The translations under genes and the position numbers were made by a program. Shown in pieces: positions 1-64,000 of a stretch of 64,000 bases of DNA. Under the pieces are notes generated by a model that did no database searches, had not been told where the DNA came from, and was given only the letters and a program-made list of their open reading frames with translations. The stretch is from an uncultured Acidobacteriaceae bacterium (lineage in GTDB: Bacteria; Acidobacteriota; Terriglobia; Terriglobales; Acidobacteriaceae): NCBI GenBank assembly GCA_963751225.1, contig CAVVTY010000022.1, positions 1,570 through 65,569 on the forward strand, written 5' to 3'. Within the stretch, counting starts at the first letter, position 1. Each line of letters opens with the position of its first letter.

Positions 1-572
1 CCGCTGGGTTACAGTTGTTGCCAGCGGCTACATGGGAGCTGATATGCGCTTCTTCTTCGGCGACCAGCTCAACGTCCATCTACACCTACACGGGTGGGCT
101 GACCGGACTGAGCGAGCGGCTTCCTCGGTGGATCGGCTGCGTCGACCGTGTTCTTTGGAACCAACGCCGCGGCAGGCTGTAGTGGCCCCGCAGAAGCCGG
201 TGCGGGGCTACGGCGGGTTCGTGCAGCTTGGCTTGCCGCTGTCGCGCTGGTTCAATGCTGAGCCCAAGGGCCGCAATGCCGGATGGCAAGCCTACTTCGA
301 GTACGGCGTCGATGCCTCCAATGCCGACGACTTCCGCAAGGCGAAGTCCATCGGCGCATCCGGAGCAGGGCCGATCAAGAGAGCTCTGAAAGCCGGGACT
401 TTGTTCTACAAGCTGAACAACTGGGTACAGTTCGGCTTTGAAGAGAGCCAGTATCAGGGGTATGCTGTTCCGAATGAACAAGGACGTTTGCACTACGAAG
501 GTCGCCGGGCAAACCGAACCTGCACCTGCAACCGATTGGCGTACGGAGTTCGGACCGGTGTTCACCTTCTAA
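1..572 (+). CDS. C-terminal part of a putative outer-membrane beta-barrel/porin-like protein (partial, frameshifted)
   Basis: Alternating beta-strand pattern (GGFVQLGLPLS, TLFYKLNNWVQFGFE). An alternative frame ends ...EFGPVFTF* with terminal Phe at TAA 570-572, followed by a terminator. Confidence 0.5.
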
Positions 573-607
573 CGATTCAGACACTTGAATCAAGACTGCT
601 TGACTGC

Positions 608-639
608 AAGGGTGGCCGCGTGAGCGGACCACCCTTTTT
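608..639 (+). terminator. Intrinsic terminator
   Basis: aagggtgg...ccaccc hairpin followed by a T-tract directly after the stop codon. Confidence 0.75.
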
Positions 640-712
640 CCCTGTTCGCCGAAATCTGGTGCAGCTGCGGCTTCGGCATCGTCAGGTGCATCTCTTAGGT
701 TGGCGGTGGAGT

Positions 713-1486
713 ATGAAGTGGATACAGATAATCTGTGTTTGTTTGGTGCTGTCGGAAGCGGCGGTTTGTGCGCAACACATTCCGGCAGGCACGGCCTTGC
801 CGGTGATGCTGAACTCCACGTTGGACGCGAAGAAGGACAAGCCCGGTCACAAGATCTCGGCCCGGGTTATGCAGGAGGTGAGGCTCCCTGACGTAGGAAG
901 CGTTCCCGCAGGAGCTCGCCTAATCGGACACGTTGTCCAAGTGAGTAGCCCAACCGGGACTTCAGGTTCCCGTCTGGTTGTCAAGTTTGATCAACTGAAC
1001 TCGCGCGGACATTCGGTTCCGTTAACGACCAGCCTGCGGGCGGTTGCATCCATGACCGAGGTGTTTGATGCCCAACTGCCGACCAATAACTTCGACGAAT
1101 ATGGGACGAGCATCGCTGACTGGACCACGGTGCAGGTGGGCGGCGATGCCGTGTATCGCGGTGACGGCAAAGTCATCTCGTGGGACAACCGGGTCGTGGG
1201 CAGCGCAACCGTCGGTGGCGACGTGACCGCGAAACTGGCGGCCGTGCCTGATCGGGGATGTCGTGGTGCAATTGAGGGTAACGACAGCGAGCAGGCCTTG
1301 TGGGTTTTCTCAACCACCGCGTGCGGTACATATGGCTTTGGCGAGCTGAAGATCGCCCACGCGGGCAGGACGGATCCTGTAGGTGAAATTGTGCTGGAGT
1401 CACCTATCAACGTACAAGTACGTGGTGGCAGCGGCCTGCTTCTGCGGGTGGTGTCGCCCACGGCGGTATCGGCCAGGACACGCTGA
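713..1486 (+). CDS. Exported hypothetical protein with TrbI/VirB10-like beta motif
   Basis: ATG 713, signal-peptide-like MKWIQIICVCLVLSEAAVCA, then IPAGTALPVMLNSTLD...VPAGARLIGHV motif. Confidence 0.6.
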   Translation: MKWIQIICVCLVLSEAAVCAQHIPAGTALPVMLNSTLDAKKDKPGHKISARVMQEVRLPDVGSVPAGARLIGHVVQVSSPTGTSGSRLVVKFDQLNSRGHSVPLTTSLRAVASMTEVFDAQLPTNNFDEYGTSIADWTTVQVGGDAVYRGDGKVISWDNRVVGSATVGGDVTAKLAAVPDRGCRGAIEGNDSEQALWVFSTTACGTYGFGELKIAHAGRTDPVGEIVLESPINVQVRGGSGLLLRVVSPTAVSARTR

Positions 1487-1568
1487 GCAGGCTCGGTTCG
1501 CGAGGAATCTGTCTTGGCGGACGCGGACGGGCGTTGTTAGAGCAGAAAGAGATGCTTCGCTGAACTCG

Positions 1569-2159
1569 TCATGACGACCCTAATTCTTCGTAGTAGCGTT
1601 CTCCGGCGCAGGCCCGGCACAAAACTTTTCCACCCCGCCTGACTTCGCGCTGAAAGTTAATGCCCTCGCCGCACTCCGCGCACACGATGCGGTCGCCTTT
1701 GTAGCCGGGGAGTTCCTCGGGAGGCAGCGAGACCTTCACCCATTTCACGGTGAATAGATCGTCGGCAGGTATCTCGCGGTAAGCCAGCATCTGCTGCTGG
1801 TTCTTGTTCTCGATTTCAGGATGCATTTGCCGCGCCAGCACCTTCGAGCTTTCCTTCGCACAGACGCGCACGGCGCGGTCCGATTCGAGATCGACAAAGG
1901 TCGCAGCCACTTTGCCCCAATCACGGAACTTGAGCGCACGCTTGCCCAGCCGGCAGCCGGTGACCACCGCAACGGCGTCGGTCGCGCAACGGTCAATCTC
2001 GACGAAAGTAATGAGGCGCTTGCGGTCTTTGCCGTAGGGATCGTCAATGCCGAGCAGTTCAAGCCCGCGCATGGCCAGACGAACCCCTAACACCTGTCCA
2101 GCGCACAGATGTCCGTGGGCCACTTCCGCGTCGCGCAATAGTTCGTCAAAGCTCTTCAA
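1569..2159 (-). CDS. FmdE family protein with C-terminal zinc finger
   Basis: HGHLCAGQVLGVR and VEIDRCATDA motifs; C-terminal CxxC...CxxC. Confidence 0.85.
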   Translation of the reverse strand: MKSFDELLRDAEVAHGHLCAGQVLGVRLAMRGLELLGIDDPYGKDRKRLITFVEIDRCATDAVAVVTGCRLGKRALKFRDWGKVAATFVDLESDRAVRVCAKESSKVLARQMHPEIENKNQQQMLAYREIPADDLFTVKWVKVSLPPEELPGYKGDRIVCAECGEGINFQREVRRGGKVLCRACAGERYYEELGSS

Positions 2160-2216
2160 GATAAGGCATGCTCCAAGTCCGCATTAGCTGATCCCAATCA
2201 GTCACCGAGGTCTGAA

Positions 2217-2370
2217 GGGACACGGCTTCAGCCGTGCCGTTAGTGCTGTCAGGAATAGGGCTTCAGCCTCTCAGGGAAGTCCCCTTTTGTCGCAAAGTGC
2301 AGTCCCTCAGTGGCTAAAGTCGGGTCACGCGGATTATACGGCGCGGCTGGAAGCCGCGCCCTTTCAAAGC
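2217..2370. repeat. REP-like palindromic repeats (cacggcttcagccgtg ... gcggctggaagccgc)
   Basis: Short palindromes with ttcag/tgaag loops in an intergenic space. Confidence 0.6.
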
Positions 2371-2388
2371 CCGCACAACCATAAAGAT

Positions 2389-3054
2389 CTATTCTTCCGG
2401 CGAGGATTCGGACATCACATCCGCGCCGTGTCCACTCACGCTTACAGTGAACTTCTCGCCCGCCTTGGGAAGGAATGTCACCCGCGCCGGTTGCCGGTTC
2501 CAGTGGGGAGCAGCACAGTCTGAGTCGGGCAAGTCTCCACCACTCGCCTTCCCGAGTTCCTTGCGATAGAGCGGTTTCTTGACCCCAATCTCAGCAACAA
2601 CCGCCAGCAGCCGCTCTGCATTGCTGCTCAGACCGCAATAAGCCGCATAGTCGCGATACCAGCTTACCTCTGAATAGAAGGGATCGAAGTCGGGGAGCTT
2701 GAGCGGTGTCACCTTCCCCGAAATGCGGTTCACTAACAACCATCCGCCGAGTTGCCAAAGCCATTTGGGTGACTTGCGGGGATCGTCGGGTAGCGCATCG
2801 TTGATGCGAAACGCCCGGCGCACCACAAACTCGCGATCCGTGACATCGTGCGGCTTGCCGGTGGTGAACTCTTTCAACTTGGTATCGACATACAGCGCGC
2901 GTACCGTGAGATCCATCGCCTTGTCTTCCAATGGATCGACAAACAGCTTGACCGATTGCGGGGCGCCGAATGCAACGACATGCGGCTTGGAAGCTGCGCT
3001 CAGCAAGAGCGGGAACAGCACGAGCACGAGTACGAGTCCACGAAGTATGCGCAT
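2389..3054 (-). CDS. Exported hypothetical protein
   Basis: ORF with signal peptide MRILRGLVLVLVLFPLLLSAA. Confidence 0.65.
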   Translation of the reverse strand: MRILRGLVLVLVLFPLLLSAASKPHVVAFGAPQSVKLFVDPLEDKAMDLTVRALYVDTKLKEFTTGKPHDVTDREFVVRRAFRINDALPDDPRKSPKWLWQLGGWLLVNRISGKVTPLKLPDFDPFYSEVSWYRDYAAYCGLSSNAERLLAVVAEIGVKKPLYRKELGKASGGDLPDSDCAAPHWNRQPARVTFLPKAGEKFTVSVSGHGADVMSESSPEE

Positions 3055-3157
3055 CACTAAGGCAAGGCTAATCCCGGCAAGCATAAGCTGCAATCCCCAA
3101 AAGCAATTTTCGGCATCCCTCCCAGGTCCGCAAGAGCAGAGCCCTGGCGGACTGAAG

Positions 3158-4771
3158 CCTCCCAATGAACAAGTCTATGCTGGCGCCGGAAGGGCAACGA
3201 GTTCATAGCCGAACTCTCTGGCTTGGCGACGCAGGCGGTTTTCCATGCGCGCGCGGTGGCGCTGCTCTTCTTGTGCAAAGATGCTCTCGTCGTAGGGCTC
3301 TCCCGTGCGCAGCAGATGAAACAGAATGCGAGCCAGCTTGTGGGCGGTGGCGGTAATGGCCTTGGGAGCTCCCAAGCGGGCGCGCATGCGGCGATAGTAG
3401 GTGCCCAGATACGACTGACTGCGGTGCAGGGTTTGGGCGGCCATGCGCAAGGCCCGGTTGACTCGGTTACGCGTCCGGCGGGTTTTGCTTGACAAGACTT
3501 GGCCGCCGCTCTTTTTGTTGTCCGGCGATACCCCCAGCCAGGCGGTAAAGGCCGCGGCATTGGCAAAGCGCGATAAATCGGGCCCGATCTCCGCCAACGC
3601 GGTGTGTACGGTGATGGCATTGAGTCCGGGTACGGCCGTCAGATCCACGCCCAGGATGCGGTACAAATGGGTGCGCAGATCAAAGCGAAATTCGTTCTTG
3701 CGGGGCTTATGAGGGTGAGACTCAGGACCCAGCGGGTGTTGCTCCACATCGATTTTGCTGTCCAGGTCCTGCAGGTATTCCTCCATCTCGCGGTCACACG
3801 CCGCGATCAGGGTTTGATAGTGACGATAGGCTTCCAGCGACTGCCGCAGGGTAAACAAATGCTCCCGCCGATAGTCGCCCACCAGCGATTTCATGATGGT
3901 TTCGGGAGTAGCTTTGACCCGCGGGTCCCGCAGCTCGGCCAGCGCTTGGGGATTGCGTTCTCCCGCCAGGATGGCATCCAGGATGGCCAGTCCGCTTTGC
4001 CCGGTCAGATCACTCAGCACGTGATGCAGTTGCAGATTCATCTGGCTGAGCGCTTTTTGCATGTGCTGCACGTGCTCCGCCGCCATTTCCACCAAACCTT
4101 CGCGGTGGCGCAGCAGCGAACGCAGACGGCAGATGGCATCCTGGGGACGAAAGGAGGCGCGCAGCAGTCCCACTGAGTGCAAATACTGCAACCACTGGCA
4201 GTCGGCTACATCGCTCTTGCGTCCGGGCACATGCTTGACGTGGCGCGAGTTGACCAGACAGACTTCCATCCCCCGCGCCTCCAGAATCTGAAACAACGGG
4301 ATCCAGTAGACCCCGGTCGATTCCATGGCTACGGTCCGAATGCGGCAAGCGAGCAACCAGGCCGCCAGCGCCTGCAGGTCTGCCGTAAAGGTTTGGAAGC
4401 TGCGAACCGGGTTCGGCTCCCGGTCCGGCGGTACCGCGACGTAGATTTCCGTGGCTCCTATATCGATCCCGGCTGCATTGGGCTCGATACATTCCAAACT
4501 CGGAACTGCTCCACCCCTGCCCTTGCGCTTGTACTTCATCGTCTCGTCTCCTCTGCCACAGAACGGGCCAAGTCGTGGGCTACAGTAATCTCCCAAACGG
4601 GATCAACGCCCTGCAGCAGGCGTTGTCACCAAAGTTTCGATCACGCAACTTGGGACCATGCTCGTGAACGGGCTCTCGAAAAGCGCCAAAGTGTCGGACG
4701 GCCTGCTTCCCGCCCCGTGGCGGCACCATTGTATTGCCACCATCGCAACTTGTTCATTCCTGTTTCAACCT
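3158..4771 (-). mobile_element. IS110-family insertion sequence
   Basis: Transposase ORF; 11-bp subterminal inverted repeats aatgaacaagt (3164-3174) and acttgttcatt (4748-4758); cct repeated at 3158-3160 and 4769-4771; ~220 bp non-coding region upstream of the ORF. Confidence 0.8.
3175..4539 (-). CDS. IS110 family transposase/recombinase (DEDD RuvC-like + Tnp20 domain)
   Basis: AAGIDIG, VAMESTGVYW, GRKSDVADC motifs; C-terminal AWLGVSPDNKKSGG and AITATAHKLARI. Confidence 0.95.
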   Translation of the reverse strand: MKYKRKGRGGAVPSLECIEPNAAGIDIGATEIYVAVPPDREPNPVRSFQTFTADLQALAAWLLACRIRTVAMESTGVYWIPLFQILEARGMEVCLVNSRHVKHVPGRKSDVADCQWLQYLHSVGLLRASFRPQDAICRLRSLLRHREGLVEMAAEHVQHMQKALSQMNLQLHHVLSDLTGQSGLAILDAILAGERNPQALAELRDPRVKATPETIMKSLVGDYRREHLFTLRQSLEAYRHYQTLIAACDREMEEYLQDLDSKIDVEQHPLGPESHPHKPRKNEFRFDLRTHLYRILGVDLTAVPGLNAITVHTALAEIGPDLSRFANAAAFTAWLGVSPDNKKSGGQVLSSKTRRTRNRVNRALRMAAQTLHRSQSYLGTYYRRMRARLGAPKAITATAHKLARILFHLLRTGEPYDESIFAQEEQRHRARMENRLRRQAREFGYELVALPAPA

Positions 4772-4836
4772 GCCCCAGCAGGTCCCTTGCTCGGGATGAC
4801 AACTCAAATCCCCAGGCGATGTGCGCGCTGTCGTTA

Positions 4837-5610
4837 CTACTTCTTCCCGCGATACAATCCCGCAATGCCGAACGTGTACGGCGTCCAGGAGACCTCGCGG
4901 ACGCCGGCGGTGCGCATGCGCTCCAGCATCTCGTCGGGCGAGGGAAAGCGCAGCACCGAGGCAGGCAGGTAGGCGTAGGGCCCGCGCACGCCTGAGATGA
5001 GCGTGCCGATGGCGGGCAGCACACGGCGGAAGTAGACGCGATAGACCTTCCCGATCAGTCCTGTGGGCTCGCCGAAATCGAGAATGCCTATTTCTCCGTT
5101 GGGCGCGAGCACGCGATAGATTTCGGCCAGCCCGCGATCGTAGTTGGCGAGATTGCGAAATCCGAACGCCGAGGTCACAAGTTGAAACTGTCCCGTGGCG
5201 AACGGCAGGTTCAGCGCGTCGGCCTCGACCCAGCGGATGTTCTTTCCCTGAGACTTTTGCTCCGCGCGCACCAGCATGGCATGAGAAAAGTCGGCGCCAA
5301 TGATTCGCGTGGGCGCTCCGTCTAAGCGCCGGTACAGTGCGAAGGCCATGTCTCCGGTGCCGCAGCACAGGTCGAGCACCTCTGCGCCGGGCCGGCGCAA
5401 CACCTCGGAGAATGCGCGCGCCGTGCGGTTCCACCACAGGCGGTCCACGTTCATGGAGAGTACGTGGTTCAGCAGGTCGTAGCGAGGGGCGATGGAGGTG
5501 AACATCTCGCGCACCGCGTCGGCGGCCGCGGCTTCGTCACGCGCCCCCGGGGGAGCCGCGCCGATGATGCGCTCGTCCGATGGCGCCGCCGGTTTATCGG
5601 GATAGCCCAT
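4837..5610 (-). CDS. menG: Demethylmenaquinone/ubiquinone methyltransferase UbiE/MenG
   Basis: MFTSIAPRYDLLNHVLS, VLDLCCGTGD, FGFRN, AYLPASV motifs. Confidence 0.9.
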   Translation of the reverse strand: MGYPDKPAAPSDERIIGAAPPGARDEAAAADAVREMFTSIAPRYDLLNHVLSMNVDRLWWNRTARAFSEVLRRPGAEVLDLCCGTGDMAFALYRRLDGAPTRIIGADFSHAMLVRAEQKSQGKNIRWVEADALNLPFATGQFQLVTSAFGFRNLANYDRGLAEIYRVLAPNGEIGILDFGEPTGLIGKVYRVYFRRVLPAIGTLISGVRGPYAYLPASVLRFPSPDEMLERMRTAGVREVSWTPYTFGIAGLYRGKK

Positions 5611-5660
5611 GCTCGTATTCCGTCGCGAATGACCTTAGGCGAGGCGAAGACCTCTCGCCC

Positions 5661-5788
5661 TGTCATCCTGAGCGACGAGCGAAGCGAGGAGTCGAAGGAC
5701 CGCTATAGCTGAGGAAATCTTTGCGGAAGTATACGGGTCCTTCGACTGCGTTCGGCCACTGCGCGGCCTCACTCCGCTCAGGATGACA
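5661..5788. repeat. Long palindromic REP/MITE-like repeat (tgtcatcctgagcg...cgctcaggatgaca); relatives near 4777-4803, 7007-7036, 8794-8907, 41057-41113
   Basis: 14-bp terminal inverted repeat plus internal agtcgaaggac/gtccttcgact inversion; partial copies recur in the window. Confidence 0.75.
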
Positions 5789-5828
5789 CCTGACTCAAAA
5801 GATGATCGCCGTGATGAATAATCCAGTC

Positions 5829-6927
5829 CTACGCCGTCGACAGATACTTCGCCTCTTCGATCGCGTGCAGAACGATGCGCTCGGGAACGTCCCTAACCAC
5901 CTCGACTTTGCCGATCCCGGTCGCCAGAACAAAATGCGGCACGCCGCCGACGGTTTTCTTGTCGGCGAGCAGCCGCTTTAGGATCTGCCTGCCCCTGTGC
6001 CTTGAACCTGGGCAACGGGCCGTACGCCAGCACCATCGAGATGATGCGCTGGGCGGTGAGCGCGTCGGTCCTGTCCATCACGTAACCAATGAGGGCGGCG
6101 GCGATCATGCCCCAGCCGACGGCCTCACCGTGCAACAGCTTCTTGTAACCGGTCTCGGCCTCGAACGCGTGGCCGAGCGTATGCCCGAAGTTCAGGATGC
6201 GGCGCTCGCCGCTCTCGCGCTCGTCGGCGCTGACGACATCGGCTTTCACCCAAATGCACGCCGTGATCAGCGTCTCCAGCAACGCGCTATCACGAGCCAG
6301 CAGTGCCTCGCGATTGGACTCCATAAGGTCGAAGATTGCGGGATTGCGGATGACGCCGTACTTCATGGCCTCAAACAGCCCGGAGCGATATTCGCGCTCC
6401 GGCAGCGTCGCCAGTACGTCAGGATCGACGAGCACCGCCAGCGGCTGGTGGAAGGTGCCAATGAGGTTCTTGCCTGACGCAAGATTCACCCCGGTTTTGC
6501 CGCCGATGGCGGAATCGACCTGCGCCAGCAGCGTGGTCGGGATCTGCACCACCGGGACTCCGCGCATGAAGACGGAAGCGAGAAGTCCTCCGACGTCGCC
6601 CACCACGCCACCACCGAGCGCAAGAATGACCGAGCGCCGGTCTGCGCCGCGCTTGATGAGACTGGAGGCGAGCTTTTCCAGTTGCGCAAGCTTCTTGCTG
6701 CGCTCGCCGTCGGGCATCTCGATGACTTCGATTTTGCGGCCGGCCTTACTGAAGCTCTTCGTCAGCACCCCGCCCCAGAGCTTGCGAATCCGCGGAGAGG
6801 TGACGACGAACACGCGCGACTCGACGGGAATGATTTCGCTCAAAGCAGCTCCGGCCGAGCGCAGCAGGCCGCGCCCTACCAGCACTTCATACGACCGCGA
6901 AGCAGTTTGGACAGGGATGCGAGTCAA
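5829..6927 (-). CDS. aroB: 3-dehydroquinate synthase (frameshift near 5995, probably a sequencing error)
   Basis: ALGGGVVGD, PTTLLAQVDSAIGGKTGVN, LNFGHTLGHAFE, LHGEAV; the C-terminus (DKK...) continues in another frame to the stop at 5829. Confidence 0.9.
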
Positions 6928-7177
6928 GCATCTAGTGTAATGGAGAAGGTTGGCTTGGTGCCGTCGAAAGTCATTCACCACAGAGACACAGAGGCTTTGT
7001 GGAGCTGCAGATCCCTCGCTTCGCTCGTAATCACAAATCTCTGGGAATGGCGGTAATGGCGCGATTCCCCATTTGGCACTAGCCCCCGATATAGCGTCTC
7101 CGGCGCTCTTTCTGCGTGCTAACATGAGCCTTGAGAGCAGGGATACGGCGCGATTTGCGCCCACAGTTTCCGTGGTT

Positions 7178-8746
7178 ATGAAAGCTCTTCCGTCCGAGAC
7201 CGACTTCATCGTGGTGGGTGCAGGCATTGCCGGACTGCGCGCGGCGGTGGAACTTGCGCCCGCGGGCCGCGTGCTCTGCCTCGCCAAACGCGAGGTGACG
7301 GAATCCAATACCCGGTACGCGCAAGGTGGTATCGCCGCGGCGCTCAGCGACGATGACGAAGTGCGTCTGCATCTGGAGGACACGTTCAAGGCCGGCGACG
7401 GCCTGTGCAACGAAGAAGCGGCGCGCATTCTGGTGGAAGAAGGCCCGCCGCGCATCGAAGAGCTCATCGAGTGGGGCATGGAGTTCGATCGCGCGGGCAC
7501 CAAACTGGCCTTCACCCGCGAGGGAGCGCACAGCCGCAGCCGCGTGCTGCACGCCCACGGAGATTCCACCGGCCGCGAACTGGCCCGCTCGCTGTATCTG
7601 AAGGCCGCGGCGCTGAAGCCCATCGCCTTCCATGATTTTGAGTTCACCACCGACCTGCTGCTGCACGACGGCCGTGTGGCAGGCGTGCGCGTGCTCGACC
7701 AGGCGGGACGGTCGCACGAAATTCATGCCAACTCGGTGCTGCTGGCAACAGGTGGACTCGGCCAAGTGTACAGCGACACCACCAATCCTGCGGTCGCAAC
7801 CGGCGACGGCGTGGCCATGGCGCATCGCGCGGGAGCCGAGATTAACGATATGGAGTTCGTGCAGTTCCATCCTACGGCCCTGTTCCTGAAGAACGCGCCG
7901 CGATTCCTTTTGTCGGAGGCGCTGCGCGGCGAAGGCGGCTATCTGCGCAACTTCGAGCTGACGCGTTTCATGCCGCACTATCACGAGGCGGGCGAATTGG
8001 CGCCGCGCGATGTGGTGGCGCGGGCCATCGCGCATGAACTGGAACGCGTGAATCGTCCTGATGCTGCCGTGTATCTCGACTTGACGCATCTTCCGTCCAA
8101 GCGCGTGCGCGAGCGCTTCCCGACGATCTACGCCACTTGCATGCAGTACAACATCGACATCACTACCGAACTGGTGCCGGTCCGTCCTGCGGCGCACTAC
8201 GCGATGGGCGGCGTCCGCACCGACTTGCGCGGCCAGACATCCATTCCCGGCCTCTTCGCCGCTGGAGAAGTTGCGTGCACCGGCGTGCATGGCGCAAATC
8301 GACTGGCGAGCAATTCCCTGCTCGAGGGGCTGGTGTACGGATCGCGCGCGGCGCAGAACATGCGTCAGCATTTCCGGGCAAGCCACAAGAGTCCGGTGGC
8401 GAGCGCCAAAGGCGGGTCTGCGAACAGCAACGGTCAGCCCGCAGAGACGGAGAAGTTCATCAAGAGGGTGCAATCGCTGATGTGGCGACACGTCGGCGTG
8501 GTGCGCGAAGGGAAAAATTTGCGGCAGGTCGCTGCGGAGTTGAGTGCTCTACAAGCGCCGGCGGGTGGCGATCGGCGCTCGCGTGAGGCGGCTAACATCC
8601 TGCAAACCGGATTGCTGATTGCGCGCTCGGCGCTGGCCCGCGAAGAGAGCCGCGGGGCTCACTATCGCCTGGATTATCCGCTGAAAAACGAAGCCCGGTT
8701 CCACAAGCATTCGGTGTTGAGCGGGGAGAAGATACGGTTCGAGTGA
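7178..8746 (+). CDS. nadB: L-aspartate oxidase
   Basis: GAGIAGL, YAQGGIAAA, EGAHSRSRVLH, EFVQFHPT, GVHGANRLASNSLLEG, EESRGAHYRLDYP. Confidence 0.95.
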   Translation: MKALPSETDFIVVGAGIAGLRAAVELAPAGRVLCLAKREVTESNTRYAQGGIAAALSDDDEVRLHLEDTFKAGDGLCNEEAARILVEEGPPRIEELIEWGMEFDRAGTKLAFTREGAHSRSRVLHAHGDSTGRELARSLYLKAAALKPIAFHDFEFTTDLLLHDGRVAGVRVLDQAGRSHEIHANSVLLATGGLGQVYSDTTNPAVATGDGVAMAHRAGAEINDMEFVQFHPTALFLKNAPRFLLSEALRGEGGYLRNFELTRFMPHYHEAGELAPRDVVARAIAHELERVNRPDAAVYLDLTHLPSKRVRERFPTIYATCMQYNIDITTELVPVRPAAHYAMGGVRTDLRGQTSIPGLFAAGEVACTGVHGANRLASNSLLEGLVYGSRAAQNMRQHFRASHKSPVASAKGGSANSNGQPAETEKFIKRVQSLMWRHVGVVREGKNLRQVAAELSALQAPAGGDRRSREAANILQTGLLIARSALAREESRGAHYRLDYPLKNEARFHKHSVLSGEKIRFE

Positions 8747-9013
8747 GCCAGTTGTCAGTAGCCAGAAGCATCATCTTTCGTATCAAGAGACAAGCGAAGC
8801 GAGTCGAGGGGCCCCTAGAGTGAGCTGTTGGCATCCGTTCGTTATAGGGGTCCTTCGACTCCGTGCAAGCCCGCAGCTGCGGCCTCGCGCTCCGCTCAGG
8901 ATGTCAGATGGCAACTTCGAAGCGAGAACTGAATACCGAACGCTGACTACCGGCTACTGGCTACTGACCCCCTGCCTTTCTGTTATCTTGGTCAATCACT
9001 CTTCGAGGTCGTA

Positions 9014-9566
9014 ATGTCCACAACCCAGTTGTCGGTCACCGACCGGCCGCAACCCAGTAGGATGTACCGCTGGCTGGTGCTGATCTTTGTCAGCCTGGCC
9101 ATGTTCGGGAACTACTACTTCTACGATGCGCTCAGCCCCATCGCCGACCTGCTGGTGAAGCAGCTTCACTTCACCGACGCAAACATTGGTCTGCTACAGG
9201 CAGCCTACAGTTTTCCCAACATATTTACGGTGGTAATTGGGGGAGTCATCATTGATCGCATCGGGCTGCGGCGCTCGACGTTGATCTACGGGGTACTCTG
9301 TTTTGTGGGCGCGATTATCACGGTGCTCACCAGCCACCTCTGGGTCATGGCAACGGGCCGCCTGGTTTTCGGTATGGGCGCCGAATCGCTCATCGTCGCC
9401 GTGACCACCGCGTTGGCCAAGTGGTTCAAGGGCAAGGAGCTCAGCTTCGCCTTCGGCGTAAACCTGACAGTCTGCCGGATAGGGTCGTTCCTCGCGTTAA
9501 ATTCGCCAAGCTGGGCCAAGGCGGCTTACGTGAATTGGCGCTACCCTTTCCTGATTGGCGTGGGCA
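9014..9566 (+). pseudogene. MFS transporter, N-terminal half only (cut at junction)
   Basis: About six TM segments with MFS motif [11 protein letters not shown]; ends abruptly where typA sequence begins. Confidence 0.7.
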
Positions 9567-11131
9567 CGCCCTGAAGATGGTGGACGGCGTGATGCTGCTG
9601 GTGGACGCAGCCGAAGGCCCGCTGCCGCAGACGCGCTACGTGCTTGCCAAGGCGCTGGAAGCGAAGCTCGCGCCGATTGTGGTGATCAACAAGATCGACC
9701 GGCCCGACGCGCGTCCGCAGGAAGTGCTGAACGAGATCTACGACCTCTTCATCGATCTGGATGCGGACGAGTCGCAGCTTGGATTTTCCTGTTCTCTACG
9801 CGGTGGCGAAGGCAGGCACCGCGACGCGCGACATCAATGTTCCCGGCGAAGATCTGAAGCCCCTGTTTGAGACGATCGTTTCGACAATTCCCCCGGCGAC
9901 CGGGAACGCGGAAGGCGCGCTGCAGATTCTCGTAACGAATCTCGATTACTCCGACTACTTTGGCCGCATTGCCATCTGCCGCGTGTTTCAGGGAACGCTG
10001 CACGCGGGCGATGACGTTGTTATCTCCAAGCGCGATGGATCGCTGCACAAAACACGGATCACGAAGCTCTTCACGTTTTCAGGGCTCAAGCGGATTGAGA
10101 CCACGGAGACGACCATGGGCGACATTGTCGCGGTCGCCGGCGTGGAAGGCATCACCATCGGCGAGACAATCACGAGCATTGAGACGCCTGCGCCGCTGCC
10201 GCTGATTGTGATTGACGAGCCGACTATCGCGATCCAGTTCAGCGTGAACAACTCGCCGTTTGCGGGCCGCGAAGGCCAGTACGTGACCAGCCGCAACCTG
10301 CGCGAGCGGCTTGAAAAGGAATTGCTGACCAACGTTTCGATTCGCGTGGAGGAGACAGGATCGCCGGACAGCTTCAAGGTGCTGGGCCGAGGCGAACTGC
10401 AGCTCGCGATCCTTATCGAGATGATGCGGCGCGAGAACTTCGAACTGATGGCGGGACGTCCGGAGATTGTGACGAAGGTCGTGGACGGCGTTCGCATGGA
10501 ACCGGTGGAGCATCTGACGATCGATGTGCCTGAACAGCATACGGGCGTGGTGATCGAAAAGCTTGGCCCGCGCAAAGGCGAGATGACGAAGATGCACAAT
10601 CACGGTTCAGGCCGCGTGCGGTTGGAATTTCGCGTGCCCAGCCGTGGGCTGATCGGATTGCGCAGCGAGATGCTGACGGAGACGCGCGGCACCATCGTGA
10701 TGAATGCGTTGTTCGACGGCTACATTCCGTACCAGGGCGAAATCCCCCAACGGCCCACCGGCGCGCTGATCGCCGACAGACAGGGCCTGACGACAACCTA
10801 TTCGCTGAACGGCTTGCAGGAGCGGGGAATTCTGTTTGTCGGGGCGGGAGTGGATGTGTACGAAGGAATGGTCGTGGGCGAGCATTCGCGCGACAACGAT
10901 CTCGACGTGAACGTGGTCCGCGAAAAGAAGCTGACCAATATGCGCGCATCGAGCGCCGACGATGCCATCCGCCTGGTGCCCTACAAGACGCTCAACCTTG
11001 AACAGGCCATCGAGTTCATTGCCGATGACGAGATGGTTGAGGTCACGCCAAAGTCGCTGCGCCTCCGCAAGAAGATCCTCCAGGCCAATCGCAGGCCGAA
11101 GCGCTGGGAAAAGGTGGAGCAGCTCAGCTGA
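9567..11131 (+). CDS. typA: GTPase TypA/BipA lacking its N-terminal G1-G3 region; frameshift near 9781
   Basis: [59 protein letters not shown]. Confidence 0.9.
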
Positions 11132-11163
11132 GGACGGGCCGCGCTTGTTTCCGCGTGCGGAGT

Positions 11164-12210
11164 CTACTTCGATTCGCCGTCGGTGCGCAGGGCGGCGTGC
11201 GGCCAGCCGCCTTCCCATGTGATCGTCGAGATCTGAAGCGCGGGTTTGCCGGTGATGGCGTCGTAAGCGTGAAACACGAGGTAGTCGCCGTCAGGCTGCT
11301 GCAATACTGACTCGCCGCCCGGCCCGAGCCATCGGCTGTTGCCCGCAAGCAGTTGTGTACCGCCGCCTTCAGGCATCGGCTTGCCGTCTGCATCCACATA
11401 GGGTCCGGTTACGTTTTTTGACCGGCCGACCATGATGCGATAGGTGCTGCGCGTTCCGCGACAACAGAGATCGAATGACACGAACAAGTAGTAAAAGCCT
11501 CCGTGGCGCACGATGAACGGCGCTTCGATGGCCTGCCAGTCCGCCGGCAGGCCGGGCTTTGCCGGGGCTGCGTTCTCTGGCTGGGCGCGCGCCGCCAGCG
11601 CATAGGTCTTGCTGTCTTTGGTTGAGAGCTTGCCGGTCTTCGCATCGAGGCGGCGCATCTTGATGCCGCTCCAGAAGCTGCCAAAGCTGAGCCACGGCCG
11701 GCCTTTGCTATCGAGAACGATGTTCGGGTCAATGGCATTGAAGTCGTCCCCTGCAACGGACTTCAGCACGAGGCCTTCGTCTTTCCAGCGATATTTCGGG
11801 CTGTTGGGATCCAACGTCTCGTTGGTGGCGAGCGCGATACCGGATGTATTCACGCCGAAGGACGAGTAGGCGTAATAGAGGTGATACTTGCCCTCGAAGA
11901 AAGAAATGTCAGGAGCCCAGAGGGCCTTTGTCTTGGGGCTGGCATCCTGAATCCACGCCGGGACCTGGTCGAATACATGCCCGCAGCGCTTCCACTCCAG
12001 CAGATCCGTCGAGCAGCGAATGGGAAACTGGCCTTCGTCGCGCGCGGTCGCAGTGGTGAAAACGTAGTAGGTGCCGCCCTCCCGGGCAATCGACGGATCG
12101 TGCGCATGAGGATAGTCCCCGGTGAGAGGCAGCGCACGCGGCGCCTGCGGAAGGACCGGTTGCGCCAGAACGCATGTGAGAGCGGTCGCGAGCCAGTTGT
12201 GAAGATGCAT
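11164..12210 (-). CDS. GH43 arabinan endo-1,5-alpha-L-arabinosidase, exported
   Basis: AHDPSI, WAPDI, NAIDP, SFGSFWSGIK, IEAPFI, GPGG motifs. Confidence 0.9.
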   Translation of the reverse strand: MHLHNWLATALTCVLAQPVLPQAPRALPLTGDYPHAHDPSIAREGGTYYVFTTATARDEGQFPIRCSTDLLEWKRCGHVFDQVPAWIQDASPKTKALWAPDISFFEGKYHLYYAYSSFGVNTSGIALATNETLDPNSPKYRWKDEGLVLKSVAGDDFNAIDPNIVLDSKGRPWLSFGSFWSGIKMRRLDAKTGKLSTKDSKTYALAARAQPENAAPAKPGLPADWQAIEAPFIVRHGGFYYLFVSFDLCCRGTRSTYRIMVGRSKNVTGPYVDADGKPMPEGGGTQLLAGNSRWLGPGGESVLQQPDGDYLVFHAYDAITGKPALQISTITWEGGWPHAALRTDGESK

Positions 12211-12739
12211 AAGGCGATCCGGTCTTCGGCTGATATTAGAGTGTCTTGCTACGAGCGAAATCCTACACGCCGTCACGCACACGAGCAACGCAATTGAATG
12301 CGATACCAAGCAAGGAATGGCGGAACGGCCAGGTCTTTTATGCATACGTTACGGGTGGCAATGAACCAGCGGGGTCCGTCGAAGGGAGGGCGTCGGGGTA
12401 CTTAGGAGTAACTTCACGGTTTGCCAGTGATTCGGACGCAGATTTCAAGGCATAAGCTCTACTGCGTGGGGCAGCGTGCCGTGGGAGGGTTCAAGAAGAA
12501 GAGGACTGCGGCAGGCCGGACGAACGAAAGTCGTACTCCGCACGGGACTGAAGTAATCGTCTGGTAGGCACGATGGATGGCTACAATGATCGAACCCCCC
12601 TGGATTCGCGCAGCCTTTGGCTTTGCTCATGCACCGGGCACCACCGGCTCGCAAGTCAACACGCGAAATTGCGCACGATCCGGCCTCTGTTCACACAAGC
12701 CTGCTGTTTTAGACGAGAGTTGGAAAGGACCAAAGATAT

Positions 12740-13309
12740 ATGAAGTACAGCGATAACAGGACGCCGCAGCCAGCTTCTTCCAACACATTTCAACCGTCCG
12801 CCCCATCGCTCGCCGAGATCCCTGGCGCGCAAGCTCGCGCGGCATCTTCCGCGAAAGTGAACCAGCACTCCATGATCGGCAAATCGATCGTGATCAAAGG
12901 CGAGATTGTTGGTTCAGACCCTCTTTACATTGAGGGGTGCGTCGAAGGCTCGATCAACGCGCCGGAGAACCGTGTGACCATCGGAAGAGAAGGCAAGGTG
13001 AAGGCTGACATCAGCGCGCGCGAAGTGGTCATCATGGGCGACGTCTGCGGCAACCTCAATGGCGGTGATCGAGTGGAGATTCGCAGCGATGGTTCACTTA
13101 CAGGAGATTTGACGGCGCATCGCATCTGCATCGAAGACGGAGCATTCTTAAAAGGCGCCATTGATGTCATCCCGACCCGCGCAACTGAAAAATTAGAAGT
13201 GCAGGAGGATTCACATTCAGCTTTGGAACCGGGAGAAGCGACAACTGCGGCGGAACCGGACCTCGATCGCCGGGCCTGGGCGAGCGTGGCAGTACCCGAG
13301 CTTGGCTGA
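12740..13309 (+). CDS. Bactofilin (polymer-forming cytoskeletal protein)
   Basis: SMIGKSIVIKGEI...IEGCVEGSI...IEDGAFLKGAID beta-helix repeats. Confidence 0.9.
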   Translation: MKYSDNRTPQPASSNTFQPSAPSLAEIPGAQARAASSAKVNQHSMIGKSIVIKGEIVGSDPLYIEGCVEGSINAPENRVTIGREGKVKADISAREVVIMGDVCGNLNGGDRVEIRSDGSLTGDLTAHRICIEDGAFLKGAIDVIPTRATEKLEVQEDSHSALEPGEATTAAEPDLDRRAWASVAVPELG

Positions 13310-13393
13310 GAGATTGGGTCAGGTCGTCGAAGGGCGTCCCAATCGGACAATCCTGGCGATAGTGGTCGTTGTTTCAATATCGGAAGGATGAGG

Positions 13394-14567
13394 CTATATC
13401 CGCCGCTTTGCCTCGAGCACGCGTTCCAGCGCTTCTTCGGCTGTTGCGCCGGTCGCGGACAAATGGCCCATCTTCCGCCCTGCACGCGGGGAGAGCTTCT
13501 CGTAGAGATGCAGGCGCACTCCCGGAACGGCGAGTGCAGCCGCAAAGTTTGGCGTCTTGTTGATCCACACGTCGCCGAGCAGATTCACGATGGCTGCCGG
13601 CGTGATCAGCGCCGTGTCGCCCAGGGGCAAATTGCACGTGGTACGGACAAGCTGCTCAAACTGACTGGTGACGCATCCGCGTTCGCTCTGGTGATAGCTG
13701 TTGTGCGGCCGGGGAGCGAGTTCGTTGACGAAGAGGTCGCCCTGCCTGGTGACGAAGACCTCGACGCACAGGAGCCCTTCGATGCCGAGCTTTGCGGAGA
13801 TGGCTGCGGCCAGGGCTTCCGCGCGTGCTTCGTGCTCGGGCGAAACGCCTGCCGGTAACACGCTCCAGTCGAGGATCTGATTTTCATGATGGTTGCGCGC
13901 GGCGGGATAGCTGCGCACTTCGCCGGCGGGATTGCGCGCGGCCATGACACTGATTTCGCAGTCGAGGTCGAGAGCCTGTTCCGCAACAGCGGGTTGGGCG
14001 CCGATGGCGTTCCACGCTTCTGCGACGGATGCTTCGGTGGCAGGAGCGTCCGGGCCGATGCGCGCCTGTCCACGACCGTCGTACCCGCCGCGACCGATCT
14101 TCAGAAAGACACGTCCACCAAGCGCTTGAACCGCCTCATGCAGATCCGCTTCGCTGCGCACCACGCGAAAAGGCCCGACGGGAAAGCCATTTTCCGCGAG
14201 CCACGTCTTCTGGAGAGTCTTGTCCTGGATGATGCGGATGGGCTCGACGCCGGGACGCAGCGGAGCAATGCGCGCGACCTCACTTAGAGCGTCTACGCCG
14301 ATCTGCTCGATCTCCAGCGTCACGGCATCTGCGCCGGTGGCAAGCTTGCGCGCGGCGGCCACATTGTCCCAGCGGCCAACGATGGTTTCATCGACGACGA
14401 AGCTCGCCGGACAGGCCGCGCTCGGGATCCATCACGCGCACGCGATATCCCATGGTGCGCGCAGCCATGGCGGTCATGCGTCCCAGCTGGCCGCCTCCAA
14501 GAATTGCGAGCAGGCCGCCGGGCTGAATGATCGAGGTCTTGTCCGATTGGGAGGAAGCGCTACTCAC
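13394..14567 (-). CDS. purK: N5-carboxyaminoimidazole ribonucleotide synthase (frameshift(s) near 14370-14430)
   Basis: [34 protein letters not shown]; GTG start overlaps the purE stop. Confidence 0.92.
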
Positions 14568-15055
14568 CCGGGAAGCTCCTGATCGAGAACTTCTTTGGTG
14601 CGTGCTGCGCGCCACGCGGCGAGCCGTTCGTAGAGTGAGGCGTCAGTAGCGGCGAGAATCTCGAGTGCGAGCAGCGCTGCATTGGCCGCGCCGGGCTTGC
14701 CGATTGCCAGTGTGCCGACGGGAACTCCCTTCGGCATCTGCACGATCGAGAGCAGGGAATCGAGGCCATTGAGCTGTGTTGCCACGACAGGCACGCCCAG
14801 CACGGGAACCAGCGTCTTGGATGCGAGCATGCCGGGGAGATGTGCGGCGCCGCCCGCTCCCGCGATGATCACGCGCAGGCCGCGCTCGCGGGCCGTCTCG
14901 GCGTATTTGAAGAGCCAGTCAGGCGTGCGATGCGCGCTGACGATGCGCGCTTCATGAGGAATTTCAAATTCGCGCAGAATCTCCACGGCTGCAGAGAGCA
15001 CTTCGTAGTCGCTCTTGCTGCCCATCACCACGCCCACTAACGGCTGATTGCTCAT
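14564..15055 (-). CDS. purE: N5-carboxyaminoimidazole ribonucleotide mutase
   Basis: [38 protein letters not shown]. Confidence 0.97.
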
Positions 15056-15109
15056 GGGGCTGATTATACGAGGCAACAGTCCGTGCCTGATCGAGATGAG
15101 AGACCGAGT

Positions 15110-15328
15110 TCAGTGCCTGTGCCAGGCTTCCACGGCTATTTCCACCACGGTCAACAACACGCCGAATGCCGCAAGGAACCCCTTGGCGCGCTGCCAGTTC
15201 TGCTCGTGGCGTTCCATGCGGCGTTCCAGATCAGCAATGCGCCCGCCGTTGCCGTCGCCCATCAAGCCGTTCATTTGCGTCTTGAGCACGCTCAGATCGC
15301 TCAGCACCTGTGCTTCGAATTCATTCAT
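15110..15328 (-). CDS. Small coiled-coil + C-terminal TM protein (holin/XhlA-like)
   Basis: 72 aa, GRIADLERRMERHE coil followed by hydrophobic FLAAFGVLLTVVEIAV; last gene of the phage-like cluster. Confidence 0.5.
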   Translation of the reverse strand: MNEFEAQVLSDLSVLKTQMNGLMGDGNGGRIADLERRMERHEQNWQRAKGFLAAFGVLLTVVEIAVEAWHRH

Positions 15329-15367
15329 CAATCGCATCTATGGAACTCCATGGGATTGTTGTTCCTC

Positions 15368-15545
15368 GTTCCCAGGTCTCAGACCACCCCATGGACGAAG
15401 ACCTGTCCATGGGGACCCCGGCATCGAGACCTGGGGCACCCTCATCATTGTCAGGACCCCACTCAATGCGCAAACAGCGCGCATGAATGGGTCCCCCTGA
15501 GAATGAACCGTCCCACGTCTCAAAGGTGAGACGTGGGGCACCCAA
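15368..15545. repeat. REP-like palindromes (cccaggtctc...gagacctggggcaccc; cccacgtctc...gagacgtggggcaccc); relative near 47983-48022
   Basis: Two related stem-loops ending ggggcaccc. Confidence 0.7.
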
Positions 15546-15549
15546 GTCC

Positions 15550-17865
15550 TTACGAGCCGAGCGGTAAATTAAAGAACAGCGCCGCCGAAAACTCGGAATA
15601 GTTGGGCGGCGTCGATCCGTCGTACATCCTTATGTAGAAGCGGTCGCAGGCCGAGCCACGCGTGAAGGTCATCGTGGGCTGAGAGCCGCGCATCACCAGG
15701 TCAGAGTCCTGACCCGGCATGAAGGCGAAGTCGCGCCGTCGAATCTCAAACCCGCCGCCCGGCGGAGCAGTCGCACCCGTGTTGATGGTGACGCTGCTTC
15801 CGCTGAGCGAGGTGACCGTGAGGCCGCTGAGATTGGCCAGGTAAGTGGGCGCAACCGGAGCCGCCAGCCAGGTGTCCGCGGGAACCGAAGTGCTGGTGCG
15901 GATTGCAAGGTCGTCTGCCCAGTCGTTGGCAAACGCGATCAGATATTCGACTAAGTCTGGATAACTTGCCCGATAAGTCAACCCTACTTTGCGCACAATG
16001 ACCTGTGCATCAAGGTTGGTGGAAGGCGCTGTCAGATGTAGCGCGTCGCCCGGCCAGACGTCCGCAGCAAAGCTTATATTTGTGGCTTTGTAAGTGCCGT
16101 TCCAGAGAGCGCTGACACTGGCTGCAGCCTGTTCAAGCGCGAGCGCCGCATTCCGACAATCCTGCGAGCTGCGCGCGGCGGGACTTGTGACAGAGCCGAT
16201 CCACGCGGCCACCGGCGGTAGTCCAGCCTGCGCGAGCTGCTGCTCGCTGGCCGCGTTGATGGCGCGGCCCACCGCTCTGCCCACGGTGCGATAACTTACT
16301 GCGATCTGCTCGCCAACCGCCGGAGCAAAGCCATTGTTGAAAATGAGCGTGCCGGCACTTTCAATGCGGCATTCCGCGGATTGAGCCGCTGATCCAATGC
16401 GTCGCGTGCGCGGGCTTCCGTTTGCCGGGGTGCTGACGACCCATCCAGAACCGAGGTTTGTCAGATTCAGGGCGCGCATGGTTCCCATCAGGTTCATGCT
16501 GCTGGCCGCGACTACCGCGCAGGCGTGCGGCAAGCTGGTAACCGAGCCTTCGTAAAGTGTCACCGGCATTCCGGCAACGCCGTTCACGAACTCCTGCACC
16601 TCGAACTGGAGCTTTGCAGGGCTCGCGTTTCTCTGACCGCCAACGGTCACCGGGCCGTCGTCGCCGAAGGAGCGATAGACCGAAAGCGCGCGCTCGCATT
16701 CGGGACTGTGCACTCTGACGCGCAGAGCATACTGCCTGGCCGGATTCACGGTGTACTTTGTTCCGTTGGGCACGCCCTGCACGATGGGCTGCAATGCAAC
16801 GGTTCCCGTGCCCTGCTGCGACGTCACCTGAAAGCCGGCCGTGCATGCCGACAGCGTTCCGAGCCCGATAAATAATCCTGCGAGAATCCCCGTGCTGCCG
16901 TTGGCGAGAGTGACGCCGGTCGCTTCCAGCAGAAGAGTGCCTCCCATCTCCACCGGATCGAGCCAGCTGAGCAGCGTGTCTCCATCCGTGCCGCTCCCAC
17001 CTTGCATCTGAAGCCCGTCTGCACCCAGCGAAAAGAAGCCGTATCCGCCCGGATTGCCCCAGACGCGCGCATCAATCCCGCCTTCATTGAAAAGCTCGCG
17101 GATGATGCTCGACTGCGAAGAAGGTAGTAAGTATGGGCTGGCGGCTAAGTTGAACTGGGTTGTAACTCCATCGCCCAAGAAGTACTCAGTAACATAGGCG
17201 ACCGGCTCATGCCCACCGCAGACAGTAATGTCGTTGGCAAGAGCGTGCCCGGCAGGAGCGGCAAGTGAGAGATCTGCAAGTGTAAGGCTTCCGTCGGTCT
17301 CGTTGAGCGAATGGACAGTGGCCGGAATTGCCGAAAGCGATAGCGTGCCGTTGATTGCTCGATAAGCGGCACGCGCTTCCGTTGCAACTTCGCCTGCGGT
17401 CGTGCTCCACGACGCTCCTGAGCGCTGCGCGAAGCCGTTGACCGTGGAGTTAAGCGTCAGTGCCTGTGTGGAGAGATTGGTGGCGCCGGTCTTTGTCACC
17501 AGCGATCTTACAAGTGACCCCGCGGTTGAACCCGCAATGCCTTTGCCCGGAGCCATCGCCACCTGATCCAGCAGCAACTCATCGCTGATTGCCTGAACTG
17601 CGATTCGATAACGAGGGCCCTGCATGCCGAGACCCACATATTCAGGCAACGGCGCAGCGGCGATGTAGCCCGTAAAGAAGCAGGTTCCATCGTCGCCAGT
17701 GATGACAATGCCTTGATTGCGGCTCGGTGAAGCCAGGCTTCCATCTGCAGGCAAGCTCAGCCACAGTTGGCACGTGGAGGGCTCATTCAGCGAGCGCTCA
17801 ATTGCTAACGGATGCGCTGCATCGAGTGCCGAAGTGTAGTCTTGACCCTGAATTGTTATTTTCAT
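15550..17865 (-). CDS. Putative tail-tip/baseplate hub-like protein
   Basis: 771 aa beta-rich protein; N-terminal hub-like ERSLNEPSTCQL...FFTGYI; PGDALHL near the C-terminus; located after the tail tube-like gene. Confidence 0.55.
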   Translation of the reverse strand: MKITIQGQDYTSALDAAHPLAIERSLNEPSTCQLWLSLPADGSLASPSRNQGIVITGDDGTCFFTGYIAAAPLPEYVGLGMQGPRYRIAVQAISDELLLDQVAMAPGKGIAGSTAGSLVRSLVTKTGATNLSTQALTLNSTVNGFAQRSGASWSTTAGEVATEARAAYRAINGTLSLSAIPATVHSLNETDGSLTLADLSLAAPAGHALANDITVCGGHEPVAYVTEYFLGDGVTTQFNLAASPYLLPSSQSSIIRELFNEGGIDARVWGNPGGYGFFSLGADGLQMQGGSGTDGDTLLSWLDPVEMGGTLLLEATGVTLANGSTGILAGLFIGLGTLSACTAGFQVTSQQGTGTVALQPIVQGVPNGTKYTVNPARQYALRVRVHSPECERALSVYRSFGDDGPVTVGGQRNASPAKLQFEVQEFVNGVAGMPVTLYEGSVTSLPHACAVVAASSMNLMGTMRALNLTNLGSGWVVSTPANGSPRTRRIGSAAQSAECRIESAGTLIFNNGFAPAVGEQIAVSYRTVGRAVGRAINAASEQQLAQAGLPPVAAWIGSVTSPAARSSQDCRNAALALEQAAASVSALWNGTYKATNISFAADVWPGDALHLTAPSTNLDAQVIVRKVGLTYRASYPDLVEYLIAFANDWADDLAIRTSTSVPADTWLAAPVAPTYLANLSGLTVTSLSGSSVTINTGATAPPGGGFEIRRRDFAFMPGQDSDLVMRGSQPTMTFTRGSACDRFYIRMYDGSTPPNYSEFSAALFFNLPLGS

Positions 17866-17903
17866 TTGTGCTTTCACTCACCTGGGGATCTTTTCCGGGT
17901 TTC

Positions 17904-18880
17904 TTAGATCAGCGCATTGGGCGCGGGAAGAAAGCTTCGATAACAAAGCACGCGCTCGCCATCCAGCGGATCGGTCACCGGAAGCGCCAGGAAGCACGCC
18001 TTGAGCAATGCCTGTGCGAGGCCGCCCTTGTGCTTGCCGTCAAGCGGTTGGACCGACTCCTCTGCGCCTGCCAGGCTCTGCAATCGTGGATAGTGAAAGA
18101 AGATTCTCTCTCCCTGCGCGCCTGCCATGACGAAGAGAGCCGACCATTCCTGATAGAAAGAGCCACCCTCGCGATCGACGAATCCCGTCACTGACTGCAG
18201 TTTGGTTCCCGCCGCAGGAGCGCCTCCCGGTAAAGGCTGCGGCAAGGGTGAGTCCCGTGCCATTCACCTGAGACACCAGCGCGACGTTGAAGGTGATGCG
18301 CCGGATGTAGTCGACGTCATTGAGCGGCTGACGAAGATATGCGCCAGAGATGGGATCGCCCACGAAGCCCGTTTGTCCGGCGTAATCCGTCATCCACGGC
18401 AACCATCGAGCCCGCCACGAACCTGGCGGCGTCGGCAGCAGCGAGCTGGAGCACGCTTGCCGTGGAGCCGGCCTGCAATGCAACGGCGGAAGCAGCCTGC
18501 GCGCCATCGGCGGCGAGCGCAGCGCCGTTCGCGGGAGCCAGCAGGTTCATGTGCTGCGAGCCGGTGGCCAGTGCCATCGTCAGCTTTGTCCAGCTCAGAA
18601 ACTCGAAGCTGACTTGCGCATCGAGTGTCTCGCGCGCTTGTGCCAGAGTCGCGGCCGGTATGCCGGTCATGATCGGCACGGACTTGCTGCCCGTGCTGCG
18701 TGCGAGTTCCTGGATCGCTCCGAGATCGATCCAGGGAGCGGGCGGGGAATCCAGATCGAACGTGCCCTGCTGCGATGGATCGAAGAGCATGGGTGTCTGC
18801 GCCGCGCGATTCACGGGCGCAAAGTAGGCGCGGGCCTGCCGCGTCACGGGCGCGGGAGATGAAAACCAATTCGCCGCCAT
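17904..18880 (-). CDS. Putative tail tube-like protein (split by frameshifts near 18385 and 18240)
   Basis: WIDLGAI...AQVSFEFLSW...MALATG N-terminus and FFHYPRLQ C-terminus in successive frames; position in the cluster. Confidence 0.45.
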
Positions 18881-19365
18881 TATTCCCCCTGCTCCTGGTA
18901 GCTGTAGACGGTTACCTTCGCCGACCTGCTGACGCGATCGCGCTGCGTCAACATCGGCGCAAATCCCGGCTCACTCCAGAAGATCTGCGTCAACAGCGTG
19001 ACTGGCGGCTGCACGGCATAGTTGAGCTTCGGCGCATTGCATGGCTCCAGCATTGCGACCAGTTCCGCGTCCATCGTGCTGAGTGTTCTGCCGCGATCGA
19101 GTCCGCCGAAGTTTTGCGTACCGCACGTCTGGTAGAGGATTTCGCATTCCTGCGCGACGAGGGTCGAAGCAAGATCGGGATCTGTGCCGAGACCAAGCCA
19201 GCGCAGGACGAAAACGTCCGGCGGCAGCTGGTTGAACGGCGCTTCGGCCTCTTCCACCAAGATGCCTGGCCGGAGCGCACCTCGGATCAACACGGTCCGC
19301 TCGGGATTGATCGAAGCCAGGCGCGCGCGGAGCGCCATATAGAACGAATCTTTTGCATTTTGCAT
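18880..19365 (-). CDS. Putative tail terminator/completion protein
   Basis: 161 aa from MQNAKDSF; size and position; stop overlaps the next start. Confidence 0.45.
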   Translation of the reverse strand: MQNAKDSFYMALRARLASINPERTVLIRGALRPGILVEEAEAPFNQLPPDVFVLRWLGLGTDPDLASTLVAQECEILYQTCGTQNFGGLDRGRTLSTMDAELVAMLEPCNAPKLNYAVQPPVTLLTQIFWSEPGFAPMLTQRDRVSRSAKVTVYSYQEQGE

Positions 19366-19507
19366 GTGGACTCCGTTGAGTTGGCAGTTCACAGTTCTCA
19401 GCTCACAGCGCGCAGAATCGTCCTGCCGCTCGGCGGCTTTTTCGGAGCCTGGAAGCGTGAGCCACCAACTGCGAACTAAGAACTGAGAACTGTGACCTGC
19501 GAACTGT

Positions 19508-19943
19508 CTACAATGCCTGCTGCCGTACTTCGCGCAGCAGCAGCCGGTAGAGATATGCCTGTCCAAACGCCTCGTTGGAGGCGATGGATTCAATCAGGTA
19601 GTCCTGTCCGGACACCGTAACTGCCAGCGTCATGGCGAAGAGAGATTGCGCAGATTCAATGTCAAGCGCGCAAATCTGCTGGGCGATGCTGGATGCCGAA
19701 ACGAGAAGTTCCCATTTTGGCGCATCGCCATCCTGCAACGTGGGTCGCAGCTTTCGCATGACAACCGGGCTTACAACGATCTCTGAAAAGGCGGTTGCCG
19801 TCAGGCCGATTTCCGATTGGTTTGTCGGAGTGTTTGTGCCCAGTGACGCGCAGCAGCGCGCTCGTTCCGGCTACGCTGCGCAACAGCGCATCGGCGAGCA
19901 TCTGAGGCGCGCTTCCCTGTTTTCGTGTTGCAGTGTCGCTCAT
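19508..19943 (-). CDS. Putative head closure protein (frameshift near 19840)
   Basis: Two overlapping ORF pieces; C-terminal GQDYLIESI...LYRLLLR resembles stopper proteins; position. Confidence 0.45.
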
Positions 19944-19946
19944 CGC

Positions 19947-20570
19947 TCACCCCAACCTGTTGGCCACGTAGGGTCGAAGCCATTGCTGCACGGTTTCGTC
20001 CACCAGCGAACTCGAGAAATATTGCATCTGCATCGTGTCGATCCTGGTTTTGCTCGCATTCAAGGCGGGCGTCGATTGCGCATTGCGCACGATCTGCGCA
20101 CAGGCGGTCTTCACGTCGTCGCCAATCACCGCCAGGCCGGCCGTGTAAGTCACGGTTACCTCGTTGTACGGCAGTCCCAGCAAGTTCCAGGGCAGCATGA
20201 GTTCACCGCTGCTTGCGTCGAAATCAACCGAGCTGGGGTCGATCGTTGTCCATTGACCGGGTAACGCGAACGCAAGAGAGATGTCAAAGAGCCCGTTGTC
20301 GACGAGCTCTCCGCGCCGCGGTTTTGCGTAGCGGCCCTCGATGCTCACGATGGGAGAGGCCGCGCTCCCCAGTGGAGTCAGCGGAAGATACGTGAGTCGT
20401 ACCGACTGCGAGCCGCTGGTTAGCCGCAGGCGTTCGGTGTATTGCGTCACGTTCAGATCTGGCCGCCTGCAATAGCTGTTGATCAACGCAGTTGCAGCGG
20501 TCACCCAGTCCGTCGATGTGCCATCCGGCAATCCGTAATTTGGAAAATCCGCCGGCTCGAGATATGCCAT
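19947..20570 (-). CDS. Putative head-tail adaptor/connector protein
   Basis: MAYLEP..., AATALINSYCRR, VTVTYTAG, DVKTACAQIV, WLRPY motifs typical of gp6/gp15-like adaptors; directly after the capsid gene. Confidence 0.7.
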   Translation of the reverse strand: MAYLEPADFPNYGLPDGTSTDWVTAATALINSYCRRPDLNVTQYTERLRLTSGSQSVRLTYLPLTPLGSAASPIVSIEGRYAKPRRGELVDNGLFDISLAFALPGQWTTIDPSSVDFDASSGELMLPWNLLGLPYNEVTVTYTAGLAVIGDDVKTACAQIVRNAQSTPALNASKTRIDTMQMQYFSSSLVDETVQQWLRPYVANRLG

Positions 20571-20690
20571 AACGTTCCTTCTGTACGAGTTCTTGGTTCG
20601 CAGTTCTCAGTTCTAAGTTCACGGTGTTCTGCGCTGCAACGCGTCTTTCGACTGTGAACTATGAACTGAGAACTTGGAACTGGCTGTTGT

Positions 20691-21659
20691 CTACCGATCC
20701 ACGAGTACCTGGTAATGCGCGTAGTTGGCCCCCTTGACCACAATGGCGCCGAACTTCACTGCGACATACTGCTGCGCGAGCGACCCAGGCAGGCCAAGCT
20801 GGAAGATCCGCGGAGTGGGATCGCCGAGCCAGTGATACTCGACCAGGTCCTCGGTTACGATGTAGGCCGGGAGCACCGCGGAGCCCGAACCCGGCGTGCC
20901 CGTGTAGCCAATGCTCCAGTCAGGAACCAGGGGCAGATCGCCCGCCTGCGTCGAGAGCATCTTCACGCTCAGCCCGCCGGTGATCTTGTCGGAGTTGAGC
21001 ACCACGTTGAACTCGGTCTTCATCTCGCGATCGATCAGGTCAAGCAAGACAGGATTGGCATAGATGGCCGTGGGGCGCACGTGGTAGCCATTGCTCGCAA
21101 CCATCTGCGCGACAGCCGACTTGATTCCATCGACAATCGATGCCGAGGTGCCGATGGTGGTGGTGTTTCCGCCGGCCACGATCTGAGAGATCGCGCCCAT
21201 GTACTGCGTCGTTGTGGGCGAGCTGAGGCTTGTGTCGTTGCCATTCCAGAGCGCCACGTCGTGGGTCACCATGACGCCGCTCACCGTGTCGACAAGGTCC
21301 TTCGCCTGCAGATAGGCAAACTGCTGTTGCTGATTGCCCAGTTCGATGTCGAACAGGTTGTAGTTGATCTGCGAGACGATTGCCTTCAGCGGCACACTGC
21401 GCTCCACGCGGGTTGGGTTCACAACCGGGGCCACGATGCTGCGCGGATTCACGAAGCCGGCCGTGCCGGGATTCGGCAGCGCTGTCTCCTCAAAGAATCG
21501 CGACGGATGACCGGTTGCGGGCACCTGCTTGATGCGCTGCCCGAACGGGCTTGATCGACGGCAGATGTCGAAAATCTCTGTCTGATACAGCGGAACCTCG
21601 ACAGCTCCTGGCCCGATAAAGTCAGCAGCCGCGTGAATATCTGTAAAGGATGCGTTCAT
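20691..21659 (-). CDS. Putative major capsid protein (HK97-fold expected)
   Basis: 322 aa after portal-protease-scaffold; DVALWNG, PTAIYANP motifs; strong RBS (ggggagaag). Confidence 0.75.
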   Translation of the reverse strand: MNASFTDIHAAADFIGPGAVEVPLYQTEIFDICRRSSPFGQRIKQVPATGHPSRFFEETALPNPGTAGFVNPRSIVAPVVNPTRVERSVPLKAIVSQINYNLFDIELGNQQQQFAYLQAKDLVDTVSGVMVTHDVALWNGNDTSLSSPTTTQYMGAISQIVAGGNTTTIGTSASIVDGIKSAVAQMVASNGYHVRPTAIYANPVLLDLIDREMKTEFNVVLNSDKITGGLSVKMLSTQAGDLPLVPDWSIGYTGTPGSGSAVLPAYIVTEDLVEYHWLGDPTPRIFQLGLPGSLAQQYVAVKFGAIVVKGANYAHYQVLVDR

Positions 21660-21846
21660 ATGTGCTTCTCCCCTCCATGGGACGATGTGAGCTGCCAGCT
21701 ACTAGCTACTAGCTTTTAGCTTTGTTCAAGGCTTGTCAGGCGAGCGTTGACTTACACGCAAGGATTGCGTGAGTCGATACCCGATGACTCGTTGTCTGGA
21801 TGGCGCCTTTAGCTAGAAGCTGGAAGCCAATAGCTAGGAGCTGTCT

Positions 21847-22245
21847 TTACGCAATTGCCCCCGCGCGCATCAGCTGGCTCTTGACCGCGATGCGTTGTTC
21901 GAGGCTGAGACCGGCGAGCGCCGCGTCGAGCTTGCGCAGGTCTACCGGACCTTCGCCGATGCCGTGCTTGGCGAGCATCTCGGTGGTCGATGCGGGCACA
22001 GTCCGCCGCAGCGGATTCAGCGGTGATTGCGCTTGTGCTGCTTTCAACTCCGCCAACTCGCGCTCCGCAGCGGCGAGCTTTTCGCAGAGCTCGGTCTCAC
22101 GGCGACCCTGATCGATGGTTGCCGAAATCTTCTCCACTTCGCCGGAAAGCGCCGTCTGCCGTTCTTCGATCAGGCTCAGAGTCCTTTCCAGCAGAGTTGC
22201 GGCGGCCTCAAGCCGCTCCGCGATTTTCCTGTCTTCGTGTTCCAT
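21847..22245 (-). CDS. Putative capsid scaffolding protein
   Basis: 132 aa charged coiled coil between protease and capsid; RBS gaaagga. Confidence 0.6.
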   Translation of the reverse strand: MEHEDRKIAERLEAAATLLERTLSLIEERQTALSGEVEKISATIDQGRRETELCEKLAAAERELAELKAAQAQSPLNPLRRTVPASTTEMLAKHGIGEGPVDLRKLDAALAGLSLEQRIAVKSQLMRAGAIA

Positions 22246-22300
22246 GCCATTCCTTTCGTGTTTTTGCCATCGATGTCGAACGCGACTCGCGATGACCCGC

Positions 22301-22332
22301 AAAGAAAAGAGGCTCCAAAAATGCGGAGCCTC
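22301..22332 (-). terminator. Intrinsic terminator between protease and scaffold genes
   Basis: Minus strand gaggctcc-gcattttt-ggagcctc followed by ttttcttt. Confidence 0.7.
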
Positions 22333-22372
22333 ATCTGCTGATCTGACGACTTGCTTTTGCCCTGCTGTATTT

Positions 22373-22900
22373 CTAACTCGCCATCCTGAAACTGGTTAAG
22401 CGATACGCCGCCTTTTCCCGCAGCAGAATCGCGGCACCGGTGAAGGTGACCCGCGTCAGCTTCCACAGGTCGGCTCGCATGTCTTCCACGCGCGCGTCGG
22501 CCAGTTCGTAACTCATGCCGAGCGAATCAGGCTCCTGTGCCGCGATGGCCTCGGCCACCTCTGGAAAATCCCGTGCGTAGAGATAGCCCCGCACCATCAA
22601 CCTGTTTCCAACCAGGCTGGCTTCGGTCAACAGGCCGATCTTGCGCCGCGCGTCGTGCCCGTCCCATCCCGGACGATAGTCAACCGCCATCCCAAGAAGC
22701 GAAGGCAGTGCTTTTTCCGCCGCCTCGTGCATCAGGATCACCCGATGCCCGCGCGCGCCGGCCGGCGCTTTGTCGCTTGCGGTGTTGACCACCGTCAACA
22801 CTCCCTCAAACCCCACCCGGTTGGGGTGCCCTTCCACGTGAGGAATCCTCACCGCCATCGCTTCCAGTCGCATGTAACTCTCCGCAATCTCTTGGTTCAC
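22373..22900 (-). CDS. Putative prohead maturation protease
   Basis: HDARRKIG, LMVRGYLY, LGMSYE, FTGAAIL pattern of phage prohead serine proteases; overlaps the portal stop. Confidence 0.7.
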   Translation of the reverse strand: MNQEIAESYMRLEAMAVRIPHVEGHPNRVGFEGVLTVVNTASDKAPAGARGHRVILMHEAAEKALPSLLGMAVDYRPGWDGHDARRKIGLLTEASLVGNRLMVRGYLYARDFPEVAEAIAAQEPDSLGMSYELADARVEDMRADLWKLTRVTFTGAAILLREKAAYRLTSFRMAS

Positions 22901-24177
22901 TTCGCCGCGACGCCTGCTTCAGCAGACAACTGGTCTGCGCCTTCGTGCGTGAGCGGCCCCAGCCCGCGCATGGCGCGCACTTCATTCACGGTCAACACAC
23001 CGGCCTGGAGCAGTTGCACCTGCACCGCCAGCTCCGTTTGCTCGTCGCGCGCGTTCAGATCGTTAAAGACAAACTCGAACTCGCGCCAGCCGATGCACTT
23101 CGCGAAGAGATCGCGCGTGAAGTGCCCTGCCAGCAACTGCGCAAGCGGTAGAATCGCCCCGCGAAATGCTTCGTCGGCAAGCTCCACTGCGGTTGAGCGG
23201 TTCACGTCGCCTTCCAGTCCGAGCAGCATCGGCGGCAATCCAAATGCATTGGCGACCATGCGGATCAGAAATGCCTGCCAGGCCAGCCGCAGATCCGCAT
23301 CCGTCCCCTGCGCGAATCGCAGCACCTCGGGCTTCTGTTCGGTCGAGAGCAGCGGCACGCGGCCCGTGCCCTCAATCTCGTCCTGCCACCAGCGGATCAG
23401 GCGATCGTGCTGGGCAGGCGTTGCCTCGTTGAGCCACAGTGCATATTGCGCCACCGAGTTCGCCGCCAGCTTGCCCGCGAACCGGTGCGCGCTCAGGAAT
23501 TGATTGACGGTTTCGAATGCAACCTCAAGCGGACCCAGCCCGAAGGGCGTAAAGCTCCGCGGATTCATGCGCACATACATTAACTGGTTGTCGCAGAGTT
23601 CCACGGCGCTGGACTCAAGCTGCCCGGTCGCGGCCTGCGCATAGCGCGGCGAGTCGGGTTGACCATCCCAGCGGGGATGAATGCGGATGGATGCGCCATC
23701 GACGGCCCACAGCATCGCGGGACGATCCGCGTCACCGGTCAATTCCATCTCCATCGCGCCGTATCCGCCGGTCAGGGCATCCTCGATGACCTGTTCGATC
23801 AGCGTGCGAAAACTGTCCGTGGCATTTGGCTCTTCCAACACACGCCGCAGGGCGCGCAGCTTGTTCCCCGTATCGGTCACATCGCATGGCCGGACGCCAC
23901 GTCGCACCCGCACCTGCCAGTCCATCGCGGCAATGCGGTCTTTGATCAGGTTGATGGCGCGCCGAACCACCGGCGTCTCTGCAAACCGGCGGAGATTCGT
24001 CGGCGTCGGCTTGGGCATGATCTGCCCTGGAAAGTGAGCAGGGCTCAGAACGGACGGCAGTGCGAGCGTCTTTCGTTCGGTATCGGCCGATATTTCCACC
24101 CCTTCGCTTCGTTTGGAATGTCCCGCCCGGCGGCCTGTCTGCCGCCAGATCTCCCGCAATTGGTCTCTTACCTTCAC
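22897..24177 (-). CDS. Phage portal protein
   Basis: PVVRRAINLIKDRIAAMDW, DALTGGYG, GLGPLE, VANAFGLPPMLLG, GVLTVNEVRAMRGLGP. Confidence 0.93.
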   Translation of the reverse strand: MKVRDQLREIWRQTGRRAGHSKRSEGVEISADTERKTLALPSVLSPAHFPGQIMPKPTPTNLRRFAETPVVRRAINLIKDRIAAMDWQVRVRRGVRPCDVTDTGNKLRALRRVLEEPNATDSFRTLIEQVIEDALTGGYGAMEMELTGDADRPAMLWAVDGASIRIHPRWDGQPDSPRYAQAATGQLESSAVELCDNQLMYVRMNPRSFTPFGLGPLEVAFETVNQFLSAHRFAGKLAANSVAQYALWLNEATPAQHDRLIRWWQDEIEGTGRVPLLSTEQKPEVLRFAQGTDADLRLAWQAFLIRMVANAFGLPPMLLGLEGDVNRSTAVELADEAFRGAILPLAQLLAGHFTRDLFAKCIGWREFEFVFNDLNARDEQTELAVQVQLLQAGVLTVNEVRAMRGLGPLTHEGADQLSAEAGVAAK

Positions 24178-24191
24178 GCGCACCTTCCTCT

Positions 24192-24237
24192 GCAAAAACA
24201 AAAGCGCAGCCTGACCAGGCTGCGCTTTTGTTTTTGC
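24192..24237. terminator. Perfect 21-bp inverted repeat, bidirectional terminator-like, immediately upstream of the portal RBS
   Basis: gcaaaaacaaaagcgcagcct-gacc-aggctgcgcttttgtttttgc. Confidence 0.8.
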
Positions 24238-24387
24238 TCTTAGCTCTCAGCTTTCTGCTGTTAGCCGCTTGCTACCAATCGATCAAACTCACTTACAAAA
24301 TCGATCCTACCGCATTCACCGGAAACTATCTGCAAACTCCATGCAGATTTTTTAACAGTCCAGAGCTGGAAAGCTGAAAGCTGTTTC

Positions 24388-25237
24388 TCACACCCTCAAC
24401 TCACGCCGCGCAGTATCCGCTACGCGTTCCATGTCCGCAGTGGTTAGCACGCGAATCTGGTGTTCCTCCATTGTCTCTACCCCGAACCGATACATCTCCA
24501 GCCTCTCCGGTTCTTCCTCTGTTGCGCCCAGCTTTGCAGCCGGCTCGATTATGGCAGTCAACTCGAGTGCAGCCTTCTCCACGCGCTCCACACCGGCGCG
24601 CAGACTTGCCGAAGTAGAACGAGAGCACTTTGGCCATCTCCACGCCGGGCTCCAGGCTTACCGCGTGAAACATGCGAATGACCCCGTTGGGCCTGTACCC
24701 CACGTCGATGCGCAGCGGATCCCCGGGCCGCGTGTACTCCGATGCCGCAATGCGCTTGCGCAACAGATCCCAGACGCCCGCGCGCTCAAACTCCGTGCGC
24801 ATCCTTGCTTGAATGGCAGCCCGGCCGCTCAATCGCGCTGTGCGTTCCCGACGTGGAGGATCGACGTAGATCCGCATCAGCTCTTCCATTCCCGCGGGGA
24901 CACTTTCCGCCAGGTACGCCTTGGGCGGAGTTATCTGGACGTTCAGCGAAAGCGATTCATCAAGCAACTTCATCAGTCTGTCATCCGGCTGCTGCTCGAG
25001 CCGCCGTCGCAACTCGCTCTCCATTCCTTCGAGAAGCGCGGTGTCCGCATCCGGATCAAGGCAGCGAACGCGGCGCCAGTCGTGCGTGAACTGGACTCGA
25101 GCGTGAGCCGTTTCTGCACCCGCCCCGGCCGGCTCGCGCAGGATCACGCCGATGTGAACATACTCGTTCCGCACCGCGTCCGGCACGTACCGCAACAGTT
25201 GAAACTCGCATGCAAGCCGCCCGTTTTCATCCTTCAT
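24388..25237 (-). CDS. DUF3037 domain protein (frameshift near 24615)
   Basis: N-terminal FQLLRYVPDAVRNEYVHIGVIL signature; follows the HipA-like kinase. Confidence 0.8.
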
Positions 25238-25256
25238 CTCCGGCGCTGCCGCCCTC

Positions 25257-26129
25257 CTACATCACTCTTCCGGCGATGTTAGTACTCCACCGCGCGTCCT
25301 TCCAGTACTCTTCCGTGTCTTGCGTTCCGTTCATGCCCCATTTGGGAAAGGGCTTGCGGTCCGACTTCCCGAAAGCTTCAATCAGTTCCCGAATCCGGCT
25401 GCGACGCGCCAGCAGCTTCTCCACCAGCGCCTCCATTTCGCTCAGGTCGCCACCGTACCACTCCGGGGGAACCTCGTTCGCCGCCGCCCACACCGTCTCG
25501 GCAGGCATTGCCTCCAAGCGCGACAACCAGGGCCCAAATGACTCCCATCCAGTAATCGACCCGTAGACATCGTTGCGGTAGTACACGCCGCGCAACGGCG
25601 CATCTTCAAACTTCCAGTCGCCGGCGTGAAAGCAGTACCCGTAATCGATGAAGACCGCGCGATAGCGACGCTCGCGCCCCTTGCGCGCAAACACAGCCTG
25701 GCGTCCATTCGCATTGCCGGTCCACTTGTCCAGCGCGAGGATGCCGGCAAACTCGTCAAGATTCTTCACCTCGGCCAGTTGCTCTTCCGGCAGGAAGTCC
25801 ACCACGTGCCCCGGCATGAGGCCGCCCACAAACCTCGATCCGAACTGAAGGCCATGCTTGCATCGCACGCGCGTGCGTCCCAGATCCATCTCGAGTTCGG
25901 GAGTGTTCTCCACCAGCCAACTCGAGACTTCGATCAGTTCCACCTCCGGAGCCGTGAGGCCGGCCGCCAGCGCAAGCTTCGACGCCAGGAACTCGTTGGC
26001 CAGAACGCGCATGTGCTGCGGGTTGTTCTGGAATTTGACGACGTAAGCATGGCCGTCCGCGCCCAGCATCAACTGGCCCTGTGCACCGCCCCGCATGCGC
26101 CGGATATGCTGCACCGCCAGAACCGCCAA
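25257..26129 (-). CDS. HipA-like (HipA_2) Ser/Thr kinase-fold protein
   Basis: MRGGAQ glycine loop, YVVKF, LANEFLA, DKWTGN, FIDYGYCF. Confidence 0.85.
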   Translation of the reverse strand: MAVLAVQHIRRMRGGAQGQLMLGADGHAYVVKFQNNPQHMRVLANEFLASKLALAAGLTAPEVELIEVSSWLVENTPELEMDLGRTRVRCKHGLQFGSRFVGGLMPGHVVDFLPEEQLAEVKNLDEFAGILALDKWTGNANGRQAVFARKGRERRYRAVFIDYGYCFHAGDWKFEDAPLRGVYYRNDVYGSITGWESFGPWLSRLEAMPAETVWAAANEVPPEWYGGDLSEMEALVEKLLARRSRIRELIEAFGKSDRKPFPKWGMNGTQDTEEYWKDARWSTNIAGRVM

Positions 26130-26281
26130 GCCCGTGTCCCCGATCTGTGTGAATTCCTGTGTAGATTCTAAGCTGCAGAGACAGCTTTTTGCTCCTGACT
26201 CATAGGTATCAGCTCCATCCTGCCCATTGAGGCTTTTCCCATCGTGCCAAGAGCTGGAGACCAGAAGCCAGAAGCTGGAAG

Positions 26282-27823
26282 CTAGCGGCTAGAAGCTGTC
26301 TTTCTCAGGCTCCCGCTCTCCACCAGCTCTGCCCTCGCCGCCAGTCCGATCGCCGTCGCCATCACGCAATCGTCATGCGTGCCCGCACGCGCACCGCTGC
26401 TTCCATCCGGAAGGCGCACAAAGCTCCTGCATTCGCTCAGCAGCCGCCTGCTCATGAAACGGTCAGGATGGTCCACCAGGGCCGCACCCAACCGGCCCAG
26501 CACGGCGGGTCTGCTCACGGAAGTCGTCAGCCAGCCGGCCTGGCCGCAATGCCTGTAGATCCGCGTGTACTGACAAACCGTTTCTGCAAGTGCCAGCACT
26601 CCGCTGCCGTGATTGTTGCGTTCCACAACGAGCCATGCGTTGTTGTACTCGGCGGCCAGCGCCGTGACCACCCGGGCAAGTTCCAGCCCGCCCACATGCC
26701 CGGCAAACTCTGCGCACTGCATGCCGGTTTCCAGGTCCAGCACCTCGGCGGCCGAGTAGTCGCCTTCGCTGCCGCCGCCAGCCGGGTCCACAGCAACCAC
26801 GTAGTCCCTGCTGGTTTGCGGCGGGAGCCATATCCGGAGCTCTCCATTGCGTCGCTGTTCCGGCGCATCCGGCGCAGCCACCAGACGCTCCTCGATCGCC
26901 GCGAGTTCAAAGACGGAATCCCCGCTCGCAATGAAGCAGCTCGCAGCGTCTTCGGCATACTCCTGCCGCGCCAGCCCTCGAAAGTCCGCGCGCACCTGCC
27001 GCCGAAATCCGATCTGGCTCAGATCCAGACCGCAGCGTGCCATCAATTCGCGCTCTTCGTCGCTCAGGCTTGACCTCTTCACGGCCTTTGCACGATAGCG
27101 CTGCTCCATCCACCACGGAAAGAAATGCCGCACCATGCCGGTCTCATCGGCCTTCTGCCACTCCTCGTGAAAGCATCCTCCAACGCCGTCCGGCGTAGAC
27201 TCGAGGATGACCTCTCCGCCCGGCGCCAATGCCGCGCGGAGACCGGCCAGGATCTCCGCCGGGTACCCGGGCCAGCGCGCCAGCTCTGAGCAATGCAGAT
27301 TCTGCACAGTCAATCCGCGTCCTGCATTCTTCTCTCCCGCTGAAACCACGCGGTATTGCGAGTCCAGCTCCGGAAACACAATCTGCCGAGCATTCGCTCT
27401 TGAGGTCTTCAGGAACCCTCGCTGCAGACTCTCCGGCAGCCACTCCACGAACCGGTGCACGATCCGGAAGATCTCCTCGGCTGACTCCTGCGTGTGTGCT
27501 ACCTGCAGCGTCAGCGTGCCGGGACGGGTGATGGTCTTCAGAAAGAATCGCGCGGCAGCCCAGGTCGTCAGTCCCATCTGCCTCGCCTTGAGTACAATGT
27601 TCTTCTCGCCGCGCTGCGCCTCGAAGGCCCTCTGCACTTCGTTGGCTTGCAGAGGCTTCGTCGATCCGGCGCGCGTCCTCACCTTCAGCAGTCGTGTGGA
27701 GAGCATCATGCACACGGAATCTCCGTGCAAGCTGGTCGGACGCACGTCCAGAATTCTCCCGTATCGGATCAATTCGTTTTCATCCGGAATCTCGGGAAGA
27801 ACAGACTTCTGTCTTGTGGCCAT
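26282..27823 (-). CDS. Terminase large subunit
   Basis: Walker A VLKARQMGLT, Walker B LHCSE, coupling motif LESTP, nuclease VAVDPAGG and HDDCVMA. Confidence 0.93.
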   Translation of the reverse strand: MATRQKSVLPEIPDENELIRYGRILDVRPTSLHGDSVCMMLSTRLLKVRTRAGSTKPLQANEVQRAFEAQRGEKNIVLKARQMGLTTWAAARFFLKTITRPGTLTLQVAHTQESAEEIFRIVHRFVEWLPESLQRGFLKTSRANARQIVFPELDSQYRVVSAGEKNAGRGLTVQNLHCSELARWPGYPAEILAGLRAALAPGGEVILESTPDGVGGCFHEEWQKADETGMVRHFFPWWMEQRYRAKAVKRSSLSDEERELMARCGLDLSQIGFRRQVRADFRGLARQEYAEDAASCFIASGDSVFELAAIEERLVAAPDAPEQRRNGELRIWLPPQTSRDYVVAVDPAGGGSEGDYSAAEVLDLETGMQCAEFAGHVGGLELARVVTALAAEYNNAWLVVERNNHGSGVLALAETVCQYTRIYRHCGQAGWLTTSVSRPAVLGRLGAALVDHPDRFMSRRLLSECRSFVRLPDGSSGARAGTHDDCVMATAIGLAARAELVESGSLRKTASSR

Positions 27824-27852
27824 GGCCGCTGCCTCTGCCGATCTGCCAGCCA

Positions 27853-30800
27853 CTACTGGATGACGCGCACGTTGTAGACGCTCGCAGCCGGAGTGCCCCC
27901 TGCCGCAAGATTTGTGCAGACCTTCACCGTCGCGATGCCGGTCGCGCTCACATACGCCTTCCAGTCAAACGCATCGCCTGGATAAGTAGCGGGCGTTGCC
28001 ACAACTGCCATGCTATTTGTCACTCCGGCAATGCTCACGGTTCCGCTGGCACACTGTCCTGCAGCGAGTGCCGAGCTGCCGATGCTGCTGGTTGTTCCTC
28101 GCAACGCTGAAGAAGAGCAAGCACTAAGGGTCCCTGCCGCGTCAATGCAAACCACCCCCGCCGTGCCAACGCCTAAAATGTTCGGCATCGTTACGGACCA
28201 GCCACCACCATTACGTAAAACCAAATTGTTTTGACCGCATCCATTTGCGCCGATATACAAATGGTCGTCGGTATATAGGTCTACCAGCGAACAGGAAAGA
28301 TGGGACGAGCTAAAACTTCCAAGAGCCGCCCCGTTCGGAATGGTGAAGCCCGCCGCACTCACAGCCCCGGTGACATTTAACCCGTTCGAGCCGTCAGGAG
28401 TCACGCCGGGAAAGAGCGCGTCAACATAGTGCTTTGTCGCTGCTTGGAGGTTTGAAGTAGGGTCCGAGGGGAGGACAACAGGATTCGTAAATAAGTTTGA
28501 TCCCGTCCATGTATTTGTCCCACTAAGGGAGACACCTGCACTCCATGTCGGAGTCGCACCCTGCCCTGCCGAGGTAAGGTATTTCCCTGTAATTCCTGCG
28601 TCACCGTTCAAGTAGATCGGGGAGGTCGCGTCACCCAAATGCAACGGACCAGTTGATAGCGTGTTCGGATTGACATAAAGGTCTGTTGGGTCAGGATAGT
28701 ATTCAATCGTGATGACTACCGTTTGACCGGCAGGCATGGTCGCGTCCGTGAAGTAACTGACGTGCCTTCCTTGTAGATTGCCGCCGTTGAACTCTCCAGC
28801 GTCGAGGCTAAGCAGCATAGACCTTCCATTGTGAAGGTCTACCGTTTGACCCCCGACAAGGATGGGGGCAATGTCCTGCCCCTGTGAGGAGCCATTGAAG
28901 AAATAGAAAGCCCCAATGCCGGTTAGGCCGATATTGCTCGAAACGTAGACGCTGACCGACTTGTAAATTCCGCTAGGAAGATTGAACCCAGCCCCGCCAG
29001 TCGCGCCGGTATTGGAAAGTAGAGGTTGAACGATGGTCACTTGTTTGGTTTCGCTATAAATCTTCCCGTTCCACCCTATCTTTCCGTGGTGGTAATGCAT
29101 GTCGTACCAGCCAACGTTGGCGCCAAGAAGCACGTCCTCCATGTCTAACTCGGACGTATCCGCAAGATAGAGTGGTTGGTTTGTGTGCTGCGCGTTGTAG
29201 GAATAGCCTTTCAAGCTGTTGTTGATAGAGTTGCCGTGGATAGAGAGAGACGCACCCGCAGCCATGGTCGAACTTGACCAGGACAGATTCTCAAAGTGCC
29301 ACCCACGGTTCTGCGACTCCAGTTCTATCAATGGACCCGCGCAGTCGTCGCAAATAAGATTGCGTGCGATGACATCGTGTGAGCCCCACCCCGAGAGCAA
29401 CCCACCCGCGACTTTGGCGTGGATGTTGTCAATCACAACACCTTCTGAATTGTCGATGCCGAGCAGCAGATGATTAACGCGGTGTCCCACAATGTCATGG
29501 ATGTAAACATTGCGCGTCACCGTCGTCTGTATGCCAACGTCCGCTGTGCCAACGTAATCGAACCCGCAACCGGAGATTTCGACATTTTCCGCGATGCTGG
29601 AGAGAGTGTTTAGTGTGCTTGTATGGTTTGTCGGAGCCGCCACCGCCTCCGGCAGAGGCTTCGCAAGCGTGACGACGTTTCCAGCGATACCGATGATTCT
29701 GTTGAACTGCGCTAGATAATGCTGACCGGGGTCGTATGGGTCTTGACCCAGCCACATAAAGACCTCTTGTCCAACGGACAAGCCGGTCACAGAGGAAGGC
29801 GTAAATTGCGTCTGACCAGCCGTGAAAGCGCCAGCAATGGGAAACGACAAAGCCGCCTGAGAGTCAACTACGATCGTGTCCCAGCCGGAAGAGTCCCAGT
29901 TTGGATTCGTGTTTTGTACCGTGTGATCCGCCACCAAAACAGCGTTGGCACTCTGACAGACCAGCTTCATTGAGCCATGAATTTCCAACTCTTCTGAGAG
30001 ATGATAGCGCCCGTTCGGGACGTAGCACGTCATGCTGCCAGAGGCTTGCGCGTCATTGATGCAGGCCTGAAAAGCAGTAAAGTTGCTGACAGAGTTTGCC
30101 GAGGAGTCGTTGCCCACCGCTCCATAGGCTTTAACAGAAACCTGTGCCCCGCCAAGATTCGCCAGTGTCGTAACCGCCGTTCCCGCACCGGAGAAAGCGA
30201 CCGGCCCAGTAAGGGTTCCGCCAGTTAATGGCATTCCCCCCAAATTCGCAATTGCGGCTCCCGCAGTTGCTGCACCAGTGCCGCCCGCGGTTACGGGCAC
30301 GGCACTGATGCCGGTGATCGCTGTGCCGCTGCCAGAGTAATATGCGATCTCGCCGGAGTTGCCGCTGTTGACGGTGCCGCTGCTGCAGGGTAAGCCCGTG
30401 TTGCTCATGTAGCCGGAGCCGTCAATCTGCAGACAGTTGTGTCCGTTGGTCGCGGAAAGGCCGGGAAGTGTGATGGAAGCAGGGCCGGAGAGGCTCGCAA
30501 CGACTTTGCCGTTGCTCTGGAGTGACAGCGGTCCGCTCAATGTGCCGCCGGTTAACGGCAATGATTGCGCGAAGGCCGCGTCGACATAGTGCTTATCGGC
30601 AGCCTGCAAGGCCAGCGATGGATCCCCGTTGAGATAGAGCGGTCCGGTCAATGCCCCCCCCGTCGACGTCAAAGCGCCCTGGTTGATCGATTGGATCGCC
30701 TGATCGACATACGCTTTGCTCACCGCCTGCACCGCCTGGACCGCCGGCATCACCTGTGCGCGCACCTGCGCGATGCGCGCCTGCTCTCCTGGAGGAACCA

Positions 30801-31152
30801 CCCAGTACTCCGTGCTCGTTGTGCCGTCGCTCATGTGATACACGGCCGTGTAGTAGAGGCCTGCGGGCGTCGATCCCAGATTGGGGGCCAGGTTTACGCT
30901 GACGCTTCCGTTCTGCCCGATCGTGACCGACGTGTGGCCCGCCGTGATGGCGTGATTGTCCGCTGTCGTGAATGCCGGCCAGCTCAGCTGGAGGCTTCCC
31001 GACCCGGGTGCACCATTCGCCAGGTAAACCGTCCCATTGACCGACGTTGTGTCCACCGCTTGAGCACAGGCGATCCAGGATGACGCCATCGCAGTCAGGC
31101 CTATTCCAATCCACTTTGCGGCGCGAACCCACAATTCCCACTGGAGCTTCAT
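27853..31152 (-). CDS. Tailspike/fibre-like protein with pectate-lyase-like beta-helix and an N-terminal signal-peptide-like segment
   Basis: 1099 aa; repeated KxYVD and PLTGGTLxGP fibre motifs; VKAYGAVGND...AFQACIN...YVPNGRY beta-helix cap. Confidence 0.7.
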   Translation of the reverse strand: MKLQWELWVRAAKWIGIGLTAMASSWIACAQAVDTTSVNGTVYLANGAPGSGSLQLSWPAFTTADNHAITAGHTSVTIGQNGSVSVNLAPNLGSTPAGLYYTAVYHMSDGTTSTEYWVVPPGEQARIAQVRAQVMPAVQAVQAVSKAYVDQAIQSINQGALTSTGGALTGPLYLNGDPSLALQAADKHYVDAAFAQSLPLTGGTLSGPLSLQSNGKVVASLSGPASITLPGLSATNGHNCLQIDGSGYMSNTGLPCSSGTVNSGNSGEIAYYSGSGTAITGISAVPVTAGGTGAATAGAAIANLGGMPLTGGTLTGPVAFSGAGTAVTTLANLGGAQVSVKAYGAVGNDSSANSVSNFTAFQACINDAQASGSMTCYVPNGRYHLSEELEIHGSMKLVCQSANAVLVADHTVQNTNPNWDSSGWDTIVVDSQAALSFPIAGAFTAGQTQFTPSSVTGLSVGQEVFMWLGQDPYDPGQHYLAQFNRIIGIAGNVVTLAKPLPEAVAAPTNHTSTLNTLSSIAENVEISGCGFDYVGTADVGIQTTVTRNVYIHDIVGHRVNHLLLGIDNSEGVVIDNIHAKVAGGLLSGWGSHDVIARNLICDDCAGPLIELESQNRGWHFENLSWSSSTMAAGASLSIHGNSINNSLKGYSYNAQHTNQPLYLADTSELDMEDVLLGANVGWYDMHYHHGKIGWNGKIYSETKQVTIVQPLLSNTGATGGAGFNLPSGIYKSVSVYVSSNIGLTGIGAFYFFNGSSQGQDIAPILVGGQTVDLHNGRSMLLSLDAGEFNGGNLQGRHVSYFTDATMPAGQTVVITIEYYPDPTDLYVNPNTLSTGPLHLGDATSPIYLNGDAGITGKYLTSAGQGATPTWSAGVSLSGTNTWTGSNLFTNPVVLPSDPTSNLQAATKHYVDALFPGVTPDGSNGLNVTGAVSAAGFTIPNGAALGSFSSSHLSCSLVDLYTDDHLYIGANGCGQNNLVLRNGGGWSVTMPNILGVGTAGVVCIDAAGTLSACSSSALRGTTSSIGSSALAAGQCASGTVSIAGVTNSMAVVATPATYPGDAFDWKAYVSATGIATVKVCTNLAAGGTPAASVYNVRVIQ

Positions 31153-31298
31153 GTTTGTCTCATCCTTTTGTTTACGATGTCCCTTTGGACATGCATCAAG
31201 CTCGCGCGGATCCGTTCCGTCCCCTTCGCACGGGCTTCAGTTCTTTCCCACTTTTCATCTCTTTTGACGCGGGCAACTTCGAGGGTTGGTAGGGACCG

Positions 31299-31709
31299 CT
31301 AAGAATCTTCCTCATCCTCCGATTCCGGAGTGCCGTTCGTCTCCGCATCCGCCATCTCCGGACGCCAGGGTGGCTCTGCCGCCAGTTCCAGAGCCATGCT
31401 CCGGCGTCCGCATAGACTCTCTTCATTATTCGTTGAATCGCCAGCCACATCGAACAGAAATCGGATTCCCTTCAATTCCTCTTCGGCGAAGCCGTCCAAC
31501 GCGGACTCCACGATCGAATCGCTTCGCTTTGTCAGTTCATTGGCCGCGGACTTCCCCAGCTTTGCCTTTCCAACAGCCTTCTTGCGACTTCTGTTTCTTG
31601 GATTCACTTGTTTGCCCTGGACTTGGAGTATTTTTCTACTTGATCCGGTTGCGGTTCGCACAGGCGTACAAAACAAACGGGAGAGCTTCACGCGCTCTCC
31701 CCGGTTCAC
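31299..31709 (-). CDS. Hypothetical protein, candidate terminase small subunit
   Basis: ~136 aa, basic N-terminus, helical core, acidic tail; first gene of the cluster; assignment rests on position and size only. Confidence 0.4.
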   Translation of the reverse strand: MNRGERVKLSRLFCTPVRTATGSSRKILQVQGKQVNPRNRSRKKAVGKAKLGKSAANELTKRSDSIVESALDGFAEEELKGIRFLFDVAGDSTNNEESLCGRRSMALELAAEPPWRPEMADAETNGTPESEDEEDS

Positions 31710-31796
31710 AAATCAGTCTGGATGTTTTCAGGATAGCTGGATCACTGGAAATTATCTGCAAATCCGCTCCGCACCCGGATGCACTACCATAACCGG

Positions 31797-32766
31797 GTGA
31801 CCAGGTCAGCCACCCACGTACCCACTCTGCTTGTGCACGGAGGAGCCTGGGCCATCCCGCCAGACGCCGCGGCCGCGCACGAAGCCGGTGTTCGCCGTGC
31901 CCTCGATGCCGGTTATGGCATCCTCGCGCGTGGCGGTTCGGCCCTCGATGCCGTCGAAGCCGCCGTCATCGTGCATGGAAGAAGATCCCACCTTTGATGC
32001 CGGGCGCGGCAGCTTCCTTACATCAGACGGGCGCGTGCAGCTTGACGCCCTGTTGATGGACGGCGGCCGCATGAAGGCCGGAGGAGTGGCCTGTGTCGAG
32101 CGCCTGCGCAATCCAATCCACGCTGCCCGCCTGGTGCTTGAAAAGAGCCCGCATGTCTACTTCGTGGGCGCGGGCGCTGAAGCTTTCGCCTGCTCCCACG
32201 GAATGGACCTCATTGATAACTCCGAACTTGTTCTCGACCGTGAACGCCACCGCCTCACGGATGCGCAGGCCCGCCAGGCTGCCGGTCTCGCTGACACTAC
32301 CTTCTCGGGAATCATCGACGACAAAAGCCCTGAGACCGCCCATCCACACGGTTTTGGGTCGCACGATACCGTTGGTGCTGTCGCTCTCGACTCCCATGGC
32401 AACCTCGCCGCCGGCACTTCCACAGGTGGCACGCTTAATAAAACTCCGGGCCGCGTCGGCGATTCCTCACTGATCGGCTGCGGCTGCTACGCCGACAATC
32501 TCTCCGCGGCTGTTTCGCTTACCGGCTGGGGTGAGCCCATCATGAAGCTTGTCCTCGGCAAGTGGGCCACCGATCGCGTTGCCGCCGGTACAACGCCCGA
32601 ATTCGCCGCGCGCGAGGCGATCTCTTATCTCTTCAACCGTCTCGGAGGCCACGGCGGCATCATCCTGCTCGGACCCGACGGCCGATTCGGCTTCGCACAT
32701 AACACGCCGGCCATGGCCTGGGGACTTGCCACTCCCGCAGGCTGCGAAACCGGATTGACAATCTAG
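31797..32766 (+). CDS. Isoaspartyl peptidase/L-asparaginase (frameshift near 31975)
   Basis: LLVHGGAW, FDAGRGS, HDTVGAVA, TSTGG, GRVGDS. Confidence 0.9.
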
Positions 32767-32831
32767 GGTGGAAGACCACGACAATTCACCGCGATCCTGA
32801 CACCTGATCCCTGACACCTGACCCCTGCAAT

Positions 32832-33638
32832 CTACGGCGTCAGCTTCCACTTGATCCGCGTGTACGCGACCCGAAACCCCTTGCGCTCCGCGTTGCGCTG
32901 CGAGTTGCTTCCGGCCTCAGCCACCATCATCATCAGATCGCATCCATGTTCATATGCGTACTTCATCCGCTCCTGCAAGAGCGCCGCCTGCAATCCGCGG
33001 CATCGTAGCTCAGGAACAGTCGCCGCGCCCGCAAAGAGCGCGACACCGCCGTAGATGAACAGCGCTCCGGCCGCTCCCGGCTTTCCATCGATCTCGGCCA
33101 CGAAGCACGGCCCGTCCTTGCGCGCCACGCACAAGACACCCATCGACTGAACAAATTCCTGCAATTCCGGATGCTCGTACGTCCAGCCCCGTGCACTGAT
33201 GTTTCCCCACAGTTGAGCCTCTTCCTGCCCAACCACCCGCACCTGGATATGTGCGGGATGATCCGGCCCCGGCTTTTCTACTGCGCGGTACATCACGTTG
33301 CTGACCTCGATCGGTCGATAACCGCGCTCGCACAGCAGATCCAGCGCGGGAACCCCTGCCAGCGGGCATACCTCGTGCATGGCCGCCGTATTGCGGTCAA
33401 AGAAAAACTGCTCCATCCTTTCCAGCGTCCCTGCGGTCAGCGGCTCGAAGATACCCAACCCGAAACTCTGCGTCGTGGGCGCGTCGATTCCGTCGAAAAC
33501 CGCGACCGCGCCGCCGACCTCGATCCACTCCGAGCCGCTCTCTGGAAACAGCCTTGCACGCGCTTCCGCGAACTGCTTGCAGGCGTACCCCTCTGCTGTC
33601 TCCAGCCTTTTAGCGAGTTCCAGATCTGAGAACGTCAT
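32832..33638 (-). CDS. GNAT family N-acetyltransferase
   Basis: ATVPELRCRGLQAALL and SQRNAERKGF motifs. Confidence 0.85.
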   Translation of the reverse strand: MTFSDLELAKRLETAEGYACKQFAEARARLFPESGSEWIEVGGAVAVFDGIDAPTTQSFGLGIFEPLTAGTLERMEQFFFDRNTAAMHEVCPLAGVPALDLLCERGYRPIEVSNVMYRAVEKPGPDHPAHIQVRVVGQEEAQLWGNISARGWTYEHPELQEFVQSMGVLCVARKDGPCFVAEIDGKPGAAGALFIYGGVALFAGAATVPELRCRGLQAALLQERMKYAYEHGCDLMMMVAEAGSNSQRNAERKGFRVAYTRIKWKLTP

Positions 33639-33736
33639 CGTGCATCCGATCGTACACGCGAAGCCGCAATGTGCGGCAGAGTGATCTTGCGCTCGGCTTC
33701 GGCCACGTTCCCGCGCGGTACTCTAGAGAAGCCGAT

Positions 33737-34340
33737 ATGCGCTCGACTTGTCCTTGCCTCCGCTTCGCCTCGCCGCCGCGAACTGCTCGCGCAGGCGGGT
33801 TTCACGTTTGAGGTCCACCCCGCCCACATTCCCGAAGACCCGCTTCCCGACGAAGACTCTGTCGCCTACGTGGTAAGGCTGGCTCGCGAGAAGGCACAGG
33901 CAGTCTTCAATGAGCTGAATGACTCGACTGCAATCGTCCTCGGCGCGGACACAACAGTCACTCTCGACAACCACATTCTCGGCAAGCCCGAAGACGCTGC
34001 GGACGCGGCACGCATGCTTCGCATGCTCTCGGGCCGCACCCACCGCGTCATGACCGGCATCGCGGTGGTCACCGCTGAGTCGGCCGAAGTCGCCGCCGAG
34101 GTCACGGGCGTTCGCTTCCTCGCGCTTTCTGACGAAGAGATCGACGCCTACATCGCCACCGGCGAGCCCATGGATAAAGCCGGCGCCTACGCCATTCAGG
34201 GCCGTGCCGCACGCTGGATACCGCGCATCGAAGGCTGCTACTTCAACGTCGTCGGCCTTCCGCTGTCCCTCGTGTCCACAATGCTCGACTTCTGTGAGCC
34301 CGCAGCCACGCGCTCCAGCTCAAATTCACTGAGCCGTTAG
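33737..34340 (+). CDS. maf: Maf family nucleotide pyrophosphatase
   Basis: LVLASASPRRRELL, GADTTV, GKP, DKAGAYAIQG, NVVGLP; ATG at 33737 is one base out of frame (probable indel). Confidence 0.9.
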
Positions 34341-34354
34341 CTGGGAGATAGCAG

Positions 34355-36714
34355 CTAGAAGCTAGAAGTTGTCTTCTCCCCGTCGTATGCCAGCGTCTTC
34401 TCCGCCGTCGCGCTCTCGCCAATCCCAACGCCGTGGCCTTTCCCAACCACCACCACCTTGAACGTGCGCTTCGCGAGCATACCGGGGAAGCTCCCTTCCC
34501 GTGCGCCAATCGTCAGCGTCTTCGCCGCGTCGTTCCAGTGCAACGCAATGGTTGCATGTGCGCCTTTCGTGTAGTTGTAGCCGTCGTTCTCATCCTCGTA
34601 GAGGGTGAAGTCGCCATCGGCCCCCGGATAGATGCGCAACTCGATAGGGTCAGCAGGCTTCTCGGTCGACCACTCCATCGCCGGTCCCATCGGCACAATC
34701 GATCCCGCTCGCACAAACAGCGGCAGCTTCTCGAGCGGAGCATCCGCCTCGACGCGCATGCCCCCTTCCACCTTTTCGCCTGTCCAGAAGTCGTACCAGT
34801 CCGCTTTTGGTAGGTAAACCGTTCTTTTGGTTGCACCCTGTGTCGTCACGGGACTCACAAGAATCGCCGGCCCGAACAAATACTCATCGCCGGTATTCTG
34901 CGCCTCCACGTCGTCGCGCCAGTCCATCACCAGCGGACGCATCAGCGTCCCGTGATTGCTTGTCACCTGCCACGCCTGCGAATAAATGTAGGGCAGCAGC
35001 CGGTAGCGCAGCGTGTCATAGTCAACCAGGATCTTCTGCGCGTCTGCCCCATACGACCACAACTCGTTCTCATCTGGCCAGCGCGTTCCGTGAACACGGA
35101 AGATCGGCGAAAACGCACCAAACTGGAACCAGCGCACAAACAATTCGCGGAACTTCGGATCGTTCAGGTCTCCGCCCGAGATAAACCCGCCAATGTCCGT
35201 CGTCCAGTACGGCATGCCCGAGATCGAATAGTTCAGCCCCGCCGGGATCTGCCGCGCGAATGTCATCCAATCGCTCAGCACGTCGCCGGACCATGCCGTC
35301 ACGCCGTATCTCTGCGACCCGGCATACGCCGAGCGCGACAGGATGAATACGCGCTTCTTGTCCGAGGCCGCCTGCTGTCCCTCTGACACTCCGCCTGAGT
35401 GAAACAGCGAATACACGTTCGCGTATCGCGCGCCCGAGCCAATATGCAGCTTGTGATCGACGAGGATGTTATCCTCGCGCCCTTCCGTCTCGGGCTCATC
35501 GGTGTCCAGCCACCAGGCGTCCACGCCCTTCTGAAACAGCGCGGTATTCACATTCGCCCAGTATTGCTTCTGCGCATCCGGATTCGTCGCGTCATACAGC
35601 GCCTGACCCAGCGGGTGGAATCCACCCACCTGCGTCTTCGCAACAAACCAGCCCTTCCTGTCGAACTCGTCGTACACCGGGCTGCCGGGCCTGAAGTACG
35701 GCCACACTGAAACCATCAGGTGAAAATGCTCGTCGTGCAGCTTGTTGATGAGGCCCTGCGGGTCGGGGTACTTCTCGTTCCACTTCATCTCGCCCATCGT
35801 CACCCACCAGAACCAGTCCTGCACGATGTTGTCCACCGGGAATGTGCAGCGCGCGATACTTTGCAGCTACCGTCTCAATCTCCTGCTGCGACTGGTACTT
35901 GTTCTTGCACTGCCAGAATCCGTACGCCCATCGCCCAAACAGCGGAACCTCGCCCGTCAACTCGCGATAGCGCCCGATAATCTGGTCTGCATCGGGCCCG
36001 TAAATGAAGTAGTAGTCGACGCGATCGGCAACTTCCGCGCTCATGTAGAGCATATGCACAAAGCGGTTGTTCACCCGGCCCCGCGAAGGGTTGTTCCAGA
36101 AGATGCCGTAGCCATTCGTTGAAACCATCAGCGGGATCGCGATATTTGTGTTCTCCTGCGACAGGTCCACCGTCTCACCGCGGTAGTTCCAAACGCCCGC
36201 CTGGTGCTGTCCGAGCCCGTAGAGCCCTTCGTGCGAGCCGTAGATCGCAAAGAACGACTCCGCGTGAAACGTCTTTTCTCCGTTCACCTCCACGGGCTTC
36301 AGCGAGCGATAGCTCTCGGTCGTCAACGGTTTACCGTCTGCCCCGGAATAATGAAGCGCGCCGCTCTCGCGCTCGATGACCGCTTTCAGCTTCGACGTGG
36401 TCAGTGTGATCGCCTTCTCATCGGACTTCACATCAAAGCTGGTGGCCGGCCACGTCTTGCTTGATCACTACATGGTCAGAAGGGCGAACTTCCTTCACCG
36501 GCTGAAGAGGTGAGTACGTCACGTGCAATACGTCCGCCGCATTTACCTCAAGGCGAAGCACGCCATCTTTCTGCCGCACCTCCAGGCCGTCGGCTTGCTT
36601 CTCAAAGCTCACCACCGGATTCGGCGGATTCCACTGTGCCCCTGCGTTCGGGGCAATCCAAGCCATCGCGCAAATCAACACACAAACCAGGGCAGATCGA
36701 ACGCTGGTCATCAA
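34355..36714 (-). CDS. GH31 alpha-xylosidase/glucosidase (three frame pieces)
   Basis: YGLGQHQ, WWLDTDEP, WSGD, WTTDIGGF, PIFRVHG; signal peptide. Confidence 0.88.
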
Positions 36715-36932
36715 AAGCGGTTCCTCTTCATCTGAGAATTACCAAACCCACAAGTGTATCCTGCCGGCTGCACTCGACCCCGCGCTGCAATGGCGTCATC
36801 TTTCGGACAATTCGAGTCTCATTCTCCCCGTCCAGACGCCACTGAAAGGTAACGGGATGCGTGCGCATCACCATCGTCAATCTGCCCATCTGTGCGCTAA
36901 ACTTCCATCCATTCATCACCACAGGAAAGTCC

Positions 36933-38914
36933 ATGCGGTCAAATACTCTGCTCGTCCTTGTTTGCCTTGCTCCGGCCTTCATCTCGCCCAAACTTTCACT
37001 TGCGCAGTTCCAGCCTCCCTCAAAGGAAGAACTGCAAATGACCGAGGATCCGAAGGCGCGCGGGTCCGATGCCGTCTATCTCTATCGCGAGGAAGTCACG
37101 GATGACGCGCTGCACTTTCAAAGCCATTACGTGCGCGTCAAGGTGCTCACCGAGAAGGGAAAGGAACTCGCCACGGTACATGTTCCGTATGAGCACGGCG
37201 TCGACAGTGTCACCGACATCCAGGGCCGCACCATCCACTCCGACGGCACCGCAATCCCATTGACTGCCAAGCCGGCCGACCTCATGGACTACAAGGCCAG
37301 GGACCGTCAGGTCAACACAGTCGTCTTCACCCTGCCCAGCGTCGAAGTGGGAAGCATCCTCGAATACCGGCTGAAGGTCCGCCTTCCCGACAACTGGGTC
37401 TCCGAGCCAACGTGGAGCATCCAGCAGCCCTATTTCGTCCGGCAGGCGCACTACAGCTTCCATCCGCATGTAGAGCCGGGCCACTTCATCAGCGACGGCA
37501 ACGGAAACTCCCTCAACCGCCTCTTGTATGCAATGCGCATCGGCAGCGATGCCAAGCTCAATTACGAGGAGCACAAAGACATTTACAGCATCGACCTGAC
37601 CGACATTCCGGCGATCCCCAAAGAAGACTGGATGCCTCCGCTGAACACCTTCAAATGGCGCATCGAGTTCTACTACACCAATGCGACATCGGGCGCCAAT
37701 TTCTGGGAGGATGCCGGCAAGCAATGGGCTAAACGGACGCAGGCTTTCGCCAATCCCAACAATGGGATCAAGAGCATCGTCGCCGGCATCGTGGCGCCTT
37801 CAGATACGGATGAGCAGAAGGCCAGAAAGATCTATGCCGCGGTACAGAAGCTCGACAACACCGCATTCAGCCGGGAAAAATCCAGCGCTGAGCTCAAAAA
37901 GGAAAAGTTGAAACCCATCCGCAACGCTGAAGATGTCTGGAAGCAGCAGAGCGGGACCGACGACGATATAACGCTCCTCTTTGTCGCCCTTGCTCGAGCC
38001 GCCGGCCTGAAGGCTTATCCCGCGCAGGTAGTCAATCGCAACCGCGCGATATTTGACGATAATTATCTATCGATCCGCCAACTGGATGACTACCTTGCCA
38101 TTGTTGCTCTCGATGGGAAGGAACTCTTCCTCGATCCCGGCCAGAAGATGTGTCCATTCGGTCTTCTCCACTGGAAGCACACTCTCGCATCGGGTCTTCG
38201 CGTGACCGAAGGCGGGCCAGCTCCCGTGTTGTCTCCCGCCCTGACATACAAGTCCGCGATCGCAAGCCGAAATGCGGATCTCGACATCTCCCCGGATGGG
38301 TCCGTGATCAGGAACCATTCGCTATGTCATGTCGGGTCCTGAAGCTCTGCATTGGCGTCAGCTTGCGCTTGAAAACGATCAGGACGAAGTCAAGAAGAGG
38401 TTCATTGAAGCCGTTCAAAAGGAACTGCCGGACGGCGTCCACGCCGACTTCGATCACTTTCTCGGCTCTCGACGACTACAACACCAACCTCATGGCAGTC
38501 GTGAAGGTTACCGGCAACATCGGCGCCGCAACCGGCAAGCGCTTCTTCCTGCCTGGCCTTTTCTTTCAGGCTCGCGCCGAACATCCATTTGTCGCCCAGG
38601 ACAAGCGCACCACTCCGGTTGATGTGCAATACCCCAAATCGCAGGAGGACGACGTCACCTATAAGCTGCCAGCCGGCTTCAGCATCGAGAGCGGGCCGCA
38701 ACAAGCCAATGCTGCGTGGCCCAATCACGCGATCCTGAAGATCACCTCCACCAATACGCCTGACAGCGCGAGAGTGGTGCGGGTGCTGGTCTACAATTTC
38801 GCCCTGCTCGGCGCATCCGACTATCCCAGTCTCCACGACTTCTATCAAAAAGTCGCGACAGCCGATCAACAGCAACTGGTCCTCACCCGGGCCGCGGTCG
38901 CCAAGGGGAACTGA
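36933..38914 (+). CDS. DUF3857 + transglutaminase-like domain protein (frameshifted)
   Basis: LPSVEVGSILEY motif; GTDDDITLLF without catalytic Cys; FLDP. Confidence 0.8.
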
Positions 38915-38915
38915 T

Positions 38916-40908
38916 ATGGCCGTTCGGGCTCTCCATCACGTCAGCATCGACCGCATTCTCGTCGCGGCTCTCTTGCTCTTTGCCTGCAAACCCGGAGCAG
39001 CGGGAATCTTCGGCAAATCCCAGGCGGTCCCTCAGTGGGGTCTCGATGCCTACAAAACACGCACCCCGGATTACGCCAAAGACGCTGCAGCCGTCATCCT
39101 TTTCGACGAATACATTGAGACCGTGGACGCGCAGGGCCGCGCCGTCGAGCGCGAGCGCGAAGCCATCCGTGTTCTCAAGCCGCAGGGCCGTCACAACACC
39201 TGCGAAGTGGCGTATGACGTTGACCAGAAGGTCAACTACTTTCGCGTCTGGACCATAACTGCCGAAGAAAAGCAGTACATGGCACAGGACACCGACTTCA
39301 CCGAAGAAGGCAACACCAGCATTCCCATCCTGCTGTCCACTCGGAAGTACCGCATTGCTCATCCGCCTGCGGTCGATGTCGGCGCCACCATCCTCTGCGA
39401 GTCAGAAGAGGTGATGGAGCCGTATTCGCAGGAAAAGGTCTGGCGCATCCAGAGCGGGATTCCCATCGTCTTTCAGGCGCTTGAGGTCGATCTGCCTCCG
39501 GGCCGTGCTCACTCGCAATCCTGGCACGCTTACAAGCCCGTCCCGCCAGTTGAGGTCGCACCAGGTCACTGGCGATGGGAGATCAAGGATATGCCCGCAC
39601 TGATTCTCCGCGACATTCCTTCCAGCCCGGAGTGGGGCGCGCTTGCGGCCCGCATGTCCGTCCTAGTGGGGCGACGCCGCCATCGAAGGAACCGACAACC
39701 AGTGGCGTGCTCTCGGCCAGTGGGTCACCACGCTTGAAGCTGACCGGCCCGCTCCCTCGCCCGAGATCACCGCGCATACGCAGAGCCTCATCGCCGGGGC
39801 CCCCGACTTCTACACAAAGCTGAGCCGCATTACCGAGTCAATTCAGAAGGACATTCGCTACTTCATCGTCGAGCGTGGCATCGGCGGCCTGCAGGCCAAT
39901 CACGCGGTCGACATCTTCCGCAACCGCTACGGTGACTGCAAAGACAAAACCACGCTCCTTATCTCGATGCTCCGGGTAGCCGGAATCAACGCCTACTACG
40001 TGCCGGTCGACGACCGTCGCGGCATTGTCGATCCCGAGAGTCCATCGCTCTACGGCAATCACATGATCACCGCGATTGAGGTTCCAGCGGACGTACAGGA
40101 CTCGCGGCTGATGGCTATCGTGAAAGGGAAAGACGGCAAGCGCTATCTCATCTTCGACCCCACCAACGAACGCGCCCCCGTCGGGAATTTGCCTTCGTAT
40201 CTGCAGGGGAGCTACGGAATCCTCGCCGCCGGAGCTTCAAGCCAGGTCATCGCGCTCCCGGTTCTCGGCCCTGACGCCAACGGCAACGATCGCAAAGGTG
40301 TATTCACGCTCTCGCCCGACGGCACGCTGACCGGCCAGGTCGACACCACGCACTCCGGCCCGGAAGGCGCCGAACTTCGCACCAACCTCAAATACTCTGA
40401 CGAGAAGGAGCGCCGCGAATCCCTTGAGAGCGAAGTCGCACGCGACGTGCCCGGCGTTGTCTTGAACTCGTTCCAGTTCGTTCAGCCACCGGCTCTCGAC
40501 AAGCCGCTCGAAGTGCACTACAAGCTCACCGCATCCCAGTACGCCCACCAGGCCGGTCCTCTGCTTCTGGTTCGCACGCGCGTCGTCGGCTCGCACGCCA
40601 TGGCCTTCAATGACAAGCCCCGGATCGTCCCCATCGACCTCACCGCCACAGGACACTGGCGCGACAGCTTCGATATCACGCTGCCCGCTGGCTACGTTGT
40701 CGACGAAACTCCCGACGCCGTTGCCCTCGATCTCGACTTTGCAAGCTATCACTCCATCGTCACCGCGAAAGATAATCGCCTTCACTACGAGCGTGACTAC
40801 GTCGTACGCCAGATCCAGATTCTCGCCGACAAAGCAGCCGATTTCCGCAAGCTGCAAGGGGCAATCCTCGCCGACGAAAAGGGAACTGCCGTCCTGAAGA
40901 AGCAATAG
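38916..40908 (+). CDS. DUF3857 + transglutaminase domain protein (frameshift near 39665)
   Basis: Middle frame encodes RYGDCKDKTTLL; NHMITAI and FDPT motifs. Confidence 0.82.
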
Positions 40909-41250
40909 CGTTCGCCGTGAATTGGTTGTGCTTTGAACCTTACACCCAACCGCGATGAGTGTGCCCCATTCAGGATCCGTCGCGGCGGATCATGAGTGGG
41001 ATCTACAAACGTTCCCGAGCTTGCTCTCTTATTGATCTGTCATTCTTCTATTGATCTGTCATTCTGAGCGACCAGAGTCCGCCGACGCGGACGGCGGGAG
41101 TCGAAGAACCTGCATTTGTCTTAGGCTCTTGTTGCAACTCACACCGCACGAAGGTGGCAAGCCACAGACAATCTCCGGTCTTCTGCATCTATTTGCCTTC
41201 ACGCACATCCATTCAACAAAGCCTTCACCATCGTTTGAACGGGAATACTC

Positions 41251-42360
41251 ATGAGCCATCCTCTCTTTTCGCCTCTACAGCTTCGCTCGCTCACCTTTGC
41301 CAACCGGATTGGCGTTTCGCCTATGTGCCAGTACTCCTCACACGATGGGTTTGCCACGGACTGGCATCTCGTTCACCTCGGCGCCCGCGCGCAGGGCGGT
41401 CCCGGCCTTGTCATGCTTGAGGCCTCTGCCGTCCTTCCCGAGGGTCGCATCTCCTCCGCCGACCTCGGCATCTGGAAAGACGAGCACATTCCCCGCCTTC
41501 AGCAGATTGCCTGCTTCATTCACAGCCAGGGTGTGCGCGCCGGCATCCAACTGGCTCACGCCGGGCGCAAAGGCAGCATGTCCCAGCCCTTTGGCGGGGA
41601 GCGCCTCCTCACGCCGGATGAAGGTCGCTGGCAGACCGTCGGACCCAGCCCCATTGCCTTCTCCCCGAACCACGACGTGCCACAGGCGTTGGACCAGTCC
41701 GGCATCAGCGCCGTTGTGAGCGCCTTTTCAAGGGCCGCATGCCGCGCGAATGCCGCGGGCTTCGACTTTGTTGAGATTCACGCAGCCCACGGCTATCTGC
41801 TTCACGAATTCCTGTCGCCCCTTGCCAACCACCGCACCGACGCGTACGGCGGCAGCTTTGCCAATCGCATCCGCCTTCTGCTTGAGGTCGTTGAGGGTGT
41901 CCGCGCCGAATGGCCGGCCCATCTCCCGTTGTTCGTCCGGATCTCGGCCACGGATTGGGCCGAGGGCGGCTGGTCCCCCGACGAATCTGTAGAGCTGGCG
42001 CGCCATCTGCGCGCCCGCGGCGTTGACCTCGTTGACGTCTCCTCGGGCGGCCAGGTTCCCGACGCCCGCATCCCGTTCGCCCCCGGCTTCCAGGTACCGT
42101 TTGCCGCCCGCATCCGGGTTGAGGCCGGCATTCCCGCCGCTGCCGTCGGCATGATCACTGACCCCGCCCAGGCCAATGAGATCGTGGTCTCCGGCCAGGC
42201 CGATATGGTCTTTCTAGCCCGCGAAATGCTGCGCGATCCCTACTGGCCCCTGCACGCCGCAGCCGCTCTCGGCGAACCGGCCAGTTGGCCCGTGCAGTAT
42301 CTGCGCGCCGCTCCGCCTCGTCCGCCCGCCCGCACTGCAGTCGAACGCCCCCTGAAATGA
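41251..42360 (+). CDS. NADH:flavin oxidoreductase (old yellow enzyme, YqjM/NamA-like)
   Basis: SPMCQYS, QLAHAGRK, EIHAAHGYLLHEFLSP, RDPYWP. Confidence 0.93.
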   Translation: MSHPLFSPLQLRSLTFANRIGVSPMCQYSSHDGFATDWHLVHLGARAQGGPGLVMLEASAVLPEGRISSADLGIWKDEHIPRLQQIACFIHSQGVRAGIQLAHAGRKGSMSQPFGGERLLTPDEGRWQTVGPSPIAFSPNHDVPQALDQSGISAVVSAFSRAACRANAAGFDFVEIHAAHGYLLHEFLSPLANHRTDAYGGSFANRIRLLLEVVEGVRAEWPAHLPLFVRISATDWAEGGWSPDESVELARHLRARGVDLVDVSSGGQVPDARIPFAPGFQVPFAARIRVEAGIPAAAVGMITDPAQANEIVVSGQADMVFLAREMLRDPYWPLHAAAALGEPASWPVQYLRAAPPRPPARTAVERPLK

Positions 42361-42540
42361 CACGCTGAAACAACCCCCGGAGCAACACGCAGACAAGGCC
42401 ATTCCGCCCGTCTTTGCGCAGGGCGGGTCAACAGCAGCTTATGTCTTCACTTTTTGCTTCACATCGGGTGCAAAGAGTGGCCTATACTGCGTCTAAGGAG
42501 TCCCACCCACTAGGGATTGTGGAAACCTTTCGAATTTGCT

Positions 42541-43029
42541 ATGGCATCGCATCCGTCCCCGAAGCGCGCCTCTGAATCGCCGACCATACCGGACCGTCTC
42601 TATTTCAAAATTGGAGATGTCGCTCGCATCTGCAAGGTCGAAGCATATGTGCTGCGCTTCTGGGAGTCGCAGTTTCCGCAGCTCAAGCCGAACAAGAGCG
42701 GAACCGGCCAGCGCCTTTATCGCAAGCGCGACGTCGAAATCGCACTTGAGATCAAGCGCCTCGTCTACGGCGAAGGCTACACTCTCTCCGGCGCTCGTCA
42801 CGCTCTCAGCCAGACACGACGCTCCGATTCCCCGGCAGGTGTGCCGGCAGCAGAACCCGCGCCTGGCAAAAAAAGCGATCGCGTCGCGGCCACCATCGGC
42901 CGGGCTCGCGCGGAATTGCGCGAGATCGCCGGCATGCTCGCCGCCGCGCCCGGTCCGCAGCAACCTTCACGCCGACGGCCGCGCGTTTCTCCCATCCCCT
43001 CGGCCAGCGGCTCGCTCTTCCCGTCCTGA
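42541..43029 (+). CDS. MerR family transcriptional regulator
   Basis: YFKIGDVA...VLRFWESQFP...GQRLY. Confidence 0.9.
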   Translation: MASHPSPKRASESPTIPDRLYFKIGDVARICKVEAYVLRFWESQFPQLKPNKSGTGQRLYRKRDVEIALEIKRLVYGEGYTLSGARHALSQTRRSDSPAGVPAAEPAPGKKSDRVAATIGRARAELREIAGMLAAAPGPQQPSRRRPRVSPIPSASGSLFPS

Positions 43030-43076
43030 CGCGGCAGGTTACGACCCCACTTCAGCATCAGAGCCTCAACGCGGCC

Positions 43077-43451
43077 TCATTTCGGAGCAGGAGCCGCAGT
43101 CGGTGTCTGCGCAGCCCCGAGGGCTTCCACCCGCACCACCTTGCACTTCGTTTCTTTTCCTGACATTGATTTCAGCGTGACCTTGTCGCTGTCAATCTCA
43201 TACTTCACATCATTGCCGACAACAAAGTCGGTCGCCTTGAGCTTTGTCTTCTCCTGCGTACGACACGTGTACTTATTTCCGCCGGTCTCGAAGAGGAAAT
43301 CGTACCGCTGGTTCTTGTCCTTTTTGTCCGTGGTGCCGGCAGTCTGCAGGTCGTCGAGCTTGGCTGTTCCCTTTTGCTTGTTCCCGGCCGTCGCCGGCAG
43401 TGCGCACATAAGCAGGAGCAGCACCGCAGCAATCTGTTTACGCATCATCAT
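43077..43451 (-). CDS. Small exported hypothetical protein
   Basis: Signal peptide followed by a lysine-rich beta domain. Confidence 0.65.
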   Translation of the reverse strand: MMMRKQIAAVLLLLMCALPATAGNKQKGTAKLDDLQTAGTTDKKDKNQRYDFLFETGGNKYTCRTQEKTKLKATDFVVGNDVKYEIDSDKVTLKSMSGKETKCKVVRVEALGAAQTPTAAPAPK

Positions 43452-43659
43452 CCTCCACTCAAATCGTGTTTTTCGTCAGGAGCGGCAATCCCAGTATTCG
43501 AGAGCCACCCATACGGAATGAGTCTATGCATAGATGCCTCTTTCAGGAAACTGGCATAACTTCCAGTCCTGGGTCGCTACCAGAACTGGGGACTTCATGC
43601 AATGAGATGTGAAAGGGCGCCTGCCCGCTTTCCCTTAAGTTCCGAAAAGAGACCGGGAA

Positions 43660-44907
43660 CTAAACAACCCTCGCCACCCCGGGAATCCGCCGGATCAGGA
43701 TCGTCACCAGCCAGCTCAACGCGAGAGCACCCGCGAAGACAAGGACGAACTTCAGCAAAGCAGGCAGCGCGACGGCAATCATGGCGTACCCGAGCCAGCT
43801 TACGAAGACGAAATGAACCAGGAATATCCCGTAGGAGTTTCTGGTCAGGCTCTCAAGGAACTGCACGCGCGAGTGGGCAAACCGAACGAAAACCCCCACA
43901 AAGGCAAAGCTCGACGCGGCACAAGAGACCGCGAAGAGCGCCAACGCGGCCACCCATGTCCAGCTATGCAACCCCTCGTGCCAGTTCTGCGGCAAAGGAC
44001 GGCTCACAGCGGCCTGCAGTGCGAGCGCGTATGCAAAAAACGCCAGCAAGGCCCGTCTTGCCCACAAACTCCATCTCCGGGCCAGTTGGCCATCAGGCGC
44101 CACCAGTCCGCGCTCCAGCCCCCACGCCCCCACCCCGACCCCGGCAAGGAAGTAAACGAAGTACACCAGGATGCGGCTCGTCTGAAACCAGAATGGCCCC
44201 CACGATGCCCAGTTGAACGGTCCAACTACCAATGCCAGCGGGAAATAAACAGCAGCCGTCACCAGGATCAGCCGCCCGATGAACCGCGCGGGGTGTTCCG
44301 CGGCCCCGCTCGTCAACCGGCCAAGCGTTTTGCCCCATTCCGGAGCCAGCCGACACAGCCCCACGGCGATGAAGTCGAAGACCAGCAGCACCCATGAAAA
44401 CCATACCGGTCCCGCAGACCACCGTCCAAGCGCCACCCAATCGCGGGCAAAATCGCCGAAACTCCCGTGCCCTGAGATCTGCAGATAGGTGGGGTAGTAC
44501 GAAAGCGGTGCAATGATTACTGCCACCACCACGAAAGGGAGACCAAGTCTTAAGCAGCGGTCCCGAAGGTACGCGCGTCCGCCCTTGCGATTAAGGCTCT
44601 TCCACACAAACAACCCCGACACGAAGAACATGAGTGCCATGAAAAAGATGTCGTTAAAGGTGGCAAACACCGCAGCCCACACCGCACGATGACTATCGAT
44701 GATTGGAAACGTCTGCCATGCGCGCGGGTATGCAAGAAGCGACGTGGGAGGCAGCGCGGGAGCGGAAGGGTGATAGGCCAGCACAGCATGATGCGCAACA
44801 ACCAGCGCAACAACCGCGGTCCTCAAATACCCCATCGCATAGTTGTAGCTTTTTGTGGTTCCCTCGGAAGCTGCCGGAGGCGTGGAAACCAAACTGAAGG
44901 TGCTCAT
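43660..44907 (-). CDS. Acyltransferase 3 (OpgC-like) membrane protein
   Basis: LVVAHH, FFMALMFFVSG, RCLRLGLP, SYGIFLVH. Confidence 0.85.
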   Translation of the reverse strand: MSTFSLVSTPPAASEGTTKSYNYAMGYLRTAVVALVVAHHAVLAYHPSAPALPPTSLLAYPRAWQTFPIIDSHRAVWAAVFATFNDIFFMALMFFVSGLFVWKSLNRKGGRAYLRDRCLRLGLPFVVVAVIIAPLSYYPTYLQISGHGSFGDFARDWVALGRWSAGPVWFSWVLLVFDFIAVGLCRLAPEWGKTLGRLTSGAAEHPARFIGRLILVTAAVYFPLALVVGPFNWASWGPFWFQTSRILVYFVYFLAGVGVGAWGLERGLVAPDGQLARRWSLWARRALLAFFAYALALQAAVSRPLPQNWHEGLHSWTWVAALALFAVSCAASSFAFVGVFVRFAHSRVQFLESLTRNSYGIFLVHFVFVSWLGYAMIAVALPALLKFVLVFAGALALSWLVTILIRRIPGVARVV

Positions 44908-45226
44908 CTCCCCTCCTCTTTTCATGCACGCCGCCGCGCGTTCGGGACGTGAATGGCGAAGATCAGGCCAACAAGCATTTGGCAGGGGAATTGGCCATCA
45001 ACTGGAGAACGAGTTTGTTGCCCGTATGCAGAAAGACTACGCGTGCCGGCAATTCCCGGTTCCGTTCATCTGAACTCGCGAGCGCGCTCAGCCGAGGGCC
45101 AGTTCGACATCTGATTCGCAGGGAAAGTCCAGATGCGGATCGCACACGTATGCAATCTCGAGCGCATTTCTGGAGTTGTGGGTGCCGGTCCACGGCGAAT
45201 CCGGGGATTGGCGCGTCACGGCCTAC

Positions 45227-46261
45227 TCACTTCACGTTCGTCCAGTCGAGAACCACCTTTCCCGCCTGTCCGGAGGTCATCGCTTCAAAGCCCCGCTGAA
45301 ACTCGTTGTAGGGAAACCTGTGGGTGATCACGGGTGAGATATCCAGGCCGGCTTCCAGCAGCACAGACATCTTGTACCAGGTCTCGTACATTTCACGCCC
45401 GTAAATGCCTCTGATCGTGAGCATGTTGAAGATTACGGGACGCCAGTCCATCGGAGAGGTCTTTGCCGGAATGCCAAGGACAGCGATCTTCCCGCCATGG
45501 CTCATATTCGCGATCATGTCGCTCAGGGCCTGAGGGTTCCCCGACATCTCCAATCCAACATCAAAACCCTCGGTCATCTTCAGGCTTTTCTGTACGTCTT
45601 TGAGCAGCGCCTGGTTCGGGTTCACCGCCAGCGCAGCGCCCATCTTCTTCGCCAGTTCAAGCCGGAAGGGGTTCAAGTCCGTAATCACCACATGTCTTGC
45701 GCCCGCGCGTTGCACAACCGGTATGGCCATGATCCCGATTGGACCTGCCCCAGTGATCAACACGTCCTCGCCCAATACTGGAAATGCAAGCGCGGTGTGC
45801 ACCGCATTTCCAAATGGATCGAATATTGCAGCCACTTCCTGATTAACGCCCGGATGATGGCGCCAGATATTGGTCATCGGGAGTGCAATCAGCTCGGCAA
45901 AGGCGCCCGGACGATTAACACCGACGCCCTCAGTGGAGGCGCAGAGATGCCGCCTCCCAGCCAGACAATTCCGGCACCGTCCGCAAACAACATGCCCCTC
46001 GCCGCTGACAATGTCCCCTGGAAAGAAGTCGTTAACGTTTGATCCAACCGCGACAATTTCACCCACAAACTCATGGCCGATGGCCATGGGGACTCGAATG
46101 GTTCTTTGTGCCCACTCGTCCCACTCGTAGATGTGAACGTCAGTTCCGCAGATCCCCGTGTATCGCACGCGAATCAGAACGTCGTTGATGCCAATCGCCG
46201 GTTCAGCGATGTCTTCCAGCCAAAGGCCGCGTTCCGCTTTGCTCTTTACGAGTGCTTTCAT
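45227..46261 (-). CDS. tdh: L-threonine 3-dehydrogenase
   Basis: [35 protein letters not shown]. Confidence 0.96.
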
Positions 46262-46347
46262 CGAGAATCTCCGATCTTGAATCCGATTCTTCGAAAGTCT
46301 AATGGCTCCGGCTCGCTTGAGCGAAACGCGGCTGTGCACGAATTCGT

Positions 46348-47853
46348 CTACTGGACGCTTTGCAGCATTCTTTCAAATGTGGGGTTCAGGCGTTCATAGT
46401 CAGACTCCGGCGCAACGAACACCATGAAGATCACTGATCCATCCGGCCGCGGTATCGTCACCAGCCTGTCGCGTTCTTTTTGCGACCGTCCCTTCCCGTC
46501 CGGGAATGGTGAAGTCGACTGCATATTCACCGTTCGTCCTCTCACCCCGCCAACCTTGATATCCGACGCCTTCCCAACCGTCTGCAAATCACTCGAACCG
46601 CTCTGAAGCGTGCGAACAATCTCGTCAGTTACCTGGTCGATCGTCATCTGCTGGTCTTTTGTCGAGACTCCGTTGATCACCACCCCATAGCCAACCCCGT
46701 TGCTCACAACGCCCGCGCGCGGAGCAATCGTCAGCGATTGACCCTTCTGCTGCGGAGCGATCACGTCCCAATTCTCAGGCCGGGAAATCTTCAGAGGTCC
46801 AAGATCGGCAAGCAGGAATTTCGAGCTCGGCATGACATCGTTTAATGAGACCGGGCCCGCCGCCCCGCTTCCGATATCGGCTTGCGATGCGTCCGGGGCA
46901 ACCATTCCTGCGGGTGCCCTTAGGACAGCGCCACTCTTCCTGTTCAGTGAATCCCACTGGCCCGACTTGGCCCCCTGGGCAATCTCTTCCGCTGAGTACG
47001 CCTTGACTCCAGCGGCGTGCTGGCGCACCTTTGCGAATTCTGCGGAATCGGTCCGGTATTTCACCGGGGGCCATCCCTGGACCTCTTTTTGGATTGCGGC
47101 CTCGCGATTGCCCGGATTTGGATGATCGCTCAGAAACTGCGGACCGGCGCCACCCTGCGCCTCCAGCGTCTTGAAAAAGTCTGCCAGTGCCTGCGGGTTA
47201 TATCCCGCGCGATAAAGAATCATCGCCCCTACCTCATCGGCCTGGGCTTCGTCGCTCCGTGAGTACTTGAGCATCACCATGCCCGCGCCCATCTTGACAC
47301 CCGTTTGCGCCAGGGTTCCCACAGCGCCGCCCCGTGCGCCGAGAATTGCCCCTGCCAATCCGGCCAGACCCTGTGTCACTTGCGCTTTCTGAATCTGCTT
47401 CGCAGAGTGCTGCATGTAGACGTGCGACATCTCATGCCCCATCACTCCGGCAAGCTGCGCCTCGTTCGCTGCTGCGGTGATCGCGCCCAGGTTCACAAAC
47501 ATCTCGCCACCGGGAAGTGCAAACGCATTGATCTCCTTCTGCGCCACCACGTGGAATTCAAACGGCCACGAGTTCTCCGGCGGAATCGTAGCCACAAGCC
47601 GCTCCCCAAGCTGGCGTACGTATTGCGTCTCAGGGCTGCTGTCCGGGAGCACCGGCATCTGTTTGTAGACTTCCGCCGCAGCCTGCAATCCGAGCTTCTG
47701 CTGCTGGTCGCGGGTGATGCTCGGATTACCGGGATCCGGAAACGTTGGCCCGCCCGCCTGCGCCAGGCACGGATACGCCTGCGCAAGTGAAAAAAACGTC
47801 AATGCCGTAACAACCGCGACCTTCCTGAAAAGGCAGTTCATTGGAGACATCAT
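46348..47853 (-). CDS. M48 family metallopeptidase
   Basis: [30 protein letters not shown]. Confidence 0.9.
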
Positions 47854-48518
47854 CTGAGTCCTCCCACCCCGAACCCTTCTGGTATACACCTGTCCGCCAG
47901 AGGGTGAAATACCCCTGTCTTTTGCAGAAAATGGATTCCTGACGATGTCCGCTCGGGCCCAAGTCCGATGAAGAACAAATCTGGGTGCCCAGGTCTCGCC
48001 CGCCGCGGCGACAAATCTGGGATCTAGAATATGCGTGAATCATGTAGGCGAGTAAATGGTCGGCCCTGGTGGACGATTTTAGAACTTTTCTGCTTGGTGC
48101 GCTCTGTGCCCTCCCACCCTTGTAGTGAACTCGTACCCCAATGTGAGAGGCTAACGACCTCTTCTGGGTCAACGATGTAAAGACAAACATGTAAAACAAC
48201 TTACAAGTCAGGATGGGAACTGCCAAACACCCAAGAGTACTTAGAAGCACGCTGAAGTCGTTGGGTTGAACGAACCCAATTTGGCGTGATTTCGTCTGCA
48301 TCACACCCTCACGTCAGTACCCTACAAATGCTTCTTATAGATCACGCGAACCGAATGGGCCAGGTCCCGACTCGGCCCCATCAGAAATCTCCTTCAGATG
48401 AACGACGCTGTATTCTTCCACCTTCGCCACCGTGGGATTATTTCCGAGCTTGTCTGTAACGAATCCGCTGGTGCCTGACTTTTCTCTTGTGACGGAACAC
48501 GGAAGGAACGCTCAAGAG

Positions 48519-49874
48519 ATGAAATACCTTCTTCATGAGGCCAGATGGTTCATTTTCTTCTGCTTCATTGGGGCACTAGCAGCTGGAGCGCAGGAGCCTT
48601 TAACGCTGAGACAGGCAATCCAGCAAGCGCTTAGCGGAAGTCCTGAAGCAAAGCTGGCCAATGCTGAAAGCAAGGAAGCAGCGGCCGGAGCAGCCCTGGC
48701 CAGAACTCAATATCTACCGCAGGTGAGCTTCACCGAGGACATCTCCGGTGGAAATGACCCTGTGTATGTCTTTGGAGCAAAGCTGCGGCAGAACCAGTTC
48801 ACGCAAGCTGATTTCAATCCGGATTCGTTGAACAAGCCCGAACCGCTCAGCAACTTTGCCACTCGGCTTTCAGGTCAGTGGCTGGCATTCGACTCATTCA
48901 AGACTCAGAAGACGGTCAGGAGCGCGTACCTGATGAAGGAAAGCGCTGCATCGTCAGCTCAGGCTGCAAATCAGAAGGTTGTCCTCGATGTAGTGCAGGC
49001 CTACCAGTCCGTCCTGTTCGCCGAGCGCCAGATCGAAATCGCGCAACACGAGCTTGAGACCGCAGAGGCGCTGCTGAACTCTGTGGACGATCACGTGAAA
49101 GCCGGGCTCGCCGTGGAGTCCGATCGAATGTCAGCGCAGGTCAATTTGGCCGCTCGCAAGCAGGCACTGATTGCAGCGCAAGGCGAGCGCGAGCTGGCCT
49201 GGTCGCAGCTGAGCATGGCGATGGGTGCACCCGAGCTGCCTGTGACGAAGCTGCAACCGATCGAGCCGCACGATTTTCCCCACGTGGATCTTCAACAGGA
49301 ATTGGCGGCAGCGACAAAAACGAGGTCAGACCTGAAGTCGGTCGGTCAGGCCCAGGAGGCACAGGCGGCAGCCGTGACTGCAGCCAAGTTGAGCTTCGGG
49401 CCGAGGATCAGCGCTTACGGCAACTGGGAAGGGGATCGCTCGACTTTCGCCGGCTCCGGCGGCAACAGCTGGGTGGCCGGTGTTCAGATTGGAATCGACC
49501 TCAATCCCTTTCCCAAGCGCGAACAACTGAAGAGAGAAAGCGCCGTAAAGGAGAGGATTGATGCCCAATTGTCTGCCTATCAGCAGCAAGTACGCCTGCA
49601 GGTGACCCAGGCGCATATTCAGAAGCGGACCGCTCAACTCTCGTTGCAGACTGCTCGCGCGGCCATCGACCAGGCGACGGAAAGTCTGAGGATTCTGCGC
49701 AACCGCTATGGCGCGGGGCTGGCGACAGTTACCGATTTGCTTCACGCAGAAGATGCCGAACGTGAGAGCCAGAACAACTACTGGCGGGCGGTTTATGGAA
49801 ACGCGGTGGCATACGCACAACTTCTTTTTGCGACGGGATCGTTGACCCCCGATAAGGCGGAGGAACTTCAATGA
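48519..49874 (+). CDS. TolC family outer membrane efflux protein
   Basis: LTLRQAIQQAL, YLPQVS, RYGAGLATVTDLL; head of an RND operon. Confidence 0.9.
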   Translation: MKYLLHEARWFIFFCFIGALAAGAQEPLTLRQAIQQALSGSPEAKLANAESKEAAAGAALARTQYLPQVSFTEDISGGNDPVYVFGAKLRQNQFTQADFNPDSLNKPEPLSNFATRLSGQWLAFDSFKTQKTVRSAYLMKESAASSAQAANQKVVLDVVQAYQSVLFAERQIEIAQHELETAEALLNSVDDHVKAGLAVESDRMSAQVNLAARKQALIAAQGERELAWSQLSMAMGAPELPVTKLQPIEPHDFPHVDLQQELAAATKTRSDLKSVGQAQEAQAAAVTAAKLSFGPRISAYGNWEGDRSTFAGSGGNSWVAGVQIGIDLNPFPKREQLKRESAVKERIDAQLSAYQQQVRLQVTQAHIQKRTAQLSLQTARAAIDQATESLRILRNRYGAGLATVTDLLHAEDAERESQNNYWRAVYGNAVAYAQLLFATGSLTPDKAEELQ

Positions 49875-50983
49875 AGGCTCTATTTTCTGCAATCGTACTT
49901 GCTGCTGCGTCGGCTTTCATGGCGGGCTGCAATACGGAGCAATCAGCACCAACAGTCACTGTGCAAACGATGAAGGCGCGCGTGGTTGAGAGCGAGCAAA
50001 AGCAAGCGGCCCTGACTGTCCGTGCGAGCGGGACCCTTCATGCGCGGGAGACCGCGGTCCTTTCAGCACAAGTGGTTGGACGCGTTCAGGAGGTGTTGGT
50101 GCGCGAGGGAGATGTGGTGGCAGCAGGGCAGACATTGATTGTTCTGGACGATGCCACTCTCCGATCCTCTGCGGAACAGGCGGAAGCGGCGGTCAAAGCG
50201 GCTCAAAACCAGCAGGTCGCAGCCCAGACGAACGCGGATCTGGCGGCAAGCACGCTCGTCCGATACAAGCAGCTTCAAGAACAGAAAAGTGTGAGTCCGC
50301 AGGAGATGGACGAGGTGACAAGGCGCGCCCAGGCTTCTGCCGCTCAGGTTGATGCACTACGGGCGCAGGAAGCTGCAGCCAAAGCGCAAGTATCAGGTGC
50401 GCATGCGATGTTGGGCTATACGCGCATCAGGGCACCGTTCTCGGGCGTCGTCACAGCGCGAATGGTGGATCCGGGCGCGATGGCTGCGCCGGGAGTCGGG
50501 CTGCTCCAGATTGACAGCGCCGGACCGCTTCAGATGCAAACGACGGTGGATGAATCGGTGATTGCTGCGATCCATAACGGCATGAAGCTCAATATCAGCT
50601 TCGATGGCGATAAAGTTCAGTCTTCTGAAGGAACAGTTGCTGAGATCTTCCCGGCTGCCGATCCTGCAAGCCATAGTTTCCAGGTCAAGATTAATCTCGC
50701 CCCATCGAAGCAGTTGCGGGCCGGTATGTACGGCACCGTGGAGATTCCTACAGGCGTGCGTGAGGCGATCTTCGTGCCACGCTCAGCTGTGGTCATTCGC
50801 GGGTCGCTTCCGTGCGCGTATGTGCTCGACACCAACGGTATTGCCCAACTTCGCTATGTCACGCAGGGAGCAGCGCAGGGGAACCTCGTTGAGATCCTTT
50901 CAGGCATCTCGGCCGGCGAAAAGCTGATTGATGATCCCGCCGATCGCGAGCTCGCCGGGAAACGCATTGAGGTTCAGCTATGA
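49871..50983 (+). CDS. RND efflux periplasmic adaptor (lipoprotein)
   Basis: Lipobox MAGC; VLVREGDVV; IRAPFSGVV. Confidence 0.92.
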   Translation: MKALFSAIVLAAASAFMAGCNTEQSAPTVTVQTMKARVVESEQKQAALTVRASGTLHARETAVLSAQVVGRVQEVLVREGDVVAAGQTLIVLDDATLRSSAEQAEAAVKAAQNQQVAAQTNADLAASTLVRYKQLQEQKSVSPQEMDEVTRRAQASAAQVDALRAQEAAAKAQVSGAHAMLGYTRIRAPFSGVVTARMVDPGAMAAPGVGLLQIDSAGPLQMQTTVDESVIAAIHNGMKLNISFDGDKVQSSEGTVAEIFPAADPASHSFQVKINLAPSKQLRAGMYGTVEIPTGVREAIFVPRSAVVIRGSLPCAYVLDTNGIAQLRYVTQGAAQGNLVEILSGISAGEKLIDDPADRELAGKRIEVQL

Positions 50984-53900
50984 CGCAGAGGCCTGATTTT
51001 GCCGGACTCGGCCTGGCGGGGCGCCTTGCGCACGCGTTTCTCAATTCCAAGCTGACTCCGCTGTTCATTGCAGCGTCACTGGCGCTCGGAGTATTTGCGG
51101 TTGCGATTATCCCTCGTGAAGAGGAGCCGCAGATTCTGGTCCCGATGCTTGACATCATGACCGCGATGCCCGGTGCGTCTCCGGCCGAAGTTGAGCAGCG
51201 CGTCACACTTCCAATCGAAACCCTGGTGCACCAGATCTCCGGCGTCGAGTATGTCTACTCGACATCGAGTCCCGGTCAGAGCCTGGTTATCGTGCGCTTC
51301 CTTGTCGGCACTCCGCAGGAAGACGCACTGATCAAGGTTTACAGCAAGCTCTATTCGAACTTCGACCGCATCCCACCTGGAGTGTCCCAGCCCATCATCA
51401 AGGCACGATCGATCGATGATGTGCCGATTCTTTCGCTCACTCTGTGGGGAGAGCATTACGATGGATACCAGCTGCGGACCATTGCAGATGAAATTCAGCA
51501 CGAAATAAGCCAGACTCCTGACGTTTCAGAAACGAGTGTGATCGGCGGGTTGCCACGGACCATGCGCGTCGTGCTAAGTACTACCAAGCTTGATGCCTAT
51601 GGCCTTTCCCCGATGACCATCGTCGGACGCTTGCAAGGCGCCAACGCCGGTCTTCAGGCTGGAAGCTTCTCTCAGAACAACAGAGAGATTCGTGTCGATG
51701 CGGGGAACCTGTTCACAAGCAAGAAGGATCTCGAATCTGTGGTTGTGGCCTTGAATCACGGTCGGGCAGTCTATCTCCGCGATGTGGCTGACCGGATCAT
51801 CGACGGAGCTCCAGAGCCATCTGACTATGTCGTGTTCGGTACCACGAGCCGAGGCTCAACCGCCCAGCATGGACCGAATCAGTATCCCGCAGTGACAATA
51901 ACCGTCGCCAAGCGCAAAGGTACAAACGCAACTGAAATTGCCAATTCAGTTCTCAAGCGTGTTCACCAGATGCAGGGCGTGACCATTCCTGATGATGTCA
52001 ACGTCACCACGACGCGCAACTACGGTGAAACAGCCAAGGCCAAGTCCGATGAATTGCTTGAGCACCTTTTGCTGGCGACCATCTCGGTTACCTTCCTGGT
52101 GGCGCTTTTCCTCGGGTGGCGGGAGTCCGGCGTCGTCCTCCTGGCAATCCCTGTGACGCTCGCGCTCACCATGTCGATCTTCTATTTCTTCGGTTATACG
52201 ATCAATCGCGTCACGCTCTTTGCCCTGATCTTCAGCATCGGCATCCTAGTGGACGATGCAATCGTAGTCGTCGAGAACATGGTGCGACACTTTCGGCTGC
52301 CGGAGAATCAGCACCGTTCCTGTAGCGACGTCACCATTGAAGCAGTTGCCGAGGTCGGAAACCCGACGATTCTTGCTACTTTCGCCGTGATCGCTGCAGT
52401 GTTGCCGATGGCATTCGTTCGTGGCCTGATGGGTCCGTATATGCGCCCCATTCCGGTGGGTGCATCGGCCGCGATGTTGTTTTCGCTGATGGTCGCCTTT
52501 GTAGTTTCTCCATGGGCGGCGATGCGGCTGCTTGGGAAGCATCTTGGCGGAGCGCGCACGCTGGAGCCTGAGAGCGAGAACTGGCGCACCCGGCTGTACC
52601 GCCGTGTCATGACTCCGCTGATCGCTTCGGCGCGCAACCGGATTCTGTTCTTCATTGCTGTGATTGCGTTGCTGTTGATTTCGGTTGTGCTGGTTCCGCT
52701 GGGCCTCGTCAGGGTAAAGATGCTGCCGTTTGACAACAAGAGCGAACTGCAGGTCGTCATCAACATGCCTGACGGAACGCCTCTTGAGCAGACTGCCCGC
52801 GCCGCACAAGCGTTGGGCACGGAGTTGGCCCATCAGCCGGACATCCTGAATTACCAGACCTATGCGGGTACTTCCGGTCCGTATAACTTCAACGGACTTG
52901 TCAGGCACTATTACATGCGTCGTATGCCGAACCAGGCCGATATTCAGGTCAATCTCGTATCGGCCAAAGATCGACATGACCAGAGCCATGTCATCGCGAA
53001 GCGGCTTAGAAATCTCCTGGTGAATATCGGAAATCAATATGGCGCTCGTATCCAGGTCAGCGAGGTACCGCCGGGCCCCCCGGTGATCCAGACGCTGGTT
53101 GCTGAGGTCTACGGTCCGGACCTCGATGGACAGAGGCGTGTGGCTCAGCAAATCAGGTCAATTTTTCAGCACACAGCGGGCGTGGTCGATACCGACTGGT
53201 ATGTGGAGGATCCGCAACCGCGGCTGGCCATTCGGGTCGACTCTGCAAAAGCGGCACAGCACGGCATTTCAGTGTCAGATGTTGCCCATGCGCTTGCATT
53301 GGCAACATCCGGATCGGAAGTCGGACTCTTGCACGTCGACACAGCGCGCGAGCCCGTCCCCACGGTTGTAGAGCTTGCCAGACCTGACCGCTCCTCTGAG
53401 CAGGCACTTCAGAGCATTCGCCTGCCCGGTGCGGACGGAGCAATGGTTTCACTCAGAGAGCTGGTCAGCATCGATCCAGACACAATTCAGCAGAGCATCT
53501 ATCACAAGAATCTGCGCCGGGTGATATATGTAACCGGCGACGTGGCGGGTGCGGAAGAAAGCCCGGTCTACGCAATCCTGAAGATGAACAAGGACCTTGA
53601 CCAGCTCAAACTCCCGGCCGGCTACACACTCGCGCGCTACAACGCCGTTCAGCCCGAGTCCACGGATCACTACTCAATGAAATGGGATGGTGAATGGCAC
53701 ATCACGATCGAGGTATTTCGCGATCTTGGCCTGGCGTTCGCGGCTGTGCTCATCCTTATCTATGTGCTCGTGGTTGGCTGGTTCCGGTCGTTCATCGTAC
53801 CGTTGATCATCATGGCGCCGATCCCTCTGACACTCGTGGGCATCCTTCCGGCACATGCGATGCTGGGTGCGTTCTTCACTGCAACCTCAATGATCGGCTT

Positions 53901-54240
53901 CATCGCAGGCGCCGGTATCATCGTTCGCAATTCAATCATCCTTGTGGATTTCATTGAGCTGCGCCGTCGCCAGGGCGCACCGCTGAACGAGGCTGTTATC
54001 GATGCAGGCGCAATCCGCTTCAGACCCATGTTGCTGACTGCTGCTGCTGTTGTGGTCGGCGCGAGCGTGATCCTCACAGATCCGATCTTTCAGGGATTGG
54101 CCGTTTCTCTCATTGCCGGGGCCGTTGCTTCAACGTTTCTATCCTGGCCGACGATTCCAATCCTCTACTACGTAGTCCACTCTCAGAAAAAGTCCGAAAT
54201 CACCTGCGAACCAGAAATCATGCAAGGAGTGACTCAATGA
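50980..54240 (+). CDS. RND efflux permease (AcrB/CzcA family)
   Basis: IGILVDDAIVVVEN, RNSIILVDF, RFRPMLLT. Confidence 0.95.
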   Translation: MTQRPDFAGLGLAGRLAHAFLNSKLTPLFIAASLALGVFAVAIIPREEEPQILVPMLDIMTAMPGASPAEVEQRVTLPIETLVHQISGVEYVYSTSSPGQSLVIVRFLVGTPQEDALIKVYSKLYSNFDRIPPGVSQPIIKARSIDDVPILSLTLWGEHYDGYQLRTIADEIQHEISQTPDVSETSVIGGLPRTMRVVLSTTKLDAYGLSPMTIVGRLQGANAGLQAGSFSQNNREIRVDAGNLFTSKKDLESVVVALNHGRAVYLRDVADRIIDGAPEPSDYVVFGTTSRGSTAQHGPNQYPAVTITVAKRKGTNATEIANSVLKRVHQMQGVTIPDDVNVTTTRNYGETAKAKSDELLEHLLLATISVTFLVALFLGWRESGVVLLAIPVTLALTMSIFYFFGYTINRVTLFALIFSIGILVDDAIVVVENMVRHFRLPENQHRSCSDVTIEAVAEVGNPTILATFAVIAAVLPMAFVRGLMGPYMRPIPVGASAAMLFSLMVAFVVSPWAAMRLLGKHLGGARTLEPESENWRTRLYRRVMTPLIASARNRILFFIAVIALLLISVVLVPLGLVRVKMLPFDNKSELQVVINMPDGTPLEQTARAAQALGTELAHQPDILNYQTYAGTSGPYNFNGLVRHYYMRRMPNQADIQVNLVSAKDRHDQSHVIAKRLRNLLVNIGNQYGARIQVSEVPPGPPVIQTLVAEVYGPDLDGQRRVAQQIRSIFQHTAGVVDTDWYVEDPQPRLAIRVDSAKAAQHGISVSDVAHALALATSGSEVGLLHVDTAREPVPTVVELARPDRSSEQALQSIRLPGADGAMVSLRELVSIDPDTIQQSIYHKNLRRVIYVTGDVAGAEESPVYAILKMNKDLDQLKLPAGYTLARYNAVQPESTDHYSMKWDGEWHITIEVFRDLGLAFAAVLILIYVLVVGWFRSFIVPLIIMAPIPLTLVGILPAHAMLGAFFTATSMIGFIAGAGIIVRNSIILVDFIELRRRQGAPLNEAVIDAGAIRFRPMLLTAAAVVVGASVILTDPIFQGLAVSLIAGAVASTFLSWPTIPILYYVVHSQKKSEITCEPEIMQGVTQ

Positions 54241-54443
54241 CTGTAGAACGCGCACTGCGCCTCATGGCTGGATTAGTTGTACTGCTTTCTCTTCTGCTGG
54301 CACACTATCACTCGCCAAATTGGCTTTGGCTTACAGGCTTCGTCGGGCTCAATCTCTTCCAATCGGCTTTTACCAACTGGTGCCCGGCGATGACGATCTT
54401 TCGCAGCATGGGACTGAAAGACGCAAGCTGTTCAACCAAGTGA
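54237..54443 (+). CDS. DUF2892 (YgaP-like) membrane protein
   Basis: ERALRLMAG...VGLNLFQSAFTNWCP. Confidence 0.88.
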   Translation: MTVERALRLMAGLVVLLSLLLAHYHSPNWLWLTGFVGLNLFQSAFTNWCPAMTIFRSMGLKDASCSTK

Positions 54444-54513
54444 AGCAGCCCGGATTTCAGGCGGATCAGTCCTCATAACGCGAGGCACGCCGTCGGCGAC
54501 TACTAACCTATGA

Positions 54514-54566
54514 AACCGGACACTTCATTTGCTACGAAAAGCGGACATTTCTACTTGCTAACGACA
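54514..54566. mobile_element. Orphan IS end (ISNCY/IS1202- or IS481-like)
   Basis: Two imperfect direct repeats (ccggacacttcatttgcta, gcggacatttctacttgcta) ending in ACA (5'-TGT on the other strand); no transposase nearby. Confidence 0.45.
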
Positions 54567-54945
54567 CTTCGATGATCCGGATCGCACTAATTCTCGACAA
54601 CGTCAAAGCTCGCTAGCAGCAGTTCACGGGGCCATGTCTTTAGAGTTACCGCCAACTCTTCGAGCGCCGGGATAAACCGGCATGTTGTAGGGGATGCAAG
54701 AGCCCTACAGGAAAGGAAGTAGCGAATCCATCCTGGCCTCGAGTCTTGCGGGCGCTGCTGTGAAGTGTCACCCGAAGCGTAGACAGAGGTATTGGTGGGC
54801 CGGGCAATTGAGCTTCGAAAAGGCGGAAGATCGGGATGCCGACTCCATGAAGAGTGGGAGGAAGGCAACACAGCAGCCGCGTTATCCGCGAGTGGCTGTT
54901 TCGGTCCTGCGTAGTCGATAGAACCCGCGCACGCTAAGAAACAAC

Positions 54946-56508
54946 ATGCACGAGAACCGGGAGATCTCCAGCACGTCTTGGTCTAACGGCCAAGGCCGGT
55001 CCGCGAAGGCCATAAACCGCAAGGCGGACGCGCACGTGCCGGAGAAGTCGGACTGTGCCGTATTACCTGTGAACCAGCCGAACAAGGAAGGGCGACCTTC
55101 TGCGGAGGTTGGGGAGGGAAGGGCACAGATGAAGGAGAACATCGCTCAGCCACACATGCTCCCGACGCAGAGCGGGAAGCGCATGTCCCAGGGGCTGGAC
55201 GGTGTGCGCAAGGCAGCAAAGGATAGAAAGCAGGAGCGGTTCACTTCTCTGCTCCACCATCTGAGCGTTGATCTTCTCCGCGACAGCTTCTACGCACTTA
55301 AGCGTAAGGCTTCGCCGGGTGTAGACGGCGTGACGTGGCAGGAGTATGAAACCGGGTTGGAAGGTCGGCTCATCGATCTTCACAGCCGGGTTCACCGTGG
55401 AACGTATCGGGCACAACCCTCAAGGCGAGTCTATATACCGAAGGCCGACGGACGGCAACGTCCGCTGGGCATCGCGGCAGTGGGGGACAAGATCGTCCAA
55501 CAAGCCGTGGTGATGATCCTCAATCAGATCTATGAGGTCGACTTCAAAGGCTTCTCTTACGGGTTTCGACCGGGCCGCAGCCCGCATCAGGCTCTTGACG
55601 CGCTGACGGTGGGCATTCAACGGAAGAAGGTGAACTGGATACTCGATGCGGACGTTTTAGGCTTCTTCGACAACTTGAGTCACGAATGGGCCTTAAAGTT
55701 CATCGAGCATCGGGTGGCCGATCGAAGGATACTTCACCTGATCCGGAAATGGTTGAAGGCGGGAGTATCGGAAGACGGCCAGTGGTCGGAGACAAATAAG
55801 GGTACGCCGCAGGGAGCAGTGGCCTCGCCACTGATCGCTAACGTATATCTGCATTACCTCTTCGACCTGTGGGCTGATGTCTGGCGCAGGAGAGTGGCCA
55901 AGGGCGATGTCATCATCGTTCGCTACGCCGACGATCTTGTGTTGGGTTTTCAGCAGCGGGCTGATGCTGTGCGGTTCCTCGAAGAGTTCAAGGAGCGGCT
56001 GGCAAAGTTCGGCTTGGAATTACATCCTGACAAGACACGGCTGATCGAGTTCGGGCGCTATGCAGCCCGTGAACGGAAGCAGCGTGGGGAAGGGAAACCG
56101 GAGACCTTCAACTTCTTGGGCTTCACCCACTACTGTGGACAACGCCACAAGACCGAGACCTTCACCGTCTGGCGAATTACTGCGAAAACGCGCATGGTTG
56201 CGAAGCTCAACGCCATCAAGGCTGAGCTTCAGCGCCGTAAGCATGATCGCACTAGTCAGGTCGGTGCATGGCTTCGGAGTGTGGTCACCGGCTACTACCA
56301 ATACCATGCCGTTCCCGGCAACATCGATCAACTGCGCATCTTCCAAAGACGCGTGAATCGACTGTGGCGCAACGTACTGGTTCGTCGCAGTCAACGCGCG
56401 AGGAAGAAGTGGGAGAAGTTTACTCCGCTCTTCGAAAGGTGGATCCCAACACCCCGCGTTCTGCACCCTTATCCTGATGCCCGCTTTTACGCCACTCATC
56501 CTTCATAA
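54946..56508 (+). CDS. ltrA: Group II intron reverse transcriptase/maturase (no En domain); true start may be 55129 or 55183
   Basis: ASPGVDG, YIPKADGRQRPLGI, GTPQG, RYADD, FNFLGF. Confidence 0.95.
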   Translation: MHENREISSTSWSNGQGRSAKAINRKADAHVPEKSDCAVLPVNQPNKEGRPSAEVGEGRAQMKENIAQPHMLPTQSGKRMSQGLDGVRKAAKDRKQERFTSLLHHLSVDLLRDSFYALKRKASPGVDGVTWQEYETGLEGRLIDLHSRVHRGTYRAQPSRRVYIPKADGRQRPLGIAAVGDKIVQQAVVMILNQIYEVDFKGFSYGFRPGRSPHQALDALTVGIQRKKVNWILDADVLGFFDNLSHEWALKFIEHRVADRRILHLIRKWLKAGVSEDGQWSETNKGTPQGAVASPLIANVYLHYLFDLWADVWRRRVAKGDVIIVRYADDLVLGFQQRADAVRFLEEFKERLAKFGLELHPDKTRLIEFGRYAARERKQRGEGKPETFNFLGFTHYCGQRHKTETFTVWRITAKTRMVAKLNAIKAELQRRKHDRTSQVGAWLRSVVTGYYQYHAVPGNIDQLRIFQRRVNRLWRNVLVRRSQRARKKWEKFTPLFERWIPTPRVLHPYPDARFYATHPS

Positions 56509-56548
56509 GAGCCGTGTGCGTAGACGCGCTCGTACGGATCTGTGCGGG

Positions 56549-58488
56549 TTGCGCCTTGAAACTCATGAAGTTCAGTCTCCTGAAATGGAGGCCGCGGCAA
56601 AGCCTAGCTCGCAGCCGCGTACCAAGTCTTGCGTGATGTCCGGAGACGGCCATTGCGAAGCGTAGACAGGGAGGTTTGCAGGCCGAAACAGCAGTAAACG
56701 GCAACATAGCCCCGAAATCGATCGTGGTGGAAGTAGCCGACCCTATCCCGTAACGGGGAAGGCAGAAGCTCAGTATGCGTCATGGCGAGTGTGCTGAGGT
56801 GCTTCCGGGGTTCGTACCGTCAGCATGCAACCAAAGGATTTCATGGGAACAAGGGAGAGCCGTCAGGCTCAAGCCTGGCTTGTAGGGTCCGACAAGCTGA
56901 ACAAGCGAGGAAGATCCGAAGGCCTGACGGAAGTCAGACTGCCTGATAGTACTTCGAGGTCGGGAGAGCCGGCTACATGGGGAAGCGGGCAGCGGAAGTT
57001 GAATTGTTCGTGGGAAACATGAGCTCCATTCAAAGGGAGGATACGGCCTTCTATGCAAAGAGAAGAACCGCCAGTCATGACAACAGGACTCGAACGAATA
57101 GCAGTCAAAGCTCGGTGTGAACCGAAACTTCGGTTTACGTCGCTGGCCCATCACATCACAAAGGAGCGGGTTTGGGAGAATCTTAATCAGATACCTGCCA
57201 AGTCTGCAGCCGGAGTGGATGGGCAGACCGTAACGGAGGCGAAAGAGAGTTTTGAGGAATGGATTGCAGGCATGCTGCAATCTGTTCACCGTGAAGGATA
57301 CCGCGCGCCAGATATACGGCGTGTCTATATCCCGAAGCCCGGAAAGCAGGAGATGCGCCCTCTCGGGGTGCCGACTGTTGCGGACCGGGCACTTCAGCGA
57401 AGCGTCTCTCAGGTGCTATCTGCCATCTATGAGCAGGATTTTCTACCCTGCTCGTTCGGCGGACGTGCCTGGCAGAGGTGCCCACCAAGCGCTCGCAACG
57501 CTCCATGAGAGAATTGCTGGCGGGAAAATCGAGTGGGTGTTGGAGGCGGACCTCAAGAACTTTTTCGGGAGCCTAAGTCACGAGTGGATGCTCCGCTTCG
57601 TGGAACATCGAGTGGGAGATCAGCGTCTGATTAGTTTAATCCGGCGCTGGCTGAAGGCAGGCGTTTTTGAGAATGGAGAGGTTCATCCAAGCGAAGAGGG
57701 GACCCCGCAGGGAGGTTCGATCAGCGTACTGCTGAGTAATTTATATCTCCACTATGTGCTCGATCTGTGGTTCGAGCGAGTGGTCAAGCCGCGACTTCGG
57801 GGTGAGGCCTGCATGGTGCGATATATCGACGACTTCGTGCTGTGTTTCCAATTTCGTTCGGATGCTCTTCGCGCTCAGGAAGCGCTCGCCAAGAGGCTGA
57901 GTAAATTCAGTCTGACCTTGGAGCCGACGAAGACCAAGCTCGTTGAATTTGGTCGCTTCGCGCATCGACACGCAAGCAAGCGTGGCCGTAAACGCCCGGA
58001 GACAATCTACTTCCTGGGCTTTACTCTGTACTGCACTCGCAATCAGAAAGGGAACTTTCGAATTGGAATGCTTACGGAAAAGTCACGACTGCGACGCGCG
58101 CTCATGCGCTTGCAGGACCAGATGCGGCGGATGCGGCACTTGTCGCTGCAAGAACAGGTGAATCATCTCAATCAGATGCTCCGTGGTCACTATGCATACT
58201 ACGGCGTTGCCGGAAATCTTCGGGCACTGCTGCGGGTCCATCGGGCCGTGGAACACTACTGGCGCAAAATGTTGAGCAGTCGGAGCTGGCACGGAACGGT
58301 CCGGTGGGAGCAATTCCAGCGGATCAAGGAACAGTTCCCGCTGCTTCGACCAAAGCTGCATTACTCCTTACCGAGAGCTGCAGGCTATCGCCATACTGTG
58401 AATCAACGTCTGACGAGCCCAGTGCGGGAAATCTGCACGCTGGGTTCTGTGGGAGCCGGAGGCGGGTGACTGCCTCCGGCCACCCAGT
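56549..58488 (+). mobile_element. Group II intron 2 (inner intron, different lineage)
   Basis: Starts ttgcg; DV gagcccagtgcgggaaatctgcacgctgggttc; DVI ends cacccagt; removal restores the outer intron DV-DVI. Confidence 0.88.
57077..58401 (+). CDS. ltrA: Group II intron reverse transcriptase/maturase (frameshifts near 57470 and 58365)
   Basis: SAAGVDG, YIPKPGK...RPLGVP, GTPQGG, RYIDD, YFLGF. Confidence 0.9.
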
Positions 58489-58653
58489 GGGCGACCTGTG
58501 AAGGTCGTCCCTACCGCGACCCCAACCCGGTGACGGCGCTGCCGCCGGAGCCAGCGCCAGGCGGGCGAACGGATGGCTAGGGAAGAGTCGTCCACATCCG
58601 ACCGGGTGTCACCTGCCCATCCTATATTTTCGGCCTTCGTCAGGCTTTTCTAT

Positions 58654-59979
58654 TCAGCTCAAATCAGGTTTCGCCGCGAGAATGAATTTGCTCTCAAGCA
58701 GATATTGATACAGCCAATCCAAAGCCCCTGCGGGATGCAAGTTGTCAGCACTGACCATCCCATCCGTCTCTTTCCATCTCCATCCAATTAACTGATCTGC
58801 TGTTAACCGCACCCTCAGTTCTTCAACGGGCATCGGATACACACAAAGCCGGACATTTTGCCTGAAAAGCCGTGCAATGCCTTCCAGCAGTGCACCCGCC
58901 AAGTTTTTGTAGCTGTCCCGCAGGACACGCAAAAGCACCGTGAGGCCAATCGCGAAATGAATCCGCGATTTTGTGTAGCGACTCGCGAACGCGCTCATTG
59001 TATAGAGTTCCTGAGCACGAAACAGCATCACCCCATAGCCGAGCTTTTGAAGCAGCACCACATGTTCCAAAATCTCCTGGACGGACACCTCCCTGTCCGG
59101 GGCGCTGCTGCCGGCGACAGAGAGACAGAACAGCCCCAGTCCGCCTTTGCTCTCGTGCAATACTTCCTGGGGCAGTTCTGCCAGAGTGTCATCGATCAGG
59201 TTGGCATGAAGACTGGTTGCGCTGTCGAACCTCCCCGGCGCCAGCACCAGAGCCCGCCTGTAGAGTAATTCGTTCGGGGGAACGAGTTCGTTGTCTGCGG
59301 GAAATACCACAGCCTCGGCGTACCCGCCGACAACGAGAAAGGCGTGAACTGCATCCCGGTTCCAATGAGCGAAAGCCGGTCCACTCCATTCCAGGCAGTC
59401 GATCTCCACTCGCTGCGGTCCAAGTTCCTCGAAGACACTTGCAAGGACCTCCTCTGCTGAAGAGAGCGCATGATGCGCAGCATAAATCAGATTCACGCCA
59501 AGAATGCCTACCGCTTCCTGTTGCTGCACGTTGCTGGGATCCATCAGGTTGATATGCAGAATTATGTCGTTTGGCGCGTCCCCGGGCTGTCGAAGAAATC
59601 GCAATCCCACCCACCCGTGACAGTCATTTGTTCCTGAATAGTTCCTTGCAGAGATCGTGTCTACAAACGCGAAAAATCTGGTATTGGATCCGCGGGTGGC
59701 TTGGAGTTGCGCCAGCAGTTGCTTCCACTCGCTCTCCAGCATGGCTTGCAGGCGCGACCTGGAGACATAGCGAGTGCCGGTTCCGTAAAGCTGGTCGCTG
59801 ACTTCCTTGTCATAAGCCGAAATCGTCTTCGCAACCGTGCCGGAAGCGCCACCCACACGCAGAAACCAGCGTGCCACCTCCTGTCCGGCACCGATTTCTG
59901 CAAACGAGCCAAAGATCGTGCCATCGAGATTGAGGGATAGCGCCTTTTCATGTGCGTCGTATTTTTTGCTCTCGGGCAT
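58654..59979 (-). CDS. Conserved protein of uncertain function (family sometimes labelled nicotinate-nucleotide adenylyltransferase-like)
   Basis: Intact 441-aa ORF with GSFAEIGAGQEVARWF...GGASGTVAKTISAYD motif; family label recalled, not verified. Confidence 0.55.
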   Translation of the reverse strand: MPESKKYDAHEKALSLNLDGTIFGSFAEIGAGQEVARWFLRVGGASGTVAKTISAYDKEVSDQLYGTGTRYVSRSRLQAMLESEWKQLLAQLQATRGSNTRFFAFVDTISARNYSGTNDCHGWVGLRFLRQPGDAPNDIILHINLMDPSNVQQQEAVGILGVNLIYAAHHALSSAEEVLASVFEELGPQRVEIDCLEWSGPAFAHWNRDAVHAFLVVGGYAEAVVFPADNELVPPNELLYRRALVLAPGRFDSATSLHANLIDDTLAELPQEVLHESKGGLGLFCLSVAGSSAPDREVSVQEILEHVVLLQKLGYGVMLFRAQELYTMSAFASRYTKSRIHFAIGLTVLLRVLRDSYKNLAGALLEGIARLFRQNVRLCVYPMPVEELRVRLTADQLIGWRWKETDGMVSADNLHPAGALDWLYQYLLESKFILAAKPDLS

Positions 59980-60137
59980 GGTCCGTCCACCATCCAGAAG
60001 TAGACTCTACCATTCTGGATCGCATCGTCGGCTTGTTCGGCCAGAGGGCCGGAAGAATCGCGATCAGCGCATTATCGCCAATGCACGCATCGAACCCTTG
60101 CGCTGAATTCTGGGTTGCGGTCGAGTCACCGCCGACT

Positions 60138-60312
60138 CTTGCTTGAGCAGATAGGCCTGATAGGTGCGCAGATGCTCCAGTCCAAGCTTGTCAGGCGACT
60201 TGCCAAAGTGGCGGGCGAACTGTTCCACCGCCCGGAGATAGTACCGGGCTGTCGAATCAGCATAGTTGCGGCGCTGGAGTTCTTCCAGCATGATCCTGCG
60301 TAAATGGGTCAC
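60138..60312 (-). pseudogene. Truncated tyrosine recombinase (N-terminal SAM-like domain only)
   Basis: VTHLRRIMLEELQRRNYADSTARYY...FARHFGKSPDKLG...YQAYLL then loss of similarity. Confidence 0.75.
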
Positions 60313-60595
60313 AAGAACCTCCTCGTGACCCACACCTTATACCGGCGGAAATACTACTCGAAGGCCCATGCTGTAGCGTCCGCGGCGCCTGCGGCTTCGT
60401 TCTAGTCGGTTTTACGGCCACTTGCCGAGACAATGATCGACTTGAATAGCTCAATAAGTGCTTTGCCCTGCTATCGACAGTTGAGATCGAAATCGGTCAA
60501 CAATTAGCGGTTCACTGGAACCTGTCGAATCCATTCCAGCTCAGAACTCCTAGCTGTTTACTACATGGTGATTTCCGGGTGGGCGGTTACACACC

Positions 60596-62511
60596 GTGCG
60601 CCGGGATAAACCGACATGTTGTAGGGGTGCAAGTCCCTGCAGGAAAGGAGAATAGCGAATCCATCCTGACCTCTAGTCTTGCGTGGCACATCGCGAGGTG
60701 TGTGGCGAAGCGTAGATCGAGGCATCGGTGGGCCGGGTGATTGAGCTTCGAAAAACCGCGGATCAGGATGCCGACTCCCTGGTGAGTAGGAGGAAGGCAA
60801 TACGGCAGCTGCGTTAGACGCGAGCAGTTGTCCGGTCCTGCGTAGTCGTTAGAGCCCGCGCACGCTGAGAAACAACATGGACGAGAACCGGGAGATCTCC
60901 AACACGCCTTCGGCACTTTGCGAAGGCCGGTCCGTGAAGGCACATAGCCGCACGGCGGACATGCACGTGCTGGAGAAGTCGGACTGTGCCGTAGTACCTG
61001 TGAACCGACCGAACAAGGGAAGGCAACTTCCTGCGGAGGTTGGGGAGGGAAGGGCGCAGATGAAGGAGAACATCGACCAGTCACGCATGCTCCTGACACA
61101 GAGCGGGGAAGGCATGTTCCAGCGGTTGGACGGTGTGCGCAAAGCAGCAAAAGGAAGGAAGCAGGAACAGTTCACCGCTCTGCTCCACCATCTCAACATC
61201 GATCTTCTACGCGACAGCTTCTACGCTCTCAAGCGTCAGGCTTCGCCGGGAGTCGATGGTGTGAGCTGGCAGGAGTACGAAATCGGACTAGAGGATCGAC
61301 TCATTGATCTTCATGGCCGAGTTCACCGTGGAGCGTACCGGGCACAACCTTCGAGGCGAGTCTATATACCGAAGGCCGATGGGCGGCAACGTCCGTTGGG
61401 CATCGCGGCACTGGAGGACAAGATCGTCCAACAGGCTGTGGTGACGATCCTCAACCAGATATATGAGGTCGACTTCAAAGGCTTCTCCTACGGGTTCCGT
61501 CCGGGACGCAGTCCGCATCAGGCGCTGGATGCGCTTGCTGTAGGAATGGAACGGAAGAAAGTGAACTGGGTGCTTGATGCCGATATCCGTGGCTTCTTCG
61601 ACAATATGAGCCACGAATGGACGGTTAAGTTCGTCGAGCACAGGGTGGCCGACCGAAGGATACTTCGCCTGATCCAGAAATGGCTCAAGGCAGGTGTGTC
61701 GGAGGACGGCCAGTGGTCGGAGACCAAACAGGGTACGCCGCAGGGAGCAGTCATATCACCGCTGCTCGCTAATGTGTATCTGCACTATGTCTTTGATCTG
61801 TGGATAGATGTCTGGCGCAGGAAAGTGGCTAAGGGCGACGTCATCGCCGTTCGTTATGCCGACGATCTTGTGCTTGGCTTCCAGTTAAAAGCTGACGCTA
61901 CGCGGTTCCTTGAAGGGTTCAAGGAGCGGCTGGCAAAGTTCACTCTGGAACTTCACCCGGAGAAGACCCGGCTGATCGAGTTCGGGCGCTATGCTGCCCG
62001 TGATCGAAAGCTGCGGGGAGAGAGAAAACCGGAGACGTTCAACTTCTTGGGCTTCACTCACTACTGTGGGCGACGCTACAAGACCGGAACCTTCACCATC
62101 TGGCGCATCACAGCGAAAACGCGCATGGCAGCGAAACTGAAGGCCATCAAGGCTGAACTTCGTCGCCGTATGCATGATCGCCCCGGCCAGACTGGCGCAT
62201 GGCTCCGCAAAGTCGTCGTCGGTTATTACCGATACCACGCAGTGCCGGGCAACATCGGACAACTGAGTACCTTCCGTCAGCGTGTTAATCGGCTGTGGTA
62301 CCAGGCACTCGCACGCCGCAGTCAACGCGCACGCAAACGGTGGGAGGCACTCATTCCGATGTTCGAAAGGTGGATACCGCGCCCACAAGTCCTGCACCCT
62401 TATCCCGATGCTCGCTTCTACGCCACTCATCCTTCATAAGAGCCGTATGCGTAGACGCGCTCGTACGGATCTGCGCAGGGGGCGATCAGTGATGATCGTC
62501 CCTACTGCGAC
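60596..62511 (+). mobile_element. Group II intron 3 (intact paralogue of intron 1)
   Basis: gtgcg 5' end; DV gagccgtatgcg...cgtacggatc; DVI ending ctactgcgac; EBS1 ggtgagt versus upstream acacacc. Confidence 0.93.
60877..62439 (+). CDS. ltrA: Group II intron reverse transcriptase/maturase (no En domain)
   Basis: Same RT motifs including RYADD; collinear with 54946..56508. Confidence 0.95.
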   Translation: MDENREISNTPSALCEGRSVKAHSRTADMHVLEKSDCAVVPVNRPNKGRQLPAEVGEGRAQMKENIDQSRMLLTQSGEGMFQRLDGVRKAAKGRKQEQFTALLHHLNIDLLRDSFYALKRQASPGVDGVSWQEYEIGLEDRLIDLHGRVHRGAYRAQPSRRVYIPKADGRQRPLGIAALEDKIVQQAVVTILNQIYEVDFKGFSYGFRPGRSPHQALDALAVGMERKKVNWVLDADIRGFFDNMSHEWTVKFVEHRVADRRILRLIQKWLKAGVSEDGQWSETKQGTPQGAVISPLLANVYLHYVFDLWIDVWRRKVAKGDVIAVRYADDLVLGFQLKADATRFLEGFKERLAKFTLELHPEKTRLIEFGRYAARDRKLRGERKPETFNFLGFTHYCGRRYKTGTFTIWRITAKTRMAAKLKAIKAELRRRMHDRPGQTGAWLRKVVVGYYRYHAVPGNIGQLSTFRQRVNRLWYQALARRSQRARKRWEALIPMFERWIPRPQVLHPYPDARFYATHPS

Positions 62512-64000
62512 AACAACTGACGGCGCAAGCAGCGAAGTGGTGGATTTCATTCCGATCGCAAGCCTTGTCAGCGTCAACACGGTGATGTCGTCATCTTGCC
62601 CAAAGGCCACAGCGGCGGCTCTGTCGCCTCTTTTGCATCTGGCATAGTCGCCATCAGTGCGCGCACTCTTTCAAAGCTGAAGATTTCACCTTCTGCATTG
62701 CGTGCTTCGAGCAGGCCATCCGTGTAGAAAGTAAGGCGATCACCAACGGCGACCCGAAATGCGGTCCTTTCATAGATTGCGTCGAGATCAAGCCCGAGCG
62801 GGAGAGCGTTCGGCAAACTCATCTCGTCTTGGTTCAGGAAAGGTGCAAGATGGCCCGCGTTGGCTAGTACGCAGCCTCCCTCTGAATCAAAGCGCAAAAC
62901 TAGGCAGGTCGCGAATCCATTGTTCTGCCGCCCATGCAGTCGTCGATTCAAACCAGCCAATATCTCCGCTGGATCGTTCGTTACTTCGACGAGTGTTCGC
63001 ACTGCACCTACGATCAGTGAGACCGTCATTGCAGCTTTTAGGCCCTTTCCACTTACGTCCCCGAGAATCAGAAGCGCTGAGCCGCCCTCTCGCTCGATGA
63101 ATTGAAAGAAGTCACCACCAACCTGCTGCGCCGGCTGATACGCGCTGGTGACGGCATAGCCCTCAAGAGACGGCAACGACTGCGGAATAAGCACACGCTG
63201 TAACTCCTGGGCGCTCTTGTATTCCTGCTGCAAAGCGATCCGACGTTCACGTTCTTCGAGATAGACCGCATACGCGATCGAGAGAACCAGGATTGTCGAC
63301 AGAATCGCCTGCGGCGTGAACGGTACACCAACCAGGGTGAACAGGGGGTCGTCCATTGTGGAAGCCAGCGTCCAGTGTGTAAACCGCCGACCTTGGAGGG
63401 CGGTATGCTGCACCACATCATACATTTCCACAACGAATACGATAGCCGCAACCAACCATCGCGGCGGATCCAACTGCCGCCGCCTTAAGGCGTAGCCAAT
63501 AATCACAAATGGAAAGAGCTCGACCACCGAAAAGCCAGTGGTGAACACGGCATCGAGTATTTGGAATGCCGCAACATGAGTATTGCTCCACTGCAATGTA
63601 AACAACAGGTTGTCGAGTGTTGCCGAAACGAACGAAACCACGGCGAGAGTCTTTGCCCATCGCCACAGGGAAGGCTGCTTATTCAAATCGAGGAGATACA
63701 AAAGCAGGTACCACAGCGAGATGTCCTCAATGCAATGGACTGGCCACAGAACCAGCACCTGGATCCTGTGAAGCCATGGGATGTCCAGTGGAGTCGTCAA
63801 CAGGGTGAGGATCGAAGCGCCGAGGAACAGGAGCATCCAGAAAAGCAGCTTCTGATTTCGGTTACGCATCCAGGCAACGAAGCCGATCAGCACGATCTCT
63901 ATCAAAATCAGCATCTGAACAAGACCGAACAGGCTCCGCTTCGCCTGGATATGTCTGTTTGCCGACTCTATCTCCGCAATTGCTTCGGAGGTTCCGACGA
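62512..64000 (-). CDS. Membrane-anchored PP2C/SpoIIE-family phosphatase (5' end outside the window; frameshift near 62620; last codons displaced by intron 3)
   Basis: VGGDFF, GDVSGKG, NAGHLAP, YTDGLLEA, and GQDDDITVL in the shifted frame. Confidence 0.88.

Follow-up and report, generated by a model that had tools for sequence, protein, structure and literature searches.

The closest described systems to the locus considered here are the gene transfer agents (GTAs) of the RcGTA type, the cf-PICIs and other phage satellites, and a set of elements that have appeared in print as acidobacterial prophages. An RcGTA-type element, as generally understood, is a run of head, neck and tail genes of ~15 kb, without replication genes or integrase, which is inherited in a host-like manner, held under purifying selection and sometimes controlled by regulators located elsewhere on the chromosome. 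The cf-PICIs and satellites have their own head and packaging genes together with incomplete tail and lysis functions, and they may both depend on and conflict with phages. The module described below has likenesses to both. As with GTAs, its phage-derived head and tail genes lie in the chromosome, are inherited vertically and are under purifying selection, and no integrase, att sites or replication genes of its own were found in the loci scanned and the repeats listed. It differs from RcGTA in that its capsid belongs to an unrelated family (SU10_MCP-like rather than PF05065-type), there is no tape measure or distal tail gene between tube and hub, the spike has an export-type leader, a kinase-DUF3037 pair is embedded among the structural genes and a conserved endolysin was not found. 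Unlike the satellites, it has no integrase or replication gene, is not mobile and keeps a tube, hub and spike, and the capsid interference discussed below would be exerted by a phage on a host element.

In print the locus seems to figure only as ordinary 'prophages'. It is probably both the 'Cluster 153' acidobacterial prophages (PMC5900883) and the 'group (ii)' Terriglobales proviruses (PMC11924767). In the available parts of these papers the elements are treated as prophages or proviruses, with neither 'GTA' nor 'gene transfer' used in the present sense, the named carriers include Terriglobus sp. TAA 43 and Granulicella sp. WH15, and Table 1 gives a single portal for Terracidiphilus gabretensis (PMC5900883 / PMC11924767). 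Proteins P0086 of Terriglobus sp. TAA 43 and P0082 of Granulicella sp. WH15 are the module capsid. A literature search, in which few subscription papers were covered, found the locus nowhere called a GTA or a domesticated element.

What kind of element, then, does this locus represent? The preferred reading, to which we give a probability of roughly 0.47, is that the conserved head-neck-short-tail block builds a small GTA-like particle, its cargo being DNA from other parts of the cell, and probably also harms infecting phages. Acidobacteriaceae are among the most abundant bacteria of soil and peat, and to our knowledge few routes of gene exchange are known for them; a GTA-like system evolved independently in two thirds of Acidobacteriaceae genomes would, if real, represent a new origin of phage domestication.

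Organisation of the locus

The window, meaning the whole 64,000-nt stretch of DNA that was analysed, comes from an uncultured Acidobacteriaceae bacterium (GCA_963751225.1, contig CAVVTY010000022.1, 1,570-65,569, forward strand). The module block occupies 16.6 kb of it (15110..31709), with every ORF on the minus strand and in the order given by the first-pass annotation, and the ATG of the host gene purE (14564..15055, minus strand; PF00731) lies 54 bp from the last module gene, again as first described. The earlier statement that there is no att repeat is borne out, in that no direct repeat joining the ends is present among the 20 largest repeat families listed, and the 64-kb window contains no tRNA genes. 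The spacer repeats are indeed common to the host backbone, with two heptamers occurring 50 and 14 times genome-wide and three times each in the block, where they are enriched relative to the genome (3 of 50 and 3 of 14 matches).

The DUF3037, closure and tube genes are frameshifted in the assembly, as are the host rpoC, typA, asparaginase, GH31 and purK genes, so the module frameshifts are most likely assembly indels; a homopolymer explanation was not found in the frameshift zones checked. The possibility that the window copy is pseudogenised was rejected, as host genes are frameshifted equally.

Packaging and head genes

The original labels for spike, TerL, kinase, DUF3037, portal, adaptor, capsid, tube and hub all stand, while the TerS, closure and holin genes are named by position only. 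The small terminase-like (TerS) gene (31299..31709, minus strand) is fast evolving and gives no match in Pfam or PHROG; it weakly resembles the same-position gene of the relative G007 (27%, E 4e-4), and a profile built from it picks up the gene in 21 of 30 genomes. The large subunit, TerL (26282..27853, minus strand; phrog_2, 1.6e-24), has motifs conserved across 30 genomes, which we take to be the ATPase and nuclease motifs, and its best matches in isolated phages are only 27-31% identical. The portal (22897..24201, minus strand; PF04860, 5.5e-53) is followed by a prohead protease-like gene (22373..22900, minus strand), recognised from its position, a marginal PHROG match and conserved His and Ser motifs of presumed role, and by a scaffold-like gene (21847..22302, minus strand), recognised from position and presumed motifs and present in 30/30 genomes. 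The major capsid protein (20691..21659, minus strand) is related to SU10_MCP, as indicated by ESM Atlas scores of 0.99-1.00 to capsid clusters and by profile matches of its homologues: SU10_MCP is matched by 12 of 36 aligned homologues and PF05065 by one, weakly, with no Pfam match for the window capsid itself. PDB sequence searches with capsid profiles gave nothing useful. The capsid is 72-94% identical to those of 29 relatives.

Neck, tail and spike

The neck genes, all on the minus strand, comprise a head-tail adaptor (19947..20570; phrog_442, 6.5e-17), a closure/stopper-like gene (19508..19943) that has no family match and carries one frameshift here but is a single ~145-aa ORF in relatives, and a tail terminator-like gene (18880..19377) whose own profile weakly matches the terminator-position genes of phages L319 and L321 (E 3e-4 and 3e-3). 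They lead into a siphophage-type tail tube (17904..18880, minus strand), split over three frames here and a ~325-aa ORF in relatives, directly followed by a baseplate hub with a lectin-like insertion (15550..17877, minus strand). The tube-like and hub-like folds are both confirmed by structure models of the G007 orthologues, for which Foldseek matches the tube (pLDDT 83) to tail tubes (E 2.6e-9) and the hub (pLDDT 88) to Mu gp44, the T5 tip and VgrG.

The gap between tube and hub is below 400 bp in 24 of 29 loci, and the larger gaps hold no convincing same-strand gene, so a tape measure was not found there. The uncultured siphophages L319-L321 (IMG/VR) share with the module a homologous hub (profile E 1e-96 to 1e-113), a holB-like gene and a terminator of weak homology, but they keep chaperone-position genes as well as 1130-1415-aa genes at the tape-measure position and have other capsid families; L319 also carries an endolysin. 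Searches for an unlinked tape measure gave 0/31 host genomes with alignment A4, which includes the three phage genes (none with a named PHROG match) and is a weak test without a positive control, and 0/4 hosts with PF10145, also a weak test as it missed the tape measure that G948 itself possesses. The absence of a tape measure went unremarked in the first reading of the sequence. A tail of this kind, with neither tape measure nor distal tail protein, may fail to deliver DNA; a siphophage-type tail without tape measure combined with an exported spike would, if true, be a new virion design.

The tail spike or fibre (27853..31152, minus strand; phrog_2234, 3e-9) consists of a signal-peptide-like leader, a conserved ~150-aa anchor domain, HylP-like fibre repeats (E 2e-6) and a variable C-terminal part, with a length of 622-3049 aa in relatives. 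Atlas scores for the anchor domain are <0.9 and serve as leads only. A hydrophobic leader is found in 27 of 29 spikes, against 0-5 of 29-30 sequences in each of nine other module proteins. The C-terminal domains among relatives are variable and carbohydrate-active, and 6/30 genomes have a gene for a secreted beta-helix/deacetylase protein inserted in the module. These surface features, together with the lack of a tape measure, would suit a non-genetic role for the particle or its parts, for instance as a surface adhesin, a polysaccharide-degrading structure, a means of biofilm DNA storage or release, or a killer of neighbours. Such a role is improbable given that TerL, portal and capsid are the best-conserved module genes in the dN/dS comparison, and that tailocins and contractile injection systems have no heads, whereas the module has a head and TerL and no sheath gene was found in the block or among cluster-linked gene families.

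Distribution, inheritance and loss

The capsid gene is present, nearly always as a single copy, in 257 of 382 Acidobacteriaceae genomes and in 0/364 genomes of other families; another sampling gave 183/300 genomes and 93/116 genera, and within the genus of the window the figure is 31/36. Matches include the cultured species Acidobacterium capsulatum, Terriglobus sp. TAA 43 and Granulicella sp. WH15, with none among 50,697 isolated phage records. Synteny, put forward beforehand as a test, is conserved: of 30 genomes representing 29 genera, 29 share the gene order. The proposed linkage to purEK is seen in 17/30 and so is not universal, although purE or sucB adjoins the module in 25/30. The module tree agrees with the host tree (r 0.934; the two have 16 of 27 splits in common, against a shuffled maximum of 3), with 2 of 17 strong splits in conflict. 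Values of dN/dS fall well below 1, at 0.07-0.19 for 13 module genes (spike and TerS-like gene left out), compared with 0.127 for purE/purK.

Where the capsid is absent, TerL is usually absent too (38/40 capsid-less genomes), and deletion remnants occupy the same locus in 7/7 non-Terracidiphilus capsid-less genomes examined. As judged from these genomes, the module is missing from about a third of Acidobacteriaceae through loss. In G025 an intact TerL lies 1.37 Mb from the rest of the module, which implies that module genes can work in trans.

Could the locus still be a prophage family, ordinary or cryptic, that has integrated near purE time after time, as the printed accounts treat it? VirSorter and geNomad label it prophage or provirus, 26 of 30 capsid matches in the viral collection IMG/VR are the module block, and three genes are frameshifted in the window assembly; however, frameshifts also affect host genes, rpoC among them, the module is single-copy with host-congruent trees and purEK-like dN/dS, no att repeat was found among the largest repeat families listed, and a scan of cluster-linked gene families at 30 loci gave neither integrase nor replication genes. 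Repeated independent integration was rejected because capsid-less genomes retain internal deletion remnants at the same locus and not empty sites. The integrase, replication, tape measure, lysis and patchy spread of an intact temperate prophage are thus not seen, and a prophage family, refuted at sequence level by inheritance, selection and remnants, is now hardly credible. Patchy spread, variable insertion sites, relaxed selection and best matches in phages, all named beforehand as counting against host maintenance, were likewise not found. As far as sequence can tell, the module is a domesticated tailed-phage block and not a decaying prophage, in agreement with the first-pass view of a host-maintained element, for which its prevalence, single-copy state, conserved gene order, host-congruent tree, dN/dS and deletion remnants all speak. 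The IMG/VR matches also mean that a large number of the 'acidobacterial proviruses' listed in soil virome catalogues represent this host locus.

Regulation, lysis and proposed DNA release

The claim that no repressor is present holds within the window but not genome-wide, since a trio of repressor-like, Zn-finger and sigma-region-4 activator genes sits on contig C18 of the same genome. In relatives the repressor-like gene adjoins the module in 18/30, the Zn-finger gene in 23/30 and the activator in 23/30, and on this gene-neighbourhood evidence the repressor-like gene and activator are linked to the module. The repressor C-terminus gives weak LexA/S24 hints (E 0.009-0.12). The activator, still present in 25 of the 40 genomes without the capsid, is absent from 1 of 16 capsid-bearing ones and is therefore not dedicated to the module. 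The last module gene encodes a holin-like protein (15110..15337, minus strand) of 75 aa with a coiled coil and hydrophobic tail; it has no family match, occurs in 23/30 genomes and has a dN/dS of 0.10. A conserved endolysin was not found, GH24 being seen in 2/5 genomes and GH108 in 0/5 with no positive control responding. ComEC is present in 5/5 genomes, which is weak support as ComEC is widespread.

In the GTA-like scheme, the sigma-region-4 activator, restrained by the divergent Xre repressor, would activate the operon in a subset of cells. TerL would then fill heads with chromosomal DNA by a headful route, as the locus does not replicate itself, and the adaptor, closure and terminator, together with one or a few rings of the tube protein and a hub trimer, would make up a stub tail. 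The spike would be exported; once an unlinked host enzyme or an infecting phage had brought about lysis, it would join the particle or bind to it on the cell surface. Lacking a tape measure, the particle would let its DNA go at the surface or in the periplasm, with uptake following through the ComEC route.

Possible conflict with phages

Between TerL and portal, in 30/30 genomes, lie a HipA-like kinase (HipA_2; 25257..26129, minus strand; PF20613, 1.4e-10; PADLOC PDC-M66A, 4.8e-9), a predicted toxin, and an antitoxin-like DUF3037 protein (24391..25237, minus strand, one frameshift here; PF11236, 6.8e-15; PDC-M66B, 4.3e-7). By these adjoining genes and their profiles the pair matches PDC-M66/DS-6/HipAD, a type with proven anti-phage activity, described in the available text as a kinase-DUF3037 toxin-antitoxin with anti-phage defence (PMC12548924, PMC13092281). 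It differs in being fixed within a vertically inherited virion operon, and the DUF1829 of DS-6B has no match in the second protein of the module, as scanned in the frameshifted window gene. In G301 and G340 the structural genes are deleted and the pair alone remains at the locus, so any defence role of the pair need not involve the particle.

Two unrelated phage lineages each carry a lone copy of the module capsid in which one loop (residues ~59-84, which we take from the HK97 motif pattern to be the 'E-loop') is deleted or replaced, while the fold is under purifying selection (pN/pS 0.13). The direction of capture between host and phage is statistically unproven (AU p 0.14). These loop-damaged copies are likely to be an assembly poison for the host particle: the phage copy would join the host shell without the loop that links capsomers, and if the same packaging motor cuts and mis-packages phage DNA, phages would gain from it. 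They offer a ready-made genetic inhibitor of the particle and the first hint of phage selection to block such a particle; the literature search yielded nothing on capsid decoys against an element of this kind.

The anti-phage pair and the phage-borne capsids point to a role in phage conflict as well as, or instead of, that of a GTA. The module might be mainly anti-phage, in that upon infection it would cut the phage genome and lock it inside small heads of its own, or borrow the tail and lysis of the phage like a domesticated satellite, with gene transfer incidental. This possibility, doubtful though deserving of attention, draws on the constant position of the defence-type pair, on the capsid copies that keep their fold and wreck one loop, on lone protease-like copies in further phages, and on the fact that a helper phage could provide what the module lacks, namely tape measure, chaperones, endolysin and replication. 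Set against it are the survival of the pair after structural deletion, a receptor-binding spike and hub that are kept under selection yet would be needless for pure sequestration, and slow host-like evolution at a fixed core locus, which is generally unlike that of defence genes. An extended and about equally doubtful version is a family-level weapon, a phage head with stub tail that is triggered by infection and cuts and locks away phage DNA or exports host DNA from doomed cells, to which phages answer with loop-less stolen capsids that poison its assembly; this would, if true, constitute a new defence class with a new counter-defence class. As for the protease-like genes of the further phages, these do not clearly nest among the host ones, and that of L424 may be its own head protease.

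Gene content and assembly state

The gene set and gene order that the first-pass annotation had proposed for the module beside purE are borne out by the ORFs of the window. Spike, TerL, kinase, DUF3037, portal and adaptor are each backed there by family matches (Pfam/PHROG), and the 322-aa gene encodes the major capsid protein, which stands at 0.99-1.00 to capsid clusters in the ESM Atlas, with SU10_MCP matched by 12 of 36 aligned capsid homologues. Models of the intact orthologues from genome G007 show a tail tube of siphophage type (pLDDT 83; Foldseek E 2.6e-9) and a hub that resembles Mu gp44/T5 and carries a lectin-like insertion (pLDDT 88; Foldseek).

The window's assembly, whose closest named records are Terracidiphilus, is 65% complete. 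Its copies of DUF3037, closure and tube are frameshifted, the same genes being single ORFs in relatives, and so are the host genes rpoC, typA, asparaginase, a GH31 gene and purK (window 9014-11131, 13394-14615, 31779-32766 and 34355-36431; rpoC on contig C7), from which it follows that indel errors are frequent in this assembly. Heptamer-based repeats occupy spacers at 19378-19511, 20587-20694, 21690-21848 and 26252-26303; two form long inverted repeats, and they occur elsewhere in the genome with enrichment within the block.

Inheritance and selection

What, then, is the evidence that the host maintains the block? Among 30 well-assembled carriers chosen from 29 genera, the order TerL-kinase-DUF3037-portal-protease-scaffold-capsid-adaptor-closure-terminator-tube-hub is found in 29 (one cut at a contig end), with genome G343 the sole rearranged case. 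A rearranged order, with spike-to-portal relocated behind tube, recurs within one lineage (loci L129-L130, L266, L268 and L275), and L266 has an additional small gene between protease and scaffold. The suggested purE linkage holds in part, purE lying downstream in 17/30 genomes, sucB in 20/30 and one or the other in 25/30.

Vertical inheritance and selection went as anticipated. A tree of nine module genes shares 16 of 27 splits with a host tree of rpoB-rpoC-rplAJL (FastTree; shuffled maximum 3; patristic r 0.934), the yardstick being the 13 splits common to the rpoB and rpoC trees, and two of 17 strongly supported splits conflict. Pairwise dN/dS medians are 0.07-0.19 for 13 module genes, from non-independent pairs among 80 loci close to the window; by the same measure purE and purK stand at 0.127 and typA at 0.062. 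The module is almost certainly domesticated, and very probably produces a particle. The locus is probably Cluster 153 (PMC5900883) and group (ii) (PMC11924767), interpreted as prophages by the authors of both papers, and a literature search for the locus found no GTA or domestication interpretation; set beside the tree congruence and low dN/dS, an ordinary prophage is scarcely credible.

Distribution and loss

The capsid is present in 31/36 genomes of the genus, in 183/300 of the family, spanning 93/116 genera, and in 257/382 family genomes of an order-wide draw; the unpublished genomes G196, G062 and G081 are three of the 183 carriers, and two of them are among the 257, while every other result here is independent of these three. 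Nearly all carriers have one match and a few have 2-7. It was not detected in the order's other family (0/24 and 0/18 genomes) or, with a single protein as query, in 364 genomes of the phylum's other families.

TerL is present in 16/16 carriers tested and missing in 38 of 40 capsid-less genomes; in genome G025 an intact TerL sits 1.37 Mb away from the remaining module genes. Seven non-Terracidiphilus capsid-less genomes, retrieved by way of a kinase or activator that survives in them, all hold remnants between the usual flanks (two only kinase-DUF3037, one kinase-to-portal with hub pieces, four regulators with end genes) and, being selected for a survivor, show the mode of loss rather than its frequency. 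At L428:9856-11728 and L439:10111-11972 the kinase-DUF3037 pair is the sole remainder at the ancestral locus before purE, the structural genes all having been deleted, and 15/40 capsid-less genomes give a kinase match with E below 1e-50.

Regulators and accessory genes

The block is adjoined by a divergent Xre-type repressor-like gene (18/30), a Zn finger (23/30) and a sigma-70 region-4 activator (23/30). In the window's own genome this trio is detached from the structural block (contig C18, L261:5039-6986), so that the reported lack of a repressor stands within the window and fails genome-wide. The repressor C-terminus resembles a degenerate S24 domain, by weak matches only. An integrase and transposase pair, presumably IS91-like, lies 1.6 kb from the detached regulators (L261:1337-3399). 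The activator is not specific to the module, since 25/40 capsid-less genomes retain it.

In a single deep clade (9/30 genomes) the TerS-like gene and spike are separated by an additional gene for a dual-specificity phosphatase (L157:17496-17960 and orthologues), possibly the counterpart of the kinase. The spike has a basic-hydrophobic-small-residue leader directly before its conserved domain in 27/29 sequences, scored by a hydropathy heuristic rather than SignalP, and for each of nine other module proteins such a leader occurs in 0-5 of 29-30. A secreted beta-helix/polysaccharide-deacetylase gene lies between spike and TerL in 6/30 genomes (L149:10634-12892; L135:6941-9181).

Particle function

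The tube-hub gap is below 400 bp in 24/29 genomes; one wider gap belongs to the rearranged genome, and in the four others inspection turned up no convincing gene on the same strand. At this position, three real phages whose hub is homologous carry genes of 1130-1415 aa, called tape measure from size and position only. In host genomes, searches for a tape measure at an unlinked site or for an endolysin conserved among them gave patchy matches or none, which is weak evidence.

GTAs are defined by random packaging and transfer. The module appears GTA-like by every sequence-level test and is not an RcGTA homologue. The favoured reading, at a probability of roughly 0.47, is a GTA-like particle that would package DNA in trans, have a stub tail, depend on uptake by the recipient for DNA entry and be costly to phages. 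Ranked close behind, at a lower probability, is a mainly defensive or satellite-like role: the kinase-DUF3037 pair matches PADLOC PDC-M66, and PMC12548924 and PMC13092281 describe phage defence by pairs of this type with the kinase as toxin. Non-genetic roles of the particle are more doubtful still.

Phage-borne capsid and protease copies

Of 30 viral-collection loci with the module capsid, 26 represent fragments of the module itself and four are lone capsids among early or metabolic genes of IMG/VR phages (L287:10001-10969; L288; L289; L290:1495-2388). These phages form two unrelated lineages, L287-L289 being a phage of 214 kb that has terminase-, portal-, head- and baseplate-like genes of its own and L290 a siphophage of 89 kb whose TerL, portal, protease, capsid, tape measure and integrase are likewise its own; the L290 capsid form is recorded on three further contigs. 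The segment replaced or deleted in the phage copies covers residues ~59-84, which we take to be the position of the HK97 E-loop. Outside residues 59-83 the phage copies reach 79-80% identity with host capsids, for which the median among hosts is 78%. Within the segment, 22 residues are deleted in L290, and L287 retains 12-21% identity, compared with 41-73% in distant capsid homologues. Between L287 and L288 pN/pS is 0.13 outside the loop, with nine nonsynonymous changes per 52 loop sites versus nine per 665 elsewhere; judged from sequence, the copies are under purifying selection outside the loop. With two lineages as the basis, such loop-altered copies may act dominant-negatively. The phage copies cluster with genomes G343/G231 in an unrooted tree (support 93/89) and fall in a basal polytomy in an outgroup-rooted one, where the test does not reject monophyly of the host copies (p 0.14).

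Solitary copies of the protease-like gene of the module also occur among phage early genes (L290:5496-6179; L425:7956-8450; L426:7965-8447; L427:7431-7583, a fragment), the full-length ones retaining the His and Ser motifs. In G948 the Zn-finger gene is present as well, ~3.6 kb from its integrase.
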